From Candidatus Saccharimonadota bacterium (GTDB taxonomy: Archaea > Nanobdellota > Nanobdellia > Pacearchaeales > GW2011-AR1): 32,000 bases of DNA. The notes beneath the pieces were generated by a model. The model was given only the letters and a program-made list of their open reading frames with translations. It was not told the origin of the DNA and did no database searches. Location: contig JAFCEL010000001.1 of assembly GCA_017609205.1 (NCBI GenBank), positions 30,001 to 62,000 of the forward strand. Direction: 5' to 3'. Position 1 is the first letter of the stretch. Each line of letters begins with the position of its first letter. Made by a program: the position numbers and the translations under genes. Shown here one piece after another: positions 1-32,000 of this stretch.

Positions 1-303
1 CCTGTAGTGGTTTTGGAAAAAATATCAGGAAGAGAAGAAGAAGGTTGTTTGTTGTTTGGATATTATGACGGAGAAGAATTCCATGAGAAGAGGTTTGATG
101 GAGAGAATAGAGAGGGAACAAACTTAGGATATTATGTTCTAAGAGAAAATAAAAAGCCACTAAGATTATTTCTTAAGGATATTGAGATTAATCGCGGGTA
201 TATAACTGTTGGGAAATTAAATACTTCACCTTCAAGAGAACAAAAATCCTTGGAGAAAAGACATTCCTCATTGTATGGAATCTTTGAGGAGGCAGTAGCT
301 TAA
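1..303 (+). CDS. Hypothetical protein, C-terminal part (ORF open to the left window edge)
   Basis: The reading frame is open from base 1. The stop TAA at 301-303 lies 1 nt before the rps7 ATG, which suggests translational coupling. It occupies the position where archaeal S12 normally sits but has no S12 motifs. Confidence 0.45.
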   Translation, partial: PVVVLEKISGREEEGCLLFGYYDGEEFHEKRFDGENREGTNLGYYVLRENKKPLRLFLKDIEINRGYITVGKLNTSPSREQKSLEKRHSSLYGIFEEAVA

Positions 304-304
304 G

Positions 305-916
305 ATGGCAGAAACCCAGTTACCACATTTTAAAATCTTTGATAAATATGATTTGTCAGAAGTAAAGGTAGAGGATCCTGGGTTGAAAAGAGTAATTAAT
401 CTTGAGCCTAAGTTGGTTTTAAAGAGTTATGGAAGAAATGTTCAGAAATTTGGTCAGGCAAAAGTTAATGTTGTAGAGAGATTAATGAATAGGGTTGCAA
501 CAGCAGGACATCGAGGGAAAAAACATAGAATACAGAAAGGAAGAGCAACTGGAAAATATTCAAAGAATATGAAAATTGTCTTAGACGCGTTGGAGATGAT
601 TGAGAAAAGAACTGGCAAGAATCCCATTCAAGTTTTAGTTAAGGCAATTGAGAATTCTGCTCCACGTGATGAGATTACAGTGATTGAATATGGAGGTGCA
701 AGATATCCTCAGGCAGTTGATGTTTCTCCTCTCCGACGAGTAAATCTTGCGTTAAGATGGCTTGTGCATGGTGCATCAGATAAAGCGTTTAATAAAAAGA
801 AAACAATTGCACAAGCGCTTTGTGACGAGATTATAATGGCTTCTGAGGAAAATGGCGAGAGTTTTGCAATTAAAAAGAAAAGGGAATCCGAGGCTCAGGC
901 TGATAGTGCTAGGTAA
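305..916 (+). CDS. rps7: 30S ribosomal protein S7 (uS7)
   Basis: 203 aa. Typical archaeal uS7 blocks are present (NVVERLMNRV, KAIENSAPRDEITVIEYGGARYPQAVDVSPLRRVNLALRWL). It lies immediately upstream of EF-2, as in the archaeal str cluster. Confidence 0.95.
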   Translation: MAETQLPHFKIFDKYDLSEVKVEDPGLKRVINLEPKLVLKSYGRNVQKFGQAKVNVVERLMNRVATAGHRGKKHRIQKGRATGKYSKNMKIVLDALEMIEKRTGKNPIQVLVKAIENSAPRDEITVIEYGGARYPQAVDVSPLRRVNLALRWLVHGASDKAFNKKKTIAQALCDEIIMASEENGESFAIKKKRESEAQADSAR

Positions 917-956
917 TTCTGAAGATATTGTTAAGATGAAAATTGATAATATTCAA

Positions 957-979
957 GAAAGTTTTTTAAACCAATTTTT
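957..979 (+). promoter_or_regulatory. Recurrent BRE/TATA-like motif GAAAGTTTTTTAAACCAATTTTT upstream of EF-2
   Basis: Near-identical motifs occur at 4083-4109 and 5714-5737. This copy lies about 40 nt upstream of the EF-2 ATG. A second A/T box at about 991-1001 is closer to the ATG. Confidence 0.4.
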
Positions 980-1018
980 CAATTAATTAATATTAAAATT
1001 TCTTAAGGGAAATTTAGA

Positions 1019-3175
1019 ATGGGCGAAACACCAATAACAAAGTTAATGAAACAACAGGATAGAATCAGGAATATAGCAATTGCTGCGCATATTGACCATG
1101 GTAAAACTACTTTTTCTGATAATCTTCTTGCAGGAGCAGGTATGCTCTCAGAAGAAACTGCTGGAAAACAGAGGGCACTTGATTTTCATGAGGATGAAGC
1201 TTCACGAGGAATCACGATTGATTCAGCTTCGGTATCGATGATTCATGGGGTTGGAGGAGAAGATTATCTTATTAATTTAATTGATACTCCAGGACATGTT
1301 GATTTTGGGGGGGATGTTACCCGTGCAATGCGTGCTGTTGATGGATGTATTATTTTAACTTGTGCTGTTGAGGGTGTTATGCCTCAGACAGAAACAGTTG
1401 TAAGGCAGGCATTAAAAGAATTAGTTAAGCCGGTTCTATTTATTAATAAAGTTGATAGGCTAATCAAAGAGGTTAAGCTTACACCAGAAGCAATGCAACA
1501 AAGATTCATTAAGATAATCGACCATGTTAATGAGTTAATTGAGAATATTGCTCCTGAAGGCTATAAGCAGAAATGGAAGGTTGGTGTTGGTGAGGGAACT
1601 GTTGCTTTTGGAAGCGCGTTTCACAATTGGGCTTTGAGTTTTCCATATATGAAAGAAAAAGGAATTACTTTTAAGGATGTCATTAATGCTTATGAAAATG
1701 ATAATTATAAAGAGTTGGCTAAGAAAGCTCCGTTGCATGAAGTTGTTCTAGATATGTCAATAAAGCATCATCCAAATCCTGTTGATGCACAAAAATATAG
1801 AATTCCGAAGATATGGCATGGTGATCTTGATTCTGAAGTAGGAAGAGCATTGATTAATTGTGATCAGAAAGGAGAACCGGTTTTTGTTCCGATTAAGATT
1901 GTTGTTGATAAGCATGCAGGAGAAGTTGCATGTGGGAGGTTGTTTTCAGGAACAATGAAGCAAGGTGATGAGGTTTATATGAATCTTGCAAAAAGAAGAA
2001 TCCGTATTCAGCAGGTTTCTGTTTACAAAGGTGCTCAAAGAACTATCGTTGATAGTGTTAGTGCTGGAAACATAATCGGTGTTGTCGGGCTTAGAGATGT
2101 TTTTGCAGGAGAAACAGTGAGCAAAAATGAAATTGAGCCGTTTGAGGCAATCAAGCATCTGTTTGAACCTGTTGTTACTAAATCAATTGAGCCTACGAAA
2201 GCAGCAGATTTGCCTAAACTTGTTGAAGTTCTAAAACAGATTGCAAAGGAAGACCCCTCGATAAGAGTAGAGATTAATGAACAGACAGGTGAATCTCTTA
2301 TTTCTGGAATGGGTGAGTTGCATTTGGAGATTATTGAAAATAGGATCAAAACAGAGAAAGGTCTTGATGTTAAAACATCTCCTCCGATAATTGTTTATCG
2401 TGAAACAGTTGGCAAGGAATCCAGTGTTGTTGAAGGAAGGAGTCCTAATAAACATAATAGTTTCTATATTAAAGTTGCTCCATTAGAGGATGAAATCTAT
2501 GAAGCAATTAGAAATGGGGATTTGCGTGAAGGAAGATTAAAGAAAAAAAATCCTGAAGTCGCAGAAGTTCTCTCTCGATTTGGCTGGGATGGGGATATGA
2601 TAAGAAATGTACGGGATATCTATAAGGGAAATATGTTCCTCGACGAGACAAGGGGTGAAGTTCATATTCAGGAGGTTATAGAGATGGTCATGGACGCCTT
2701 TGAGATGGTCATGGACCAAGGACCTTTGGCGAGAGAGCCATGTATGAAAATGAAAGTTTCTCTTGTTGATATTAAGTTGCATGAAGACGCGATTCATCGA
2801 GGCCCTGCACAAGTTTATCCTGCTGTTCGTGAGGGAATCAAAGGAGCTATGAATAAAGCAGATCCTTGTTTATTAGAGCCATTACAGATTCATGTTATTG
2901 AAGTCCCTGATAGTTTTATGGGAACAATTACAAAACTCGTCGGAAGCAAGAGAGGACAAACTCTTGATATGGAGCAGGAAGGAAGCATTGTAAAAATAAA
3001 GGCGAAAGTTCCTGTTGCAGAAATGCTTGGCTGGTCAAATGATTTGCGAAGTGCGACAGAAGGTCGTGGAAGCTCCTCGCTTCTTGAACAGGATTTTGAG
3101 AAGGTTCCTTCAGGGATGCAGGCTGATGTAATTAAGAGAATTCGTGATAGAAAAGGACTAGCAGAAAATCAGTGA
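1019..3175 (+). CDS. fusA: Translation elongation factor 2 (aEF-2)
   Basis: 718 aa. GTPase motifs AHIDHGKTT, DTPGHVDF and NKVDR are present, along with the archaeal/eukaryotic EF-2 C-terminal domain including the HEDAIHRGP diphthamide loop. Confidence 0.97.
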   Translation: MGETPITKLMKQQDRIRNIAIAAHIDHGKTTFSDNLLAGAGMLSEETAGKQRALDFHEDEASRGITIDSASVSMIHGVGGEDYLINLIDTPGHVDFGGDVTRAMRAVDGCIILTCAVEGVMPQTETVVRQALKELVKPVLFINKVDRLIKEVKLTPEAMQQRFIKIIDHVNELIENIAPEGYKQKWKVGVGEGTVAFGSAFHNWALSFPYMKEKGITFKDVINAYENDNYKELAKKAPLHEVVLDMSIKHHPNPVDAQKYRIPKIWHGDLDSEVGRALINCDQKGEPVFVPIKIVVDKHAGEVACGRLFSGTMKQGDEVYMNLAKRRIRIQQVSVYKGAQRTIVDSVSAGNIIGVVGLRDVFAGETVSKNEIEPFEAIKHLFEPVVTKSIEPTKAADLPKLVEVLKQIAKEDPSIRVEINEQTGESLISGMGELHLEIIENRIKTEKGLDVKTSPPIIVYRETVGKESSVVEGRSPNKHNSFYIKVAPLEDEIYEAIRNGDLREGRLKKKNPEVAEVLSRFGWDGDMIRNVRDIYKGNMFLDETRGEVHIQEVIEMVMDAFEMVMDQGPLAREPCMKMKVSLVDIKLHEDAIHRGPAQVYPAVREGIKGAMNKADPCLLEPLQIHVIEVPDSFMGTITKLVGSKRGQTLDMEQEGSIVKIKAKVPVAEMLGWSNDLRSATEGRGSSSLLEQDFEKVPSGMQADVIKRIRDRKGLAENQ

Positions 3176-3186
3176 TGCTTAATTCT

Positions 3187-3993
3187 TTAGATTAACAAAC
3201 TCCCTAACATCAACAAAGCAAAGATTAATACAAAATATCCGAAGTTAATCTTTTTTGAAATTTTCATTAATACAGAAATTGTTGCAATTCCAAAAGTGAA
3301 TGATGCAAGAATTCCTACGAAAGATGCGAGAGTTGTGATTTGTGCGAATTTGTTGAAATTAATGAAGATATTTCCGAGTAAAACAATTGGTAGGGACATA
3401 AGGAAACTTAAACGAAGCGCTGTTGTATCGTCGAATTTTCTCAGAAGCAAGGTAGAGATTGTAATTCCTGACCGCGACAAACCAGGAAGAGATGCAAGAC
3501 CTTGGGTGATTCCTAGTAAGATTGAGTCATTTTTTCTCAAGTGAATTTCTTTTCTCAGACCTTGTGATTTAATCTTAATTTGTAGGTAACCAGTTATCAA
3601 AAGAAAAATAGCTACGAAGAAAGTTATTGTTTTTCCGGTAAGCTCTAAGTGAGACTCAAAGGACTCGAGAGTTTTTATGATTGCAAGACCGATTGCCCCT
3701 GAAATTATCGTCGATAAAATCAGAAAATTCAAGATTTTTTTTGTTTCTAAATCTGACTTTCTATAGTTGAACAGAGATTTTATTAGTTTGTGAATATCTT
3801 TTCTAAAATAAACTATTGCTGCGAAGAAAGTTCCTAAATGCAAAAATAAAGCAATATGAAGAAGTTCTGACACTTTTGTTATCCCTAAAAAATTTGAATT
3901 AATAAAAGTGATAACTCCACTTGAACTTATGGGCAGCCATTCTGTTATTCCTTGAATTATTCCCAAGATAAATTGGATTATAATCTGATTCAT
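3187..3993 (-). CDS. uppP: Undecaprenyl-diphosphate phosphatase (BacA/UppP family)
   Basis: 268 aa polytopic membrane protein. It has the N-terminal GITEWLPISSSG motif and the SRSG motif typical of UppP. Confidence 0.88.
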   Translation of the reverse strand: MNQIIIQFILGIIQGITEWLPISSSGVITFINSNFLGITKVSELLHIALFLHLGTFFAAIVYFRKDIHKLIKSLFNYRKSDLETKKILNFLILSTIISGAIGLAIIKTLESFESHLELTGKTITFFVAIFLLITGYLQIKIKSQGLRKEIHLRKNDSILLGITQGLASLPGLSRSGITISTLLLRKFDDTTALRLSFLMSLPIVLLGNIFINFNKFAQITTLASFVGILASFTFGIATISVLMKISKKINFGYFVLIFALLMLGSLLI

Positions 3994-4082
3994 AACATGT
4001 TAAGAAATTGTGAATTAAAAATTTAACTAATCGACGATTTCTCGACGAAAAAGGAATACTTTATTTTGAGTCTAAATTTAAC

Positions 4083-4109
4083 GAAAAGTTTTTAAACTAA
4101 AATTTTTTT
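4083..4109 (+). promoter_or_regulatory. Recurrent BRE/TATA-like motif GAAAAGTTTTTAAACTAAAATTTTTTT upstream of EF-1alpha
   Basis: Second copy of the motif seen at 957-979 and 5714-5737. A further TATA-like ATTTTATAC sits about 20 nt before the ATG. Confidence 0.4.
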
Positions 4110-4150
4110 ATCATAACACTAAACATTTTATACTTAGATAAAAACGAAAA

Positions 4151-5434
4151 ATGGCTAAAGAAAAACCAAACATGAATGTTGTGTTTGTAGGGCATGTTGA
4201 TGCTGGGAAGTCAACAATAGTTGGACAATTAATGTTCCAAAGTGGTGCTGTTTCTGAACAGGAAATGGCTAAACTAAGAGCAGAAGCAGAGAAACATGGA
4301 AAACAGGGTTTTGAGTTTGCTTACATTATGGATAAGATTAGAGAATCAAGAGAGAGAGGTGTTACAATTGATTTATCTTACAAGAAGATTATGACACAAA
4401 AGTGGCAGATAACAATTATTGATGCTCCTGGTCACAGAGATTTTGTTAAAAATATGATTACTGGTGCTTCACAAGCTGATTCAGCATTCTTAGTTATTGC
4501 TGCTCCTGCAGGAGTTCAGCCACAAACAACAGAACACCTATGGCTATTGAGAACAATGGGTGTAAAGAATTTGTGTGTAGCAATTAATAAGATGGATGCT
4601 GTTGACTATAAAGAAGAGAAATATAATCAAGTTAAGGAAGATGTTGGAAAATTATTAAAGGGTGTTGGAGTTAATCCTGACCAAACAACTTTTATTGCAT
4701 GCTCAGGTCTGAAAGGTGAAAATATCACAAAGAAATCTGATAAAATGCCTTGGTATAAGGGACCTACAATTCTGGAACAGTTTGATTTATTCCCTGCACC
4801 TGAATTACCAACAGACCTTCCAATGAGAATGCCTGTTCAAGATGTTTATGAGATTACAGGTATTGGAACTGTCCCTGTTGGAAAAATTGAAACAGGTGTG
4901 ATGAAGCAAGGAATGAAAGTTAAGGTTCTTCCAGGAAGAACTGGTAAAGGAATTGAAGGAGAAGTAAAGACTATTGAAATGCATCATGAATCACTTCCTC
5001 AAGCAGATGCTGGAGATAATGTTGGAATAAATATAAGAGGTGTTGGAAAGAAGGACATTGCTAGAGGAGATGTTGTATGTGATGCTGCAAAGCCAATTCC
5101 AGTAGTAGAAGAGTTTGAAGCAACAATAACTGTTATTAATCATCCAACTGTTTTAGCAAAAGGATATACTCCTGTATTTCATGTTCATACAGCCCAAGTT
5201 CCTTGTCAATTTGTAGAATTGATTGCAAAGATAAACCCTGCTACAGGTGAGGTTATTCAGGAAAATCCTGATTTCTTGAAAAATGGAGATTCTGCAAGAG
5301 TAAAGATCAAGCCTCAAGGAAATCTTTGCTTAGAGACAAATAAGGATAATCCTTATATGAGTCGATTTGCAGTTCGAGATGCTGGTGCGACAGTTGCTGC
5401 AGGTATGTGCACAGCAATTATTAAACAAAAATAA
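4151..5434 (+). CDS. tuf: Translation elongation factor 1-alpha (aEF-1alpha/EF-Tu family)
   Basis: 427 aa. Motifs [17 protein letters not shown] and NKMD are present, and the length and domains II/III are typical of aEF-1alpha. Confidence 0.97.
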
Positions 5435-5449
5435 TTCTTTTATGGAATA

Positions 5450-5713
5450 ATGGCGCAAAATTCTTTCTATATTACTTTTGAATATGGGAATTGCAGCAGA
5501 ATTCAGGAAAAGGATAAGAGATTAGCGGAATATTTAACGAGCAGAATAAAAAGAGCGAGTATCGAGAAATATACTGAAACGAATGTAAGAACTAATTGTG
5601 GGATTGCAATGAGATTAGAAGGAGATATAAAGCATATTGAGAGATGCGTTGATAGGATAAGTTCAAGATTTGACTTTATAAGTGCGATTAGGATAAGATA
5701 TCCAAGAGGCTAA
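5450..5713 (+). CDS. Hypothetical 87-aa protein at the syntenic position of ribosomal protein S10 (not recognisably S10)
   Basis: The ORF starts 15 nt after the EF-1alpha stop. An 87-codon open frame is unlikely by chance in DNA this AT-rich. It lacks the S10 GPIPLPT core. Confidence 0.45.
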   Translation: MAQNSFYITFEYGNCSRIQEKDKRLAEYLTSRIKRASIEKYTETNVRTNCGIAMRLEGDIKHIERCVDRISSRFDFISAIRIRYPRG

Positions 5714-5737
5714 CAAAAATCTTTTAAACTAAATTTT
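5714..5737 (+). promoter_or_regulatory. Third copy of the BRE/TATA-like motif (CAAAAATCTTTTAAACTAAATTTT)
   Basis: Sequence similarity to 957-979 and 4083-4109. It lies about 150 nt upstream of dnaG, which has its own ATTATAAATTT box at about 5851-5861. Confidence 0.3.
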
Positions 5738-5886
5738 CTACTAATCAATAATAGAAAAATATCATAGATTATTATTAATCATTTTCATTATTTCACGTTC
5801 ATTTTTAGCCTTGTGCTATTTATGAAAACATTGGTATTTTTCTATTCGGAATTATAAATTTCGGGAAATTAAAATTAAGAATAAAA

Positions 5887-7023
5887 ATGGCGAAAATAAG
5901 TCCAGTATCAATAAAATATATGATACATGCGAACTTTTCAGCAGAAGGAGCACTTGAAAAGCCAGATGTAATCGGTGCTATATTCGGGCAGACAGAAGGA
6001 TTGCTTGGTGCAGACCTTGAAATGAGGGAATTGCAGAAAGAAGGTAAAATAGGAAGGATAGAGGTTGATCTGAGTAGGGAAGGAAAAAGGACTCTTGGAA
6101 TGATAAAGATTCCAACTGCACTTGATCAATCAGAAACAACCTTAATTGCTGCTGCTATTGAGACAATAGACCGAATAGGTCCTTGTGATTCAAACATTGA
6201 GGTTGAAAGAATAGAGGATGTCCGTGGAAGCAAAAGAGATTACATTATTGAGAGAGCAAAAAAATTGATGGGAAGCATTGAAGGCGCTACTGATTCGCGG
6301 GAGATTTCAAATGCAATCAAAGATTCTGCGAAGATTGCAAATGTGCAAGAGTATGGCGAAAGCAAGCTTCCTTATGGAGATCTTTCTGGGAAGGAAATTA
6401 TTGTTGTTGAAGGAAGGGCAGATGTTCTTAATCTTTTAAGAGCAGGAGTGAAAAATGTTATTGCAATGAATGGAACAAAACTTCCTTCTGAGATAAAAGA
6501 ATTAAGCAAAGAGAAAGATATTACTCTTTTTGTTGATGGAGACAGAGGGGGAAGATTGATTGCCCAGAATGTTGTGGATAATGCCAAGGTTAGGTTTATT
6601 GCAGTTGCTCCTGACGGAAAAGAAGTCGAGGAACTTACTGGAAAAGAAGTTCTTATGTGCTTGAGAAAGAAGAACTCTGTGGAAGATTTCTTCTCGAGGA
6701 ATAACAATAATGGCTCTTTTTTGTCTGAGAGACATAAGAGGGAGATTGAGTTAGACAAGAAAAAGCTCAAGGAAATTTCAGAGAAGAATAAAAACTCTGA
6801 AAAGGCAATTTTTTTAGATGAAAATCTAGATGAAATGAAGAAAGTTTCAATTAGGGCACTTGCAAGCTCTCTTAAGAGAGCAGAAAATAAGCCAAGTGTG
6901 ATTGTTGTTGATGGCCCTGTTACAAGTGCAATTATAAAATCTGCAGAAGAGTCGCATGTTAAGGCAATTGTTGCTAAAAATTTCTTAGCAACAAGTAATA
7001 AAATTAAATTATTAAGTTTTTAA
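5887..7023 (+). CDS. dnaG: Archaeal DnaG-like primase (TOPRIM domain protein, exosome-associated in other archaea)
   Basis: 378 aa. The N-terminus KYMIHANFSAEGALEKPDVIGAIFGQTEGLLG is the conserved archaeal DnaG signature. A TOPRIM block follows (IVVEGRADVLNL ... LFVDGDRGG). Confidence 0.9.
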   Translation: MAKISPVSIKYMIHANFSAEGALEKPDVIGAIFGQTEGLLGADLEMRELQKEGKIGRIEVDLSREGKRTLGMIKIPTALDQSETTLIAAAIETIDRIGPCDSNIEVERIEDVRGSKRDYIIERAKKLMGSIEGATDSREISNAIKDSAKIANVQEYGESKLPYGDLSGKEIIVVEGRADVLNLLRAGVKNVIAMNGTKLPSEIKELSKEKDITLFVDGDRGGRLIAQNVVDNAKVRFIAVAPDGKEVEELTGKEVLMCLRKKNSVEDFFSRNNNNGSFLSERHKREIELDKKKLKEISEKNKNSEKAIFLDENLDEMKKVSIRALASSLKRAENKPSVIVVDGPVTSAIIKSAEESHVKAIVAKNFLATSNKIKLLSF

Positions 7024-7028
7024 TTATG

Positions 7029-7067
7029 AAACTCTCAAGGTTGTTCCCTTGAGAGTTTTTGTTTTTT
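7029..7067 (+). terminator. Hairpin plus oligo-T terminator after dnaG
   Basis: A perfect 12-bp stem, AAACTCTCAAGG (7029-7040) with CCTTGAGAGTTT (7047-7058), has a 6-nt loop and is followed by TTGTTTTTT. Confidence 0.6.
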
Positions 7068-7079
7068 AGAGGTTTAAGA

Positions 7080-7871
7080 ATGTCAAATATAGAAATAGGA
7101 CCAGCAGGTATTGGACCTGTAAAGGATGTTGAATACACATTTGAAGAATTTAGTGGACTGGGAATTCATGTTGCAGAAATTCCTTTTACATACGGTATTT
7201 TTATTAAAGATAAAAAAGTTGCTGAGAAAATTAAAGAGGCAGCAAGGAGATTTAAGATTGGTCTTAGTATTCATGCTCCTTATTGGATTAATTTGAATTC
7301 AGAAGATTTAAAGAAAGTCAGGGCGAGCAAACAAAGAATTTTGAGATGTTGCGAGGTTGGTGATTGGATTGGTGCAGAAAAAGTTGTTTTTCATTGCGGT
7401 TATTTTGGAAGGAGAAAGAGAGAACAGACTTATAAGAATATTAGAAAGAGAATTAAGGAGATACAAGAGGATATTAAGAAAAAAGGCTGGAATGTTAAAC
7501 TTTGTCCAGAGACAATGGGAAAAATCAATGTTTTTGGGAGTGTTGAGGAGATTTCGCGTTTAGTGAAAGATACCGGATGTAGTTTTTGTTTAGATTTTGC
7601 ACATATTCTTGCAAGAGATAAAACAGTTGATTGGAGGAAAATCAAAAGATTATTTCCAAAGAAGGAATGGCATTGTCATTTCTCAGGAATTGAATATAAT
7701 GATAAAGGTGAAAGACATCATGTAAAAACAGAGAAGAAATATTGGAGATGGTTGCTGAAGAATTTGCCTGGTAGTAAAAAGATAACAATAATTAATGAAG
7801 CACCAACACCTTTTGATGATTCTCTTTTAGGAATTGAAATCTTGAAGAATGATTTCACTGATAGTAACTGA
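7080..7871 (+). CDS. nfo: AP endonuclease family 2 / endonuclease IV-like TIM-barrel protein
   Basis: Metal-ligand-like blocks are present: SIHAPYWINL, VFHCGY, PETMGK, LDFAHILAR, HCHFSGIEY, IINEAP. I place the start at ATG 7080 (MSNIEIG). The TTG at 7059 lies inside the upstream terminator. Confidence 0.78.
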   Translation: MSNIEIGPAGIGPVKDVEYTFEEFSGLGIHVAEIPFTYGIFIKDKKVAEKIKEAARRFKIGLSIHAPYWINLNSEDLKKVRASKQRILRCCEVGDWIGAEKVVFHCGYFGRRKREQTYKNIRKRIKEIQEDIKKKGWNVKLCPETMGKINVFGSVEEISRLVKDTGCSFCLDFAHILARDKTVDWRKIKRLFPKKEWHCHFSGIEYNDKGERHHVKTEKKYWRWLLKNLPGSKKITIINEAPTPFDDSLLGIEILKNDFTDSN

Positions 7872-7994
7872 CACTTAGTATTTTTATTGTAACTTAAGAA
7901 TTACTACAACAATAAAATTTATAAAGAAGTTCTTATGTCTAAAATAACAAAAAACAAGGTTTTTTGTGTTAATTAAATTAAATAAAATGATAAG

Positions 7995-9215
7995 ATGAGA
8001 GCGAAAAACCTTAGGGTTTTTTTCCTTGCAATTGTGAGTGTATTGTTCTCAGTAGCACTAGCAAGCGCTGCTCCTCTTGCAAACATTTATTCTGTTGAAG
8101 TCGACGGAATGTACGCACTTGACAACGATGTCAGTGTTGTTGCAGGCGATACAATTCAGGTAAAAGTTTTCTTTGAGGCATTGGAAGATGCTTCAAATGT
8201 GAGAGTTGAAGCAGAGCTTGAGGGTAAGAAAATAGATGTCACTGATAAGACAACTCGCTTTGATGTAGAGCAAGACCATATCTATAGAAAGGCTCTCTCA
8301 CTTGAAATCCCTAATGAGTTAAAGGATGAAGTGAGTGAGGATTTTACTATGACAATTAAGATATGGAACAGTGAATACAAGTCAGAAAGAGAAATGACTG
8401 TGAGAGTTCAGAGGCCTACATTTGATGCAGATGTTATGGCTATTACTACAGACCAAAGAGTTAAGGCAGGGGATATTCTTCCTGTCGATGTTGCTGTAAG
8501 AAATGTTGGCTATAACGAACTTGAAGACTTGTATGTGAAGTTGTCTATTCCTGAATTGGGAATTGAGAAGACATCTTATTTCGGTGATGTTGTTGCACGA
8601 GAGTGCTACGACGAGGAAGGCTACTGTGACGAGGATGACGAAGATGTGATTGAAGGTCGTTTTTATCTTAAGATTCCTTATGATGCCAGAGCAGGTGTCT
8701 ATGAACTTGTTGCAAGTGTAGACAACCATGATCTTGATAAAAGCGAATCTATTAAGATAATTATTGAAAACGACTTTTCAGAAAGCAATGTGATTGCAAC
8801 TGAAATCAGCAAAAACTTTGCCGTTGGTGTTGATGCAGAGTATTTCTTGATTGTTGCAAATCCAACTGACAATTTGAAAGTTTATAGAATTGTCACAGAT
8901 TCGTCAAAAGGAATTTCTGTAAAAGCAGACCAAAGTGTTGTAGCTGTTCCAGCTGGTTCAAGCAGAACAGTTAAGGTGACAGCAAATGCTGACTCACAGG
9001 GAACATATAACTTTGATGTGAATGTTTTCTCTGGAGAGAGTCTTGTAAGCAAGACAACACTTAGTGCTAATGTTTCAGGAACTTCCTTTGGAACTCCGAT
9101 TGCAGTTTTGACAATCATCCTAGCAATAGTATTTTTAGTATTGCTTGTTGTATTGATTGTTCTTTTAGGAAAAAAACCTGAAAAACAAGAAGAATTCGGA
9201 GAAAGTTATTACTAA
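7995..9215 (+). CDS. Secreted, C-terminally membrane-anchored surface protein with CARDB-like beta-sandwich repeats
   Basis: It has an N-terminal signal peptide (FFLAIVSVLFSVALASA), CARDB-like segments (e.g. AGDILPVDVAVRNVGYNELEDLYVKLSIPELG), and a C-terminal TM helix followed by a charged tail. Confidence 0.7.
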   Translation: MRAKNLRVFFLAIVSVLFSVALASAAPLANIYSVEVDGMYALDNDVSVVAGDTIQVKVFFEALEDASNVRVEAELEGKKIDVTDKTTRFDVEQDHIYRKALSLEIPNELKDEVSEDFTMTIKIWNSEYKSEREMTVRVQRPTFDADVMAITTDQRVKAGDILPVDVAVRNVGYNELEDLYVKLSIPELGIEKTSYFGDVVARECYDEEGYCDEDDEDVIEGRFYLKIPYDARAGVYELVASVDNHDLDKSESIKIIIENDFSESNVIATEISKNFAVGVDAEYFLIVANPTDNLKVYRIVTDSSKGISVKADQSVVAVPAGSSRTVKVTANADSQGTYNFDVNVFSGESLVSKTTLSANVSGTSFGTPIAVLTIILAIVFLVLLVVLIVLLGKKPEKQEEFGESYY

Positions 9216-9294
9216 TTTTCCTTTATTTTTTTATTATTTTTCATTTTAACTTTCTCCTTTTATTTTATGAAGAGAGATTCTACTATCAAGGAAT

Positions 9295-9906
9295 CTATTC
9301 TATAAATGGGACAAAGACAAAACCAGGAATTTCTTCTTTTAGGATAAGCCTGTTTTTTGATTTTTGCAGAGCAATTAGGGATTGCAAATGCTTTGAACCT
9401 ACAGGAGCGACGAGAATTCCTTTTTCTTTTAGTTGTTTGATTATTCTTTCTGGGATTCTTTCAAGGGCTGCACTTATTAATATTCTATCAAAAGGTGCAT
9501 GCTCTTCCAACCCTTCTACGCCGTTTTTGTTGTAGATTCTTATGTTTTTATAATTTCTTAAATTACTTCGTGACTTATTTGCTAATTCTTTTATTACCTC
9601 GATCCCGAAGATTTTTCCTTCTTTGCCAACTAATTCAGAGAGCAGAGCAAGAACATACCCACAACCAGAACCAATTTCTAGAACTTTTTGTCTTTTTTTA
9701 ACATCAAGGAGTGAAAGCATTGTTGCTATTGTAAAAGGTTGGGATATTGTCTGCCCCTGCCCAATTGGGAGAGCAACATCTTCATAGGCCCTTTCCCTTA
9801 ATTTTTCAAAGATGAATTTTTCCCTTGGGACTTTTGAAAATGCATTAGTGATTTTTCTTGAAAAACCGCGTTGTTTTAGTGAATTAATCAGACGGGTTTT
9901 TTGCAT
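9295..9906 (-). CDS. pcm: Protein-L-isoaspartate O-methyltransferase
   Basis: 203 aa. It has the QTISQPFTIATML motif and the SAM-binding VLEIGSGCGY motif typical of PIMT. Confidence 0.92.
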   Translation of the reverse strand: MQKTRLINSLKQRGFSRKITNAFSKVPREKFIFEKLRERAYEDVALPIGQGQTISQPFTIATMLSLLDVKKRQKVLEIGSGCGYVLALLSELVGKEGKIFGIEVIKELANKSRSNLRNYKNIRIYNKNGVEGLEEHAPFDRILISAALERIPERIIKQLKEKGILVAPVGSKHLQSLIALQKSKNRLILKEEIPGFVFVPFIE

Positions 9907-9939
9907 TAGTAACTAAGAGGAGATTATTTAAATAATTAT

Positions 9940-12798
9940 TCAAATTTTCAAACTAATTATTTTTGAAATCCCGTCGTGCATGCTTATTCCATAAAGAGAA
10001 GTCGCATTAGTGATTATTTCATCGTTGTGAGTTATTATAATATATTGTCCTCTTCTCATGTATTTTTTTAGTAATCCAGCAAGTCTTGCCGAGTTTCTTT
10101 TGTCAAGTGCAGCATCTATCTCGTCAAGGACATAGAAGTAATAGGGATTTAATTCTTGTATTGCGAATATTAATGAAAGTGCAACGAGTGTCTGTTCCCC
10201 TCCTGATAAGGATTTCACGTCGAAATATTTTCCGTGTCCTGTTTTAACAACAATTCCAACTCCTCCTTCAAAGGGATTTTTCTTATTCTCAAGTTCGAGA
10301 AAAACATCTCCTTTTGAACTTAATTGTGCGAAATTACGAGAGAAAATCTCATTCAATTCCTTTAATGTTTTTAAAAAGGTCTTTTTTTTCTTTATGTCAA
10401 TTTCATGGATTATCTTAAAAATGCCTTCTTTTTCTTTTGAGATTATATCTACTTTCTCTTTAACGAGTTCATATTCTTTTTTAATTGAATCATAAACTTC
10501 TAAGGAGCGGAGATTTACTGTTCCTATCTTTGAAAAAATCTCCTGGGTTTTATTTAACTTTTTAAGAAGATTCTCTCGTGTGGTTTTTATTATCTCGATT
10601 TTTCCGAATTCAAGCATTTCTGTTTCAAGATTTCCTATTTCAGCATCAGTTTTTGCTTTGTCAATCTTAAGATTATTTATTTCTTGTTCAATATTATGGA
10701 TTTTATTTTTTTCATCTAATAGGTTTTTCTCATTCTCTCTTATTTTTATTTGATAGGAATCTCTTTCTGAAATTAAAGCCTGGAATTTTTCTGTTAATTG
10801 CTCTTCCTTTTTTCTTTTATTCTTAAGTAGGCTTTCTTTATTCATTATCTCTTCTTTTAAATAAGACAATTCTTCACCTAAGTCTTCTTCCTCCCTTAAA
10901 ATCTGCTTTAGGGATATTTTTGCTCTTTCAAATTCCCTTTGCTTGAAAGATATTTCAGAACTTATGTTTTCCTCGCTTCTCATTGAGATTTCCTGAACCT
11001 CAATTTTTAATGTTTCATATCTTTGCTCTATATTAGAATTCTCATCAAAGTCCTTCTCAAGATTTTTCTTTTTCTTTTCTAATAAGTTTATTTCTCTTTT
11101 GGCATCATTAATCTTTTCCTGAAGGGATTTTATTTGTGATTTCTTGTCATTTATATTTGAGATCTTGATGAAGTCAGACTCTCTTTTATTTATTTCTGCA
11201 CTTATGTCTTCTATTTCTCTATTCAAAATCTTTCTCTGTTCATAGAGACTATTCAATTTGATCTCTGCTTTGCGAATTTCTTCTGTAAGCGAATTGATTT
11301 TTGAATTTACTTCTTTAGTAATTTCGTCTATGTGGGATTGGGTTATTTTGCTTTTACAAACAGGACAAATGTCTATCTTTGAAATCTTATTTATGATTTT
11401 CTTTTGGTTCTCTGATTCAGACTCATTAATGTAACAGATCTTTTCTAAGTCTTTTTCTTTTTCATTTAATTCTTCTAAGAGCTCTTTTTTCTCTTTGAGG
11501 GATGATTTTAGTTTATTGAGCTTAGCCTCATCTGATCTCTCGTCGAATAACTCAAGCGAAATTGAGCGTATTTGCTTAATAAGAAATTCTGATTCAGAGG
11601 AATAATTTCTTAAAAGCTGTTTTTTGTCTTCAATTCTTTCCTTAATTGATTTTAATTCAGATTTAGTCATATAGAATTTCTTTCTTTCTTTTTCTAATCT
11701 TTCTAATTCTGTTTTTTTATGAGACAATTCTTCTTCTTTTTTAGCAGCTATTGGGGATTCTTTTTTTAGTTCCCTGATTATTCTTTCATCCTCTTTTATT
11801 TTTTTCTGGAGTTCTTGCTTGTTCCTAGAGTTCTCGGCAATTTTTCTTTCGCAATTTTCGAGTTTAACCCGCATACCCGCAAGCTCTGCACGGATATTTG
11901 CAATTTCCTGATTTAATTTCTCCTGTTCAAGTCCAGTTGATTCTTTAATTAGCTTATTAATTGAATTTATCTTGGATTCGCAGTTTCTGATTTGAAATTC
12001 TATCGCAAGAATAGATTTCTTTAACTTTTCAATTTCTTTGGTTTTTTTGAATATTTCTTTTGAAATGTTTTGTTCTTCTTTTTTCTTTTTGTTTAAGTCA
12101 TAAAAGATTATGCTCGCTTTATACCTTTTAATATCTTTTTCGAGTTTTTTGTATCTAAGTGCTTGCTGGCGTTCTTTTTCTAAATTATTTAGGTAAGCAG
12201 TTCTCTCCCGCAAAATTGCTGTTACTTCTTTTAACTTCTCTTCAGTTCTTTCAAGTTCTCTTAAGGATTTTTCTTTTCTTGATTCATATATTGAAATTCC
12301 TGATACTTCCTCAATTATCTTTCTTCGTTCATCAGGTTGCATTCTAACAAAATTTTGAATCTCTCCTTGGAGGATTATATTAAATCCATTAGGGTCTATT
12401 CCTGCTTGTGCTAAAAGCCCGAGAATATCTTGCCTTGTTCTTGTTTCGTTATTTATTTTGTAAATACTTTGGCCGTTTTTCTTAAGAATTCTTTTTATTG
12501 AAATCTCATCGGTCTCTAATGAAAATGTTCTTTTCGAATTGTCAAATACAATTTCTACGAGGGCTTCTTTTGCAGGAGGGGCTACTTTACTTCCTAAAAA
12601 AATTAAATTACTTGCCTTTGCTGCTCGCATTGATTTAATACTTAAACGCCCGAGGACGAAACATAGAGCATCAGAGATGTTTGATTTACCCGACCCATTT
12701 GGCCCTAAAATGACATTGATTCCTCGAGTAAAAGGGATTTCTGTTTTTCTTACAAAACTTTTGAATCCATACATCACCAATTTCTTTATGTAAGTCAT
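9940..12798 (-). CDS. smc: SMC-like chromosome-organisation ATPase with SMC heads, continuous coiled coil and a central CPVC zinc-hook motif (no hinge domain)
   Basis: N-terminus: GFKSF...ILGPNGSGKSNISDALCFVLG and NIILQGEIQNFVRMQPDERRKIIEEVSGI. C-terminus: LSGGEQTLVALSLIFAIQ...YVLDEIDAALD...IIITHN. It is 952 aa, versus about 1150-1200 aa for canonical SMC. Residues 478-481 are CPVC (nt 11356-11367). Confidence 0.9.
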   Translation of the reverse strand: MTYIKKLVMYGFKSFVRKTEIPFTRGINVILGPNGSGKSNISDALCFVLGRLSIKSMRAAKASNLIFLGSKVAPPAKEALVEIVFDNSKRTFSLETDEISIKRILKKNGQSIYKINNETRTRQDILGLLAQAGIDPNGFNIILQGEIQNFVRMQPDERRKIIEEVSGISIYESRKEKSLRELERTEEKLKEVTAILRERTAYLNNLEKERQQALRYKKLEKDIKRYKASIIFYDLNKKKKEEQNISKEIFKKTKEIEKLKKSILAIEFQIRNCESKINSINKLIKESTGLEQEKLNQEIANIRAELAGMRVKLENCERKIAENSRNKQELQKKIKEDERIIRELKKESPIAAKKEEELSHKKTELERLEKERKKFYMTKSELKSIKERIEDKKQLLRNYSSESEFLIKQIRSISLELFDERSDEAKLNKLKSSLKEKKELLEELNEKEKDLEKICYINESESENQKKIINKISKIDICPVCKSKITQSHIDEITKEVNSKINSLTEEIRKAEIKLNSLYEQRKILNREIEDISAEINKRESDFIKISNINDKKSQIKSLQEKINDAKREINLLEKKKKNLEKDFDENSNIEQRYETLKIEVQEISMRSEENISSEISFKQREFERAKISLKQILREEEDLGEELSYLKEEIMNKESLLKNKRKKEEQLTEKFQALISERDSYQIKIRENEKNLLDEKNKIHNIEQEINNLKIDKAKTDAEIGNLETEMLEFGKIEIIKTTRENLLKKLNKTQEIFSKIGTVNLRSLEVYDSIKKEYELVKEKVDIISKEKEGIFKIIHEIDIKKKKTFLKTLKELNEIFSRNFAQLSSKGDVFLELENKKNPFEGGVGIVVKTGHGKYFDVKSLSGGEQTLVALSLIFAIQELNPYYFYVLDEIDAALDKRNSARLAGLLKKYMRRGQYIIITHNDEIITNATSLYGISMHDGISKIISLKI

Positions 12799-13088
12799 TT
12801 GAAAAAAAGGAGAGAGAAGTTTTAAAAGTTATTGAAAAATTTCTAAAAGATTTAATTTAAGATAATCTCTCCTGGATTACAATCCGTTGTTAAAGAATAC
12901 AGGAACTAATATTTAAAGATTTCTTTTGATAGGTTAGTTTCAATCATCAGAATTTGATAGAAATTGGTTTTTCTAAAAAGGAATAAATTTTTTTCTTGCG
13001 AGAAAAATCCCTAAGAGCGATTAAAACTCCGCTCATCTGCAGTGAGCCCGCAAAAATATATAAATAAAATTAAGTTTGATATTACAAT

Positions 13089-13232
13089 ATGGAAAAAATT
13101 AATTGGTTAGGTTTCCTGGGATTTTTGGGATTTCTAGGATTTACAGACCCTCCACAATCTTATTGGTTGTTTTTCCTATTCTTTTTGTTTTTCTTGTTTA
13201 TCCCAAAAAAATCCGAAAATAGGATGAGGTGA
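13089..13232 (+). CDS. Possible 47-aa membrane micro-protein (MEKINWLGFLGFLGFLGFTDPPQSYWLFFLFFLFFLFIPKKSENRMR)
   Basis: ATG-initiated ORF below the ORF-track cutoff. It has a GFL x4 repeat plus a hydrophobic helix and lies in an otherwise empty 490-bp intergenic region. There is no homology evidence. Confidence 0.3.
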   Translation: MEKINWLGFLGFLGFLGFTDPPQSYWLFFLFFLFFLFIPKKSENRMR

Positions 13233-13288
13233 GAAATTTTTTATTTAATAACAAAATTTATATATTTCTTTGTGTGATTAGTTGAATT

Positions 13289-13573
13289 ATGAATTTAAAG
13301 GAATTAAAAAAGAGATCTGATGGAAAAATAGTTCTTAATGAGAAATTAGTTGAAGGACAGAAAATTGGAGAGATTGAGGTTAAAGAACCTTTAGAAATAA
13401 TTCTCTCAAGCAAAGGTAATTATGATATTTTAAAGTATAGAGAACGACAAATTCCTGAAGATGCTGAGGTTTATTCTGTGGAAGAAATTGGGACTGTTAT
13501 TAGTGATTCTTTTCAGATGAATATTACAGATTATAAATTATTTAAAGTAGAATTTTATAAAAATATCAACTGA
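13289..13573 (+). CDS. Hypothetical protein (94 aa)
   Basis: Intact ORF with an ATG start. No motif was recognised. Confidence 0.5.
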   Translation: MNLKELKKRSDGKIVLNEKLVEGQKIGEIEVKEPLEIILSSKGNYDILKYRERQIPEDAEVYSVEEIGTVISDSFQMNITDYKLFKVEFYKNIN

Positions 13574-13609
13574 GTTCGCTTCATCCTGGTTTCTTCGTCC
13601 AAATCTGAT

Positions 13610-14275
13610 TCAAAACAATTTTTTCTGTTTCAGGTTTTTAGATGCTTTTTTCCAAGTTATCCATGTTTTTCTGAATATGCCTTCGTCTTTATACTTATTT
13701 GCATATTTTGAGATGAATCTCTGAGTAGCAGGATCAGAAGTATAACCAGAGCCTATTTTTTCCCCATACTTTTTTTTGAGTTTGTCTATTTCTTTTTCTC
13801 TTGTACTTTTCGCTAGAATAGACGCTGCTGAGACAGCTATATGGTTTTTGTCTGCCTTATGTTCACAAATTATTTCGAGATTTGAAAGGTTTTTTATTTT
13901 TGTTTTTAGAAAATCACTCCATTTGATTATTGATGGAGATGGGCAATCAACAATGACTTGTATTTTATTGTCTCCCTTATTTAGTTTATTAATTATTTTT
14001 GCACAAGCAAGTGCTTCAAGTTCATTAAGTTTTGTTCCATCTCCGTTGTTCTTGTCTATCTCATTAGGAGATATTAGGATTGTTTCAAAGCATTCTACAA
14101 TCTTTTTTATTTTTTCAGCAAAGAATTCTCTTCTTCTTGGAGTTAAATCTTTAGAGTCTTTTACACCTAATTTTCTTAGTTCTGTTTCTTGTTCTTTATT
14201 GATTAGGACCCCTGCCAGAATCATTGGTCCGATTACAGGTCCCCGACCTGCATCATCAATACCTATCTTTAACAT
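13610..14275 (-). CDS. rnhB: Ribonuclease HII
   Basis: 221 aa. It has the N-terminal GIDDAGRGPVIGPM catalytic motif plus the DSK and SAASILAK blocks typical of RNase HII. Confidence 0.93.
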   Translation of the reverse strand: MLKIGIDDAGRGPVIGPMILAGVLINKEQETELRKLGVKDSKDLTPRRREFFAEKIKKIVECFETILISPNEIDKNNGDGTKLNELEALACAKIINKLNKGDNKIQVIVDCPSPSIIKWSDFLKTKIKNLSNLEIICEHKADKNHIAVSAASILAKSTREKEIDKLKKKYGEKIGSGYTSDPATQRFISKYANKYKDEGIFRKTWITWKKASKNLKQKKLF

Positions 14276-14347
14276 TTTAGTCCTAGAAAAAGTTTATATA
14301 AAAAAGTTACTAAAAATTTATATAAGATCTCTTTGATAATTTATTAA

Positions 14348-14461
14348 GCCCGCGTGGCACAATGGTACTGCACTCGCCTGGAGATGGAACATAATACTCA
14401 AACCTAAACAACCAGGACGCGAGGCCTTTTAGGCATCCAGGTTCGATTCCTGGCGCGGGCG
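14348..14461 (+). tRNA. tRNA-Ser (anticodon GGA) with a 34-nt canonical intron (14384-14417)
   Basis: Acceptor GCCCGCG/CGCGGGC, discriminator G, long variable arm GCCTTTTAGGC, T-arm CCAGGTTCGATTCCTGG. The anticodon stem CTCGC/GCGAG is extended by a 4-bp helix CTGG/CCAG flanked by 3-nt bulges (BHB) at position 37/38. A TATA-like TTTATATAAG lies about 25 nt upstream. Confidence 0.85.
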
Positions 14462-14518
14462 TTATTTGGTATTTAACAGACGTTTAATATTTAAAATAGA
14501 AAATTATTTCTTTATTAA

Positions 14519-14590
14519 GCTCCTATAGTTCAGTGGATAGAACACAACCTTGCGGAGGTTGAGACCGGGGTTCAAATCCTCGTAGGAGCA
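14519..14590 (+). tRNA. tRNA-Arg (anticodon GCG)
   Basis: Cloverleaf by eye: acceptor GCTCCTA/TAGGAGC, D arm GTTCAGTGGATAGAAC, anticodon arm CAACC-TTGCGGA-GGTTG, T arm CGGGGTTCAAATCCTCG. Confidence 0.9.
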
Positions 14591-14593
14591 TAA

Positions 14594-14675
14594 GCCCGGA
14601 TGGCAGAGCGGTCTAATGCAACGGTCTCGAAAACCGTGTCCTATGGACTCCTAGGTTCGAATCCTAGTCCGGGCG
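14594..14675 (+). tRNA. tRNA-Ser (anticodon CGA)
   Basis: Acceptor GCCCGGA/TCCGGGC, anticodon arm ACGGT-CTCGAAA-ACCGT, long variable arm GTCCTATGGAC, T arm CTAGGTTCGAATCCTAG. It starts 3 nt after tRNA-Arg and is probably co-transcribed with it. Confidence 0.9.
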
Positions 14676-14713
14676 TAGAATATAGCGTAACTTTTAAAAC
14701 CTCATTAATATGG

Positions 14714-14815
14714 TTAATATTAGAGCGGGGTGGAGCAGTCTGGAGTGCTCGTCGGGCCCATATTTGTCTCTATGGGATACCCGGAGGTCGTGTGGTTCAA
14801 ATCCCACCCCCGCTA
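14714..14815 (+). tRNA. Initiator tRNA-Met (anticodon CAT) with a 16-nt intron (14763-14778)
   Basis: It has an A1:U72 acceptor (AGCGGGG/CCCCGCT), three consecutive G:C pairs at the bottom of the anticodon stem (GGG/CCC), and the loop CCCATA|intron|A. Helix CCCA/TGGG with an ATA bulge forms a BHB-like motif. A CTTTTAAAAC TATA box lies about 24 nt upstream. Confidence 0.82.
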
Positions 14816-14859
14816 TTTTGAAGGGTTTGGAGTTCAATGGCGACAATACAACTTATTCG

Positions 14860-14940
14860 GCCGACGTCGCATAGTGGTTAGTGCAGCGGATTGCTAATCC
14901 GTGCCCTTTGGGCTCGCAGGTTCGAATCCTGCCGTCGGCG
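14860..14940 (+). tRNA. tRNA-Ser (anticodon GCT)
   Basis: Acceptor GCCGACG/CGTCGGC, anticodon arm GCGGA-TTGCTAA-TCCGT, long variable arm GCCCTTTGGGC, T arm GCAGGTTCGAATCCTGC, discriminator G. Confidence 0.9.
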
Positions 14941-14989
14941 TTTTTGCAAACATTTAAAAGGTAGAATTCCCTCAAAGTAAAAAGAGAAA

Positions 14990-15379
14990 ATGGATGAGGT
15001 AATAAGTGCTATAACTGCAATTGGACTTTTATTTGCTTTGGAAATAATCTTAGCATTTTATGTTTACTTTGCTTTAGCATGGAGCACTATTGCAAAGAAA
15101 TTAAAGTATAAACGTTCCTGGCTTGCATGGATACCCTTTGCAAATCTTGCAATGATTTTGCAACTTGGTGGTTTTCATTGGGCATTGATTTTTCTTTTGC
15201 TAATTCCTATTGTTGGATGGATTGCAATACTTGTTTTATTAATAATTGCAAGTTGGAGAATTTTTGAAAAAAGAAAATATCCTGGATGGTTTAGTTTATC
15301 AATGGTAATCCCGCAGGTTGGAGGAATTTTATATTTAATTGCTATTGGTTTTGTTGCTTGGAAGGATAAAAGAAGATAA
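14990..15379 (+). CDS. Small multi-pass membrane protein (129 aa)
   Basis: It has three to four hydrophobic helices and a basic C-terminus. No catalytic motif was recognised. Confidence 0.6.
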   Translation: MDEVISAITAIGLLFALEIILAFYVYFALAWSTIAKKLKYKRSWLAWIPFANLAMILQLGGFHWALIFLLLIPIVGWIAILVLLIIASWRIFEKRKYPGWFSLSMVIPQVGGILYLIAIGFVAWKDKRR

Positions 15380-15385
15380 TAAAAT

Positions 15386-16171
15386 TTAATTAATTTCTAA
15401 CTCAACCCAAACTAGATAATGATCAGAAATGTTTTCTGTGATATCTTTTGAATAAATCCCGTAGGATTTGTATTCTTCATATGCGTCATTGTTTAAAATT
15501 ATTCTATCATATGCACAATCTGAATTTGAGGAGGTTGTATCTTCGCTGTCTTGAATCAGCCATTGCCAACTATCAAACTCTGTTTCTTTGTTATTGTTAT
15601 AATAATTGCAGTCAGCATTTAGATCTCCGAGAATTAGAACATTTCCTGTATCAATTACTATATCTTTAAGATAATCTAGTTCTTGTTTAACATCATCTGG
15701 TTTTGTGTGAATGTTATAGATTGTTAAGGAATAGCCGTTAATATTAAAGTCAGTTCTTATTGGTGGGCGCTCCCATCTGTTTTGCGCATCAGGATTATAA
15801 TCATAAAAAGAAGTTAGATTAATTCCTTTTTTGTAAATTACCCCATATTGTTCTTTGGAGGAACTTCTTCCTGCACGGCTTGAGGTTATACAAGTGTAGT
15901 TGACTAGATGTGAGCATAAGATTGGAAAGGCAGTTTCTGATTTATCACGAATCTCTTGAACGAATATTATGTCATAATCGTCGATGATTGAACTATAAGT
16001 TTGTATTAATTCTGGGTTTGACGCTTTTGTCATTCCGAATATCTGCAGATTCCAGTTTGCAATCTTGATTGTATCAGCGTTGTAATAGTTATCATAAATT
16101 GTATAACCTCCAAATGATAGAACAAGTAAGAGAATAATCTTTATTAGGAATCTAAAATTTTTCTGTTTCAT
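15386..16171 (-). CDS. Secreted endonuclease/exonuclease/phosphatase (EEP, DNase I-like) family nuclease
   Basis: It has an N-terminal signal/anchor (FLIKIILLLVLSFGG). EEP blocks are present: IANWNLQIFG, DIIFVQEIRD, LILGDLNAD, SDHYLVWVELE. Its start overlaps the dtdA stop by 4 nt (ATGA). Confidence 0.8.
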   Translation of the reverse strand: MKQKNFRFLIKIILLLVLSFGGYTIYDNYYNADTIKIANWNLQIFGMTKASNPELIQTYSSIIDDYDIIFVQEIRDKSETAFPILCSHLVNYTCITSSRAGRSSSKEQYGVIYKKGINLTSFYDYNPDAQNRWERPPIRTDFNINGYSLTIYNIHTKPDDVKQELDYLKDIVIDTGNVLILGDLNADCNYYNNNKETEFDSWQWLIQDSEDTTSSNSDCAYDRIILNNDAYEEYKSYGIYSKDITENISDHYLVWVELEIN

Positions 16172-17001
16172 TTTGGGATTTCCCCTGTTTTTTTGTATTG
16201 AATGTAATTATCTTCGAGTATCTTGATGATTTCTTGTCGCTGTTCTGCTCCTCCGGTTCCCTTCCAATCAAGAACCACCAAATCGACTTCCTCTGTAGTC
16301 TTTGTAATTGCCTCCTTAAGCATATCTTTTGTTAGTGGAAGAGAATAGTTTGGTATAATATGCGAAAGAGCGATATTTGATTTGAGTTGTATTTTGTTGA
16401 AATTGGGGCAGTAATGCGGACCACCAATACCAATTGCAATTTCATTATAAGGATTTTCTTTAAAGTTCTCAATTGTTTCTGAAATAGTTTTAGCGACGAC
16501 AAATGCCGCACGCCTATCATTCCATTCTGTATCTGTTGAACCTATTTCTATAAAGACACATGGCTTCTCAATTAAAGGTCCATGATGTGTGCATTCGAGA
16601 GTAATATTATAGTTTTTATCTAGATTATATTCTTTTGCAGTTTTATTTAGGTTTTCAAACAGCTGTTTCTGGAACAAAGCAGAACTAGGACAGACTTTTC
16701 CTTGCTCTCCCCCTAAGTCAGCGTTTCTCCAGTTTCCAGGTGCATGAACAGAAAGACTCTTCTCTTTTTTTGAAGATTCATGCTTTGATGCAAAGATGAT
16801 AAAATCGTATTGATTCACTTTATTATTATCTATTCCAGTATCATCAATAATCTCAGTGTCAACCAAGTAGAAGTCAAAACCTCTCGCATCCTTATTCATT
16901 GAAGTTAAAAGAGGATTTTTTCTGAATTGTGAGAGAGATGTTGTTATATTTATTCCTGCTTTGTCTAGCTTGCTTGCAATTATTAAGAATTTTTTATACA
17001 T
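16168..17001 (-). CDS. dtdA: D-aminoacyl-tRNA deacylase, archaeal DTD2 type
   Basis: 277 aa, the typical DTD2 length. It has the LECTHHGP block and the GIGGPHYCP block characteristic of archaeal/plant DTD2 (GEK1) proteins. Confidence 0.82.
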   Translation of the reverse strand: MYKKFLIIASKLDKAGINITTSLSQFRKNPLLTSMNKDARGFDFYLVDTEIIDDTGIDNNKVNQYDFIIFASKHESSKKEKSLSVHAPGNWRNADLGGEQGKVCPSSALFQKQLFENLNKTAKEYNLDKNYNITLECTHHGPLIEKPCVFIEIGSTDTEWNDRRAAFVVAKTISETIENFKENPYNEIAIGIGGPHYCPNFNKIQLKSNIALSHIIPNYSLPLTKDMLKEAITKTTEEVDLVVLDWKGTGGAEQRQEIIKILEDNYIQYKKTGEIPK

Positions 17002-17022
17002 AATCTGAATAAATGAGAAGGA

Positions 17023-17032
17023 GTTTTAAAAT
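17023..17032 (-). promoter_or_regulatory. TATA box ATTTTAAAAC for dtdA (probably a leaderless or short-leader mRNA)
   Basis: It lies about 21 nt upstream of the dtdA ATG. The same TTTTAAAAC box precedes smc (about 12822-12831, minus strand) and the initiator tRNA (14690-14699). Confidence 0.45.
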
Positions 17033-17036
17033 TTGT

Positions 17037-17047
17037 CGGCGTTAGTT
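17037..17047. repeat. Left copy of the 11-bp direct repeat CGGCGTTAGTT (putative target duplication or att core)
   Basis: An identical 11-mer is at 20967-20977. The two copies sit 4 nt and 6 nt outside the terminal inverted repeats. Confidence 0.65.
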
Positions 17048-17051
17048 CTCT

Positions 17052-17069
17052 GTTACCTTAATTGGTCTT
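17052..17069. repeat. Left terminal inverted repeat GTTACCTTAATTGGTCTT
   Basis: It is the perfect reverse complement of 20943-20960. Partial complementarity continues for about 7 more nt inward. Confidence 0.8.
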
Positions 17070-17107
17070 TTAGATAGTTTTTTAAGTTTCTTTTAATTAG
17101 AAAATTT

Positions 17108-17653
17108 ATGCACATTAAGAAAGTTAAAACAGCGATTAAAATAGGGGATTTTATTTTAAGGCAAAATCATAGAAATAAAATAGACATAAAATATTTGCCT
17201 AACATTAGCAAAGATGTTCTTAATGATGATGTAGCAAGGATTTATCTTTTTGTTGTTGATGGAATTATTAAAAAAATTGGTGGCTCGTCTGGGAAGGGGG
17301 GCATAAAAAACACTATGAATTTTTATGTTTCTGCTATGACAGGAAGTCCAGGAGTTCCAAGATTTGTTATTCATTTACTAATTGCAGAAGCATTAGAAAA
17401 AGGTAAGAAAGTAGAATTATATATGATAACTTCTCCAAAAGTTTTAGCGACAGTTAATGGATTATTTGGTTCTAAAAAGGTAGAAATAGCAAGTTTTAAA
17501 GAAATGGAAGATTTTTGTAAGTCAGATTATTATTCTATTGAACATCGTTATCCTGATTGGAATTTCCAGGAAAATCACGAACCTTATCCTGTGGAATTAG
17601 CACAAAAACACAATGAATATCATAAGAACAGGTTAAAGAACAAGAAGAAATAA
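17108..17653 (+). CDS. Hypothetical 181-aa protein; candidate small restriction endonuclease (weak GIY-YIG-like pattern)
   Basis: It is convergent with the MTase with zero intergenic bases (stop at 17651-17653, MTase stop at 17654-17656). The segment RIYLFVVDGIIKKIGGS resembles GIY...YIG, with later FKEMEDF and DWN as possible catalytic Glu and Asn. The functional call is speculative. Confidence 0.35.
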   Translation: MHIKKVKTAIKIGDFILRQNHRNKIDIKYLPNISKDVLNDDVARIYLFVVDGIIKKIGGSSGKGGIKNTMNFYVSAMTGSPGVPRFVIHLLIAEALEKGKKVELYMITSPKVLATVNGLFGSKKVEIASFKEMEDFCKSDYYSIEHRYPDWNFQENHEPYPVELAQKHNEYHKNRLKNKKK

Positions 17654-18700
17654 TTATTTTTTTGGAGGACAGAAAATTAAAATTTCATGAGAACTCTTGA
17701 TATTTCTGTTAGTTCTGTTTTCTATTCTATTTTTTCCTATTCTTGTTTCTCCCTGCCCCATAGTATATTGCCACGAAGGAAAAAATTGCTGGAAATCTTT
17801 GTAATACTTTCTAATTGTTGGACAATTATTATAAGATAAAATAAACCCCCCTTTATGTTTTTTTAATAAATCTCTTAATTCTTCATGAGGAAAGCCATTG
17901 TGATGAACAGGAATATTTCTCATTGGATAAATCCCTTTAAACATTTTTGAATCAGGTCCAATATAATAAGGGGGGTCTAAATACATAAAATCATTAGGAT
18001 ATTTTTTCATAACTTCTCTAAAATCTGCCTGTTCAACTTTAAGATTTTTTGGATTAAAATCTCTTATTTTTTCAATCATTCTTTTATATCTTTTTTTATC
18101 AAGATAGATTTTTGAACTCCACCCCATAAATCCAGGTCCATAAGATAAATTAAAATTATAAACAAAATAAACAGCAAGAGTTAGGGGGTCTAATTTAATT
18201 TCTTTTTTCCAAACTTTATTTAATATCTTTCTTATTCTTTCAAATTTTTCTTTTGTTGGTTTTAACTTCTTTAATTCCTCATAAAGAAGTTTTGGATTTT
18301 CTATTTGAAATTTCCAATAATTACATAGAATATCAAAAATATCAAAACCAATAACTTCTAAATCCAAATATTTACTCATAGTAATTTCAACAGAACCGCC
18401 CCCAAAAAATGGAGAAACTACTCTTTTAACATCATTAGGCAATAATTCTAAAATATGCCCCACTGCCAAACTCTTCCCTCCTGCATAACGAATAGGAGAA
18501 ACAGGAACTCTTTTGTATTTATTCATACTTTTTGGATAAGTTTTACTAAGTATGGATTTTAGAAATGCTTCTTTTTTTTCTTTTAATTCAATTTCTTTTT
18601 TTGTTAAATCTAATTGTTTTTCCATTTCCTCTTTAAATCTGTCTCTTTTTACTTTTTTAATAATATTCTTCATTTTATAAACTTTGGTTTGAAAGTTCAA
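17654..18700 (-). CDS. Dam-family (D12 class) N6-adenine DNA methyltransferase
   Basis: It has YAGGKS, SAM motif I SPFFGGGSVE, and catalytic motif IV DPPYY in the alpha-group order. The more likely start is ATG 18671-18673 (MKNIIKK), 1 nt after the transposase stop. The 18700 start would overlap the transposase by 26 nt. Confidence 0.88.
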   Translation of the reverse strand: MNFQTKVYKMKNIIKKVKRDRFKEEMEKQLDLTKKEIELKEKKEAFLKSILSKTYPKSMNKYKRVPVSPIRYAGGKSLAVGHILELLPNDVKRVVSPFFGGGSVEITMSKYLDLEVIGFDIFDILCNYWKFQIENPKLLYEELKKLKPTKEKFERIRKILNKVWKKEIKLDPLTLAVYFVYNFNLSYGPGFMGWSSKIYLDKKRYKRMIEKIRDFNPKNLKVEQADFREVMKKYPNDFMYLDPPYYIGPDSKMFKGIYPMRNIPVHHNGFPHEELRDLLKKHKGGFILSYNNCPTIRKYYKDFQQFFPSWQYTMGQGETRIGKNRIENRTNRNIKSSHEILIFCPPKK

Positions 18701-19613
18701 TAAGTGCTAACCACTTATTAGGATTGTTTAATTTTTCTTTAAGTTCAGGACAAGCCAGTTCATAAGGACATCTTTTAAGAGTCTGGTGTTTAGTGATAAA
18801 ATTGTAATAAATTTCTAAACCCTTCATAATTGCTTTTGCAGAATCAACAGAGCCGTGAAATCCTCTAAAAGTTTTTGTTCTTTGTCTGATATTATTATGT
18901 AACCTTTCAATCATAATATTGAATCCTTCTCCTCTTGAAGCATTAACTTGATTATGATAAACATTAACTCTATGTGTTTTATTTGAAAATCCATAAACTT
19001 TCTTAATAGCATTAGGATAAGCAAGAAGTCCGTCAGAAGTTATAATCTTAACCTGTTCGCCTGTTTTTTGTTTTGCTTTTTTCAATACAGATTTTAATTC
19101 TTTTTGCTCCCTCGCTTTAACATATTCAGCAGAAACTATAAATCTTGTTTTGCTGTCTATTATATCAATAAACCAATTTTTATCAACACCTCTTTTAGTA
19201 TGATACTTTCTCCTATGATATTCCATTTCGTCAATTTGTATTTCTTCTCCAACCTGAAGTTTAAGTTTGTCTGTGAATTGAGAAATGATTTTTGAGTATT
19301 TTACAATCCATTTGTAAATAGATTTATGTGAAGCATTATGAGGATAAAATGCTCTTAAATGCTCTTGAACTTTTCTTGTAGAAACTCCTCTATAAAATAA
19401 GTCAATAGAAAGAGTAATTTTTTTAGGATTATTTCTCATTCTATAAAATGCAGTTCTTTTTATGAATTTCTTATTGCAAGATTTACAAAAATATCTTTGT
19501 TGCTTTCCATGAGCTTTTGTTTCAAATGTTCCGCGTTTAACTATTTCTTTGCTTTTGCAATGAGGACACGAAATATTTTTATAGTTCTTTTGCTTATTAC
19601 TTTTGTATTTCAT
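18675..19613 (-). CDS. DDE transposase with N-terminal zinc ribbon (IS6/IS240-like by motif layout)
   Basis: It has a zinc ribbon (CPHC...18 aa...CKSC) and a DDE-like triad: QIDEMEY, IITSDGLLAYPNAI, NIMIERLHNNIRQRTKTFRGFHG. The C-terminal pattern FRGF..S...A...L.G.E..YNF resembles IS6-family ends. The ATG at 19611-19613 is preferred over the TTG at 19661. Confidence 0.82.
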   Translation of the reverse strand: MKYKSNKQKNYKNISCPHCKSKEIVKRGTFETKAHGKQQRYFCKSCNKKFIKRTAFYRMRNNPKKITLSIDLFYRGVSTRKVQEHLRAFYPHNASHKSIYKWIVKYSKIISQFTDKLKLQVGEEIQIDEMEYHRRKYHTKRGVDKNWFIDIIDSKTRFIVSAEYVKAREQKELKSVLKKAKQKTGEQVKIITSDGLLAYPNAIKKVYGFSNKTHRVNVYHNQVNASRGEGFNIMIERLHNNIRQRTKTFRGFHGSVDSAKAIMKGLEIYYNFITKHQTLKRCPYELACPELKEKLNNPNKWLALIELSNQSL

Positions 19614-19639
19614 TTGATGTCGCAATTGGGTGGAATACG

Positions 19640-19655
19640 GGGAGCTTCGGCTCCC
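19640..19655 (-). other. GC-rich hairpin GGGAGC-CGAA-GCUCCC (mRNA sense) in the transposase leader
   Basis: It is a perfect 6-bp G/C-rich stem with a 4-nt loop in otherwise very AT-rich DNA. It lies 15 nt downstream of the in-frame TGA at 19671-19673 and about 26 nt upstream of the ATG at 19613. Confidence 0.5.
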
Positions 19656-19670
19656 ATTCAATTTATTTCT

Positions 19671-19781
19671 TCATATATAAGCAGATGTTCCGAATGGTTT
19701 TACTTCAGCCTGGATAACTTCCTCTATTCCTAACTTATCTAACTTCCCTTTAACTTCTTTTTTATTATCTTCATTTTTCAT
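19671..19781 (-). CDS. 36-aa ORF MKNEDNKKEVKGKLDKLGIEEVIQAEVKPFGTSAYI, AbrB/SpoVT-like fragment upstream of the transposase
   Basis: It is ATG-initiated and in the same frame as the transposase ORF, separated from it by a single TGA. From memory, the V-K-P-F-G-x-S strand motif resembles small archaeal transposon-associated AbrB-like proteins (DUF2080-type). The ORF appears truncated. Confidence 0.3.
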   Translation of the reverse strand: MKNEDNKKEVKGKLDKLGIEEVIQAEVKPFGTSAYI

Positions 19782-19823
19782 ATATATAATAGATATATGA
19801 ACTATTTAAATCTTTCGATTATA

Positions 19824-19857
19824 GTAATTTACTATATATTTATAAAGGTAATTTACT
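19824..19857. promoter_or_regulatory. Two direct GTAATTTACT repeats (19824-19833, 19848-19857) in the divergent promoter region; candidate RHH operator
   Basis: Exact 10-mers lie 24 bp apart, between the divergent transposase-leader ORF and the RHH gene, and overlap TATA-like TATATATTTATAAAG. Confidence 0.4.
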
Positions 19858-19874
19858 TTTATACCTATAAGAAA

Positions 19875-20045
19875 ATGCCTGCTAAAAATCCATTTGGTTT
19901 CAGTTTGCCTGATAAAGAAGCAGATTTATTAAGAAAAGCCATAAAAAAATATAAGAAATTTAATATTTCACAAACAGAACTAATAAGAAAAATTATATGC
20001 TCTTGGCTTTTTGCCAATAGACTTCAAATAGAAAATTCAAAATGA
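19875..20045 (+). CDS. Ribbon-helix-helix (CopG/Arc-like) DNA-binding protein, 56 aa
   Basis: MPAKNPFGFSLPDKEADLLRKAIKKYKKFNISQTELIRKIICSWL shows a beta-strand/helix/helix pattern typical of RHH proteins. The internal ATG at 19875 is preferred over 19797, whose N-terminus is low-complexity promoter sequence. Confidence 0.55.
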   Translation: MPAKNPFGFSLPDKEADLLRKAIKKYKKFNISQTELIRKIICSWLFANRLQIENSK

Positions 20046-20233
20046 AAATAAATATATCCCCTGATGATATGATGAATGGGCAAATTGAATTAAGTCGTTC
20101 TTTAGTTAGTGATGCACTTTTGAATTCGCAAGAAAGCATCAAAGCCAAAAAATTATTTATGGCTTATAAGATTATTGAACAAGTTTTAAGAAATTTGGGA
20201 ATAGACCCGCAGAATTTAAAGAAAGAAAAATAA
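20042..20233 (+). CDS. Hypothetical 63-aa helical protein, translationally coupled to the RHH gene
   Basis: A 4-nt ATGA overlap with the RHH gene stop indicates an operon. No motif was recognised. Confidence 0.5.
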   Translation: MKINISPDDMMNGQIELSRSLVSDALLNSQESIKAKKLFMAYKIIEQVLRNLGIDPQNLKKEK

Positions 20234-20274
20234 ATTTTCCTGCGGGCTTTTGAGGTTAAATTAAGATTAACCTC
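20206..20274. terminator. Two hairpins between convergent genes (CCCGCAG/CTGCGGG 20206-20246; GAGGTTAA/TTAACCTC 20252-20274)
   Basis: A 7-bp stem and an 8-bp perfect stem lie between and overlap the 3' ends of the convergent ORFs 20042-20233 (+) and 20267-20524 (-). Confidence 0.4.
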
Positions 20275-20524
20275 TTATCGTGTTTGCTCTTTCAGTAGCA
20301 TAAGCAATTCTTGAAATAAATTGAGCTACTGCTTTCTGAGATGATGCAATTAAACTCAAAGAACTTTCTATTCTTTTTTGAGTTTCCAAGATTTGTCTAT
20401 TGGTTTCTGCAATCTCCTTAATTGGATTTGTTAATGCTTTCGTTGCAGACAAAATTCCAAAAATTGAGATTTTATCATCTATTTCACGCTTCTTTTTCTC
20501 ACGCTCTTCAGATTTTTTTACCAA
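20267..20524 (-). CDS. Hypothetical 85-aa coiled-coil protein
   Basis: Intact ATG ORF inside the island. No motif was recognised. Confidence 0.5.
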   Translation of the reverse strand: MVKKSEEREKKKREIDDKISIFGILSATKALTNPIKEIAETNRQILETQKRIESSLSLIASSQKAVAQFISRIAYATERANTIRG

Positions 20525-20760
20525 TTCATTCTCCTGACTTTCGTCTTAATTTAGTCTTGCTTCGCAGTGATAACATAACTTTATAAGTATCTTACACCTC
20601 TCTCTTTTGTGTAAAAAGGTGGGTGCATAACTTATTCTATTAGTTATACTTGCAGGTTGCATTTACCTATCAAGTAACGCCTTGACTATTATCCAATTTA
20701 TTCAGAATAGATTTAATCTTCTCCTGATATTGGCTAACAACAGCAACAAAATATCAAATT

Positions 20761-20875
20761 TTGCTTATGCCTATATAAATATTATTTATATGCCTCTTTT
20801 AAATGTTTAGTGCTATTCAAAAGTTATAACAGAATTAAAAAATGATAGGGGTTAGAAGCAAATTGGCATAAGCAA
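20761..20875. repeat. 11-bp inverted repeat TTGCTTATGCC (20761-20771) / GGCATAAGCAA (20865-20875) inside the island's non-coding region
   Basis: The arms are exactly complementary and 93 nt apart. The right arm sits in the loop of a second hairpin, GGGGTT...AACCCC (about 20848-20882). Confidence 0.5.
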
Positions 20876-20942
20876 CAACCCCCTCATATAGTAATCTAAT
20901 AAAATATCTTTTAAAAACTTAATTATTGTTAATTGTTTCAAT

Positions 20943-20960
20943 AAGACCAATTAAGGTAAC
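20943..20960. repeat. Right terminal inverted repeat AAGACCAATTAAGGTAAC
   Basis: Perfect reverse complement of 17052-17069. Confidence 0.8.
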
Positions 20961-20966
20961 AATGCA

Positions 20967-20977
20967 CGGCGTTAGTT
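20967..20977. repeat. Right copy of the 11-bp direct repeat CGGCGTTAGTT
   Basis: Identical to 17037-17047. It overlaps the rpl10e stop codon (20976-20978) by 2 nt. Confidence 0.65.
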
Positions 20978-21515
20978 AATTTATTTTTTCTTCAATTATC
21001 TTTATCTTGCATGGCAATTTGGATTGGACTTGCTTAATAAGTTTTCTTACAAATAAAACTGCTTTTGGGTTTGGAACAGCTAAAAAAAAGATTTTGCCTC
21101 CTTTCTTGAGTATAGCTGCTTTTCCAACAGATTTTCCAAAAGCCAACTGCATCCCTGTTTGCATTCTATCAGCACCTGCGCCAGTGAGCATTTTATTTTC
21201 TCTCTGAATATGGTGTGGAAAAGGCACAACTTTGAAAAGATATTGTCCTGACAATTCCTTGTCTAATTTTTTATTAATATACTGGCGACATGCTTCGAGT
21301 GCATTATGTCTAATCTGGACTTTCTCGTTGGACACAACAGTTAACCCATGAGGAAGTTTTCCCTGTTGATAAAGACTTTCCTTACCCATTACGAATTTTA
21401 CAATCTTCTGATGGGGGACTGTTTTAATGTAAGATCTACTTTTCTTCTTAGACACCCTTGTAAATGGAACAACTTTCTTTTTTGAGTATGCTGATGCTTT
21501 TCTTAATGATGCCAT
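20976..21515 (-). CDS. rpl10e: 50S ribosomal protein L10e (uL16)
   Basis: 179 aa. It has a basic N-terminus (RKASAYSKKK...) and the GAGADRMQTGMQLAFGK block typical of L10e/uL16. Confidence 0.92.
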   Translation of the reverse strand: MASLRKASAYSKKKVVPFTRVSKKKSRSYIKTVPHQKIVKFVMGKESLYQQGKLPHGLTVVSNEKVQIRHNALEACRQYINKKLDKELSGQYLFKVVPFPHHIQRENKMLTGAGADRMQTGMQLAFGKSVGKAAILKKGGKIFFLAVPNPKAVLFVRKLIKQVQSKLPCKIKIIEEKIN

Positions 21516-21516
21516 T

Positions 21517-21777
21517 TTATTTTATTACTACCTCTGTTGTTACAGCTTGTCCAGGTAATCCTTTCTCGAAAATTGCCCGAACAATACCTTTATTTCCATG
21601 AGCGCCAGAAATTTTTCCTTTGATTATTTTTCCAGCAGGACTTTTCCATTCGACTTCTTTTCCTACAAATTTTTCAGCATCCTTTCGGTTTTCAACTTTT
21701 GGAATCTCGATTAAGAAATGCCTTTTGTGAATTGTATGTCTTCCGCGTCGAAATTGAATTACTCTTCCTGTTGTCAT
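21517..21777 (-). CDS. rpl35ae: 50S ribosomal protein L35Ae (eL33)
   Basis: 86 aa. The pattern GKISGAHGNKGIVRAIFEKGLPGQA is characteristic of L35Ae. It is separated from rpl10e by 1 nt. Confidence 0.9.
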   Translation of the reverse strand: MTTGRVIQFRRGRHTIHKRHFLIEIPKVENRKDAEKFVGKEVEWKSPAGKIIKGKISGAHGNKGIVRAIFEKGLPGQAVTTEVVIK

Positions 21778-21830
21778 AATTAATTTTAGAAGAAATGTGT
21801 TTTTAAAGATTATGTTAGGAAAAAATTGGC

Positions 21831-23405
21831 TTATCTTTTCTTGCTATTATTTTTCTCAGATAACTCACATCTTTGATTATATTCAATTAAATTATTTATT
21901 AGAATAGAAGCATTTTTTCTTGCTTCATTAACAGCGTGAGCATTTAGCTTCCCTCTTTTAAAATAAGTCCTTGCTTTTGCAATATCTTTTAGAATTCTTA
22001 AATCCTGTGGAGCAAATTTTCCTTTTTTGACAAAATTCTTTTCAAATTCATTAATAATTGCTGTTTGGGATTTTGCTTTTACAATTGTTTTTAATAATTC
22101 AAAAACATCCTTATAAATCTGGTCAATTGTTTTTTCATTATACCTTTTTTCAATTTGTTCTCTTAATTCTTTTAGCCTTTTAAGGTATCTCTCAGAATCC
22201 TTAATTAAAGAATCAATTTCTGCACCAGTTATTTTGTATTTTGCATCGTGTTCGTATTTTTTGAATTCTTTAACAACTTTATCAAGAATAGTTATTTCTG
22301 ATTTTTTAAGCATTTTTTCTTTCTCTACAAAGATTTCTTCCATTAATCTGGGAGTTTCTTTATGTGTTGGGGGTGATGACCCATAGAGCATAATAAGTGC
22401 CTGAGAGGGTGTCAAAACCCCGTAATAGGCATCAATCATGGCGTCAATTAGTCTTCGTTTAATCATTTCTTTTGTCTTTTCCGCAGTTTTCATGAACATA
22501 TCAATTGATTCTGGAGAAGGTTTTAGTTTTCCCATTTTTAATAATGATTTCCATGGCATGAAAGTTCCCCTATCATGAATTGGAATTCCGTCGCGGATGA
22601 AGGTGAAAATAACAGGATTGGCGTCTTTAACAGAGTCCCAAAATTCAGTAAGGAGGTATGTCTGAATATGGAGTGTGTTTTTGACTCCGGCGAGCATAGC
22701 AGCTTCTGCAACAAATTGGTAGATCATTGCCCTCAACCTTTCCTTTAGCTCTAATCTTGGCATTCTTTTGACATCAGTATCGTTAATAACAATAAAAACA
22801 TCAACATCAGAAGTTTTTGTTGCTTCACCTCTTAGAAAACTTCCAGCAATAACATAACTTACTACGTATTTATCAAACTTCTGGAGAACTAATGACTTAT
22901 GAATTTCTGCAATCCTTAATGCTCCCAGGAATCCTTTATCATAAAGAGGAAAAGATACTGCAATCCCGCTGAGTAACTCAAATTTGGAATCAAGGCAAAT
23001 CTCCCAGATATCAACAGGTGTTCGAACCTGCAACCATATTTTTTGTTTAAGGCTCTTTTGCAAAATCTCAATTTGCTTTATTATTTCTCCTTTTATCTTT
23101 GGAATTTCTTTGAATTTTTTTTCTGGAACAACGACATATAGGTGAATAAACTTCTCTGTCTCCTTTGGAACTTCTTCTTCCTCGATAAAATGCTTAATTG
23201 TTTGCGGTGGAAGAATACTTATTGATTGAACAAAGGAAAATTGTTTTATAATAAAATTTTTTAATTTATCAATTTCTTTTTTTGTTTTATCCATTTCTTT
23301 TTGTATTTTATCAGGATTTTCAGGAACAGGAATTTTCTTATTGGAATATTTTGTATCAAGACTCCTTTCAAGAAGCTCATTTTCTCTGTCGTCCTTATTA
23401 GTCAT
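21831..23405 (-). CDS. Large (524 aa) Pol-beta-superfamily nucleotidyltransferase-domain protein with helical (HEPN-like?) C-terminal regions
   Basis: It has a minimal NTase signature, GSFLRGEATKTSDVDVFIVIND, at about aa 188-210. The flanks are long and helical and rich in Lys and Glu. An R-x5-H element (RGKLNAH) lies near the C-terminus. Confidence 0.65.
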   Translation of the reverse strand: MTNKDDRENELLERSLDTKYSNKKIPVPENPDKIQKEMDKTKKEIDKLKNFIIKQFSFVQSISILPPQTIKHFIEEEEVPKETEKFIHLYVVVPEKKFKEIPKIKGEIIKQIEILQKSLKQKIWLQVRTPVDIWEICLDSKFELLSGIAVSFPLYDKGFLGALRIAEIHKSLVLQKFDKYVVSYVIAGSFLRGEATKTSDVDVFIVINDTDVKRMPRLELKERLRAMIYQFVAEAAMLAGVKNTLHIQTYLLTEFWDSVKDANPVIFTFIRDGIPIHDRGTFMPWKSLLKMGKLKPSPESIDMFMKTAEKTKEMIKRRLIDAMIDAYYGVLTPSQALIMLYGSSPPTHKETPRLMEEIFVEKEKMLKKSEITILDKVVKEFKKYEHDAKYKITGAEIDSLIKDSERYLKRLKELREQIEKRYNEKTIDQIYKDVFELLKTIVKAKSQTAIINEFEKNFVKKGKFAPQDLRILKDIAKARTYFKRGKLNAHAVNEARKNASILINNLIEYNQRCELSEKNNSKKR

Positions 23406-23458
23406 AACAGAAAAAGAGAGCTGATTTTATAAAGATTACTACTTTCTGGAAAGAAATA

Positions 23459-23530
23459 TGCGCGGACCGGGACTCGAACCCGGGTCTCCTGATTGGCAAT
23501 CAGAAATTCTAACCACTAAACTATCCGCGC
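23459..23530 (-). tRNA. tRNA-Gly (anticodon GCC)
   Basis: The reverse complement folds as acceptor GCGCGGA/TCCGCGC, anticodon arm TCTGA-TTGCCAA-TCAGG, T arm CCGGGTTCGAGTCCCGG, discriminator A. Confidence 0.9.
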
Positions 23531-23600
23531 TGAAAACAAATAGTGTTTAGTTAATATAGTATAATTAGAATCCTTGATTTAAAAAATTAATCGAAATATA

Positions 23601-23672
23601 TGGTCCCACCAGGAGTCGAACCTGGATCTGCTCGGTGTAAACGAGACGTCTTAGCCGTTGGACTATGGGACC
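23601..23672 (-). tRNA. tRNA-Val (anticodon TAC)
   Basis: The reverse complement folds as acceptor GGTCCCA/TGGGACC, anticodon arm TCTCG-TTTACAC-CGAG, T arm CCAGGTTCGACTCCTGG, discriminator A. Confidence 0.88.
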
Positions 23673-23722
23673 ACAGTCTCAATTTATATTATTCTCAATC
23701 AATTAAAAAGCTTTCCATAGAA

Positions 23723-24055
23723 TTATTTTTCTTTAAGTTCTTTTTCAATGCTTCGCATTTCTTTTTTTATTCTTTTTCTTCTTTTTGCTCTGCTAAGCTT
23801 TGTAACAGACACCATTATTATGATAACAAAAATTGTGATAATTACTGCAGAAATGAAATTGTAAAGATATGCTTTCTCAAGGAGTCCCATTTGTTGAAGA
23901 TAATGGTCAAGTGCTCCTTTTATCGCATCTCTCCATACTAATGCAATTATAAAACCAAAACTCGCAATTACTGGTCCGCTGACATCGTTTCTTATTTCTT
24001 CTTTTATTGCATATAATTCTGCACGGATTTTTTTAAATGAATCACCTCTATTCAT
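23723..24055 (-). CDS. Small membrane protein (110 aa, two TM helices, basic C-terminal tail)
   Basis: It has two hydrophobic segments (VIASFGFIIALVW and FISAVIITIFVIIIMV). The antisense ORF 23600-23941 overlaps tRNA-Val and is rejected. Confidence 0.6.
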   Translation of the reverse strand: MNRGDSFKKIRAELYAIKEEIRNDVSGPVIASFGFIIALVWRDAIKGALDHYLQQMGLLEKAYLYNFISAVIITIFVIIIMVSVTKLSRAKRRKRIKKEMRSIEKELKEK

Positions 24056-24125
24056 CTTTCAAAAATAAAATTTCTTTTATAAACTTTTTTAAATTCAATT
24101 TCTTTTTTTATAGAGAGGTTTTCAA

Positions 24126-24974
24126 ATGTATTTTATTCCATTCATTGGTTCATTATCACTAGCAGCAATCACTTTAATGGAAAAACTGGTTCTTAAAACA
24201 AAAAGAATTAAGATAAAAAACCTCCATATCTTTGCGTTCTTGTCAAGTGTTTTGGTTATGCTTCCAATAATCTACTTTTTTTGGAAGGTTGATTATTCTG
24301 CCTTAGAGCCAATAAACATCTTTATTTTCTCATTAGTAATTATCTCCTCGTTATTTGCAAACCTTCTTGCATTTTATTCTCTTAAAGGAGAAAAGATTAC
24401 AAATATTGAACCAGCGAGAATGTTCGAACCTCTTTTTGTAGTTCTTCTTGCAATTATTTTTAGTTTTTTCTTCTCACTTTATGAGAGAAACTTAAATGTG
24501 ATAATTCCAGCATTAATTGCATCAGGAGCACTTGTTTTTTCACATATAAAAAAGCATCATTTATACCTGAATAAATATTTTATTGCTGCAATTGCTGGAA
24601 GTCTTTTATTCGCAATTGAACTTGTTTTGTCACGCCTGATTCTTGGGTTTTATAATCCGTTAACATTTTATTTCTTAAGATGCTCGGCAATCTTTCTAAT
24701 AAGCGCTGTAATTCTCAAGCCTTCTTTGAAGGAAATAAAGACAAAGACAAGATTTGAAATTTTTTTAATAGGGTTCTTATGGGTAGTTTTCAGATTAACA
24801 GTTTATTATGGTTATCTCCACGTAGGAGTTATTTTTACAACACTGATTCTTCTGCTCGCTCCTGTTCTCATTTACTTATTTGCATGGAGATTTTTTAAAG
24901 AAGAGCTAGACTGGAAAAACATCTTGGCTGCAATGATAATATTAGGATGTGTAGCTTACGTTGTCTTGAGTTAG
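24126..24974 (+). CDS. EamA-like (drug/metabolite transporter superfamily) permease
   Basis: 282 aa with about 10 predicted TM helices in two homologous halves, as in EamA/DMT proteins. Confidence 0.72.
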   Translation: MYFIPFIGSLSLAAITLMEKLVLKTKRIKIKNLHIFAFLSSVLVMLPIIYFFWKVDYSALEPINIFIFSLVIISSLFANLLAFYSLKGEKITNIEPARMFEPLFVVLLAIIFSFFFSLYERNLNVIIPALIASGALVFSHIKKHHLYLNKYFIAAIAGSLLFAIELVLSRLILGFYNPLTFYFLRCSAIFLISAVILKPSLKEIKTKTRFEIFLIGFLWVVFRLTVYYGYLHVGVIFTTLILLLAPVLIYLFAWRFFKEELDWKNILAAMIILGCVAYVVLS

Positions 24975-26080
24975 GGAATAATCTCTGGACCAAAATATTT
25001 TTCATATTCAAAGTCTCTCTCAGAAATTTTTTGATTATCTATTAAATTCTTTATTAAAGGTAGGGACTTCTTCAATTCGTCGATTAGGTGTTTAATTGTT
25101 TTGCAAATTAATTCTTCTCCCCTAGGGGGCCATAGTTTTGCCCTGTTTGAATATAAACATCTTCCCCCGCAAATTTCTAGATAATTACAAGAAGTGCAAG
25201 GCTCTTTTACGAAAAATTGTTTTAATTCAAGGATATTAGAATCTAAATTTCCGCAATAGAAGTCCTTCACACAACCCATTATCGGACAAGCAACCAAATT
25301 CCCGTTTGTTGTTATTGTATAATTTGCATAACCAGAACCACACCTTAATTTTGTTGATTCCTTTTTCAGAAGAGAATTTATGATTGCAACAAAAGGATAG
25401 AATTTTAAGACTTTTCCATTTTTCATCTTTCTAGTCCAATAATTAATCAGTTTTGAGATTGATTTATTATATGCTTCAACAAAATTGCTAAAATTTTTTT
25501 CATCAAAATCAAACCTGTAAAAACCAGCATCTAATTGCCAGTGGATTGAATCAAATAAATTCAGATTTACTAGATTCCTAACTTGTTCAAATATATCAGG
25601 GCAGTTTTGTGCAATCGTCATACGTGCGACAATCTCTCCTTTAAACCCTTGCAAACGAATTAGTTTTATATTCTTCAAAACTAGTTCATAAGTTCCCTTG
25701 CCTCTATTAGAATTAGTTCTTTCTTTATCTCCATCAATAGATACTAGAATCTTTGAGAGCTTATCTAGATATTTTTTTGGTAATTTATCTAGAAGCTTTC
25801 CATTTGTCTGCATGCAAAATCTTGCATCTATTTTATCCATGATTTCCTTTATTTTATCAATCTTCAGCAATGGCTCACCTCCGTAAAAAATTAGTGTAGG
25901 ATTCTTGTCTTGTGACAAAAACGTCTTCAATTTCTTGATTTCTATTTTAGAATCAACAGGTGCAGACAGGTCAAAGTTCCATTTCTTCTGAAGCCCATTA
26001 TCAAATTCTTTCATAGATTTCTCATAGCAATATCTGCAATTAGAATTGCATTTTTCTGTCAGAATAATATGAAAATGCAT
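24971..26080 (-). CDS. Radical SAM enzyme with C-terminal SPASM-type auxiliary cluster domain (AF0577-like putative peptide-modifying family)
   Basis: It has the CNSNCRYC (CX3CX2C) motif at aa 11-18, a GGEPLL glycine-rich SAM motif, and C-terminal Cys clusters (CGSG...ACP...C...CTSCNYLEICGGRC). Confidence 0.86.
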   Translation of the reverse strand: MHFHIILTEKCNSNCRYCYEKSMKEFDNGLQKKWNFDLSAPVDSKIEIKKLKTFLSQDKNPTLIFYGGEPLLKIDKIKEIMDKIDARFCMQTNGKLLDKLPKKYLDKLSKILVSIDGDKERTNSNRGKGTYELVLKNIKLIRLQGFKGEIVARMTIAQNCPDIFEQVRNLVNLNLFDSIHWQLDAGFYRFDFDEKNFSNFVEAYNKSISKLINYWTRKMKNGKVLKFYPFVAIINSLLKKESTKLRCGSGYANYTITTNGNLVACPIMGCVKDFYCGNLDSNILELKQFFVKEPCTSCNYLEICGGRCLYSNRAKLWPPRGEELICKTIKHLIDELKKSLPLIKNLIDNQKISERDFEYEKYFGPEIIP

Positions 26081-26127
26081 AAAAAATAAATTAGGGATGC
26101 ATTGATAAATATTTTGTGTATGGTTTT

Positions 26128-27750
26128 TTAATCCATTCCTCCGTAAGGATTCATTCCTCCTGACATTGAAGGGTTTCCTCCTTTACTTTGTGAGGCAATC
26201 ACATCATCAATTCTTAGAATCATAGTAGCAACTTCTGAAGCAGAATCAATTGCCTGTGATTTTATTTTATATGGCTCAATAATTTTGGCATTTAAAACGT
26301 TTTCAATTTTATTTGTGAATAAATTCAAACCAGCCTGTCTTTCCCCAGAGTCATGCTTTGCTTTTAATTCTGTTAGAATATCAATGGGGTCAAGTCCTGC
26401 ATTTTCTGCAAGAGTGATTGGAATAAATTCAAGTGCAGAGGCAAATTCTTCTACAGCAAGCCTTTCTCTTCCTGAAAGTGTCTGTCCAAAGTGTCTTAGC
26501 CTTCTTGATAATTCAATCTCAATTGCTCCTCCACCTGGAACTACTAACCCTGATTTTAATGCAGAGCTAACAACCCCCAGTGCATCCCTAATCGCTCTCT
26601 CGATTTCATCAAGAACATGGTCTGTTCCTCCATGAATGAGGATAGTAACTGATTTAGGATTCTGACATCCTCTAACATAAGTAAAAATATTATCGCCATT
26701 TTTGACCTCCTCAACAACAGCAGCCTCTCCGAGATTATTAGAGTTAATTTCATTAAGATTGCTTACAATTCTCCCTCCTGTTGCTTTTGCAAGTTTTTCA
26801 ATGTCACTTCTAGCAACTCTACGGCACGCATAAATCCCCTCTTTTGAAAGAAGATATTGGGCAAAATCATCAATGCCTTTCTGGCAAAAGATGACATTTG
26901 CATTAGATGACTTTATTTTTTCAACCATCTTGCTAATTGTTCTTTCTTCTTGTTCGAGAAAACTTTGCAATTGCTCTGGAGATGAAATCGAGATTTTTGT
27001 ATCAATTTCAGGATTTTTTAATTCAAGGGCAAAATCAATCAAAGCGATTTTAGCATTGTTAATTTCTCTTGGCATGTCAGTAGAAACTCTCTCCTTATCC
27101 AGAACAATTCCTGTAATCAATTCTGTGTCTTTCATTCCTTCGCCTTTTATTTTCTCAATCTTTATATTCTTCAAATCAACATAGTTATTTTCCTTTACAT
27201 GTCTCACTGCTTTAACAATAATGTCTGCGAATCTGACCTTGGAACTTTCTGCACCTTTTCCAGTCATTGCAGTTATTGCTATTTGCTTTAAAATTTCGTC
27301 ATCGCCGTCAATTTTTAAAGAGATATCATTCAATATTTGCTGGCATTTATCTGCAGCGATTCTGTAACCCTTTGTAATAATTGTTGGGTGAATTTTTTGG
27401 TCAAGTAGTTTCTCTGCATTTTCTAATAATTTTCCTGCTATCATCACAGCAGTCGTTGTTCCATCACCTACCTCTTGGTCCTGTGTTTTTGCAATCTCGA
27501 CCATCATCTTTGCAGCAGGATGTTCAATCTGCATTTCATTAAGAATTGTAACTCCGTCATTAGTAACAACAATCTCTCCTGTAGGAGAAACAAGCATTTT
27601 GTCCATTCCCTTTGGCCCTAATGTCGTTTTTACAACTTCAGCGACCATTCTCGCAGCCATAATATTATTCCTTTGCGCATCTTTTCCTAGAATTCTTTGA
27701 ACATCTTCTGGCATCAACACAACTGGTTTCTCGCCCATGAAAGAACTCAT
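26128..27750 (-). CDS. ths: Thermosome subunit (group II chaperonin)
   Basis: Motifs [21 protein letters not shown] and VPGGGAIE are present, plus a Gly/Met-rich C-terminus ([10 protein letters not shown]). The start is uncertain: candidates are ATG 27750, ATG 27738 and TTG 27759. A TATA box CTTTAAAAAT lies just upstream. Confidence 0.95.
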
Positions 27751-27835
27751 TATCCTCAATTTTTAAAGATTGTTATAGTATAATTCACTATTGAGTTTAA
27801 AATAAGATTTATAATATCTCTTTTTTATAAAATAA

Positions 27836-28390
27836 ATGAAGAATATATTAGTCTCGGACATTATGACCCGCGACCCAGTTATAGTTCATCCAGAAACAAA
27901 TTTGCTTGAATGCGCAAAAAAAATGGTTAAAAATAAAGTAGGAAGCCTACTAATTACCAATAAAAATAAACTTCTTGGGATAATTTCTCATAGGGATATT
28001 CTTTGGGCGTTGATAAAGAAATCAAAAGAGGACCTATCAAAGATAAATGCGATAGATATTTCTCCTCGAAAAATTGCTACAATCAAACCATCAGCCACAA
28101 TCAGAGAAGCAATAGCAAAAATGAAAAAAGTCAAATTCAAGAAACTTCCAGTTATACATGAAAAAGAACTCGTGGGATATATTACAATAAAAGACATTCT
28201 GAATTTTCATCCAGAACTATATCCTGAATTAGAGGAAATAGAAAAAATAAGAGAAGAATCAAAGAAACTTCAGAGAATCAAGCAAGCAAAAGAGATTTCT
28301 GATGGAATTTGTGAAGAATGCGGGGAAACAAGCTCATTGAGAGAGTTTAATGGAATGTTAATTTGTGAAAATTGCCGTGAAACAAGATAG
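27836..28390 (+). CDS. CBS-domain pair protein with C-terminal zinc ribbon
   Basis: It has two CBS repeats (DIMTRDPVIV...GIISHRDIL and ...ELVGYITIKDIL) and a C-terminal CEEC...14 aa...CENC. Confidence 0.87.
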   Translation: MKNILVSDIMTRDPVIVHPETNLLECAKKMVKNKVGSLLITNKNKLLGIISHRDILWALIKKSKEDLSKINAIDISPRKIATIKPSATIREAIAKMKKVKFKKLPVIHEKELVGYITIKDILNFHPELYPELEEIEKIREESKKLQRIKQAKEISDGICEECGETSSLREFNGMLICENCRETR

Positions 28391-28453
28391 CGAAGAATAT
28401 TTAAATAAAGCCTTTTTAATGATATAAATAAATTATAAATATAAGAGGTTTTT

Positions 28454-28963
28454 ATGTCAGAAAAAGACAAGATATTTTCAAGTGGAATTAAATGGGTTGG
28501 AATTGCGAATTGGAGAGGTTTCTATAAGTTCTGTTATGATTTTCTGATGGAAGAAACAGGAATGGATTGGATTCAGGAGGAAAAATACGAAGAGAAATTA
28601 AACGGAAATCAGAAAGATATTGACGTTAAATGGGTTGGTACAAAGAAATTAACAGACTATTTTAGAGTATGGATAGAAGTGTCGTTTGAAATAAGGGATT
28701 TAGAAGAGGTTGAGATAATTAAAGATGGGGAAAAAACAAAATCTAACAAAGGAAGATTCAAAATTTCTGTTAATGGGTTTCTTGAAAGAGATTATCAAGG
28801 AAAATTTGAGAGAAGCGCGTTTAATAAATTCTTAAGAAGTATCTATGAAAAATGGGTAATCCCCTCGAGAATCGACCAATTTGAAGGAAAAATTTTTGGG
28901 GACTGCGACGAATTCGTTAGTCAGGCAAAAGCATATCTGAACATGGAAGGACAACACACTTAA
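28454..28963 (+). CDS. Hypothetical protein (169 aa)
   Basis: Intact ORF with ordinary amino-acid composition. No motif was recognised. Confidence 0.55.
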   Translation: MSEKDKIFSSGIKWVGIANWRGFYKFCYDFLMEETGMDWIQEEKYEEKLNGNQKDIDVKWVGTKKLTDYFRVWIEVSFEIRDLEEVEIIKDGEKTKSNKGRFKISVNGFLERDYQGKFERSAFNKFLRSIYEKWVIPSRIDQFEGKIFGDCDEFVSQAKAYLNMEGQHT

Positions 28964-29019
28964 AAGCACACCCCAAAAAGCATAGAAATCTTTAAATAAA
29001 TCTTAACTTAACCTTATTT

Positions 29020-30396
29020 ATGAAAAAAATAGTTTTATTTTTATTAGGGTTTTTTATCATCCTGCAGTTTACATCAGCAATTAATTTAAAGGTTGAAAAA
29101 ATAAGCCAAAATGAAGTAATGATTGCAGATGTTAATAAACAAACTGTTTTCAATCTAAGCATAACCAATCTTAATGGCGATGATTATATGGAATTCTACA
29201 ATCTTTTAGGATTTCAAATGTTCCCGATTGGTTCAACGCCAATAAAAAAAGGAGAGACAAAACAGATTCAGCTAAAAATTTCTCCAATAGGAAAAATAAA
29301 GGAGAGGGGATATTATACTCTGCAATATTTTATAAAAGGAAGTAATGATTCTGAGATAAAACAAGAACTAACCTTTAAGATAATCGAACTGAAAGACGCT
29401 TTTGAGGTGGGTTCAGAAGAAGTTAATCCGAAAAAGAATACAATTATAGTTTATATAAAAAATAAGGAGAAAATAGACTTTGAAGGATTGAAGGTTAAAT
29501 TCAAATCAAACTTCTTTACAGAAGACAGGGAATTCGAGCTTGGTTCTGAAGAGAAAAAAGAGTTTGAAATTCAGTTACAGAGCGAAGATTTAAAGAAATT
29601 GTCCGCAGGTTTTTATACTCTTACTGCAGAAGTTGAATATGCAGGAGCAAGAACAGAGGTTGAGGGATTTATTAAATTTTCAGAAAGAAGTGATTTAAAT
29701 GTCTCGGAGAGAGATTCTGGATTTTTTATAAGCACCCATACTATAACAAAAACAAACCAGGGGAATGTGAATGTTGAAACAGTTACTTCTATAAGAAAAA
29801 GTATTTTTTCTTCTATCTTCACAACATTAAATCCTGAACCAGACATTGTAGAGAGAGAAGGGCTTGCTTTGAATTACATCTGGGAGACAGAATTAAAACC
29901 TGGTGAAGTTTTTGAAGTTAAAATTAAAACTCATTGGATTTTTCTTTTTCTTGCTATCTTCTTCATAATAGTAATTGCAACTTTTTTAAGAAAACATCTG
30001 ACAACTGACTTGGTTTTGAAAAAGAAAATAAATTTTGTCCATTCAAAGGGAGGGGAATTTGCCCTTAAAGTTTCTATATTGGTTAATGCGAGGAGATATT
30101 TAGAGAATGTTAATGTTGTTGACAAGCTCCCTCTGTTGGTAAAAATTCATCCAAGGTTTGGAGGGGATATTCCTACAAGAGCCGACGAGAAAAAACGAAG
30201 AGTCGAATGGAATTTTGAAAAACTTGAGGCAGGTGAGAGAAGAATCATCTCATATATAATCTATTCAAAAATTGGTGTTCTTGGAAAATTCGCACTTCCT
30301 CCAACAACTGCGATTTATGAAAAAGACGGCAAGATTAAGGAGACTGAATCAAACAAAGCGTTTTTTATTGCTGAGGAAAGAAAGAAGGAAGAGTGA
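29020..30396 (+). CDS. Signal-peptide-bearing membrane protein with beta-sandwich-like ectodomain and one internal TM helix
   Basis: It has an N-terminal signal (IVLFLLGFFIILQFTSA), an internal TM helix (WIFLFLAIFFIIVIATFL), and repeat-like beta-rich segments. Confidence 0.6.
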   Translation: MKKIVLFLLGFFIILQFTSAINLKVEKISQNEVMIADVNKQTVFNLSITNLNGDDYMEFYNLLGFQMFPIGSTPIKKGETKQIQLKISPIGKIKERGYYTLQYFIKGSNDSEIKQELTFKIIELKDAFEVGSEEVNPKKNTIIVYIKNKEKIDFEGLKVKFKSNFFTEDREFELGSEEKKEFEIQLQSEDLKKLSAGFYTLTAEVEYAGARTEVEGFIKFSERSDLNVSERDSGFFISTHTITKTNQGNVNVETVTSIRKSIFSSIFTTLNPEPDIVEREGLALNYIWETELKPGEVFEVKIKTHWIFLFLAIFFIIVIATFLRKHLTTDLVLKKKINFVHSKGGEFALKVSILVNARRYLENVNVVDKLPLLVKIHPRFGGDIPTRADEKKRRVEWNFEKLEAGERRIISYIIYSKIGVLGKFALPPTTAIYEKDGKIKETESNKAFFIAEERKKEE

Positions 30397-30435
30397 TACT
30401 AAATTTTAAAAATGGATAATCTTTATTATAATAAT

Positions 30436-30584
30436 CCCTCCGTAGCTCAGTGGTTAGAGCGCCTGGCTGTAGAATAGGGTGGATATTCCATTATATTCAT
30501 GGAAATTAAATGAAACCTGAGAAGTCAGTCCCAATACTGAATGCAGTACCCGGGAGATCCCCAGTTCGAATCTGGGCGGGGGGA
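30436..30584 (+). tRNA. tRNA-Tyr (anticodon GTA) with a 76-nt intron (30473-30548)
   Basis: It has a C1:G72 acceptor (CCCTCCG/CGGGGGG, the archaeal Tyr identity pair), discriminator A, and anticodon stem CCTGG/CCGGG. The loop is CTGTAG|intron|C with BHB helix CTGT/GCAG and 3-nt bulges AGA and TAC. T arm CCCAGTTCGAATCTGGG. Confidence 0.85.
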
Positions 30585-30648
30585 CTTTCATAATTTCTTT
30601 AAAATTCATCACAACAAAAATTAAATAATCAAAGAAAATAGTTCATTT

Positions 30649-31053
30649 ATGACAGGACTCATAGAGCAAATATTAATGTCTTTGAGAAAAGGGAGAGTTG
30701 TTACACTTCATGGAGATTCAGGAATAGGTAAATCAGAGACAATGAGACTTCTAAAATGCCTTCTAGAACAAGATGGAAAAAGATCAGTCTATCTTGATAT
30801 GAGATATATAAGAGGCATCCCTCAATTACACCAAGAGATTTCAAAACAACTTGGAGTATATAATAAAAGAATTTATTCTGAGTTACAGAAAGGGGATGTT
30901 GCGCTTTTATTAGATGAATACTGGGCAGGAGCAGGTATTGCTAATTCATTGATTCAATTTGCCCATAAACAAAAAAACAATATAGTAACAGTTGCAGGAA
31001 ATCCTATTGGAGTAAAACTCGATGAATATATACTTAGTCCGCGGTCTACTTAA
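30649..31053 (+). CDS. Short P-loop NTPase (134 aa, AAA/Arch-ATPase-like N-terminal core)
   Basis: It has Walker A GDSGIGKS and Walker B-like VALLLDEY. It is too short for a complete AAA+ module, so it may be truncated. Confidence 0.55.
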   Translation: MTGLIEQILMSLRKGRVVTLHGDSGIGKSETMRLLKCLLEQDGKRSVYLDMRYIRGIPQLHQEISKQLGVYNKRIYSELQKGDVALLLDEYWAGAGIANSLIQFAHKQKNNIVTVAGNPIGVKLDEYILSPRST

Positions 31054-31135
31054 GCAAGGTTATTTTATATTAACAAAATATTTAAAAACCCAATAAATCT
31101 TAAAGATAAAACTTCAAGGAAGTTAAAAGAGGAAA

Positions 31136-31210
31136 ATGGAGGACGAATTTGAATCCGAAAACGAAGACAATTTTTCTGAAGCCATCGACGATTTTGACCT
31201 TGATGACTAA
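31136..31210 (+). CDS. Possible 24-aa hyper-acidic micro-ORF MEDEFESENEDNFSEAIDDFDLDD
   Basis: The ATG is preceded by AAGAGGAAA. 14 of 24 residues are Asp or Glu, which is atypical for random AT-rich sequence. There is no homology evidence. Confidence 0.2.
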   Translation: MEDEFESENEDNFSEAIDDFDLDD

Positions 31211-32000
31211 TCAATATTTTTTAATTCTATTTCATTATTTTTTTTATCCAATTCTTCGTCAGGATAATTTAGAATGAATCTCAATTTGTTTATATTTAAG
31301 TCAGATGTTTGGATATTTGTAAGTTCTATTGAGATTCCATAACCTGGAGCAAGTTCTCTCACCTCAAAACTTTTGACATATTCATCATCAACATAGAATT
31401 CAACAGAACTTTTCTTTGCATTGATTAATCCATTATTTCTTATGCTTAAATTCGCATCAACGTATCTCCCATGAACTAACGCTGATACATTCTCCAAAAC
31501 AAGATCAGGTCTGCTTGGAATTGAATATAAAACATTTAGTAAGTTGATAGTATCCTCTCCTATTTCCTGTTGGCAGTTGCTTATATTATACATAATATTC
31601 CGAGGATTAGGGGAATGCTCGAATCCAAGAGCATGAAGTAGTTCATGGATTGCAATATTCGGTGTTTTGCATTCTGAATCTCTCAACAAGAGAATTTTAC
31701 CTTTAGAAATCAAATTAAAATTTCCTGATTTTGTGATGTTTGTGGGACCACCTTCACCAGCGATAAACAAACCCCCATCAAGTTTAACATGGCTATCGCA
31801 AGTCACAGAGATTTCTTCATTTTTATCTACAGAATAGAACTCAAGAGGAGTTTTATTTTCTAAAATCTCAAAAGCAAACTTAATATCATTTTCTTTTTGT
31901 AGAGGACAATCCTCAATTTTATAAGAGATTCTTGAGTCAGCATACCTCATGTTCTCATAAAATTGCATTCTCGTGGTAAGATTGCTTGGATTAAAATTTG
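31207..32000 (-). CDS. Metzincin-type zinc metalloprotease with C-terminal CARDB-like domain (N-terminus probably outside the window)
   Basis: It has HELLHALGFEH (HExxHxxGxxH) followed by a Met-turn candidate (NIMY). The C-terminus PDLVLENVS...LSIRNNGLINAKKSSVEFYVDD is CARDB-like. The frame stays open upstream of Met 31968 to the window edge. Confidence 0.8.
   Translation of the reverse strand, partial: NFNPSNLTTRMQFYENMRYADSRISYKIEDCPLQKENDIKFAFEILENKTPLEFYSVDKNEEISVTCDSHVKLDGGLFIAGEGGPTNITKSGNFNLISKGKILLLRDSECKTPNIAIHELLHALGFEHSPNPRNIMYNISNCQQEIGEDTINLLNVLYSIPSRPDLVLENVSALVHGRYVDANLSIRNNGLINAKKSSVEFYVDDEYVKSFEVRELAPGYGISIELTNIQTSDLNINKLRFILNYPDEELDKKNNEIELKNID

Follow-up and report, generated by a model that had tools for sequence, protein, structure and literature searches.

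Several functions have been ascribed to the hinge of SMC proteins: DNA binding, opening of the ring and communication with the heads. In canonical Smc, the core of the Smc-ScpA(B) condensin (TIGR02169/TIGR02168; Pyrococcus Smc 5XEI, 5XNS and 4I99), this domain comprises about 200 residues (PF06470). Rad50 carries a zinc hook (PF04423; 1L8D, 6ZFF; human 5GOX), with a CPxC motif where an antiparallel coiled coil turns back, and its nuclease partner, Mre11/SbcD, is usually encoded beside rad50 in archaea (see also PMC2288612). The two apex modules have been exchanged in the laboratory. Bacillus subtilis Smc with its hinge swapped for the Pyrococcus furiosus (Pfu) Rad50 zinc hook showed normal growth and near-normal arm-arm association (2017, PMC5344682), and in reciprocal chimeras Rad50 was functional with a MukB or Smc hinge (Tatebe et al. 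2020, PMC6969161). Zinc hooks are also already known from SMC-related proteins of archaea, the ASRP family (ClsN/coalescin, Sph1 and Sph2; Yoshinaga et al. 2022, PMC9389158). In marine Actinobacteria, "hinge-less" SMC variants are of SMC descent and have lost the hinge, and they have no CXXC motif (PMC12153180, 2025).

The protein described here is encoded in a window of 32,000 nucleotides, the whole stretch of DNA that we analysed, and it resembles each of these systems in part. Heads, ATPase motifs and the neck/joint region are like those of canonical Smc, as are arm collinearity, arm length class and the rnhB-smc gene context, but the hinge of canonical Smc is replaced by a CPxC loop of about 12 residues with Rad50-like coil on either side. 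As in Rad50, the CPxC lies at an antiparallel coiled-coil turn; the heads differ from those of Rad50, and there is no Mre11 neighbour at the loci searched (see below). The combination of SMC heads, SMC arms and a Rad50 hook is the architecture of the engineered Smc chimera, but the chimeras are laboratory constructs, whereas this hook-SMC occurs in nature, where it is fixed throughout an archaeal clade and its length is conserved. ASRP are likewise archaeal members of the SMC superfamily with a zinc hook replacing the hinge. However, the ASRP model has only about 590 aa and the family forms a published clade distinct from SMC, whereas the heads of hook-SMC are those of SMC. The actinobacterial hinge-less SMCs, which are bacterial, resemble four short, bare-apex relatives of our protein (P0140, P0141, P0143 and P0146) rather than hook-SMC itself. 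We found no published description of such a natural hook-SMC in the literature.

Heads and arms of the 952-residue protein

The hook-type smc gene occupies 9940..12798 on the minus strand, as an open reading frame with an ATG start, 952 codons and a stop. Its product contains only six cysteines, two of them in the mid-point CxxC. An identical protein (P0001) is encoded on the JGI metagenome contig Ga0366832_1006191, and the protein turned up again on dozens of independent contigs, which rules out an assembly artefact. The N-terminal half of the ATPase head (aa 1-168; 12295..12798, minus strand) adopts an alpha/beta head fold in the structure model and includes Walker A, GPNGSGKS (aa 32-39; nt 12682-12705), and the Q-loop, LQGE (aa 143-146; nt 12361-12372). 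The C-terminal half (about aa 796-952; 9943..10413, minus strand) includes the signature motif LSGGE (aa 864-868; nt 10195-10209), the Walker B/D-loop segment YVLDEID (aa 889-895; nt 10114-10134) and the H-loop ITHN (aa 922-925; nt 10024-10035). Every motif quoted in an earlier, sequence-only reading of this DNA was found where that reading had placed it. Key residues of both halves are invariant in alignment A1, namely K38, S39 and Q144 in the N-terminal head and S865, G866, G867, E868, D892, E893, D895 and H924 in the C-terminal head.

The heads are SMC-type, with their ATPase motifs intact. Pfam assigned SMC_N to the whole protein with 170 bits, and among NCBIfam models SMC_prok_A (522 bits) and SMC_prok_B (516 bits) scored far above ASRP (135 bits) and the Rad50 models (59-94 bits). 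The pattern held for the two head fragments taken separately: aa 1-213 scored 256 bits with SMC_prok_A compared with at most 60 for Rad50 and 38 for ASRP, and aa 739-952 scored 188 bits with SMC_prok_B compared with at most 32 and 32.5, respectively. Pyrococcus Smc heads were also the best match in a PDB sequence search (358 bits, versus about 63 for Rad50 heads), and Foldseek ranked SMC structures first against the full model, with Pyrococcus Smc heads at a target TM of 0.71-0.90 and Rad50 not before rank 11, after ten SMC structures. These HMM scores and searches all favour the view, put forward in the sequence-only reading, that the heads are SMC-like and not Rad50-like, and no head score placed the protein squarely within Rad50. 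We note that the protein falls under the NCBIfam equivalog cut-offs (522.4 vs 729.4 bits for TIGR02169 and 516.3 vs 567.35 for TIGR02168), a shortfall that is probably due, at least in part, to the missing hinge segment. The best stretch in the whole-protein scan aligned aa 3-475 with model positions 1-482; the last 214 residues, scanned separately, matched model positions 955-1164.

Between the head halves, the ascending (N-terminal) coiled-coil arm strand covers aa 169-474 (11377..12294, minus strand; AF2 helices 169-208, 220-345, 350-416 and 424-474) and the descending (C-terminal) strand about aa 487-795 (10414..11340, minus strand; AF2 helices from 487 on), with helices spanning 169-474 and 487-826 in the full model. 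SMC_hinge (PF06470) had no match in the 952-aa protein at E values up to 10, whereas the nearest hinge-type relative, P0150, does match it. The hinge glycine motif (GDLxExSGAMxGG) occurred in no hook-type protein of our relatives search, and the AF2 model (pLDDT 80) has no globular middle domain, only continuous helices flanking a 12-residue loop. The hinge is thus absent, as the sequence-only reading had claimed, with a bona fide hinge fold detected neither by HMM nor in the structure model, and the apex at the CPxC is modelled as a hairpin.

What remains of the arms matches those of hinge-type SMCs. In BLAST alignments with nine such proteins, the arm was collinear up to about aa 455 on the N-terminal side, with an offset of 0-3 residues, and again from aa 482 on the C-terminal side, with an offset of +189 to +205, so that about 27 residues here stand in place of about 200 hinge residues. 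Arm lengths of 446 and 386 residues are fixed in 100 of 141 proteins, and 82 of 120 orthologues are exactly 952 aa long. Both arm strands grow together in the longer variants, although the length covariation is only moderate (r about 0.55-0.6) because the lengths are identical in most sequences.

Gene neighbourhood and origin

Phylogenetic placement and gene order point to the same origin. In a head-only tree (neighbour-joining, Kimura correction, 200 bootstraps, 332 head columns, built without Rad50 or ASRP outgroups), the hook clade was supported in 187 of 200 bootstraps and nested among hinge-type DPANN SMCs, and each of its successive sister groups is hinge-type. The clade consists of DPANN archaea with tiny genomes, labelled as Pacearchaeota, Woesearchaeota or Nanoarchaeia MAGs. 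In the window, the upstream neighbour of smc on the same strand is rnhB, encoding RNase HII (13610..14275, minus strand; Pfam RNase_HII 167 bits). The RNase HII family was present in 26 hook-type loci, directly upstream of smc and on the same strand in almost all of those listed, and the rnhB-smc order is also found at the locus of a hook-SMC of 37% identity. A hinge-type Woesearchaeota smc has RNase HII on its own strand about 900 bp upstream, separated from it by two small genes. The other window neighbours are archaeal housekeeping genes as well (S7, aEF-2, aEF-1alpha, DnaG-type Toprim, PCMT, L10e and thermosome). This housekeeping context, together with the conserved synteny, ruled out an SMC-like protein of a defence system (Lamassu or Wadjet).

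Taken together, the collinear arms, the nesting in the head-only tree and the common rnhB-smc order indicate that a hook has replaced the hinge, as a derived trait, in a bona fide SMC. The replacement is late and took place inside one DPANN SMC lineage; it is not an ancestral intermediate. The sequence-only reading had also seen a bearing on the divergence of the SMC and Rad50 families, a suggestion that the head-only tree and the synteny do not sustain. Our main interpretation, to which we assign a probability of roughly 0.8, is that the protein is the SMC orthologue of a DPANN clade in which the hinge and adjacent coil (about 190-210 residues) were replaced once by a Rad50-type zinc hook. 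A wider version of this scenario, in which the only SMC complex of the whole lineage is hingeless, the Rad50 dimerisation module was captured by domain swap, and some descendants later lost the zinc ligands and shortened their arms, has in our view about an even chance of being correct.

We searched for a partner of hook-SMC around the gene. Among 27 window ORFs scanned (overlapping shadow ORFs left out), ScpA, ScpB, Mre11 and Rad50 had no Pfam match, in agreement with the sequence-only reading, which had noted no adjacent kleisin (scpA/scpB) or mre11 gene. Neither the window nor the regions within 10 kb of smc at about 35 related loci yielded a kleisin, and Pfam found none in the conserved neighbour families; Pfam, however, also missed the protein at the ScpA position in MGII. 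Six-frame scans of the window and related loci for the archaeal ScpA motif DPWD[IV] yielded no kleisin, and hhalign comparisons of ORFs of 110-420 aa from the window and from 41 related loci (L001-L041) with a four-sequence MGII ScpA alignment reached a maximum probability of 3.9%. Unannotated proteins of about 260 aa encoded close to smc at two further loci (L042 and L045) were inspected and included no recognisable kleisin, nor was one found around divergent hook-SMC genes on the contigs looked up. Neither Mre11 nor another metallophosphoesterase was found in the window or in annotated related loci.

Such gene surroundings, with no ScpA, ScpB or other partner near the gene at any locus, could also be those of a specialised paralogue, for instance a Rad50-like DNA tether or a kleisin-less protein, with a canonical hinge-type Smc-ScpA encoded elsewhere in the genome. 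Two SMC types do occur together in some archaea (PMC8665677). We nevertheless consider this reading unlikely. The rnhB-smc context is the same as that of a hinge-type Woesearchaeota smc, and the hook proteins form a single clade nested in hinge-type SMCs; both the context and the nesting are what in-place replacement of an orthologue predicts. In several archaeal orders, scpA is in any case not linked to smc (PMC7055376). Each GTDB assembly yielded only one locus, with search patterns that are blind to distant paralogues. As the SMC orthologue of its clade, the hook-SMC dimer would act in chromosome organisation and segregation, with its ring most probably closed by a putative ScpA-type kleisin, but given that no kleisin was found near smc, a kleisin-less mode may also apply.

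The apex and its relation to the zinc hook

The apex loop carries the sequence CPVC at aa 478-481 (nt 11356-11367), which the sequence-only reading had likened to the Rad50 hook. The loop is non-helical (aa 475-486; 11341..11376, minus strand), with C478 and C481 as proposed zinc ligands, and it lies within a Pfam Rad50_zn_hook match (aa 461-508; 11275..11418, minus strand). This match scored 25.2 bits in the whole protein, just over the gathering score of 24.3, and 29.5 bits in the fragment, and 23 of 29 diverse members also matched the family. Pfam detects SMC_N and Rad50_zn_hook but not SMC_hinge, the three domains that the sequence-only reading had proposed to look for.

Conservation of the motif is strict across the hook-type proteins. 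CPxC occurs at the same position in all 120 orthologues (66-100% identity). When 1.84 billion representatives were searched exhaustively, all complete proteins of about 950 aa carried the motif, down to an identity of about 40%, and none of 129 distinct hook contexts departs from it. In alignment A1, which extends down to 37% identity, no column between G289 and A715, a span with 425 arm residues, is invariant other than C478, P479 and C481. The mid-point CPxC far exceeds chance, and the concern that the CxxC might not be conserved among orthologues did not materialise. The motif is missing from four short relatives that fall inside the hook clade: P0140, P0141, P0143 and P0146 have no apex cysteines while keeping intact heads, so that some clade members do without the hook.

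Similarity to Rad50 extends beyond the motif. An apex profile built from 29 sequences and searched against the whole PDB had the Pfu Rad50 hooks 6ZFF (E 1.6e-10) and 1L8D (E 1.8e-10) and the human RAD50 hook (2.6e-4) as its top three matches, while a single-sequence phmmer search with the 111-aa apex fragment gave only noise (BRCA1 RING, haemagglutinin coils). The register C0-P1-h2-C3-[IL]7-T8-E10-H11 (CPxCxxx[IL]TxEH) agrees with that of Pfu Rad50, CPVCGRELTDEH. According to DSSP, both AF2 models consist of a helix, a 12-residue loop with a beta-bridge, and a helix. The top three fold matches of the mid-fragment model (pLDDT 93.8) were Rad50 hooks, with 6ZFF_B at a TM of 0.77 and 2.3 A, although the best Foldseek E value for the hairpin was a non-significant 0.016, as is usual for helical hairpins, so that this comparison is not statistically discriminating. 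At the level of sequence, then, the apex is a homologue of the Rad50 zinc hook, as profile and register both show.

By homology with Rad50, we expect that the apex binds zinc and dimerises through the hook; the structural models are of the monomer. In the mechanism we propose, each chain would fold back into an antiparallel coiled-coil arm of about 300 residues per strand, with the split ABC ATPase head and the CPxC loop at opposite ends. A single Zn2+, coordinated by C478 and C481 of both chains (four cysteines in all), would hold two chains together permanently at the apex, as in Rad50, and the heads would engage and disengage in an ATP-dependent manner, as in any SMC. The engineered chimera, which supports normal growth, demonstrates that a hook-on-SMC design works, and by analogy the natural protein is plausibly functional. 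Alternatively, the CPxC could be a turn stabiliser, a binding site for a partner or another metal, or a bridge between complexes, with dimerisation located elsewhere, for example in arm-arm contacts and head engagement. The hook interpretation draws on homology and monomer models, and the short cysteine-free relatives with intact heads show that SMCs lacking the motif can occur in this lineage. However, the likeness to the Pfu Rad50 hook spans about 100 residues with an exact register at six positions, the same motif in Rad50 makes a Zn(Cys)4 dimer (PDB 1L8D, 6ZFF), and both cysteines and the proline are invariant in more than 129 variants, as expected of metal ligands. We consider a non-hook role for the motif improbable.

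Because zinc hooks are common to Rad50 and ASRP, the hook alone does not discriminate between SMC and these families, and their exclusion rests on HMM scores, as the tree has neither as an outgroup. ASRP (ClsN/Sph) is a family with zinc hooks (PMC9389158), the third-best NCBIfam family for the whole protein and nominally the best match of the isolated mid-fragment (23 bits), but membership is very improbable: the 135 bits compare with a cut-off of 300 (NF045487) and lie far under the SMC scores, the match falls mostly in the coiled coil, with head halves at 38 and 32.5 bits versus 256 and 188 for SMC, the model has 593 positions versus 952 aa with full-length SMC arms, and ASRP form a separate clade from SMC in the published tree (PMC9389158) whereas the hook clade nests in hinge-type SMCs. 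A divergent Rad50 or SbcC acting with Mre11 in double-strand-break repair, which the hook at the apex and a length of about 950 aa, near the 872-895 of archaeal Rad50 models, might suggest, is effectively refuted by Rad50 NCBIfam scores of 59-94 bits against cut-offs of 700-1087 (SMC models about 520), a preference for SMC of more than 150 bits in both head halves, the ten SMC structures that Foldseek puts ahead of Rad50, arms collinear with SMC arms, and the lack of an adjoining Mre11-type phosphoesterase gene at any locus looked at.

Implications for SMC function and annotation

The engineered Bacillus Smc with a Rad50 hook has been used to argue that stable dimerisation alone matters, and a natural, clade-wide and strongly conserved hook-SMC would offer independent evolutionary support for this view. 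The protein is the natural counterpart of a domain swap so far only engineered in the laboratory. If the wider version of the scenario is true, the Smc(Zh) experiment has already taken place in nature, and SMC function would not require hinge-specific activities such as hinge DNA binding and the hinge gate. The tuned-arm model would then gain a data point from nature in the constant 446/386-residue arm geometry. For structural biologists, hook-SMC could serve as a minimal SMC. The finding also shows the zinc hook to be a portable module that moved between branches of the SMC superfamily, which is relevant to how ASRP/ClsN-type proteins arose. Hook-SMCs, whose scores lie under the NCBIfam equivalog thresholds, would be overlooked by pipelines in which the hinge defines an SMC. 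At present, these proteins carry the annotation "chromosome segregation protein SMC" or are listed as hypothetical.

SMC heads with a Rad50-type apex

The ORF at 9940–12798 on the minus strand begins with ATG and encodes a 952-residue protein, with CPVC at its mid-point (residues 478–481, nucleotides 11356–11367, minus strand). The sequence-only reading had placed the motif at this position and proposed SMC-like heads, no globular hinge and a Rad50-like zinc hook; all of the strings it quoted are present in the product, and the searches below bear out each of these points. We call this protein hook-SMC. Its SMC ATPase head is intact, its arms are of SMC type and full length, and its apex is homologous to the Rad50 hook.

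The heads belong to the SMC family by every comparison made. The Pfam SMC_N model scored 170 bits, and among NCBIfam models the whole protein scored 522 bits against SMC_prok_A and 516 against SMC_prok_B, compared with 135 for ASRP (archaeal SMC-related proteins, ClsN/Sph, NF045487) and 94 for the best Rad50 model. The same ranking was found when the head halves were scanned alone, both for the N-terminal half (SMC 256 bits, Rad50 at most 60, ASRP 38) and for the C-terminal half (SMC 188, Rad50 at most 32, ASRP 32.5). The best PDB sequence matches were Pyrococcus and Bacillus Smc heads, at up to 358 bits, compared with about 63 for Rad50 heads. The AlphaFold2 model of the whole protein, built from a 26-sequence alignment (mean pLDDT 80) and compared with PDB structures, matched condensin Smc4 and the Pyrococcus Smc head, coiled coil and joint first, with target TM values of 0.71–0.90, and Rad50 first appeared at rank 11. 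Membership of ASRP was rejected, as the score lies well under that model's threshold and both head halves favor SMC, and a Rad50 identity of the heads is dismissed by SMC scores far above those of Rad50 in the whole-protein, head-half and PDB searches. Residues of the Walker A, Q-loop, signature, Walker B, D-loop and H-loop motifs were invariant in an alignment reaching down to 37% identity, and therefore the ATPase is under selection.

At the apex, Pfam SMC_hinge gave no match even at E-values up to 10, and the full-length model contains no globular middle domain. Instead, helices spanning residues 169–474 and 487–826, with a few short breaks, are connected by a 12-residue non-helical loop (475–486) that contains CPVC, and a 124-residue mid-fragment modeled alone again gave helix-loop-helix (pLDDT 93.8). 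Residues 461–508 matched Pfam Rad50_zn_hook at 25.2 bits, against a gathering score of 24.3, and 23 of 29 diverse apex fragments matched this model individually. A profile built from those 29 fragments and searched against all PDB sequences retrieved the P. furiosus Rad50 zinc hooks first (6ZFF, 1.6e-10; 1L8D, 1.8e-10), with the hook of human RAD50 following at 2.6e-4. Scanned alone against NCBIfam, the mid-fragment scored 23 bits with ASRP, 16–22 with four of the Rad50 models and 9 with SMC, and its ASRP and Rad50 matches each fell at the mid-point of the model concerned. Foldseek placed Rad50 hooks as the top three matches to the hairpin model (6ZFF_B at TM 0.77, 2.3 Å); these E-values were weak (0.016), as is usual for helical hairpins, and we treat them as supporting evidence only.

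Conservation of the apex was high. CPxC occurs at the same position in all 120 orthologs at 66–100% identity, and when 1.84 billion representative proteins were searched exhaustively, all complete relatives of about 950 residues, down to roughly 40% identity, carried it. From G289 to A715, the 26-sequence alignment has no invariant columns in between other than C478, P479 and C481. Across 129 distinct hook contexts the register was C0, P1, a hydrophobic residue at 2, C3, K4, I7, T8, E10 and H11, with T8 and H11 each present in 124. The corresponding P. furiosus Rad50 sequence is CPVCGRELTDEH, so the likeness extends past the cysteines. In 100 of 141 proteins, 446 residues separate Walker A from CPxC and 386 separate CPxC from LSGGE, and longer variants extend both arm strands jointly (453/397, 454/399 and 461/403), a pattern of sequence spacing consistent with CPxC forming the turn of an antiparallel coiled coil.

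Origin of the hook within hinge-type SMCs

The exhaustive search split relatives into two clean classes. Hook-type proteins, with SMC heads and a mid-point CPxC, are about 946–991 residues long (one has 1,023) and align with hook-SMC as a single piece, whereas hinge-type proteins, mostly about 1,070–1,200 residues with some of about 800–960, align as two. Hinge-type proteins carry GDLxExSGAMxGG and have no mid-point CxxC; the exception is one whose CxxC lies within its P-loop insertion. In comparisons with nine hinge-type proteins, the N-terminal arm was collinear at offsets of 0–3 up to about residue 455, and the C-terminal arm became collinear again from residue 482 at offsets of +189 to +205, so that some 190–210 residues of hinge and adjacent coil correspond to about 27 in hook-SMC.

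A neighbor-joining tree of head residues only (109 proteins, 332 columns, 200 bootstraps) placed the hook-type proteins and four short relatives in a single clade (187/200) that contains no hinge-type sequence. With a bacterial SMC root, all successive sister groups are hinge-type, one of them including two proteins from Woesearchaeota MAGs. Gene order was also compared. The RNase HII family was found in 26 hook-type loci, and in almost all those listed its gene immediately precedes smc and shares its strand; in the window, rnhB (13610–14275, minus strand) lies upstream of smc, again on its strand. A 37%-identical hook-type protein has RNase HII in this immediately preceding position too, and RNase HII precedes a hinge-type Woesearchaeota smc on the same strand with two small genes intervening. 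Across the loci compared (the window, L002–L033, L042 and L045–L047), a DnaG-type Toprim gene is often a few kb away. Together these genes make up a conserved replication/segregation cluster of these DPANN archaea.

The simplest reading is that the hinge was replaced once by a Rad50-type (or ASRP-type) hook in the SMC ortholog of one DPANN lineage. Hook-type proteins turned up in a scan of GTDB in about 30 species-level MAGs, which are labeled Pacearchaeota, Woesearchaeota, Nanoarchaeota or Nanoarchaeia. An ancestral intermediate between SMC and Rad50 was rejected, because the successive sisters of the hook clade are all hinge-type and the rnhB-smc order is common to both types. The suggestion in the sequence-only reading that the protein bears on how these families diverged is accordingly not upheld; tree and synteny make it a derived replacement among hinge-type SMCs.

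Proposed function and comparison with known systems

By analogy with Rad50 structures, one Zn2+ would be held jointly by two chains, each contributing C478 and C481, the joined apex would yield a constitutive dimer, and the heads would cycle with ATP. We put the probability of the architectural and mechanistic core as a whole at 0.8. Chimera experiments support the plausibility of such a design: B. subtilis Smc with its hinge swapped for the P. furiosus Rad50 hook showed near-normal arm association and normal growth (PMC5344682), and fission-yeast Rad50 stayed functional when given the hinge of MukB or of B. subtilis Smc, but failed when both cysteines were mutated (PMC6969161).

We lean only slightly towards hook-SMC being the sole condensin-type SMC and working with a kleisin. 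No ScpA, ScpB, Mre11 or Rad50 gene was found in the window, in agreement with the sequence-only reading of the adjacent genes, and at about 35 related loci none turned up less than 10 kb from smc. We note that this absence is weak evidence, first because the search covered only the window and 10-kb flanks. Second, in MGII and other Euryarchaeota, a protein of about 335 residues occupies the ScpA position directly downstream of hinge-type smc (L034, 13967–14977; L037, 3852–4856; L039 and L040, 13915–14910) and is followed in L034 by a clear ScpB. This protein contains DPWDVD, a motif typical of archaeal ScpA, and had no Pfam match at E ≤ 0.01; in divergent archaea, a missing Pfam match is therefore no reliable sign that ScpA is absent. 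Third, there are several archaeal orders in which smc and scpA are not linked (PMC7055376).

Hook-SMC is descended from canonical Smc and probably works alike, but it has no hinge, a hallmark of that family, and probably at least partly for this reason falls under the NCBIfam equivalog cut-offs. The hook is the only feature it has in common with Rad50. ASRP/ClsN/Sph are archaeal SMC-related proteins with zinc hooks that form a clade apart from SMC (PMC9389158), and their model is about 590 residues long, compared with 952 here. The "hinge-less" SMCs of marine Actinobacteria have no CXXC motif (PMC12153180), unlike hook-SMC. Hook-SMC is the naturally occurring equivalent of the Smc(Zh) chimera built in the laboratory, and it is fixed throughout a DPANN clade. 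Openly available full-text literature yielded no account of a zinc hook in any natural protein of the SMC clade, and databases name the hook-type proteins "chromosome segregation protein SMC" or hypothetical. An arm-length survey gathered SMC sequences via hinge alignments and Rad50 via hook alignments (PMC5344682), so natural hook-SMCs would be missed or pooled with Rad50. For the SMC field hook-SMC is clearly of interest, though not a new class of machine.

Related proteins and neighboring genes

The four short relatives P0140 (804 residues), P0141 (779), P0143 (801) and P0146 (781), encoded outside the window, are "bare-apex" SMCs: they have SMC heads but lack both a hinge and any cysteine in the mid-region, and their arm strands are shorter by about 75 residues each. 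They are nested within the hook clade of the head-only tree and so seem to have lost the zinc hook secondarily; the P0140 and P0146 clusters come from MAGs labeled Pacearchaeota. By rough estimate their arm length is near the 238-residue mode of natural SMC arms (Burmann et al.).

Other relatives carry about 530 residues inserted in the Walker A P-loop directly after residue 37. These are the hook-type P0121 and P0129 (about 1,480 residues) and the hinge-type P0163, P0168, P0169, P0172, P0174, P0178, P0187 and others (about 1,700 residues). The P0121 insert matches Intein_splicing and LAGLIDADG_3, which identifies it, in this protein, the one on which the assignment is based, as an intein containing a homing endonuclease. 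Five hook-type loci of these DPANN MAGs, including L009 (3421–4011, plus strand, 196 residues, Pfam 146 bits), encode a GGDEF diguanylate-cyclase protein a few kb from smc. GGDEF proteins are unusual in archaea.

The window is AT-rich (G+C 27%–37%) and contains archaeal housekeeping genes for ribosomal S7, aEF-2, aEF-1alpha, a DnaG-type Toprim protein, PCMT, RNase HII, D-aminoacyl-tRNA deacylase, L10e and the thermosome. A JGI metagenome contig encodes an identical 952-residue protein in the same gene order. ORFs for a D12-class N6-adenine DNA methyltransferase (17654–18700) and an IS-like DDE transposase with an N-terminal zinc ribbon (18675–19661), both on the minus strand, are adjacent with a 26-nt overlap, and the lowest G+C of the window (27%, 18001–20000) falls in this region, which may be a mobile insertion. 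Five plus-strand ORFs had no significant Pfam match (13289–13573, 17108–17653, 23600–23941, 28454–28963 and 29020–30396), and none was kleisin-like by the tests applied. The 169- and 458-residue products had single sub-threshold Pfam matches only (E 0.08 and 0.03), and a 43%-identical homolog of the former (28454–28963) is encoded close to smc in L045, a divergent hook locus.

Follow-up and report, generated by a model that had tools for sequence, protein, structure and literature searches.

Evidence for a passenger-carrying insertion sequence family of DPANN archaea with restriction-modification cargo and insertions at a fixed distance from host promoters

Passenger-carrying insertion sequences (tIS) are among the closest analogues of the family described here, and the closest analogues of its transposase include the IS6 and IS256 transposases. 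Movement of IS6 elements is replicative, while that of IS256 elements proceeds through an excised or circular intermediate.

In the window, i.e. the whole 32-kb stretch of DNA that was analysed, positions 17046-20966 (3921 bp; transposase on the minus strand) are best read as one copy of a tIS-type family of DPANN archaea that carries restriction-modification (R-M) cargo and inserts by means of a promoter ruler. We regard this joint reading as probable. A preliminary description had proposed a transposon with inverted-repeat ends, located between rpl10e and dtdA and bearing an R-M module operonic with the transposase. This proposal is supported by the presence of the same ends and homologous transposases at unrelated loci, with mostly perfect duplications.

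Boundaries of the element and its transposase

The element is delimited by a perfect inverted-repeat core of 19 bp, TGTTACCTTAATTGGTCTT, found at positions 17051-17069 on the plus strand and 20943-20961 on the minus strand; the perfect repeat reported previously is thus present, although it is one base longer than the 18 bp given. These are the only two matches in the window at up to three mismatches (0.04 expected by chance; two matches in 0 of 100 shuffles), and by this inverted-repeat scan, which covered the window only, no further copy of the element is present there. The outer 5 nt of the 24-nt ends vary among copies of the family, with the consensus T[T/A/G]C[T/A]T, and both variants seen in the window, TTCTC and TGCAT, recur in other family copies. 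The terminal inverted repeat on the R-M side (17046-17069, plus strand) consists of TTCTC followed by TGTTACCTTAATTGGTCTT, and the one on the rpl10e side (20943-20966, minus strand) reads, as its reverse complement, TGCAT followed by TGTTACCTTAATTGGTCTT.

The 11-bp direct repeat noted earlier, CGGCGTTAGTT, is exact in the sequence (17037-17047 and 20967-20977; 0.05 matches expected by chance), but family comparison indicates that the true target-site duplication is the 9-bp CGGCGTTAG, at 17037-17045 (left copy) and 20967-20975 (right copy). The two extra T's are a coincidence, since they are provided on one side by the first bases of the element end TTCTC and on the other by the stop codon of rpl10e (20976-20978), which lies immediately next to the right copy. 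As the 9-bp duplication abuts the 24-nt ends, the inverted repeats are terminal, and the former view that they are subterminal does not hold. The G+C content is about 0.26-0.31 within the element and about 0.34-0.36 in the immediate flanks.

The exact 11-bp repeat overlaps the 3' end of a gene, which is often so for att sites, and one could suppose that the island was integrated by site-specific recombination, with the direct repeats as attL and attR. We find this scarcely credible: no tyrosine or serine recombinase was found in Pfam and NCBIfam profile searches, and each site of the family has its own 9-bp repeat flush with identical inverted ends, which is the signature of transposition and not of att recombination.

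The transposase (312 aa; 18675-19613, minus strand, stop codon at 18675-18677) has an N-terminal CxxC...CxxC zinc ribbon followed by a DDE core of RNase-H fold, and has more than 1390 homologues. The zinc-ribbon cysteines (C16, C19, C43 and C46) and the D128/D194/E236 triad are invariant, and the fold is that of a DDE transposase. The protein exceeds the cut-offs of the Pfam models DDE_Tnp_IS240 (32.4; cut-off 27) and Transposase_mut (29.3; cut-off 21), as well as that of the NCBIfam IS1/IS1595 Zn domain (30.4; cut-off 28), and reaches the threshold of none of the curated NCBIfam transposase family models. The label ‘IS6-like’ is only partly justified, as the IS6 model scores best, but below its cut-off (75; cut-off 125), and the closest solved structure is that of ISCth4, an IS256-family enzyme (fold match 1.2e-9). 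About 40 nt 5' of the transposase ATG lies a conserved hairpin, GGGAGC-CGAA-GCTCCC (19640-19655, minus strand), whose stem covaries in relatives (GGGCTC/GAGCCC and CGACCC/GGGTCG) around a constant CGAA loop. In the proposed mechanism, the transposase would bind the inverted repeats and cut the target with a 9-bp stagger.

Distribution of the family and its placement at host promoters

The preliminary description had held that the proposal would be refuted if the inverted repeat occurred only here. This is not the case: the scan gave at least 120 stretches, and the true-end filter retained at least 76 ends. Elements of 0.4-6.3 kb with these ends occur at unrelated sites in many DPANN metagenome contigs. 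At unrelated loci, the ends match at up to two mismatches and enclose homologous transposases of 61-94% identity. Among 14 complete elements from other loci, the 9-bp duplication is perfect in 12, matches at 7 of 9 positions in one and is absent in one. It differs at each site, e.g. CGCTTAGGT in L004, GATTCAAGG in L006 and CTTAAAAAA in L010, and further perfect cases are L107, L109, L113, L131, L148, L167 and L196. The perfect cases also include hold-out elements with diverged ends, namely: TCTAAAAGC in L218 and AAGTTATAG in L219. In addition, there are shortened elements of 421 and 470 bp, which retain the family ends and the duplications, and copies that lack the transposase (L131 and L192). 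The family is widespread and apparently undescribed.

The window copy sits between the stop codon of rpl10e (20976-21515, minus strand; PF00252) and the intact promoter of dtdA (16168-17001, minus strand, ATG at 17001; PF04414, 1e-61). This promoter (17024-17036, minus strand) comprises the TATA box TTTTAAAA at 17024-17031 and an A-rich BRE side at 17032-17036, and it fits the target consensus of the family, G-TTTATAAA-nn-TTT-C, at -23 to -9 from the element end. The general layout of a site is the element end, the 9-bp duplication, 5 nt and the TATA box, and the host start codon is found at about 44 nt, counted from the element end. For dtdA this distance is 45 nt, and the family mode is 44 nt. 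The BRE/TATA placement of the insertions had been overlooked in the preliminary description.

A strict TATA hexamer occurs at -20/-22 in 35 of 72 unique flanks among the matches listed, compared to 1.0% at shifted positions (binomial p = 5.6e-50), with 27 hits at -20, 28 at -22 and 0-3 at any other offset from -60 to -6. T is found at -12 in 41 of 42 TATA-side flanks (opposite-strand consensus GAAAnnTTTATAAA), and 13 of 32 long TATA-side flanks contain an outward-pointing ORF that begins 43-49 nt from the element end. The TATA box is present at the offset given above, on one flank or both, in each of the 14 complete elements examined for this feature, the window copy included, and both orientations of the element are found. 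Thus, the insertions keep a distance, fixed to the single nucleotide, to an archaeal BRE/TATA promoter directed outward from the element.

How this pattern arises is inferred. The promoter would be read as a molecular ruler in the choice of the target, either through direct reading of the BRE/TATA sequence or through recognition of DNA bent and bound by the archaeal TATA-binding protein (TBP) and transcription factor B (TFB), and such placement would spare both neighbouring genes in a genome with very short spacers. These same short spacers suggest that insertion might instead be near-random, with the pattern arising later because, in compact DPANN genomes, elements survive only where they fall into the few non-coding bases that separate a stop codon from the promoter that follows. 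The rpl10e stop codon indeed adjoins the duplication in the window, a stop codon lies 3-17 nt from the far end of the element at several other sites, and the conserved flank positions (the BRE A's and TATA) are promoter features that would be expected anyway. We nevertheless judge selection alone to be very improbable, as it should tolerate any position 5' of the BRE, and the hits form the single-nucleotide peak at -20/-22 given above. Furthermore, several sites have no ORF of at least 70 aa within 80 nt on the far side and so have room to spare, and the rule is kept in the 0.4-kb derivatives and in the hold-out elements, whose ends have diverged. A contribution of purifying selection to the promoter-proximal pattern is still possible, as it would favour intergenic survivors in genomes this compact.

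The empty site proposed earlier, an uninterrupted rpl10e-dtdA junction within a co-directional housekeeping run, was not recovered, since the exact pattern of the predicted junction has no match in the metagenome collection. The two genes are not adjacent in any of 80 related genomes, so there is no conserved housekeeping run, and no empty site can be obtained from relatives, which are too divergent and lack this adjacency.

Restriction-modification genes and exchangeable cargo

Conservation in the family is confined to three parts: both ends; the transposase gene together with about 50 nt 5' of it; and a right-end stretch of about 53 nt, with a TATA-like box ahead of an inward-reading gene. 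Everything outside this backbone is exchangeable cargo, which occupies two slots. The slot behind the transposase usually holds an R-M pair, with an M gene that starts 1-6 nt past the transposase stop and an R gene convergent to it.

In the window, the M gene (17654-18673, minus strand) encodes a D12/Dam-class N6-adenine DNA methyltransferase of 339 aa from the ATG at 18673 (PF02086, 2.4e-34; the match to TIGR00571, 1.7e-15, is below cut-off). This assignment and the spacing of 1 nt between the transposase stop and the ATG agree with the preliminary description. The small convergent ORF that it listed can now be identified further. It encodes 181 aa (R gene; 17108-17653, plus strand) without a Pfam or NCBIfam match, has 609 homologues, and its AlphaFold model (pLDDT 88.6) resembles T4 EndoII (1.6e-6) and Hpy188I (3.2e-6) in a Foldseek search of the PDB. 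Moreover, in candidate-phyla-radiation (CPR) bacteria the homologous gene follows an HTH controller gene and is convergent with a D12 methylase gene. From the predicted fold and this conserved arrangement, we take the ORF to be a real GIY-YIG restriction nuclease gene of the Hpy188I/T4 EndoII type and the partner of the methyltransferase; its activity is inferred.

The conserved inner part of the right end (17070-17107, plus strand) contains a TATA-like sequence, TTTTTTAAG, at 17078-17086, 30 nt 5' of the R gene ATG. The right-end stretch of about 53 nt is 87-98% identical among relatives with unrelated R genes and 79% identical in L144, no similarity to it was detected in L010, and an ATG at about +62 follows it in relatives. 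The inner part is likely the promoter of the R gene, a function inferred from sequence and not shown. The M gene would be co-transcribed with the transposase and the R gene expressed from this promoter built into the right end, and the pair may stabilise the element via post-segregational killing and defend the host.

Comparison of relatives reveals the exchange of cargo, with homology limited to the left end, the transposase gene and the last 53 nt. The transposase gene of L113 is 91% identical at the nucleotide level, but its R-M pair is unrelated to that of the window, and L109 has the whole transposase-M-R block in common with the window. Partner ORFs in relatives match the MvaI/BcnI nuclease (7.6e-49) and R.PabI (2.4e-14), and their methylases are of the N6_N4, Eco57I/N6 and C5 (1e-80) types. 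An R-M pair is not recognisable in every element, e.g. the cargo of L219 comprises Fic and unknown ORFs, and a 798-aa cargo protein of the family has no family match.

The cassettes are presumably swapped by recombination inside the conserved backbone. R-M systems show mobility of their own (PMC2853133), and the cassette borders are sharp and recurrent, with one at the transposase stop and the other about 53 nt short of the right end, so the cassettes could instead be mobile themselves and home into a preferred slot of an ordinary insertion sequence. This seems improbable to us, given that neither repeats nor duplications are seen at the cassette borders, that the left slot has non-R-M cargo (Fic, DUF2080 and small regulators) bordered by the same conserved backbone, and that recombination in the transposase gene and the right end accounts for the pattern without extra machinery.

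The left-arm cargo of the window copy includes a DUF2080 gene (‘putative transposon-encoded protein’; 19671-19781, minus strand) that is truncated to 36 aa and has a 46-nt deletion relative to a JGI contig variant whose 46 extra nt restore the full 54-aa protein (PF09853, 1.1e-11). A 56-aa ORF (19875-20045, plus strand; also a gene call) is ribbon-helix-helix-like by eye only, and this assignment remains unverified since no significant family match was found. Its stop codon is overlapped by a 63-aa ORF (20042-20233, plus strand), which, like an 85-aa ORF (20267-20524, minus strand), has no assigned function. The ORF-free stretch of about 415 bp that follows (20525-20942, minus strand) gives a folding z of -2.84 on the minus strand and -0.2 on the plus strand and has no Rfam match. 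It is particular to the window copy, as it was not found at the family loci except for about 70 nt beside the end in L166.

State of the window copy and comparison with known systems

Transposition, methylation, restriction, operon structure and promoter use rest on inference here, without experiment, and the window copy may be impaired. In addition to the 46-nt deletion in its DUF2080 gene, a sister variant lacks 63 nt of the transposase zinc ribbon. In the sister sample, one contig stops exactly at the right junction and another at an internal indel, which fits a repeated or polymorphic element.

The truncated DUF2080 gene, the zinc-ribbon deletion in the sister variant, the failure of the exact junction search to find an empty site in the metagenome collection and the single copy in 32 kb would all suit a fixed, immobile relic, whose R-M pair is now plain host defence and whose transposase and ends are decaying. 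We consider this unlikely, though worth keeping in mind, because neither the 19-bp cores nor the 9-bp duplication contain a mismatch, the window transposase is full length with every invariant residue present, and the contig break at the junction is as for a repeated or polymorphic element. In any case, it bears only on the present activity of the window copy and not on the nature of the element as a member of a tIS-type family.

The closest analogues of the family also include the bacterial elements TnGBS, ISLre2 and ISKra4, which target sigma-A promoters. Taken together, the family swaps R-M defence cassettes and inserts at an exact spot just upstream of a host gene promoter, and it does so in small-genome DPANN archaea.

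Ends, target duplication and genes of the window element

Comparison with its relatives places the boundaries of the transposon at 17046 and 20966 (3921 bp), between dtdA (16168-17001, minus strand; PF04414, 1e-61) and rpl10e (20976-21515, minus strand; PF00252). The terminal inverted repeat reported in the preliminary description is real and one base longer than had been claimed: TGTTACCTTAATTGGTCTT lies at 17051-17069 on the plus strand and at 20943-20961 on the minus strand, and the window has no further match at up to three mismatches, with 0.04 matches expected. In complete elements, the repeat runs 5 nt further outward with the consensus T[T/A/G]C[T/A]T, giving 24-nt ends. The outer 5 nt of the window ends are TTCTC and TGCAT, each of which is also found in other copies. 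The 11-bp direct repeat that had been described, CGGCGTTAGTT, is indeed exact (17037-17047 and 20967-20977), but the true target duplication is 9 bp, namely CGGCGTTAG at 17037-17045 and 20967-20975. On one side, the two additional T's are where the element begins; on the other, they fall within the rpl10e stop codon. Since the 9-bp duplication directly abuts the 24-nt ends in complete elements, the inverted repeats are terminal, and the earlier view of them as subterminal has to be given up.

The 24-nt ends (17046-17069 and 20943-20966) enclose a transposase gene (18675-19613, minus strand; 312 aa), a D12/Dam methyltransferase gene, M (17654-18673, minus strand; PF02086, 2.4e-34, over the whole length of the profile), a convergent gene for a 181-aa protein, R (17108-17653, plus strand), and small ORFs. 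As had been noted, the ATG of M lies 1 nt past the transposase stop codon. The G+C content inside the element is slightly below that of the flanks. No significant family match was obtained for the small ORFs of the left arm, on the rpl10e side, so that the ‘RHH’ label once attached to them remains unverified. The left end is adjoined by about 415 bp free of ORFs (20525-20942), a stretch particular to the window copy: it has no homologue among the family loci and no match in Rfam at either of the thresholds used. Its minus strand folds better than shuffled sequence (z = -2.84) and has two strong hairpins, a modest structure confined to one strand. Elsewhere in the window, Rfam gave long tRNA matches of 114 and 149 nt (14348-14461 and 30436-30584) that were not reported by ARAGORN; these are probably intron-containing archaeal tRNA genes.

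The 181-aa ORF gave no match in Pfam, NCBIfam or PDB sequence searches. It has 609 homologues, the best 120 of which are 73-100% identical to it. An AlphaFold model built on 37 homologues (mean pLDDT 88.6) was compared with the PDB using Foldseek, and matched T4 EndoII (1.6e-6) and Hpy188I (3.2e-6), both GIY-YIG nucleases, with probability 1.0; the next unrelated match has an E-value of about 0.1. Thus, the protein is identified by its predicted fold only. It shares with Hpy188I the fold and a comparable length (181 aa; about 175 aa in Hpy188I), and Hpy188I-type enzymes are paired with an adenine methylase, as R is here, whereas sequence identity is just 16-21%. The convergent R and D12 methylase pair is conserved elsewhere, namely in CPR bacteria, where a controller gene accompanies it, and in L109, one of the fetched loci (L-numbers) that carry relatives of the window element. 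By its modelled GIY-YIG fold and this conserved pairing, the module is a Type II restriction-modification (R-M) system, whose activity is predicted only.

A 74%-identical homologue of R is found on Parcubacteria contigs (L213-L217), where it lies behind an HTH controller-type gene in a defence island. The D12 methylase convergent to it carries a fused LexA-like/S24 peptidase N-terminus, and AbiEii, a reverse transcriptase, and a pair formed by Vsr and a C5 methylase are among the neighbouring genes. The similarity between the archaeal and bacterial genes suggests recent transfer of R between domains, an inference drawn from sequence alone.

The transposase passes the Pfam cut-offs for DDE_Tnp_IS240 (PF13610; score 32.4, cut-off 27) and Transposase_mut (PF00872; 29.3, cut-off 21), and that of NCBIfam for the zinc-binding domain of IS1/IS1595 (NF050000; 30.4, cut-off 28); PF03811 is narrowly missed (25.0, cut-off 26.1). 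Among the NCBIfam family models, IS6 scores best (NF033587; 75.1, 5.7e-21) and remains under its cut-off of 125, as do IS1 (NF033558; 47.2, cut-off 100) and IS256 (NF033543; 47, cut-off 150). No IS1595 core model was matched in NCBIfam, and neither an ISLre2 nor an ISKra4 model was among the NCBIfam matches at E-values up to 0.1. Across 38 homologues, the zinc-ribbon residues C16, C19, C43 and C46 and the catalytic residues D128, D194 and E236 are invariant; the catalytic spacing is D-66-D-42-E, with R243 and R245 after the glutamate, and the N-terminus qualifies as an InsA-type zinc ribbon (IS1/IS1595). The structural model (pLDDT 83.5) is closest in the PDB to ISCth4 of the IS256 family (1.2e-9), with a TM-score of just 0.34-0.42, followed by TnsB, retroviral integrases, MuA and IstA. 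The protein is a DDE enzyme standing between IS6 and IS256, and by threshold it belongs to no curated family. The label ‘IS6-like’ is accordingly apt to the extent that IS6 is the best-scoring sequence family and the IS240 domain is accepted, but the family cut-off is missed and the length, ends and duplication of IS6 are not matched.

A family with common ends and exchangeable cargo

More than 1390 homologues of the transposase were found, and wherever the source names a host, it is a DPANN-type archaeon (Nanoarchaeota, Pacearchaeota or Woesearchaeota). One of the conditions set against the preliminary description, that the inverted repeat be present only in the window, is not fulfilled; the repeat recurs around homologous transposases at unrelated loci. 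On three contigs with transposase homologues at 88%, 80% and 73% identity, the 19-nt repeat occurs as an inverted pair around each gene with at most two mismatches, bounding units of 6.3, 4.9 and 4.8 kb that differ in gene content and flanks. A scan of the metagenome collection with a degenerate repeat pattern gave at least 120 stretches, some of them chance matches within coding sequence; after filtering, 76 ends were kept, 71-72 of them with unique flanks. It should be borne in mind that the sample was gathered with the repeat pattern and a handful of protein look-ups, and is not an unbiased census. IMG/VR viral contigs gave zero matches to the inverted-repeat pattern. A transposase homologue at 70% identity (L221) has no recognisable ends within five mismatches, and could not be used as a hold-out.

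The 9-bp duplication is perfect in 10 of 12 measurable pairs, a further pair being cut by a contig end, and its sequence is specific to each site. Counting single loci, perfect and mutually different duplications were seen at 12 loci besides the window, and their length is 9 bp in all informative copies. The same architecture of transposase and passenger genes enclosed by inverted repeats is found in at least 11 other transposase-bearing elements; members of the family range from 0.4 to 6.3 kb, and nearly all full copies carry cargo. The possibility that the transposase has ends of its own inside the island was considered and rejected: no inner repeats are found where homology ends at the transposase gene, and the outer ends alone recur.

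Two short derivatives with the same 24-nt ends have perfect 9-bp duplications, namely a 470-bp form (L148, 2441-2910), in which the 5′ portion of a gene homologous to the window R is preserved, and a 421-bp form (L196, 230-650). A 138-bp form (L128, 2296-2433) has no duplication, and a TATA box stands at the standard offset on each of its flanks. Other copies lack a transposase (L131 and L192). The 470-bp and 421-bp forms and the transposase-less copies together indicate mobilisation in trans.

In DNA comparisons, the window element is homologous to its relatives at just three places: about 29 nt at the left end, the transposase gene with about 50 nt upstream of it, and the last 53 nt or so. 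For instance, L113 has a transposase gene with 91% nucleotide identity to that of the window and an unrelated R-M pair, while L109 (82%) has the whole transposase-M-R block in common with it. The conserved right end, on the R-M side facing the dtdA promoter, reads ...TTTAGATAGGTTTTTAAGTTT..., with an ATG about 62 nt from the tip irrespective of the gene behind it. At the window right end, TTTTTTAAG is found at 17078-17086, 30 nt ahead of the ATG of R. From these features we infer that the right end is a built-in putative promoter for the inward-reading gene.

The cargo that follows the transposase is usually a methylase gene starting 1-6 nt past the transposase stop codon (110 nt in L144), together with a convergent ORF. 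In L107 and L144, the methylase is of N6_N4 type and its partner an MvaI/BcnI nuclease (7.6e-49 in L107); in L113, L167, L131 and L218, an Eco57I/N6-type methylase is joined by R.PabI (2.4e-14 in L113). L212 has a C5-type methylase (1e-80) with a 250-aa ORF, and L004 has two methylases with a 493-aa ORF, neither ORF matching any family. L006 and L010 have no separate methylase. In these two loci, a 798-aa protein without a Pfam match is encoded convergently to the transposase (6945-9341 and 6913-9309, respectively), in which DRCAGTGN and NPPY can be made out by eye. Given these methylase-like motifs, the protein could represent a fused restriction-modification enzyme of Type IIG/IIL. Recognisable R-M genes are absent from some elements. 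Cargo of the left slot includes small proteins of DUF2080 type or similar to MazE/AbrB, Fic proteins and a group of three small ORFs, among others.

Two structural features of the elements should also be mentioned. The transposase ATG is preceded, at a distance of about 30-42 nt, by a hairpin with a 6-bp stem and a constant CGAA loop (19640-19655 in the window). It is found upstream of the transposase genes of L004, L006, L212, L221, L107 and L109 as well, with the loop CGGA in L221, and its stem covaries (GGGAGC/GCTCCC, GGGCTC/GAGCCC, CGACCC/GGGTCG). Elements of the transposase subgroup whose N-terminus is shorter lack the hairpin, which may be a regulatory structure in RNA or DNA. In the left arms or transposase-upstream regions of L113, L122, L150, L140, L144 and L167, several internal TATA boxes are situated in the loop of a perfect palindrome, e.g. 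GGTACC...TTTATATA...GGTACC or GGGTGCC...TTTATATA...GGGCACC. These look like operators overlapping the promoters of the DUF2080-type small gene or the transposase.

For the window copy itself, the predicted empty rpl10e-dtdA site is ...AAATTTGTCGGCGTTAG/TTAATTTATT.... A 22-nt pattern across this uninterrupted junction had zero exact matches in metagenome contigs, and exact look-ups of the Rpl10e and DtdA proteins gave just the occupied contig and a contig from a sister sample that stops at the junction. The co-directional housekeeping run that was thought to be interrupted here is not borne out: rpl10e adjoins dtdA in none of 80 genomes (DtdA identity 62-78%), so the run is not conserved and offers no comparison site. 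With no empty site found and no conserved synteny, mobility rests on family evidence, i.e. it is inferred from the many independent sites and the short derivatives. The sister-sample contig is 99.86% identical to the window and ends at 20968, two bases into the right-hand duplication (20967-20975), and a second sister-sample contig ends exactly at a 46-nt internal indel. Such breaks are the expected assembly effect of a repeated or polymorphic element, and are a weaker indication.

The window is 100% identical to JGI contig Ga0366833_1005466 (L001) except for four clean indels. Relative to that contig, the window has an additional 63 nt in the zinc ribbon of the transposase (19500-19562), lacks 46 nt in DUF2080 (at about 19675), and has a further excess of 81 nt (13552-13632) and 37 nt (13000-13036). 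These indels could be population variants or assembly differences. The DUF2080 gene is truncated in the window copy, and the JGI variant has the in-frame 63-nt deletion in the zinc ribbon instead; it is thus uncertain whether the window copy is active at present.

Position of insertion relative to the BRE/TATA sequence

A TATA-type hexamer begins 20 or 22 nt from the element end in 27 and 28, respectively, of 71 unique flanks, against 0-3 flanks at all other offsets. The two offsets represent a single box, TTTATAAA. A strict TATA motif is present at this offset in 35 of 72 flanks, compared with 1.0% at shifted positions (p = 5.6e-50), and a relaxed motif in 42 of 72, which amounts to about one flank per insertion. 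The flank consensus from -23 to -9 is G-TTTATAAA-nn-TTT-C, with T at -12 in 41 of the 42. Read on the opposite strand it is GAAA-nn-TTTATAAA, which we take, going by the generally known consensus, to be an archaeal BRE and TATA box pointing away from the element; the TATA box lies at -22 to -15 from the element end with the BRE side toward the element. Of 32 long flanks, 13 have ORFs that read away from the element and begin 43-49 nt from its end. The mode, 44 nt, puts the start codon about 22 nt beyond the TATA box, a distance to be expected of leaderless genes.

Otherwise, there is almost no constraint on the nine bases that are duplicated. Both orientations of the element occur, the promoter being faced by the left end in 29 cases and by the right end in 13. 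On the opposite flank, the stop codon of the preceding gene is often found within 3-17 nt, which raises the alternative that the element simply occupies whatever space is available between genes. In several cases, the opposite flank has no ORF within 80 nt, and space alone therefore does not dictate the position. Two hold-outs were obtained through more distant transposases (66-67% identity), and in one of them the inner repeat has diverged. The three rules hold for each: a 9-bp duplication, a TATA box from -22/-21 to -15, and T at -12. A box at this offset was found on at least one flank in each of 14 complete elements examined, including the window copy. In the latter, TTTTAAAA is at 17024-17031, the T is at 17034, and the ATG of dtdA is 45 nt from the element end; on the far side, the rpl10e stop codon directly adjoins the other copy of the duplication.

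A scan for sigma-70 promoters gave no more sites than shuffled sequence, and is irrelevant to an archaeon. In L218 (around 5215-5246), the sequence immediately before the insertion ends in GGTTCAAATCC... and looks like the T-arm at the 3′ end of a tRNA, with the targeted TATA box flanking the opposite end of the element.

Proposed working and comparison with known systems

The comparisons establish the architecture, the ends, the duplication, the modular cargo, the identity of the R-M genes by fold and context, and the fixed BRE/TATA offset. The mechanism outlined here goes further, and the whole of it rests on sequence and model evidence without experimental data. The transposase would bind the 24-nt ends and cut the target with a 9-bp stagger, at a position set by reading of the promoter, either directly as sequence or through recognition of a TBP/TFB-DNA complex. 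As a consequence of such reading, the element would come to lie between the preceding gene and a promoter that is left intact. M may be co-transcribed with the transposase, and R expressed from the presumed right-end promoter. The R-M pair would stabilise the element and defend the host, and cassettes may be swapped through recombination within the conserved backbone.

In its broadest form, our proposal is that a large transposon family of DPANN archaea uses the BRE/TATA sequence, possibly bent and bound by TBP/TFB, as a molecular ruler for insertion at exactly 14 bp upstream of the TATA box, and that it is also the main shuttle of R-M cassettes among ultra-small archaea and across domains (R genes being 73-90% identical in CPR bacteria). 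We offer this as a tentative proposal, and consider it somewhat more apt to fail than to hold. If true, it would be an archaeal counterpart of Ty3-TFIIIB or TnGBS-sigma-A targeting, and a testable case of promoter-guided transposition in Archaea. DPANN genomes are tiny and gene-dense, and random insertion is almost always harmful; precise landing between a stop codon and the next BRE/TATA would show how transposons persist in compact genomes. The family is a modular carrier with two cargo slots, one of which seems to have its own promoter. As it appears to move many different R-M systems, it bears on the spread of defence genes among episymbiotic archaea, possibly to or from CPR bacteria. A transposase that keeps a fixed offset from a TATA box could possibly be used to direct insertions to sites upstream of archaeal genes.

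Ty3 with TFIIIB, and Tn7 with TnsD at attTn7, likewise insert at a set distance from a landmark. The DPANN family resembles these in the fixed distance and in the slight constraint at the cut site itself, and differs in that there is no evidence yet of TBP/TFB involvement as opposed to direct reading of the DNA. PMC3942029, in which Ty3 is cited, also describes the bacterial TnGBS/ISLre2/ISKra4 elements. Their insertion sites lie 15-17 bp ahead of the -35 box in sigma-A promoters, and members with near-perfect inverted repeats use both orientations (PMC3942029). They thus share with the window family the two orientations and an insertion point upstream of, and at a constant spacing from, a promoter directed away from the element. 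However, they are bacterial and depend on sigma-A, whereas the landmark here is the archaeal BRE/TATA. By the NCBIfam models, the transposase did not qualify as homologous to the p-MULT 3/4 groups. For the archaeal ISH6, just an AT-rich target motif is reported (PMC3942029). Our search of full-text literature found no fixed-distance BRE/TATA targeting in Archaea and no description of the DPANN family, for which prior curation in ISfinder is not excluded.

With regard to IS6, whose members have a single ORF, a length of about 0.7-0.9 kb and up to about 1.7 kb, 14-bp repeats and an 8-bp duplication (PMC7986276), the likeness lies in the DDE triad followed by R/K and in the short distance between D and E (42 residues); an N-terminal zinc finger is likewise present in some IS6 clades. 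The window family differs in its 9-bp duplication, 24-nt ends, cargo, length (3.9 kb against about 0.8 kb) and fixed distance to a promoter. Passenger-carrying insertion sequences (tIS) are a recognised category in the ISfinder concept, in which one such member is recorded for IS6 (ISDsp3), with one hypothetical passenger gene (PMC7986276). Like a tIS, the DPANN elements have a single transposase gene and passengers without a role in transposition between short terminal inverted repeats, with a short target duplication. Unlike them, they have cargo as a rule, mostly R-M genes, in two defined slots and with what appears to be a built-in promoter. Finally, Furuta et al. 2010 described transposon-like bacterial R-M units with inverted repeats and 8-bp duplications as isolated single cases, one of which has a transposase-like gene inside (PMC2853133). 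No family was demonstrated for those units, whereas here one backbone recurs with many R-M types, and has a co-oriented transposase-M pair and defined targeting. We regard the DPANN family as belonging to known kinds rather than forming a category of its own.
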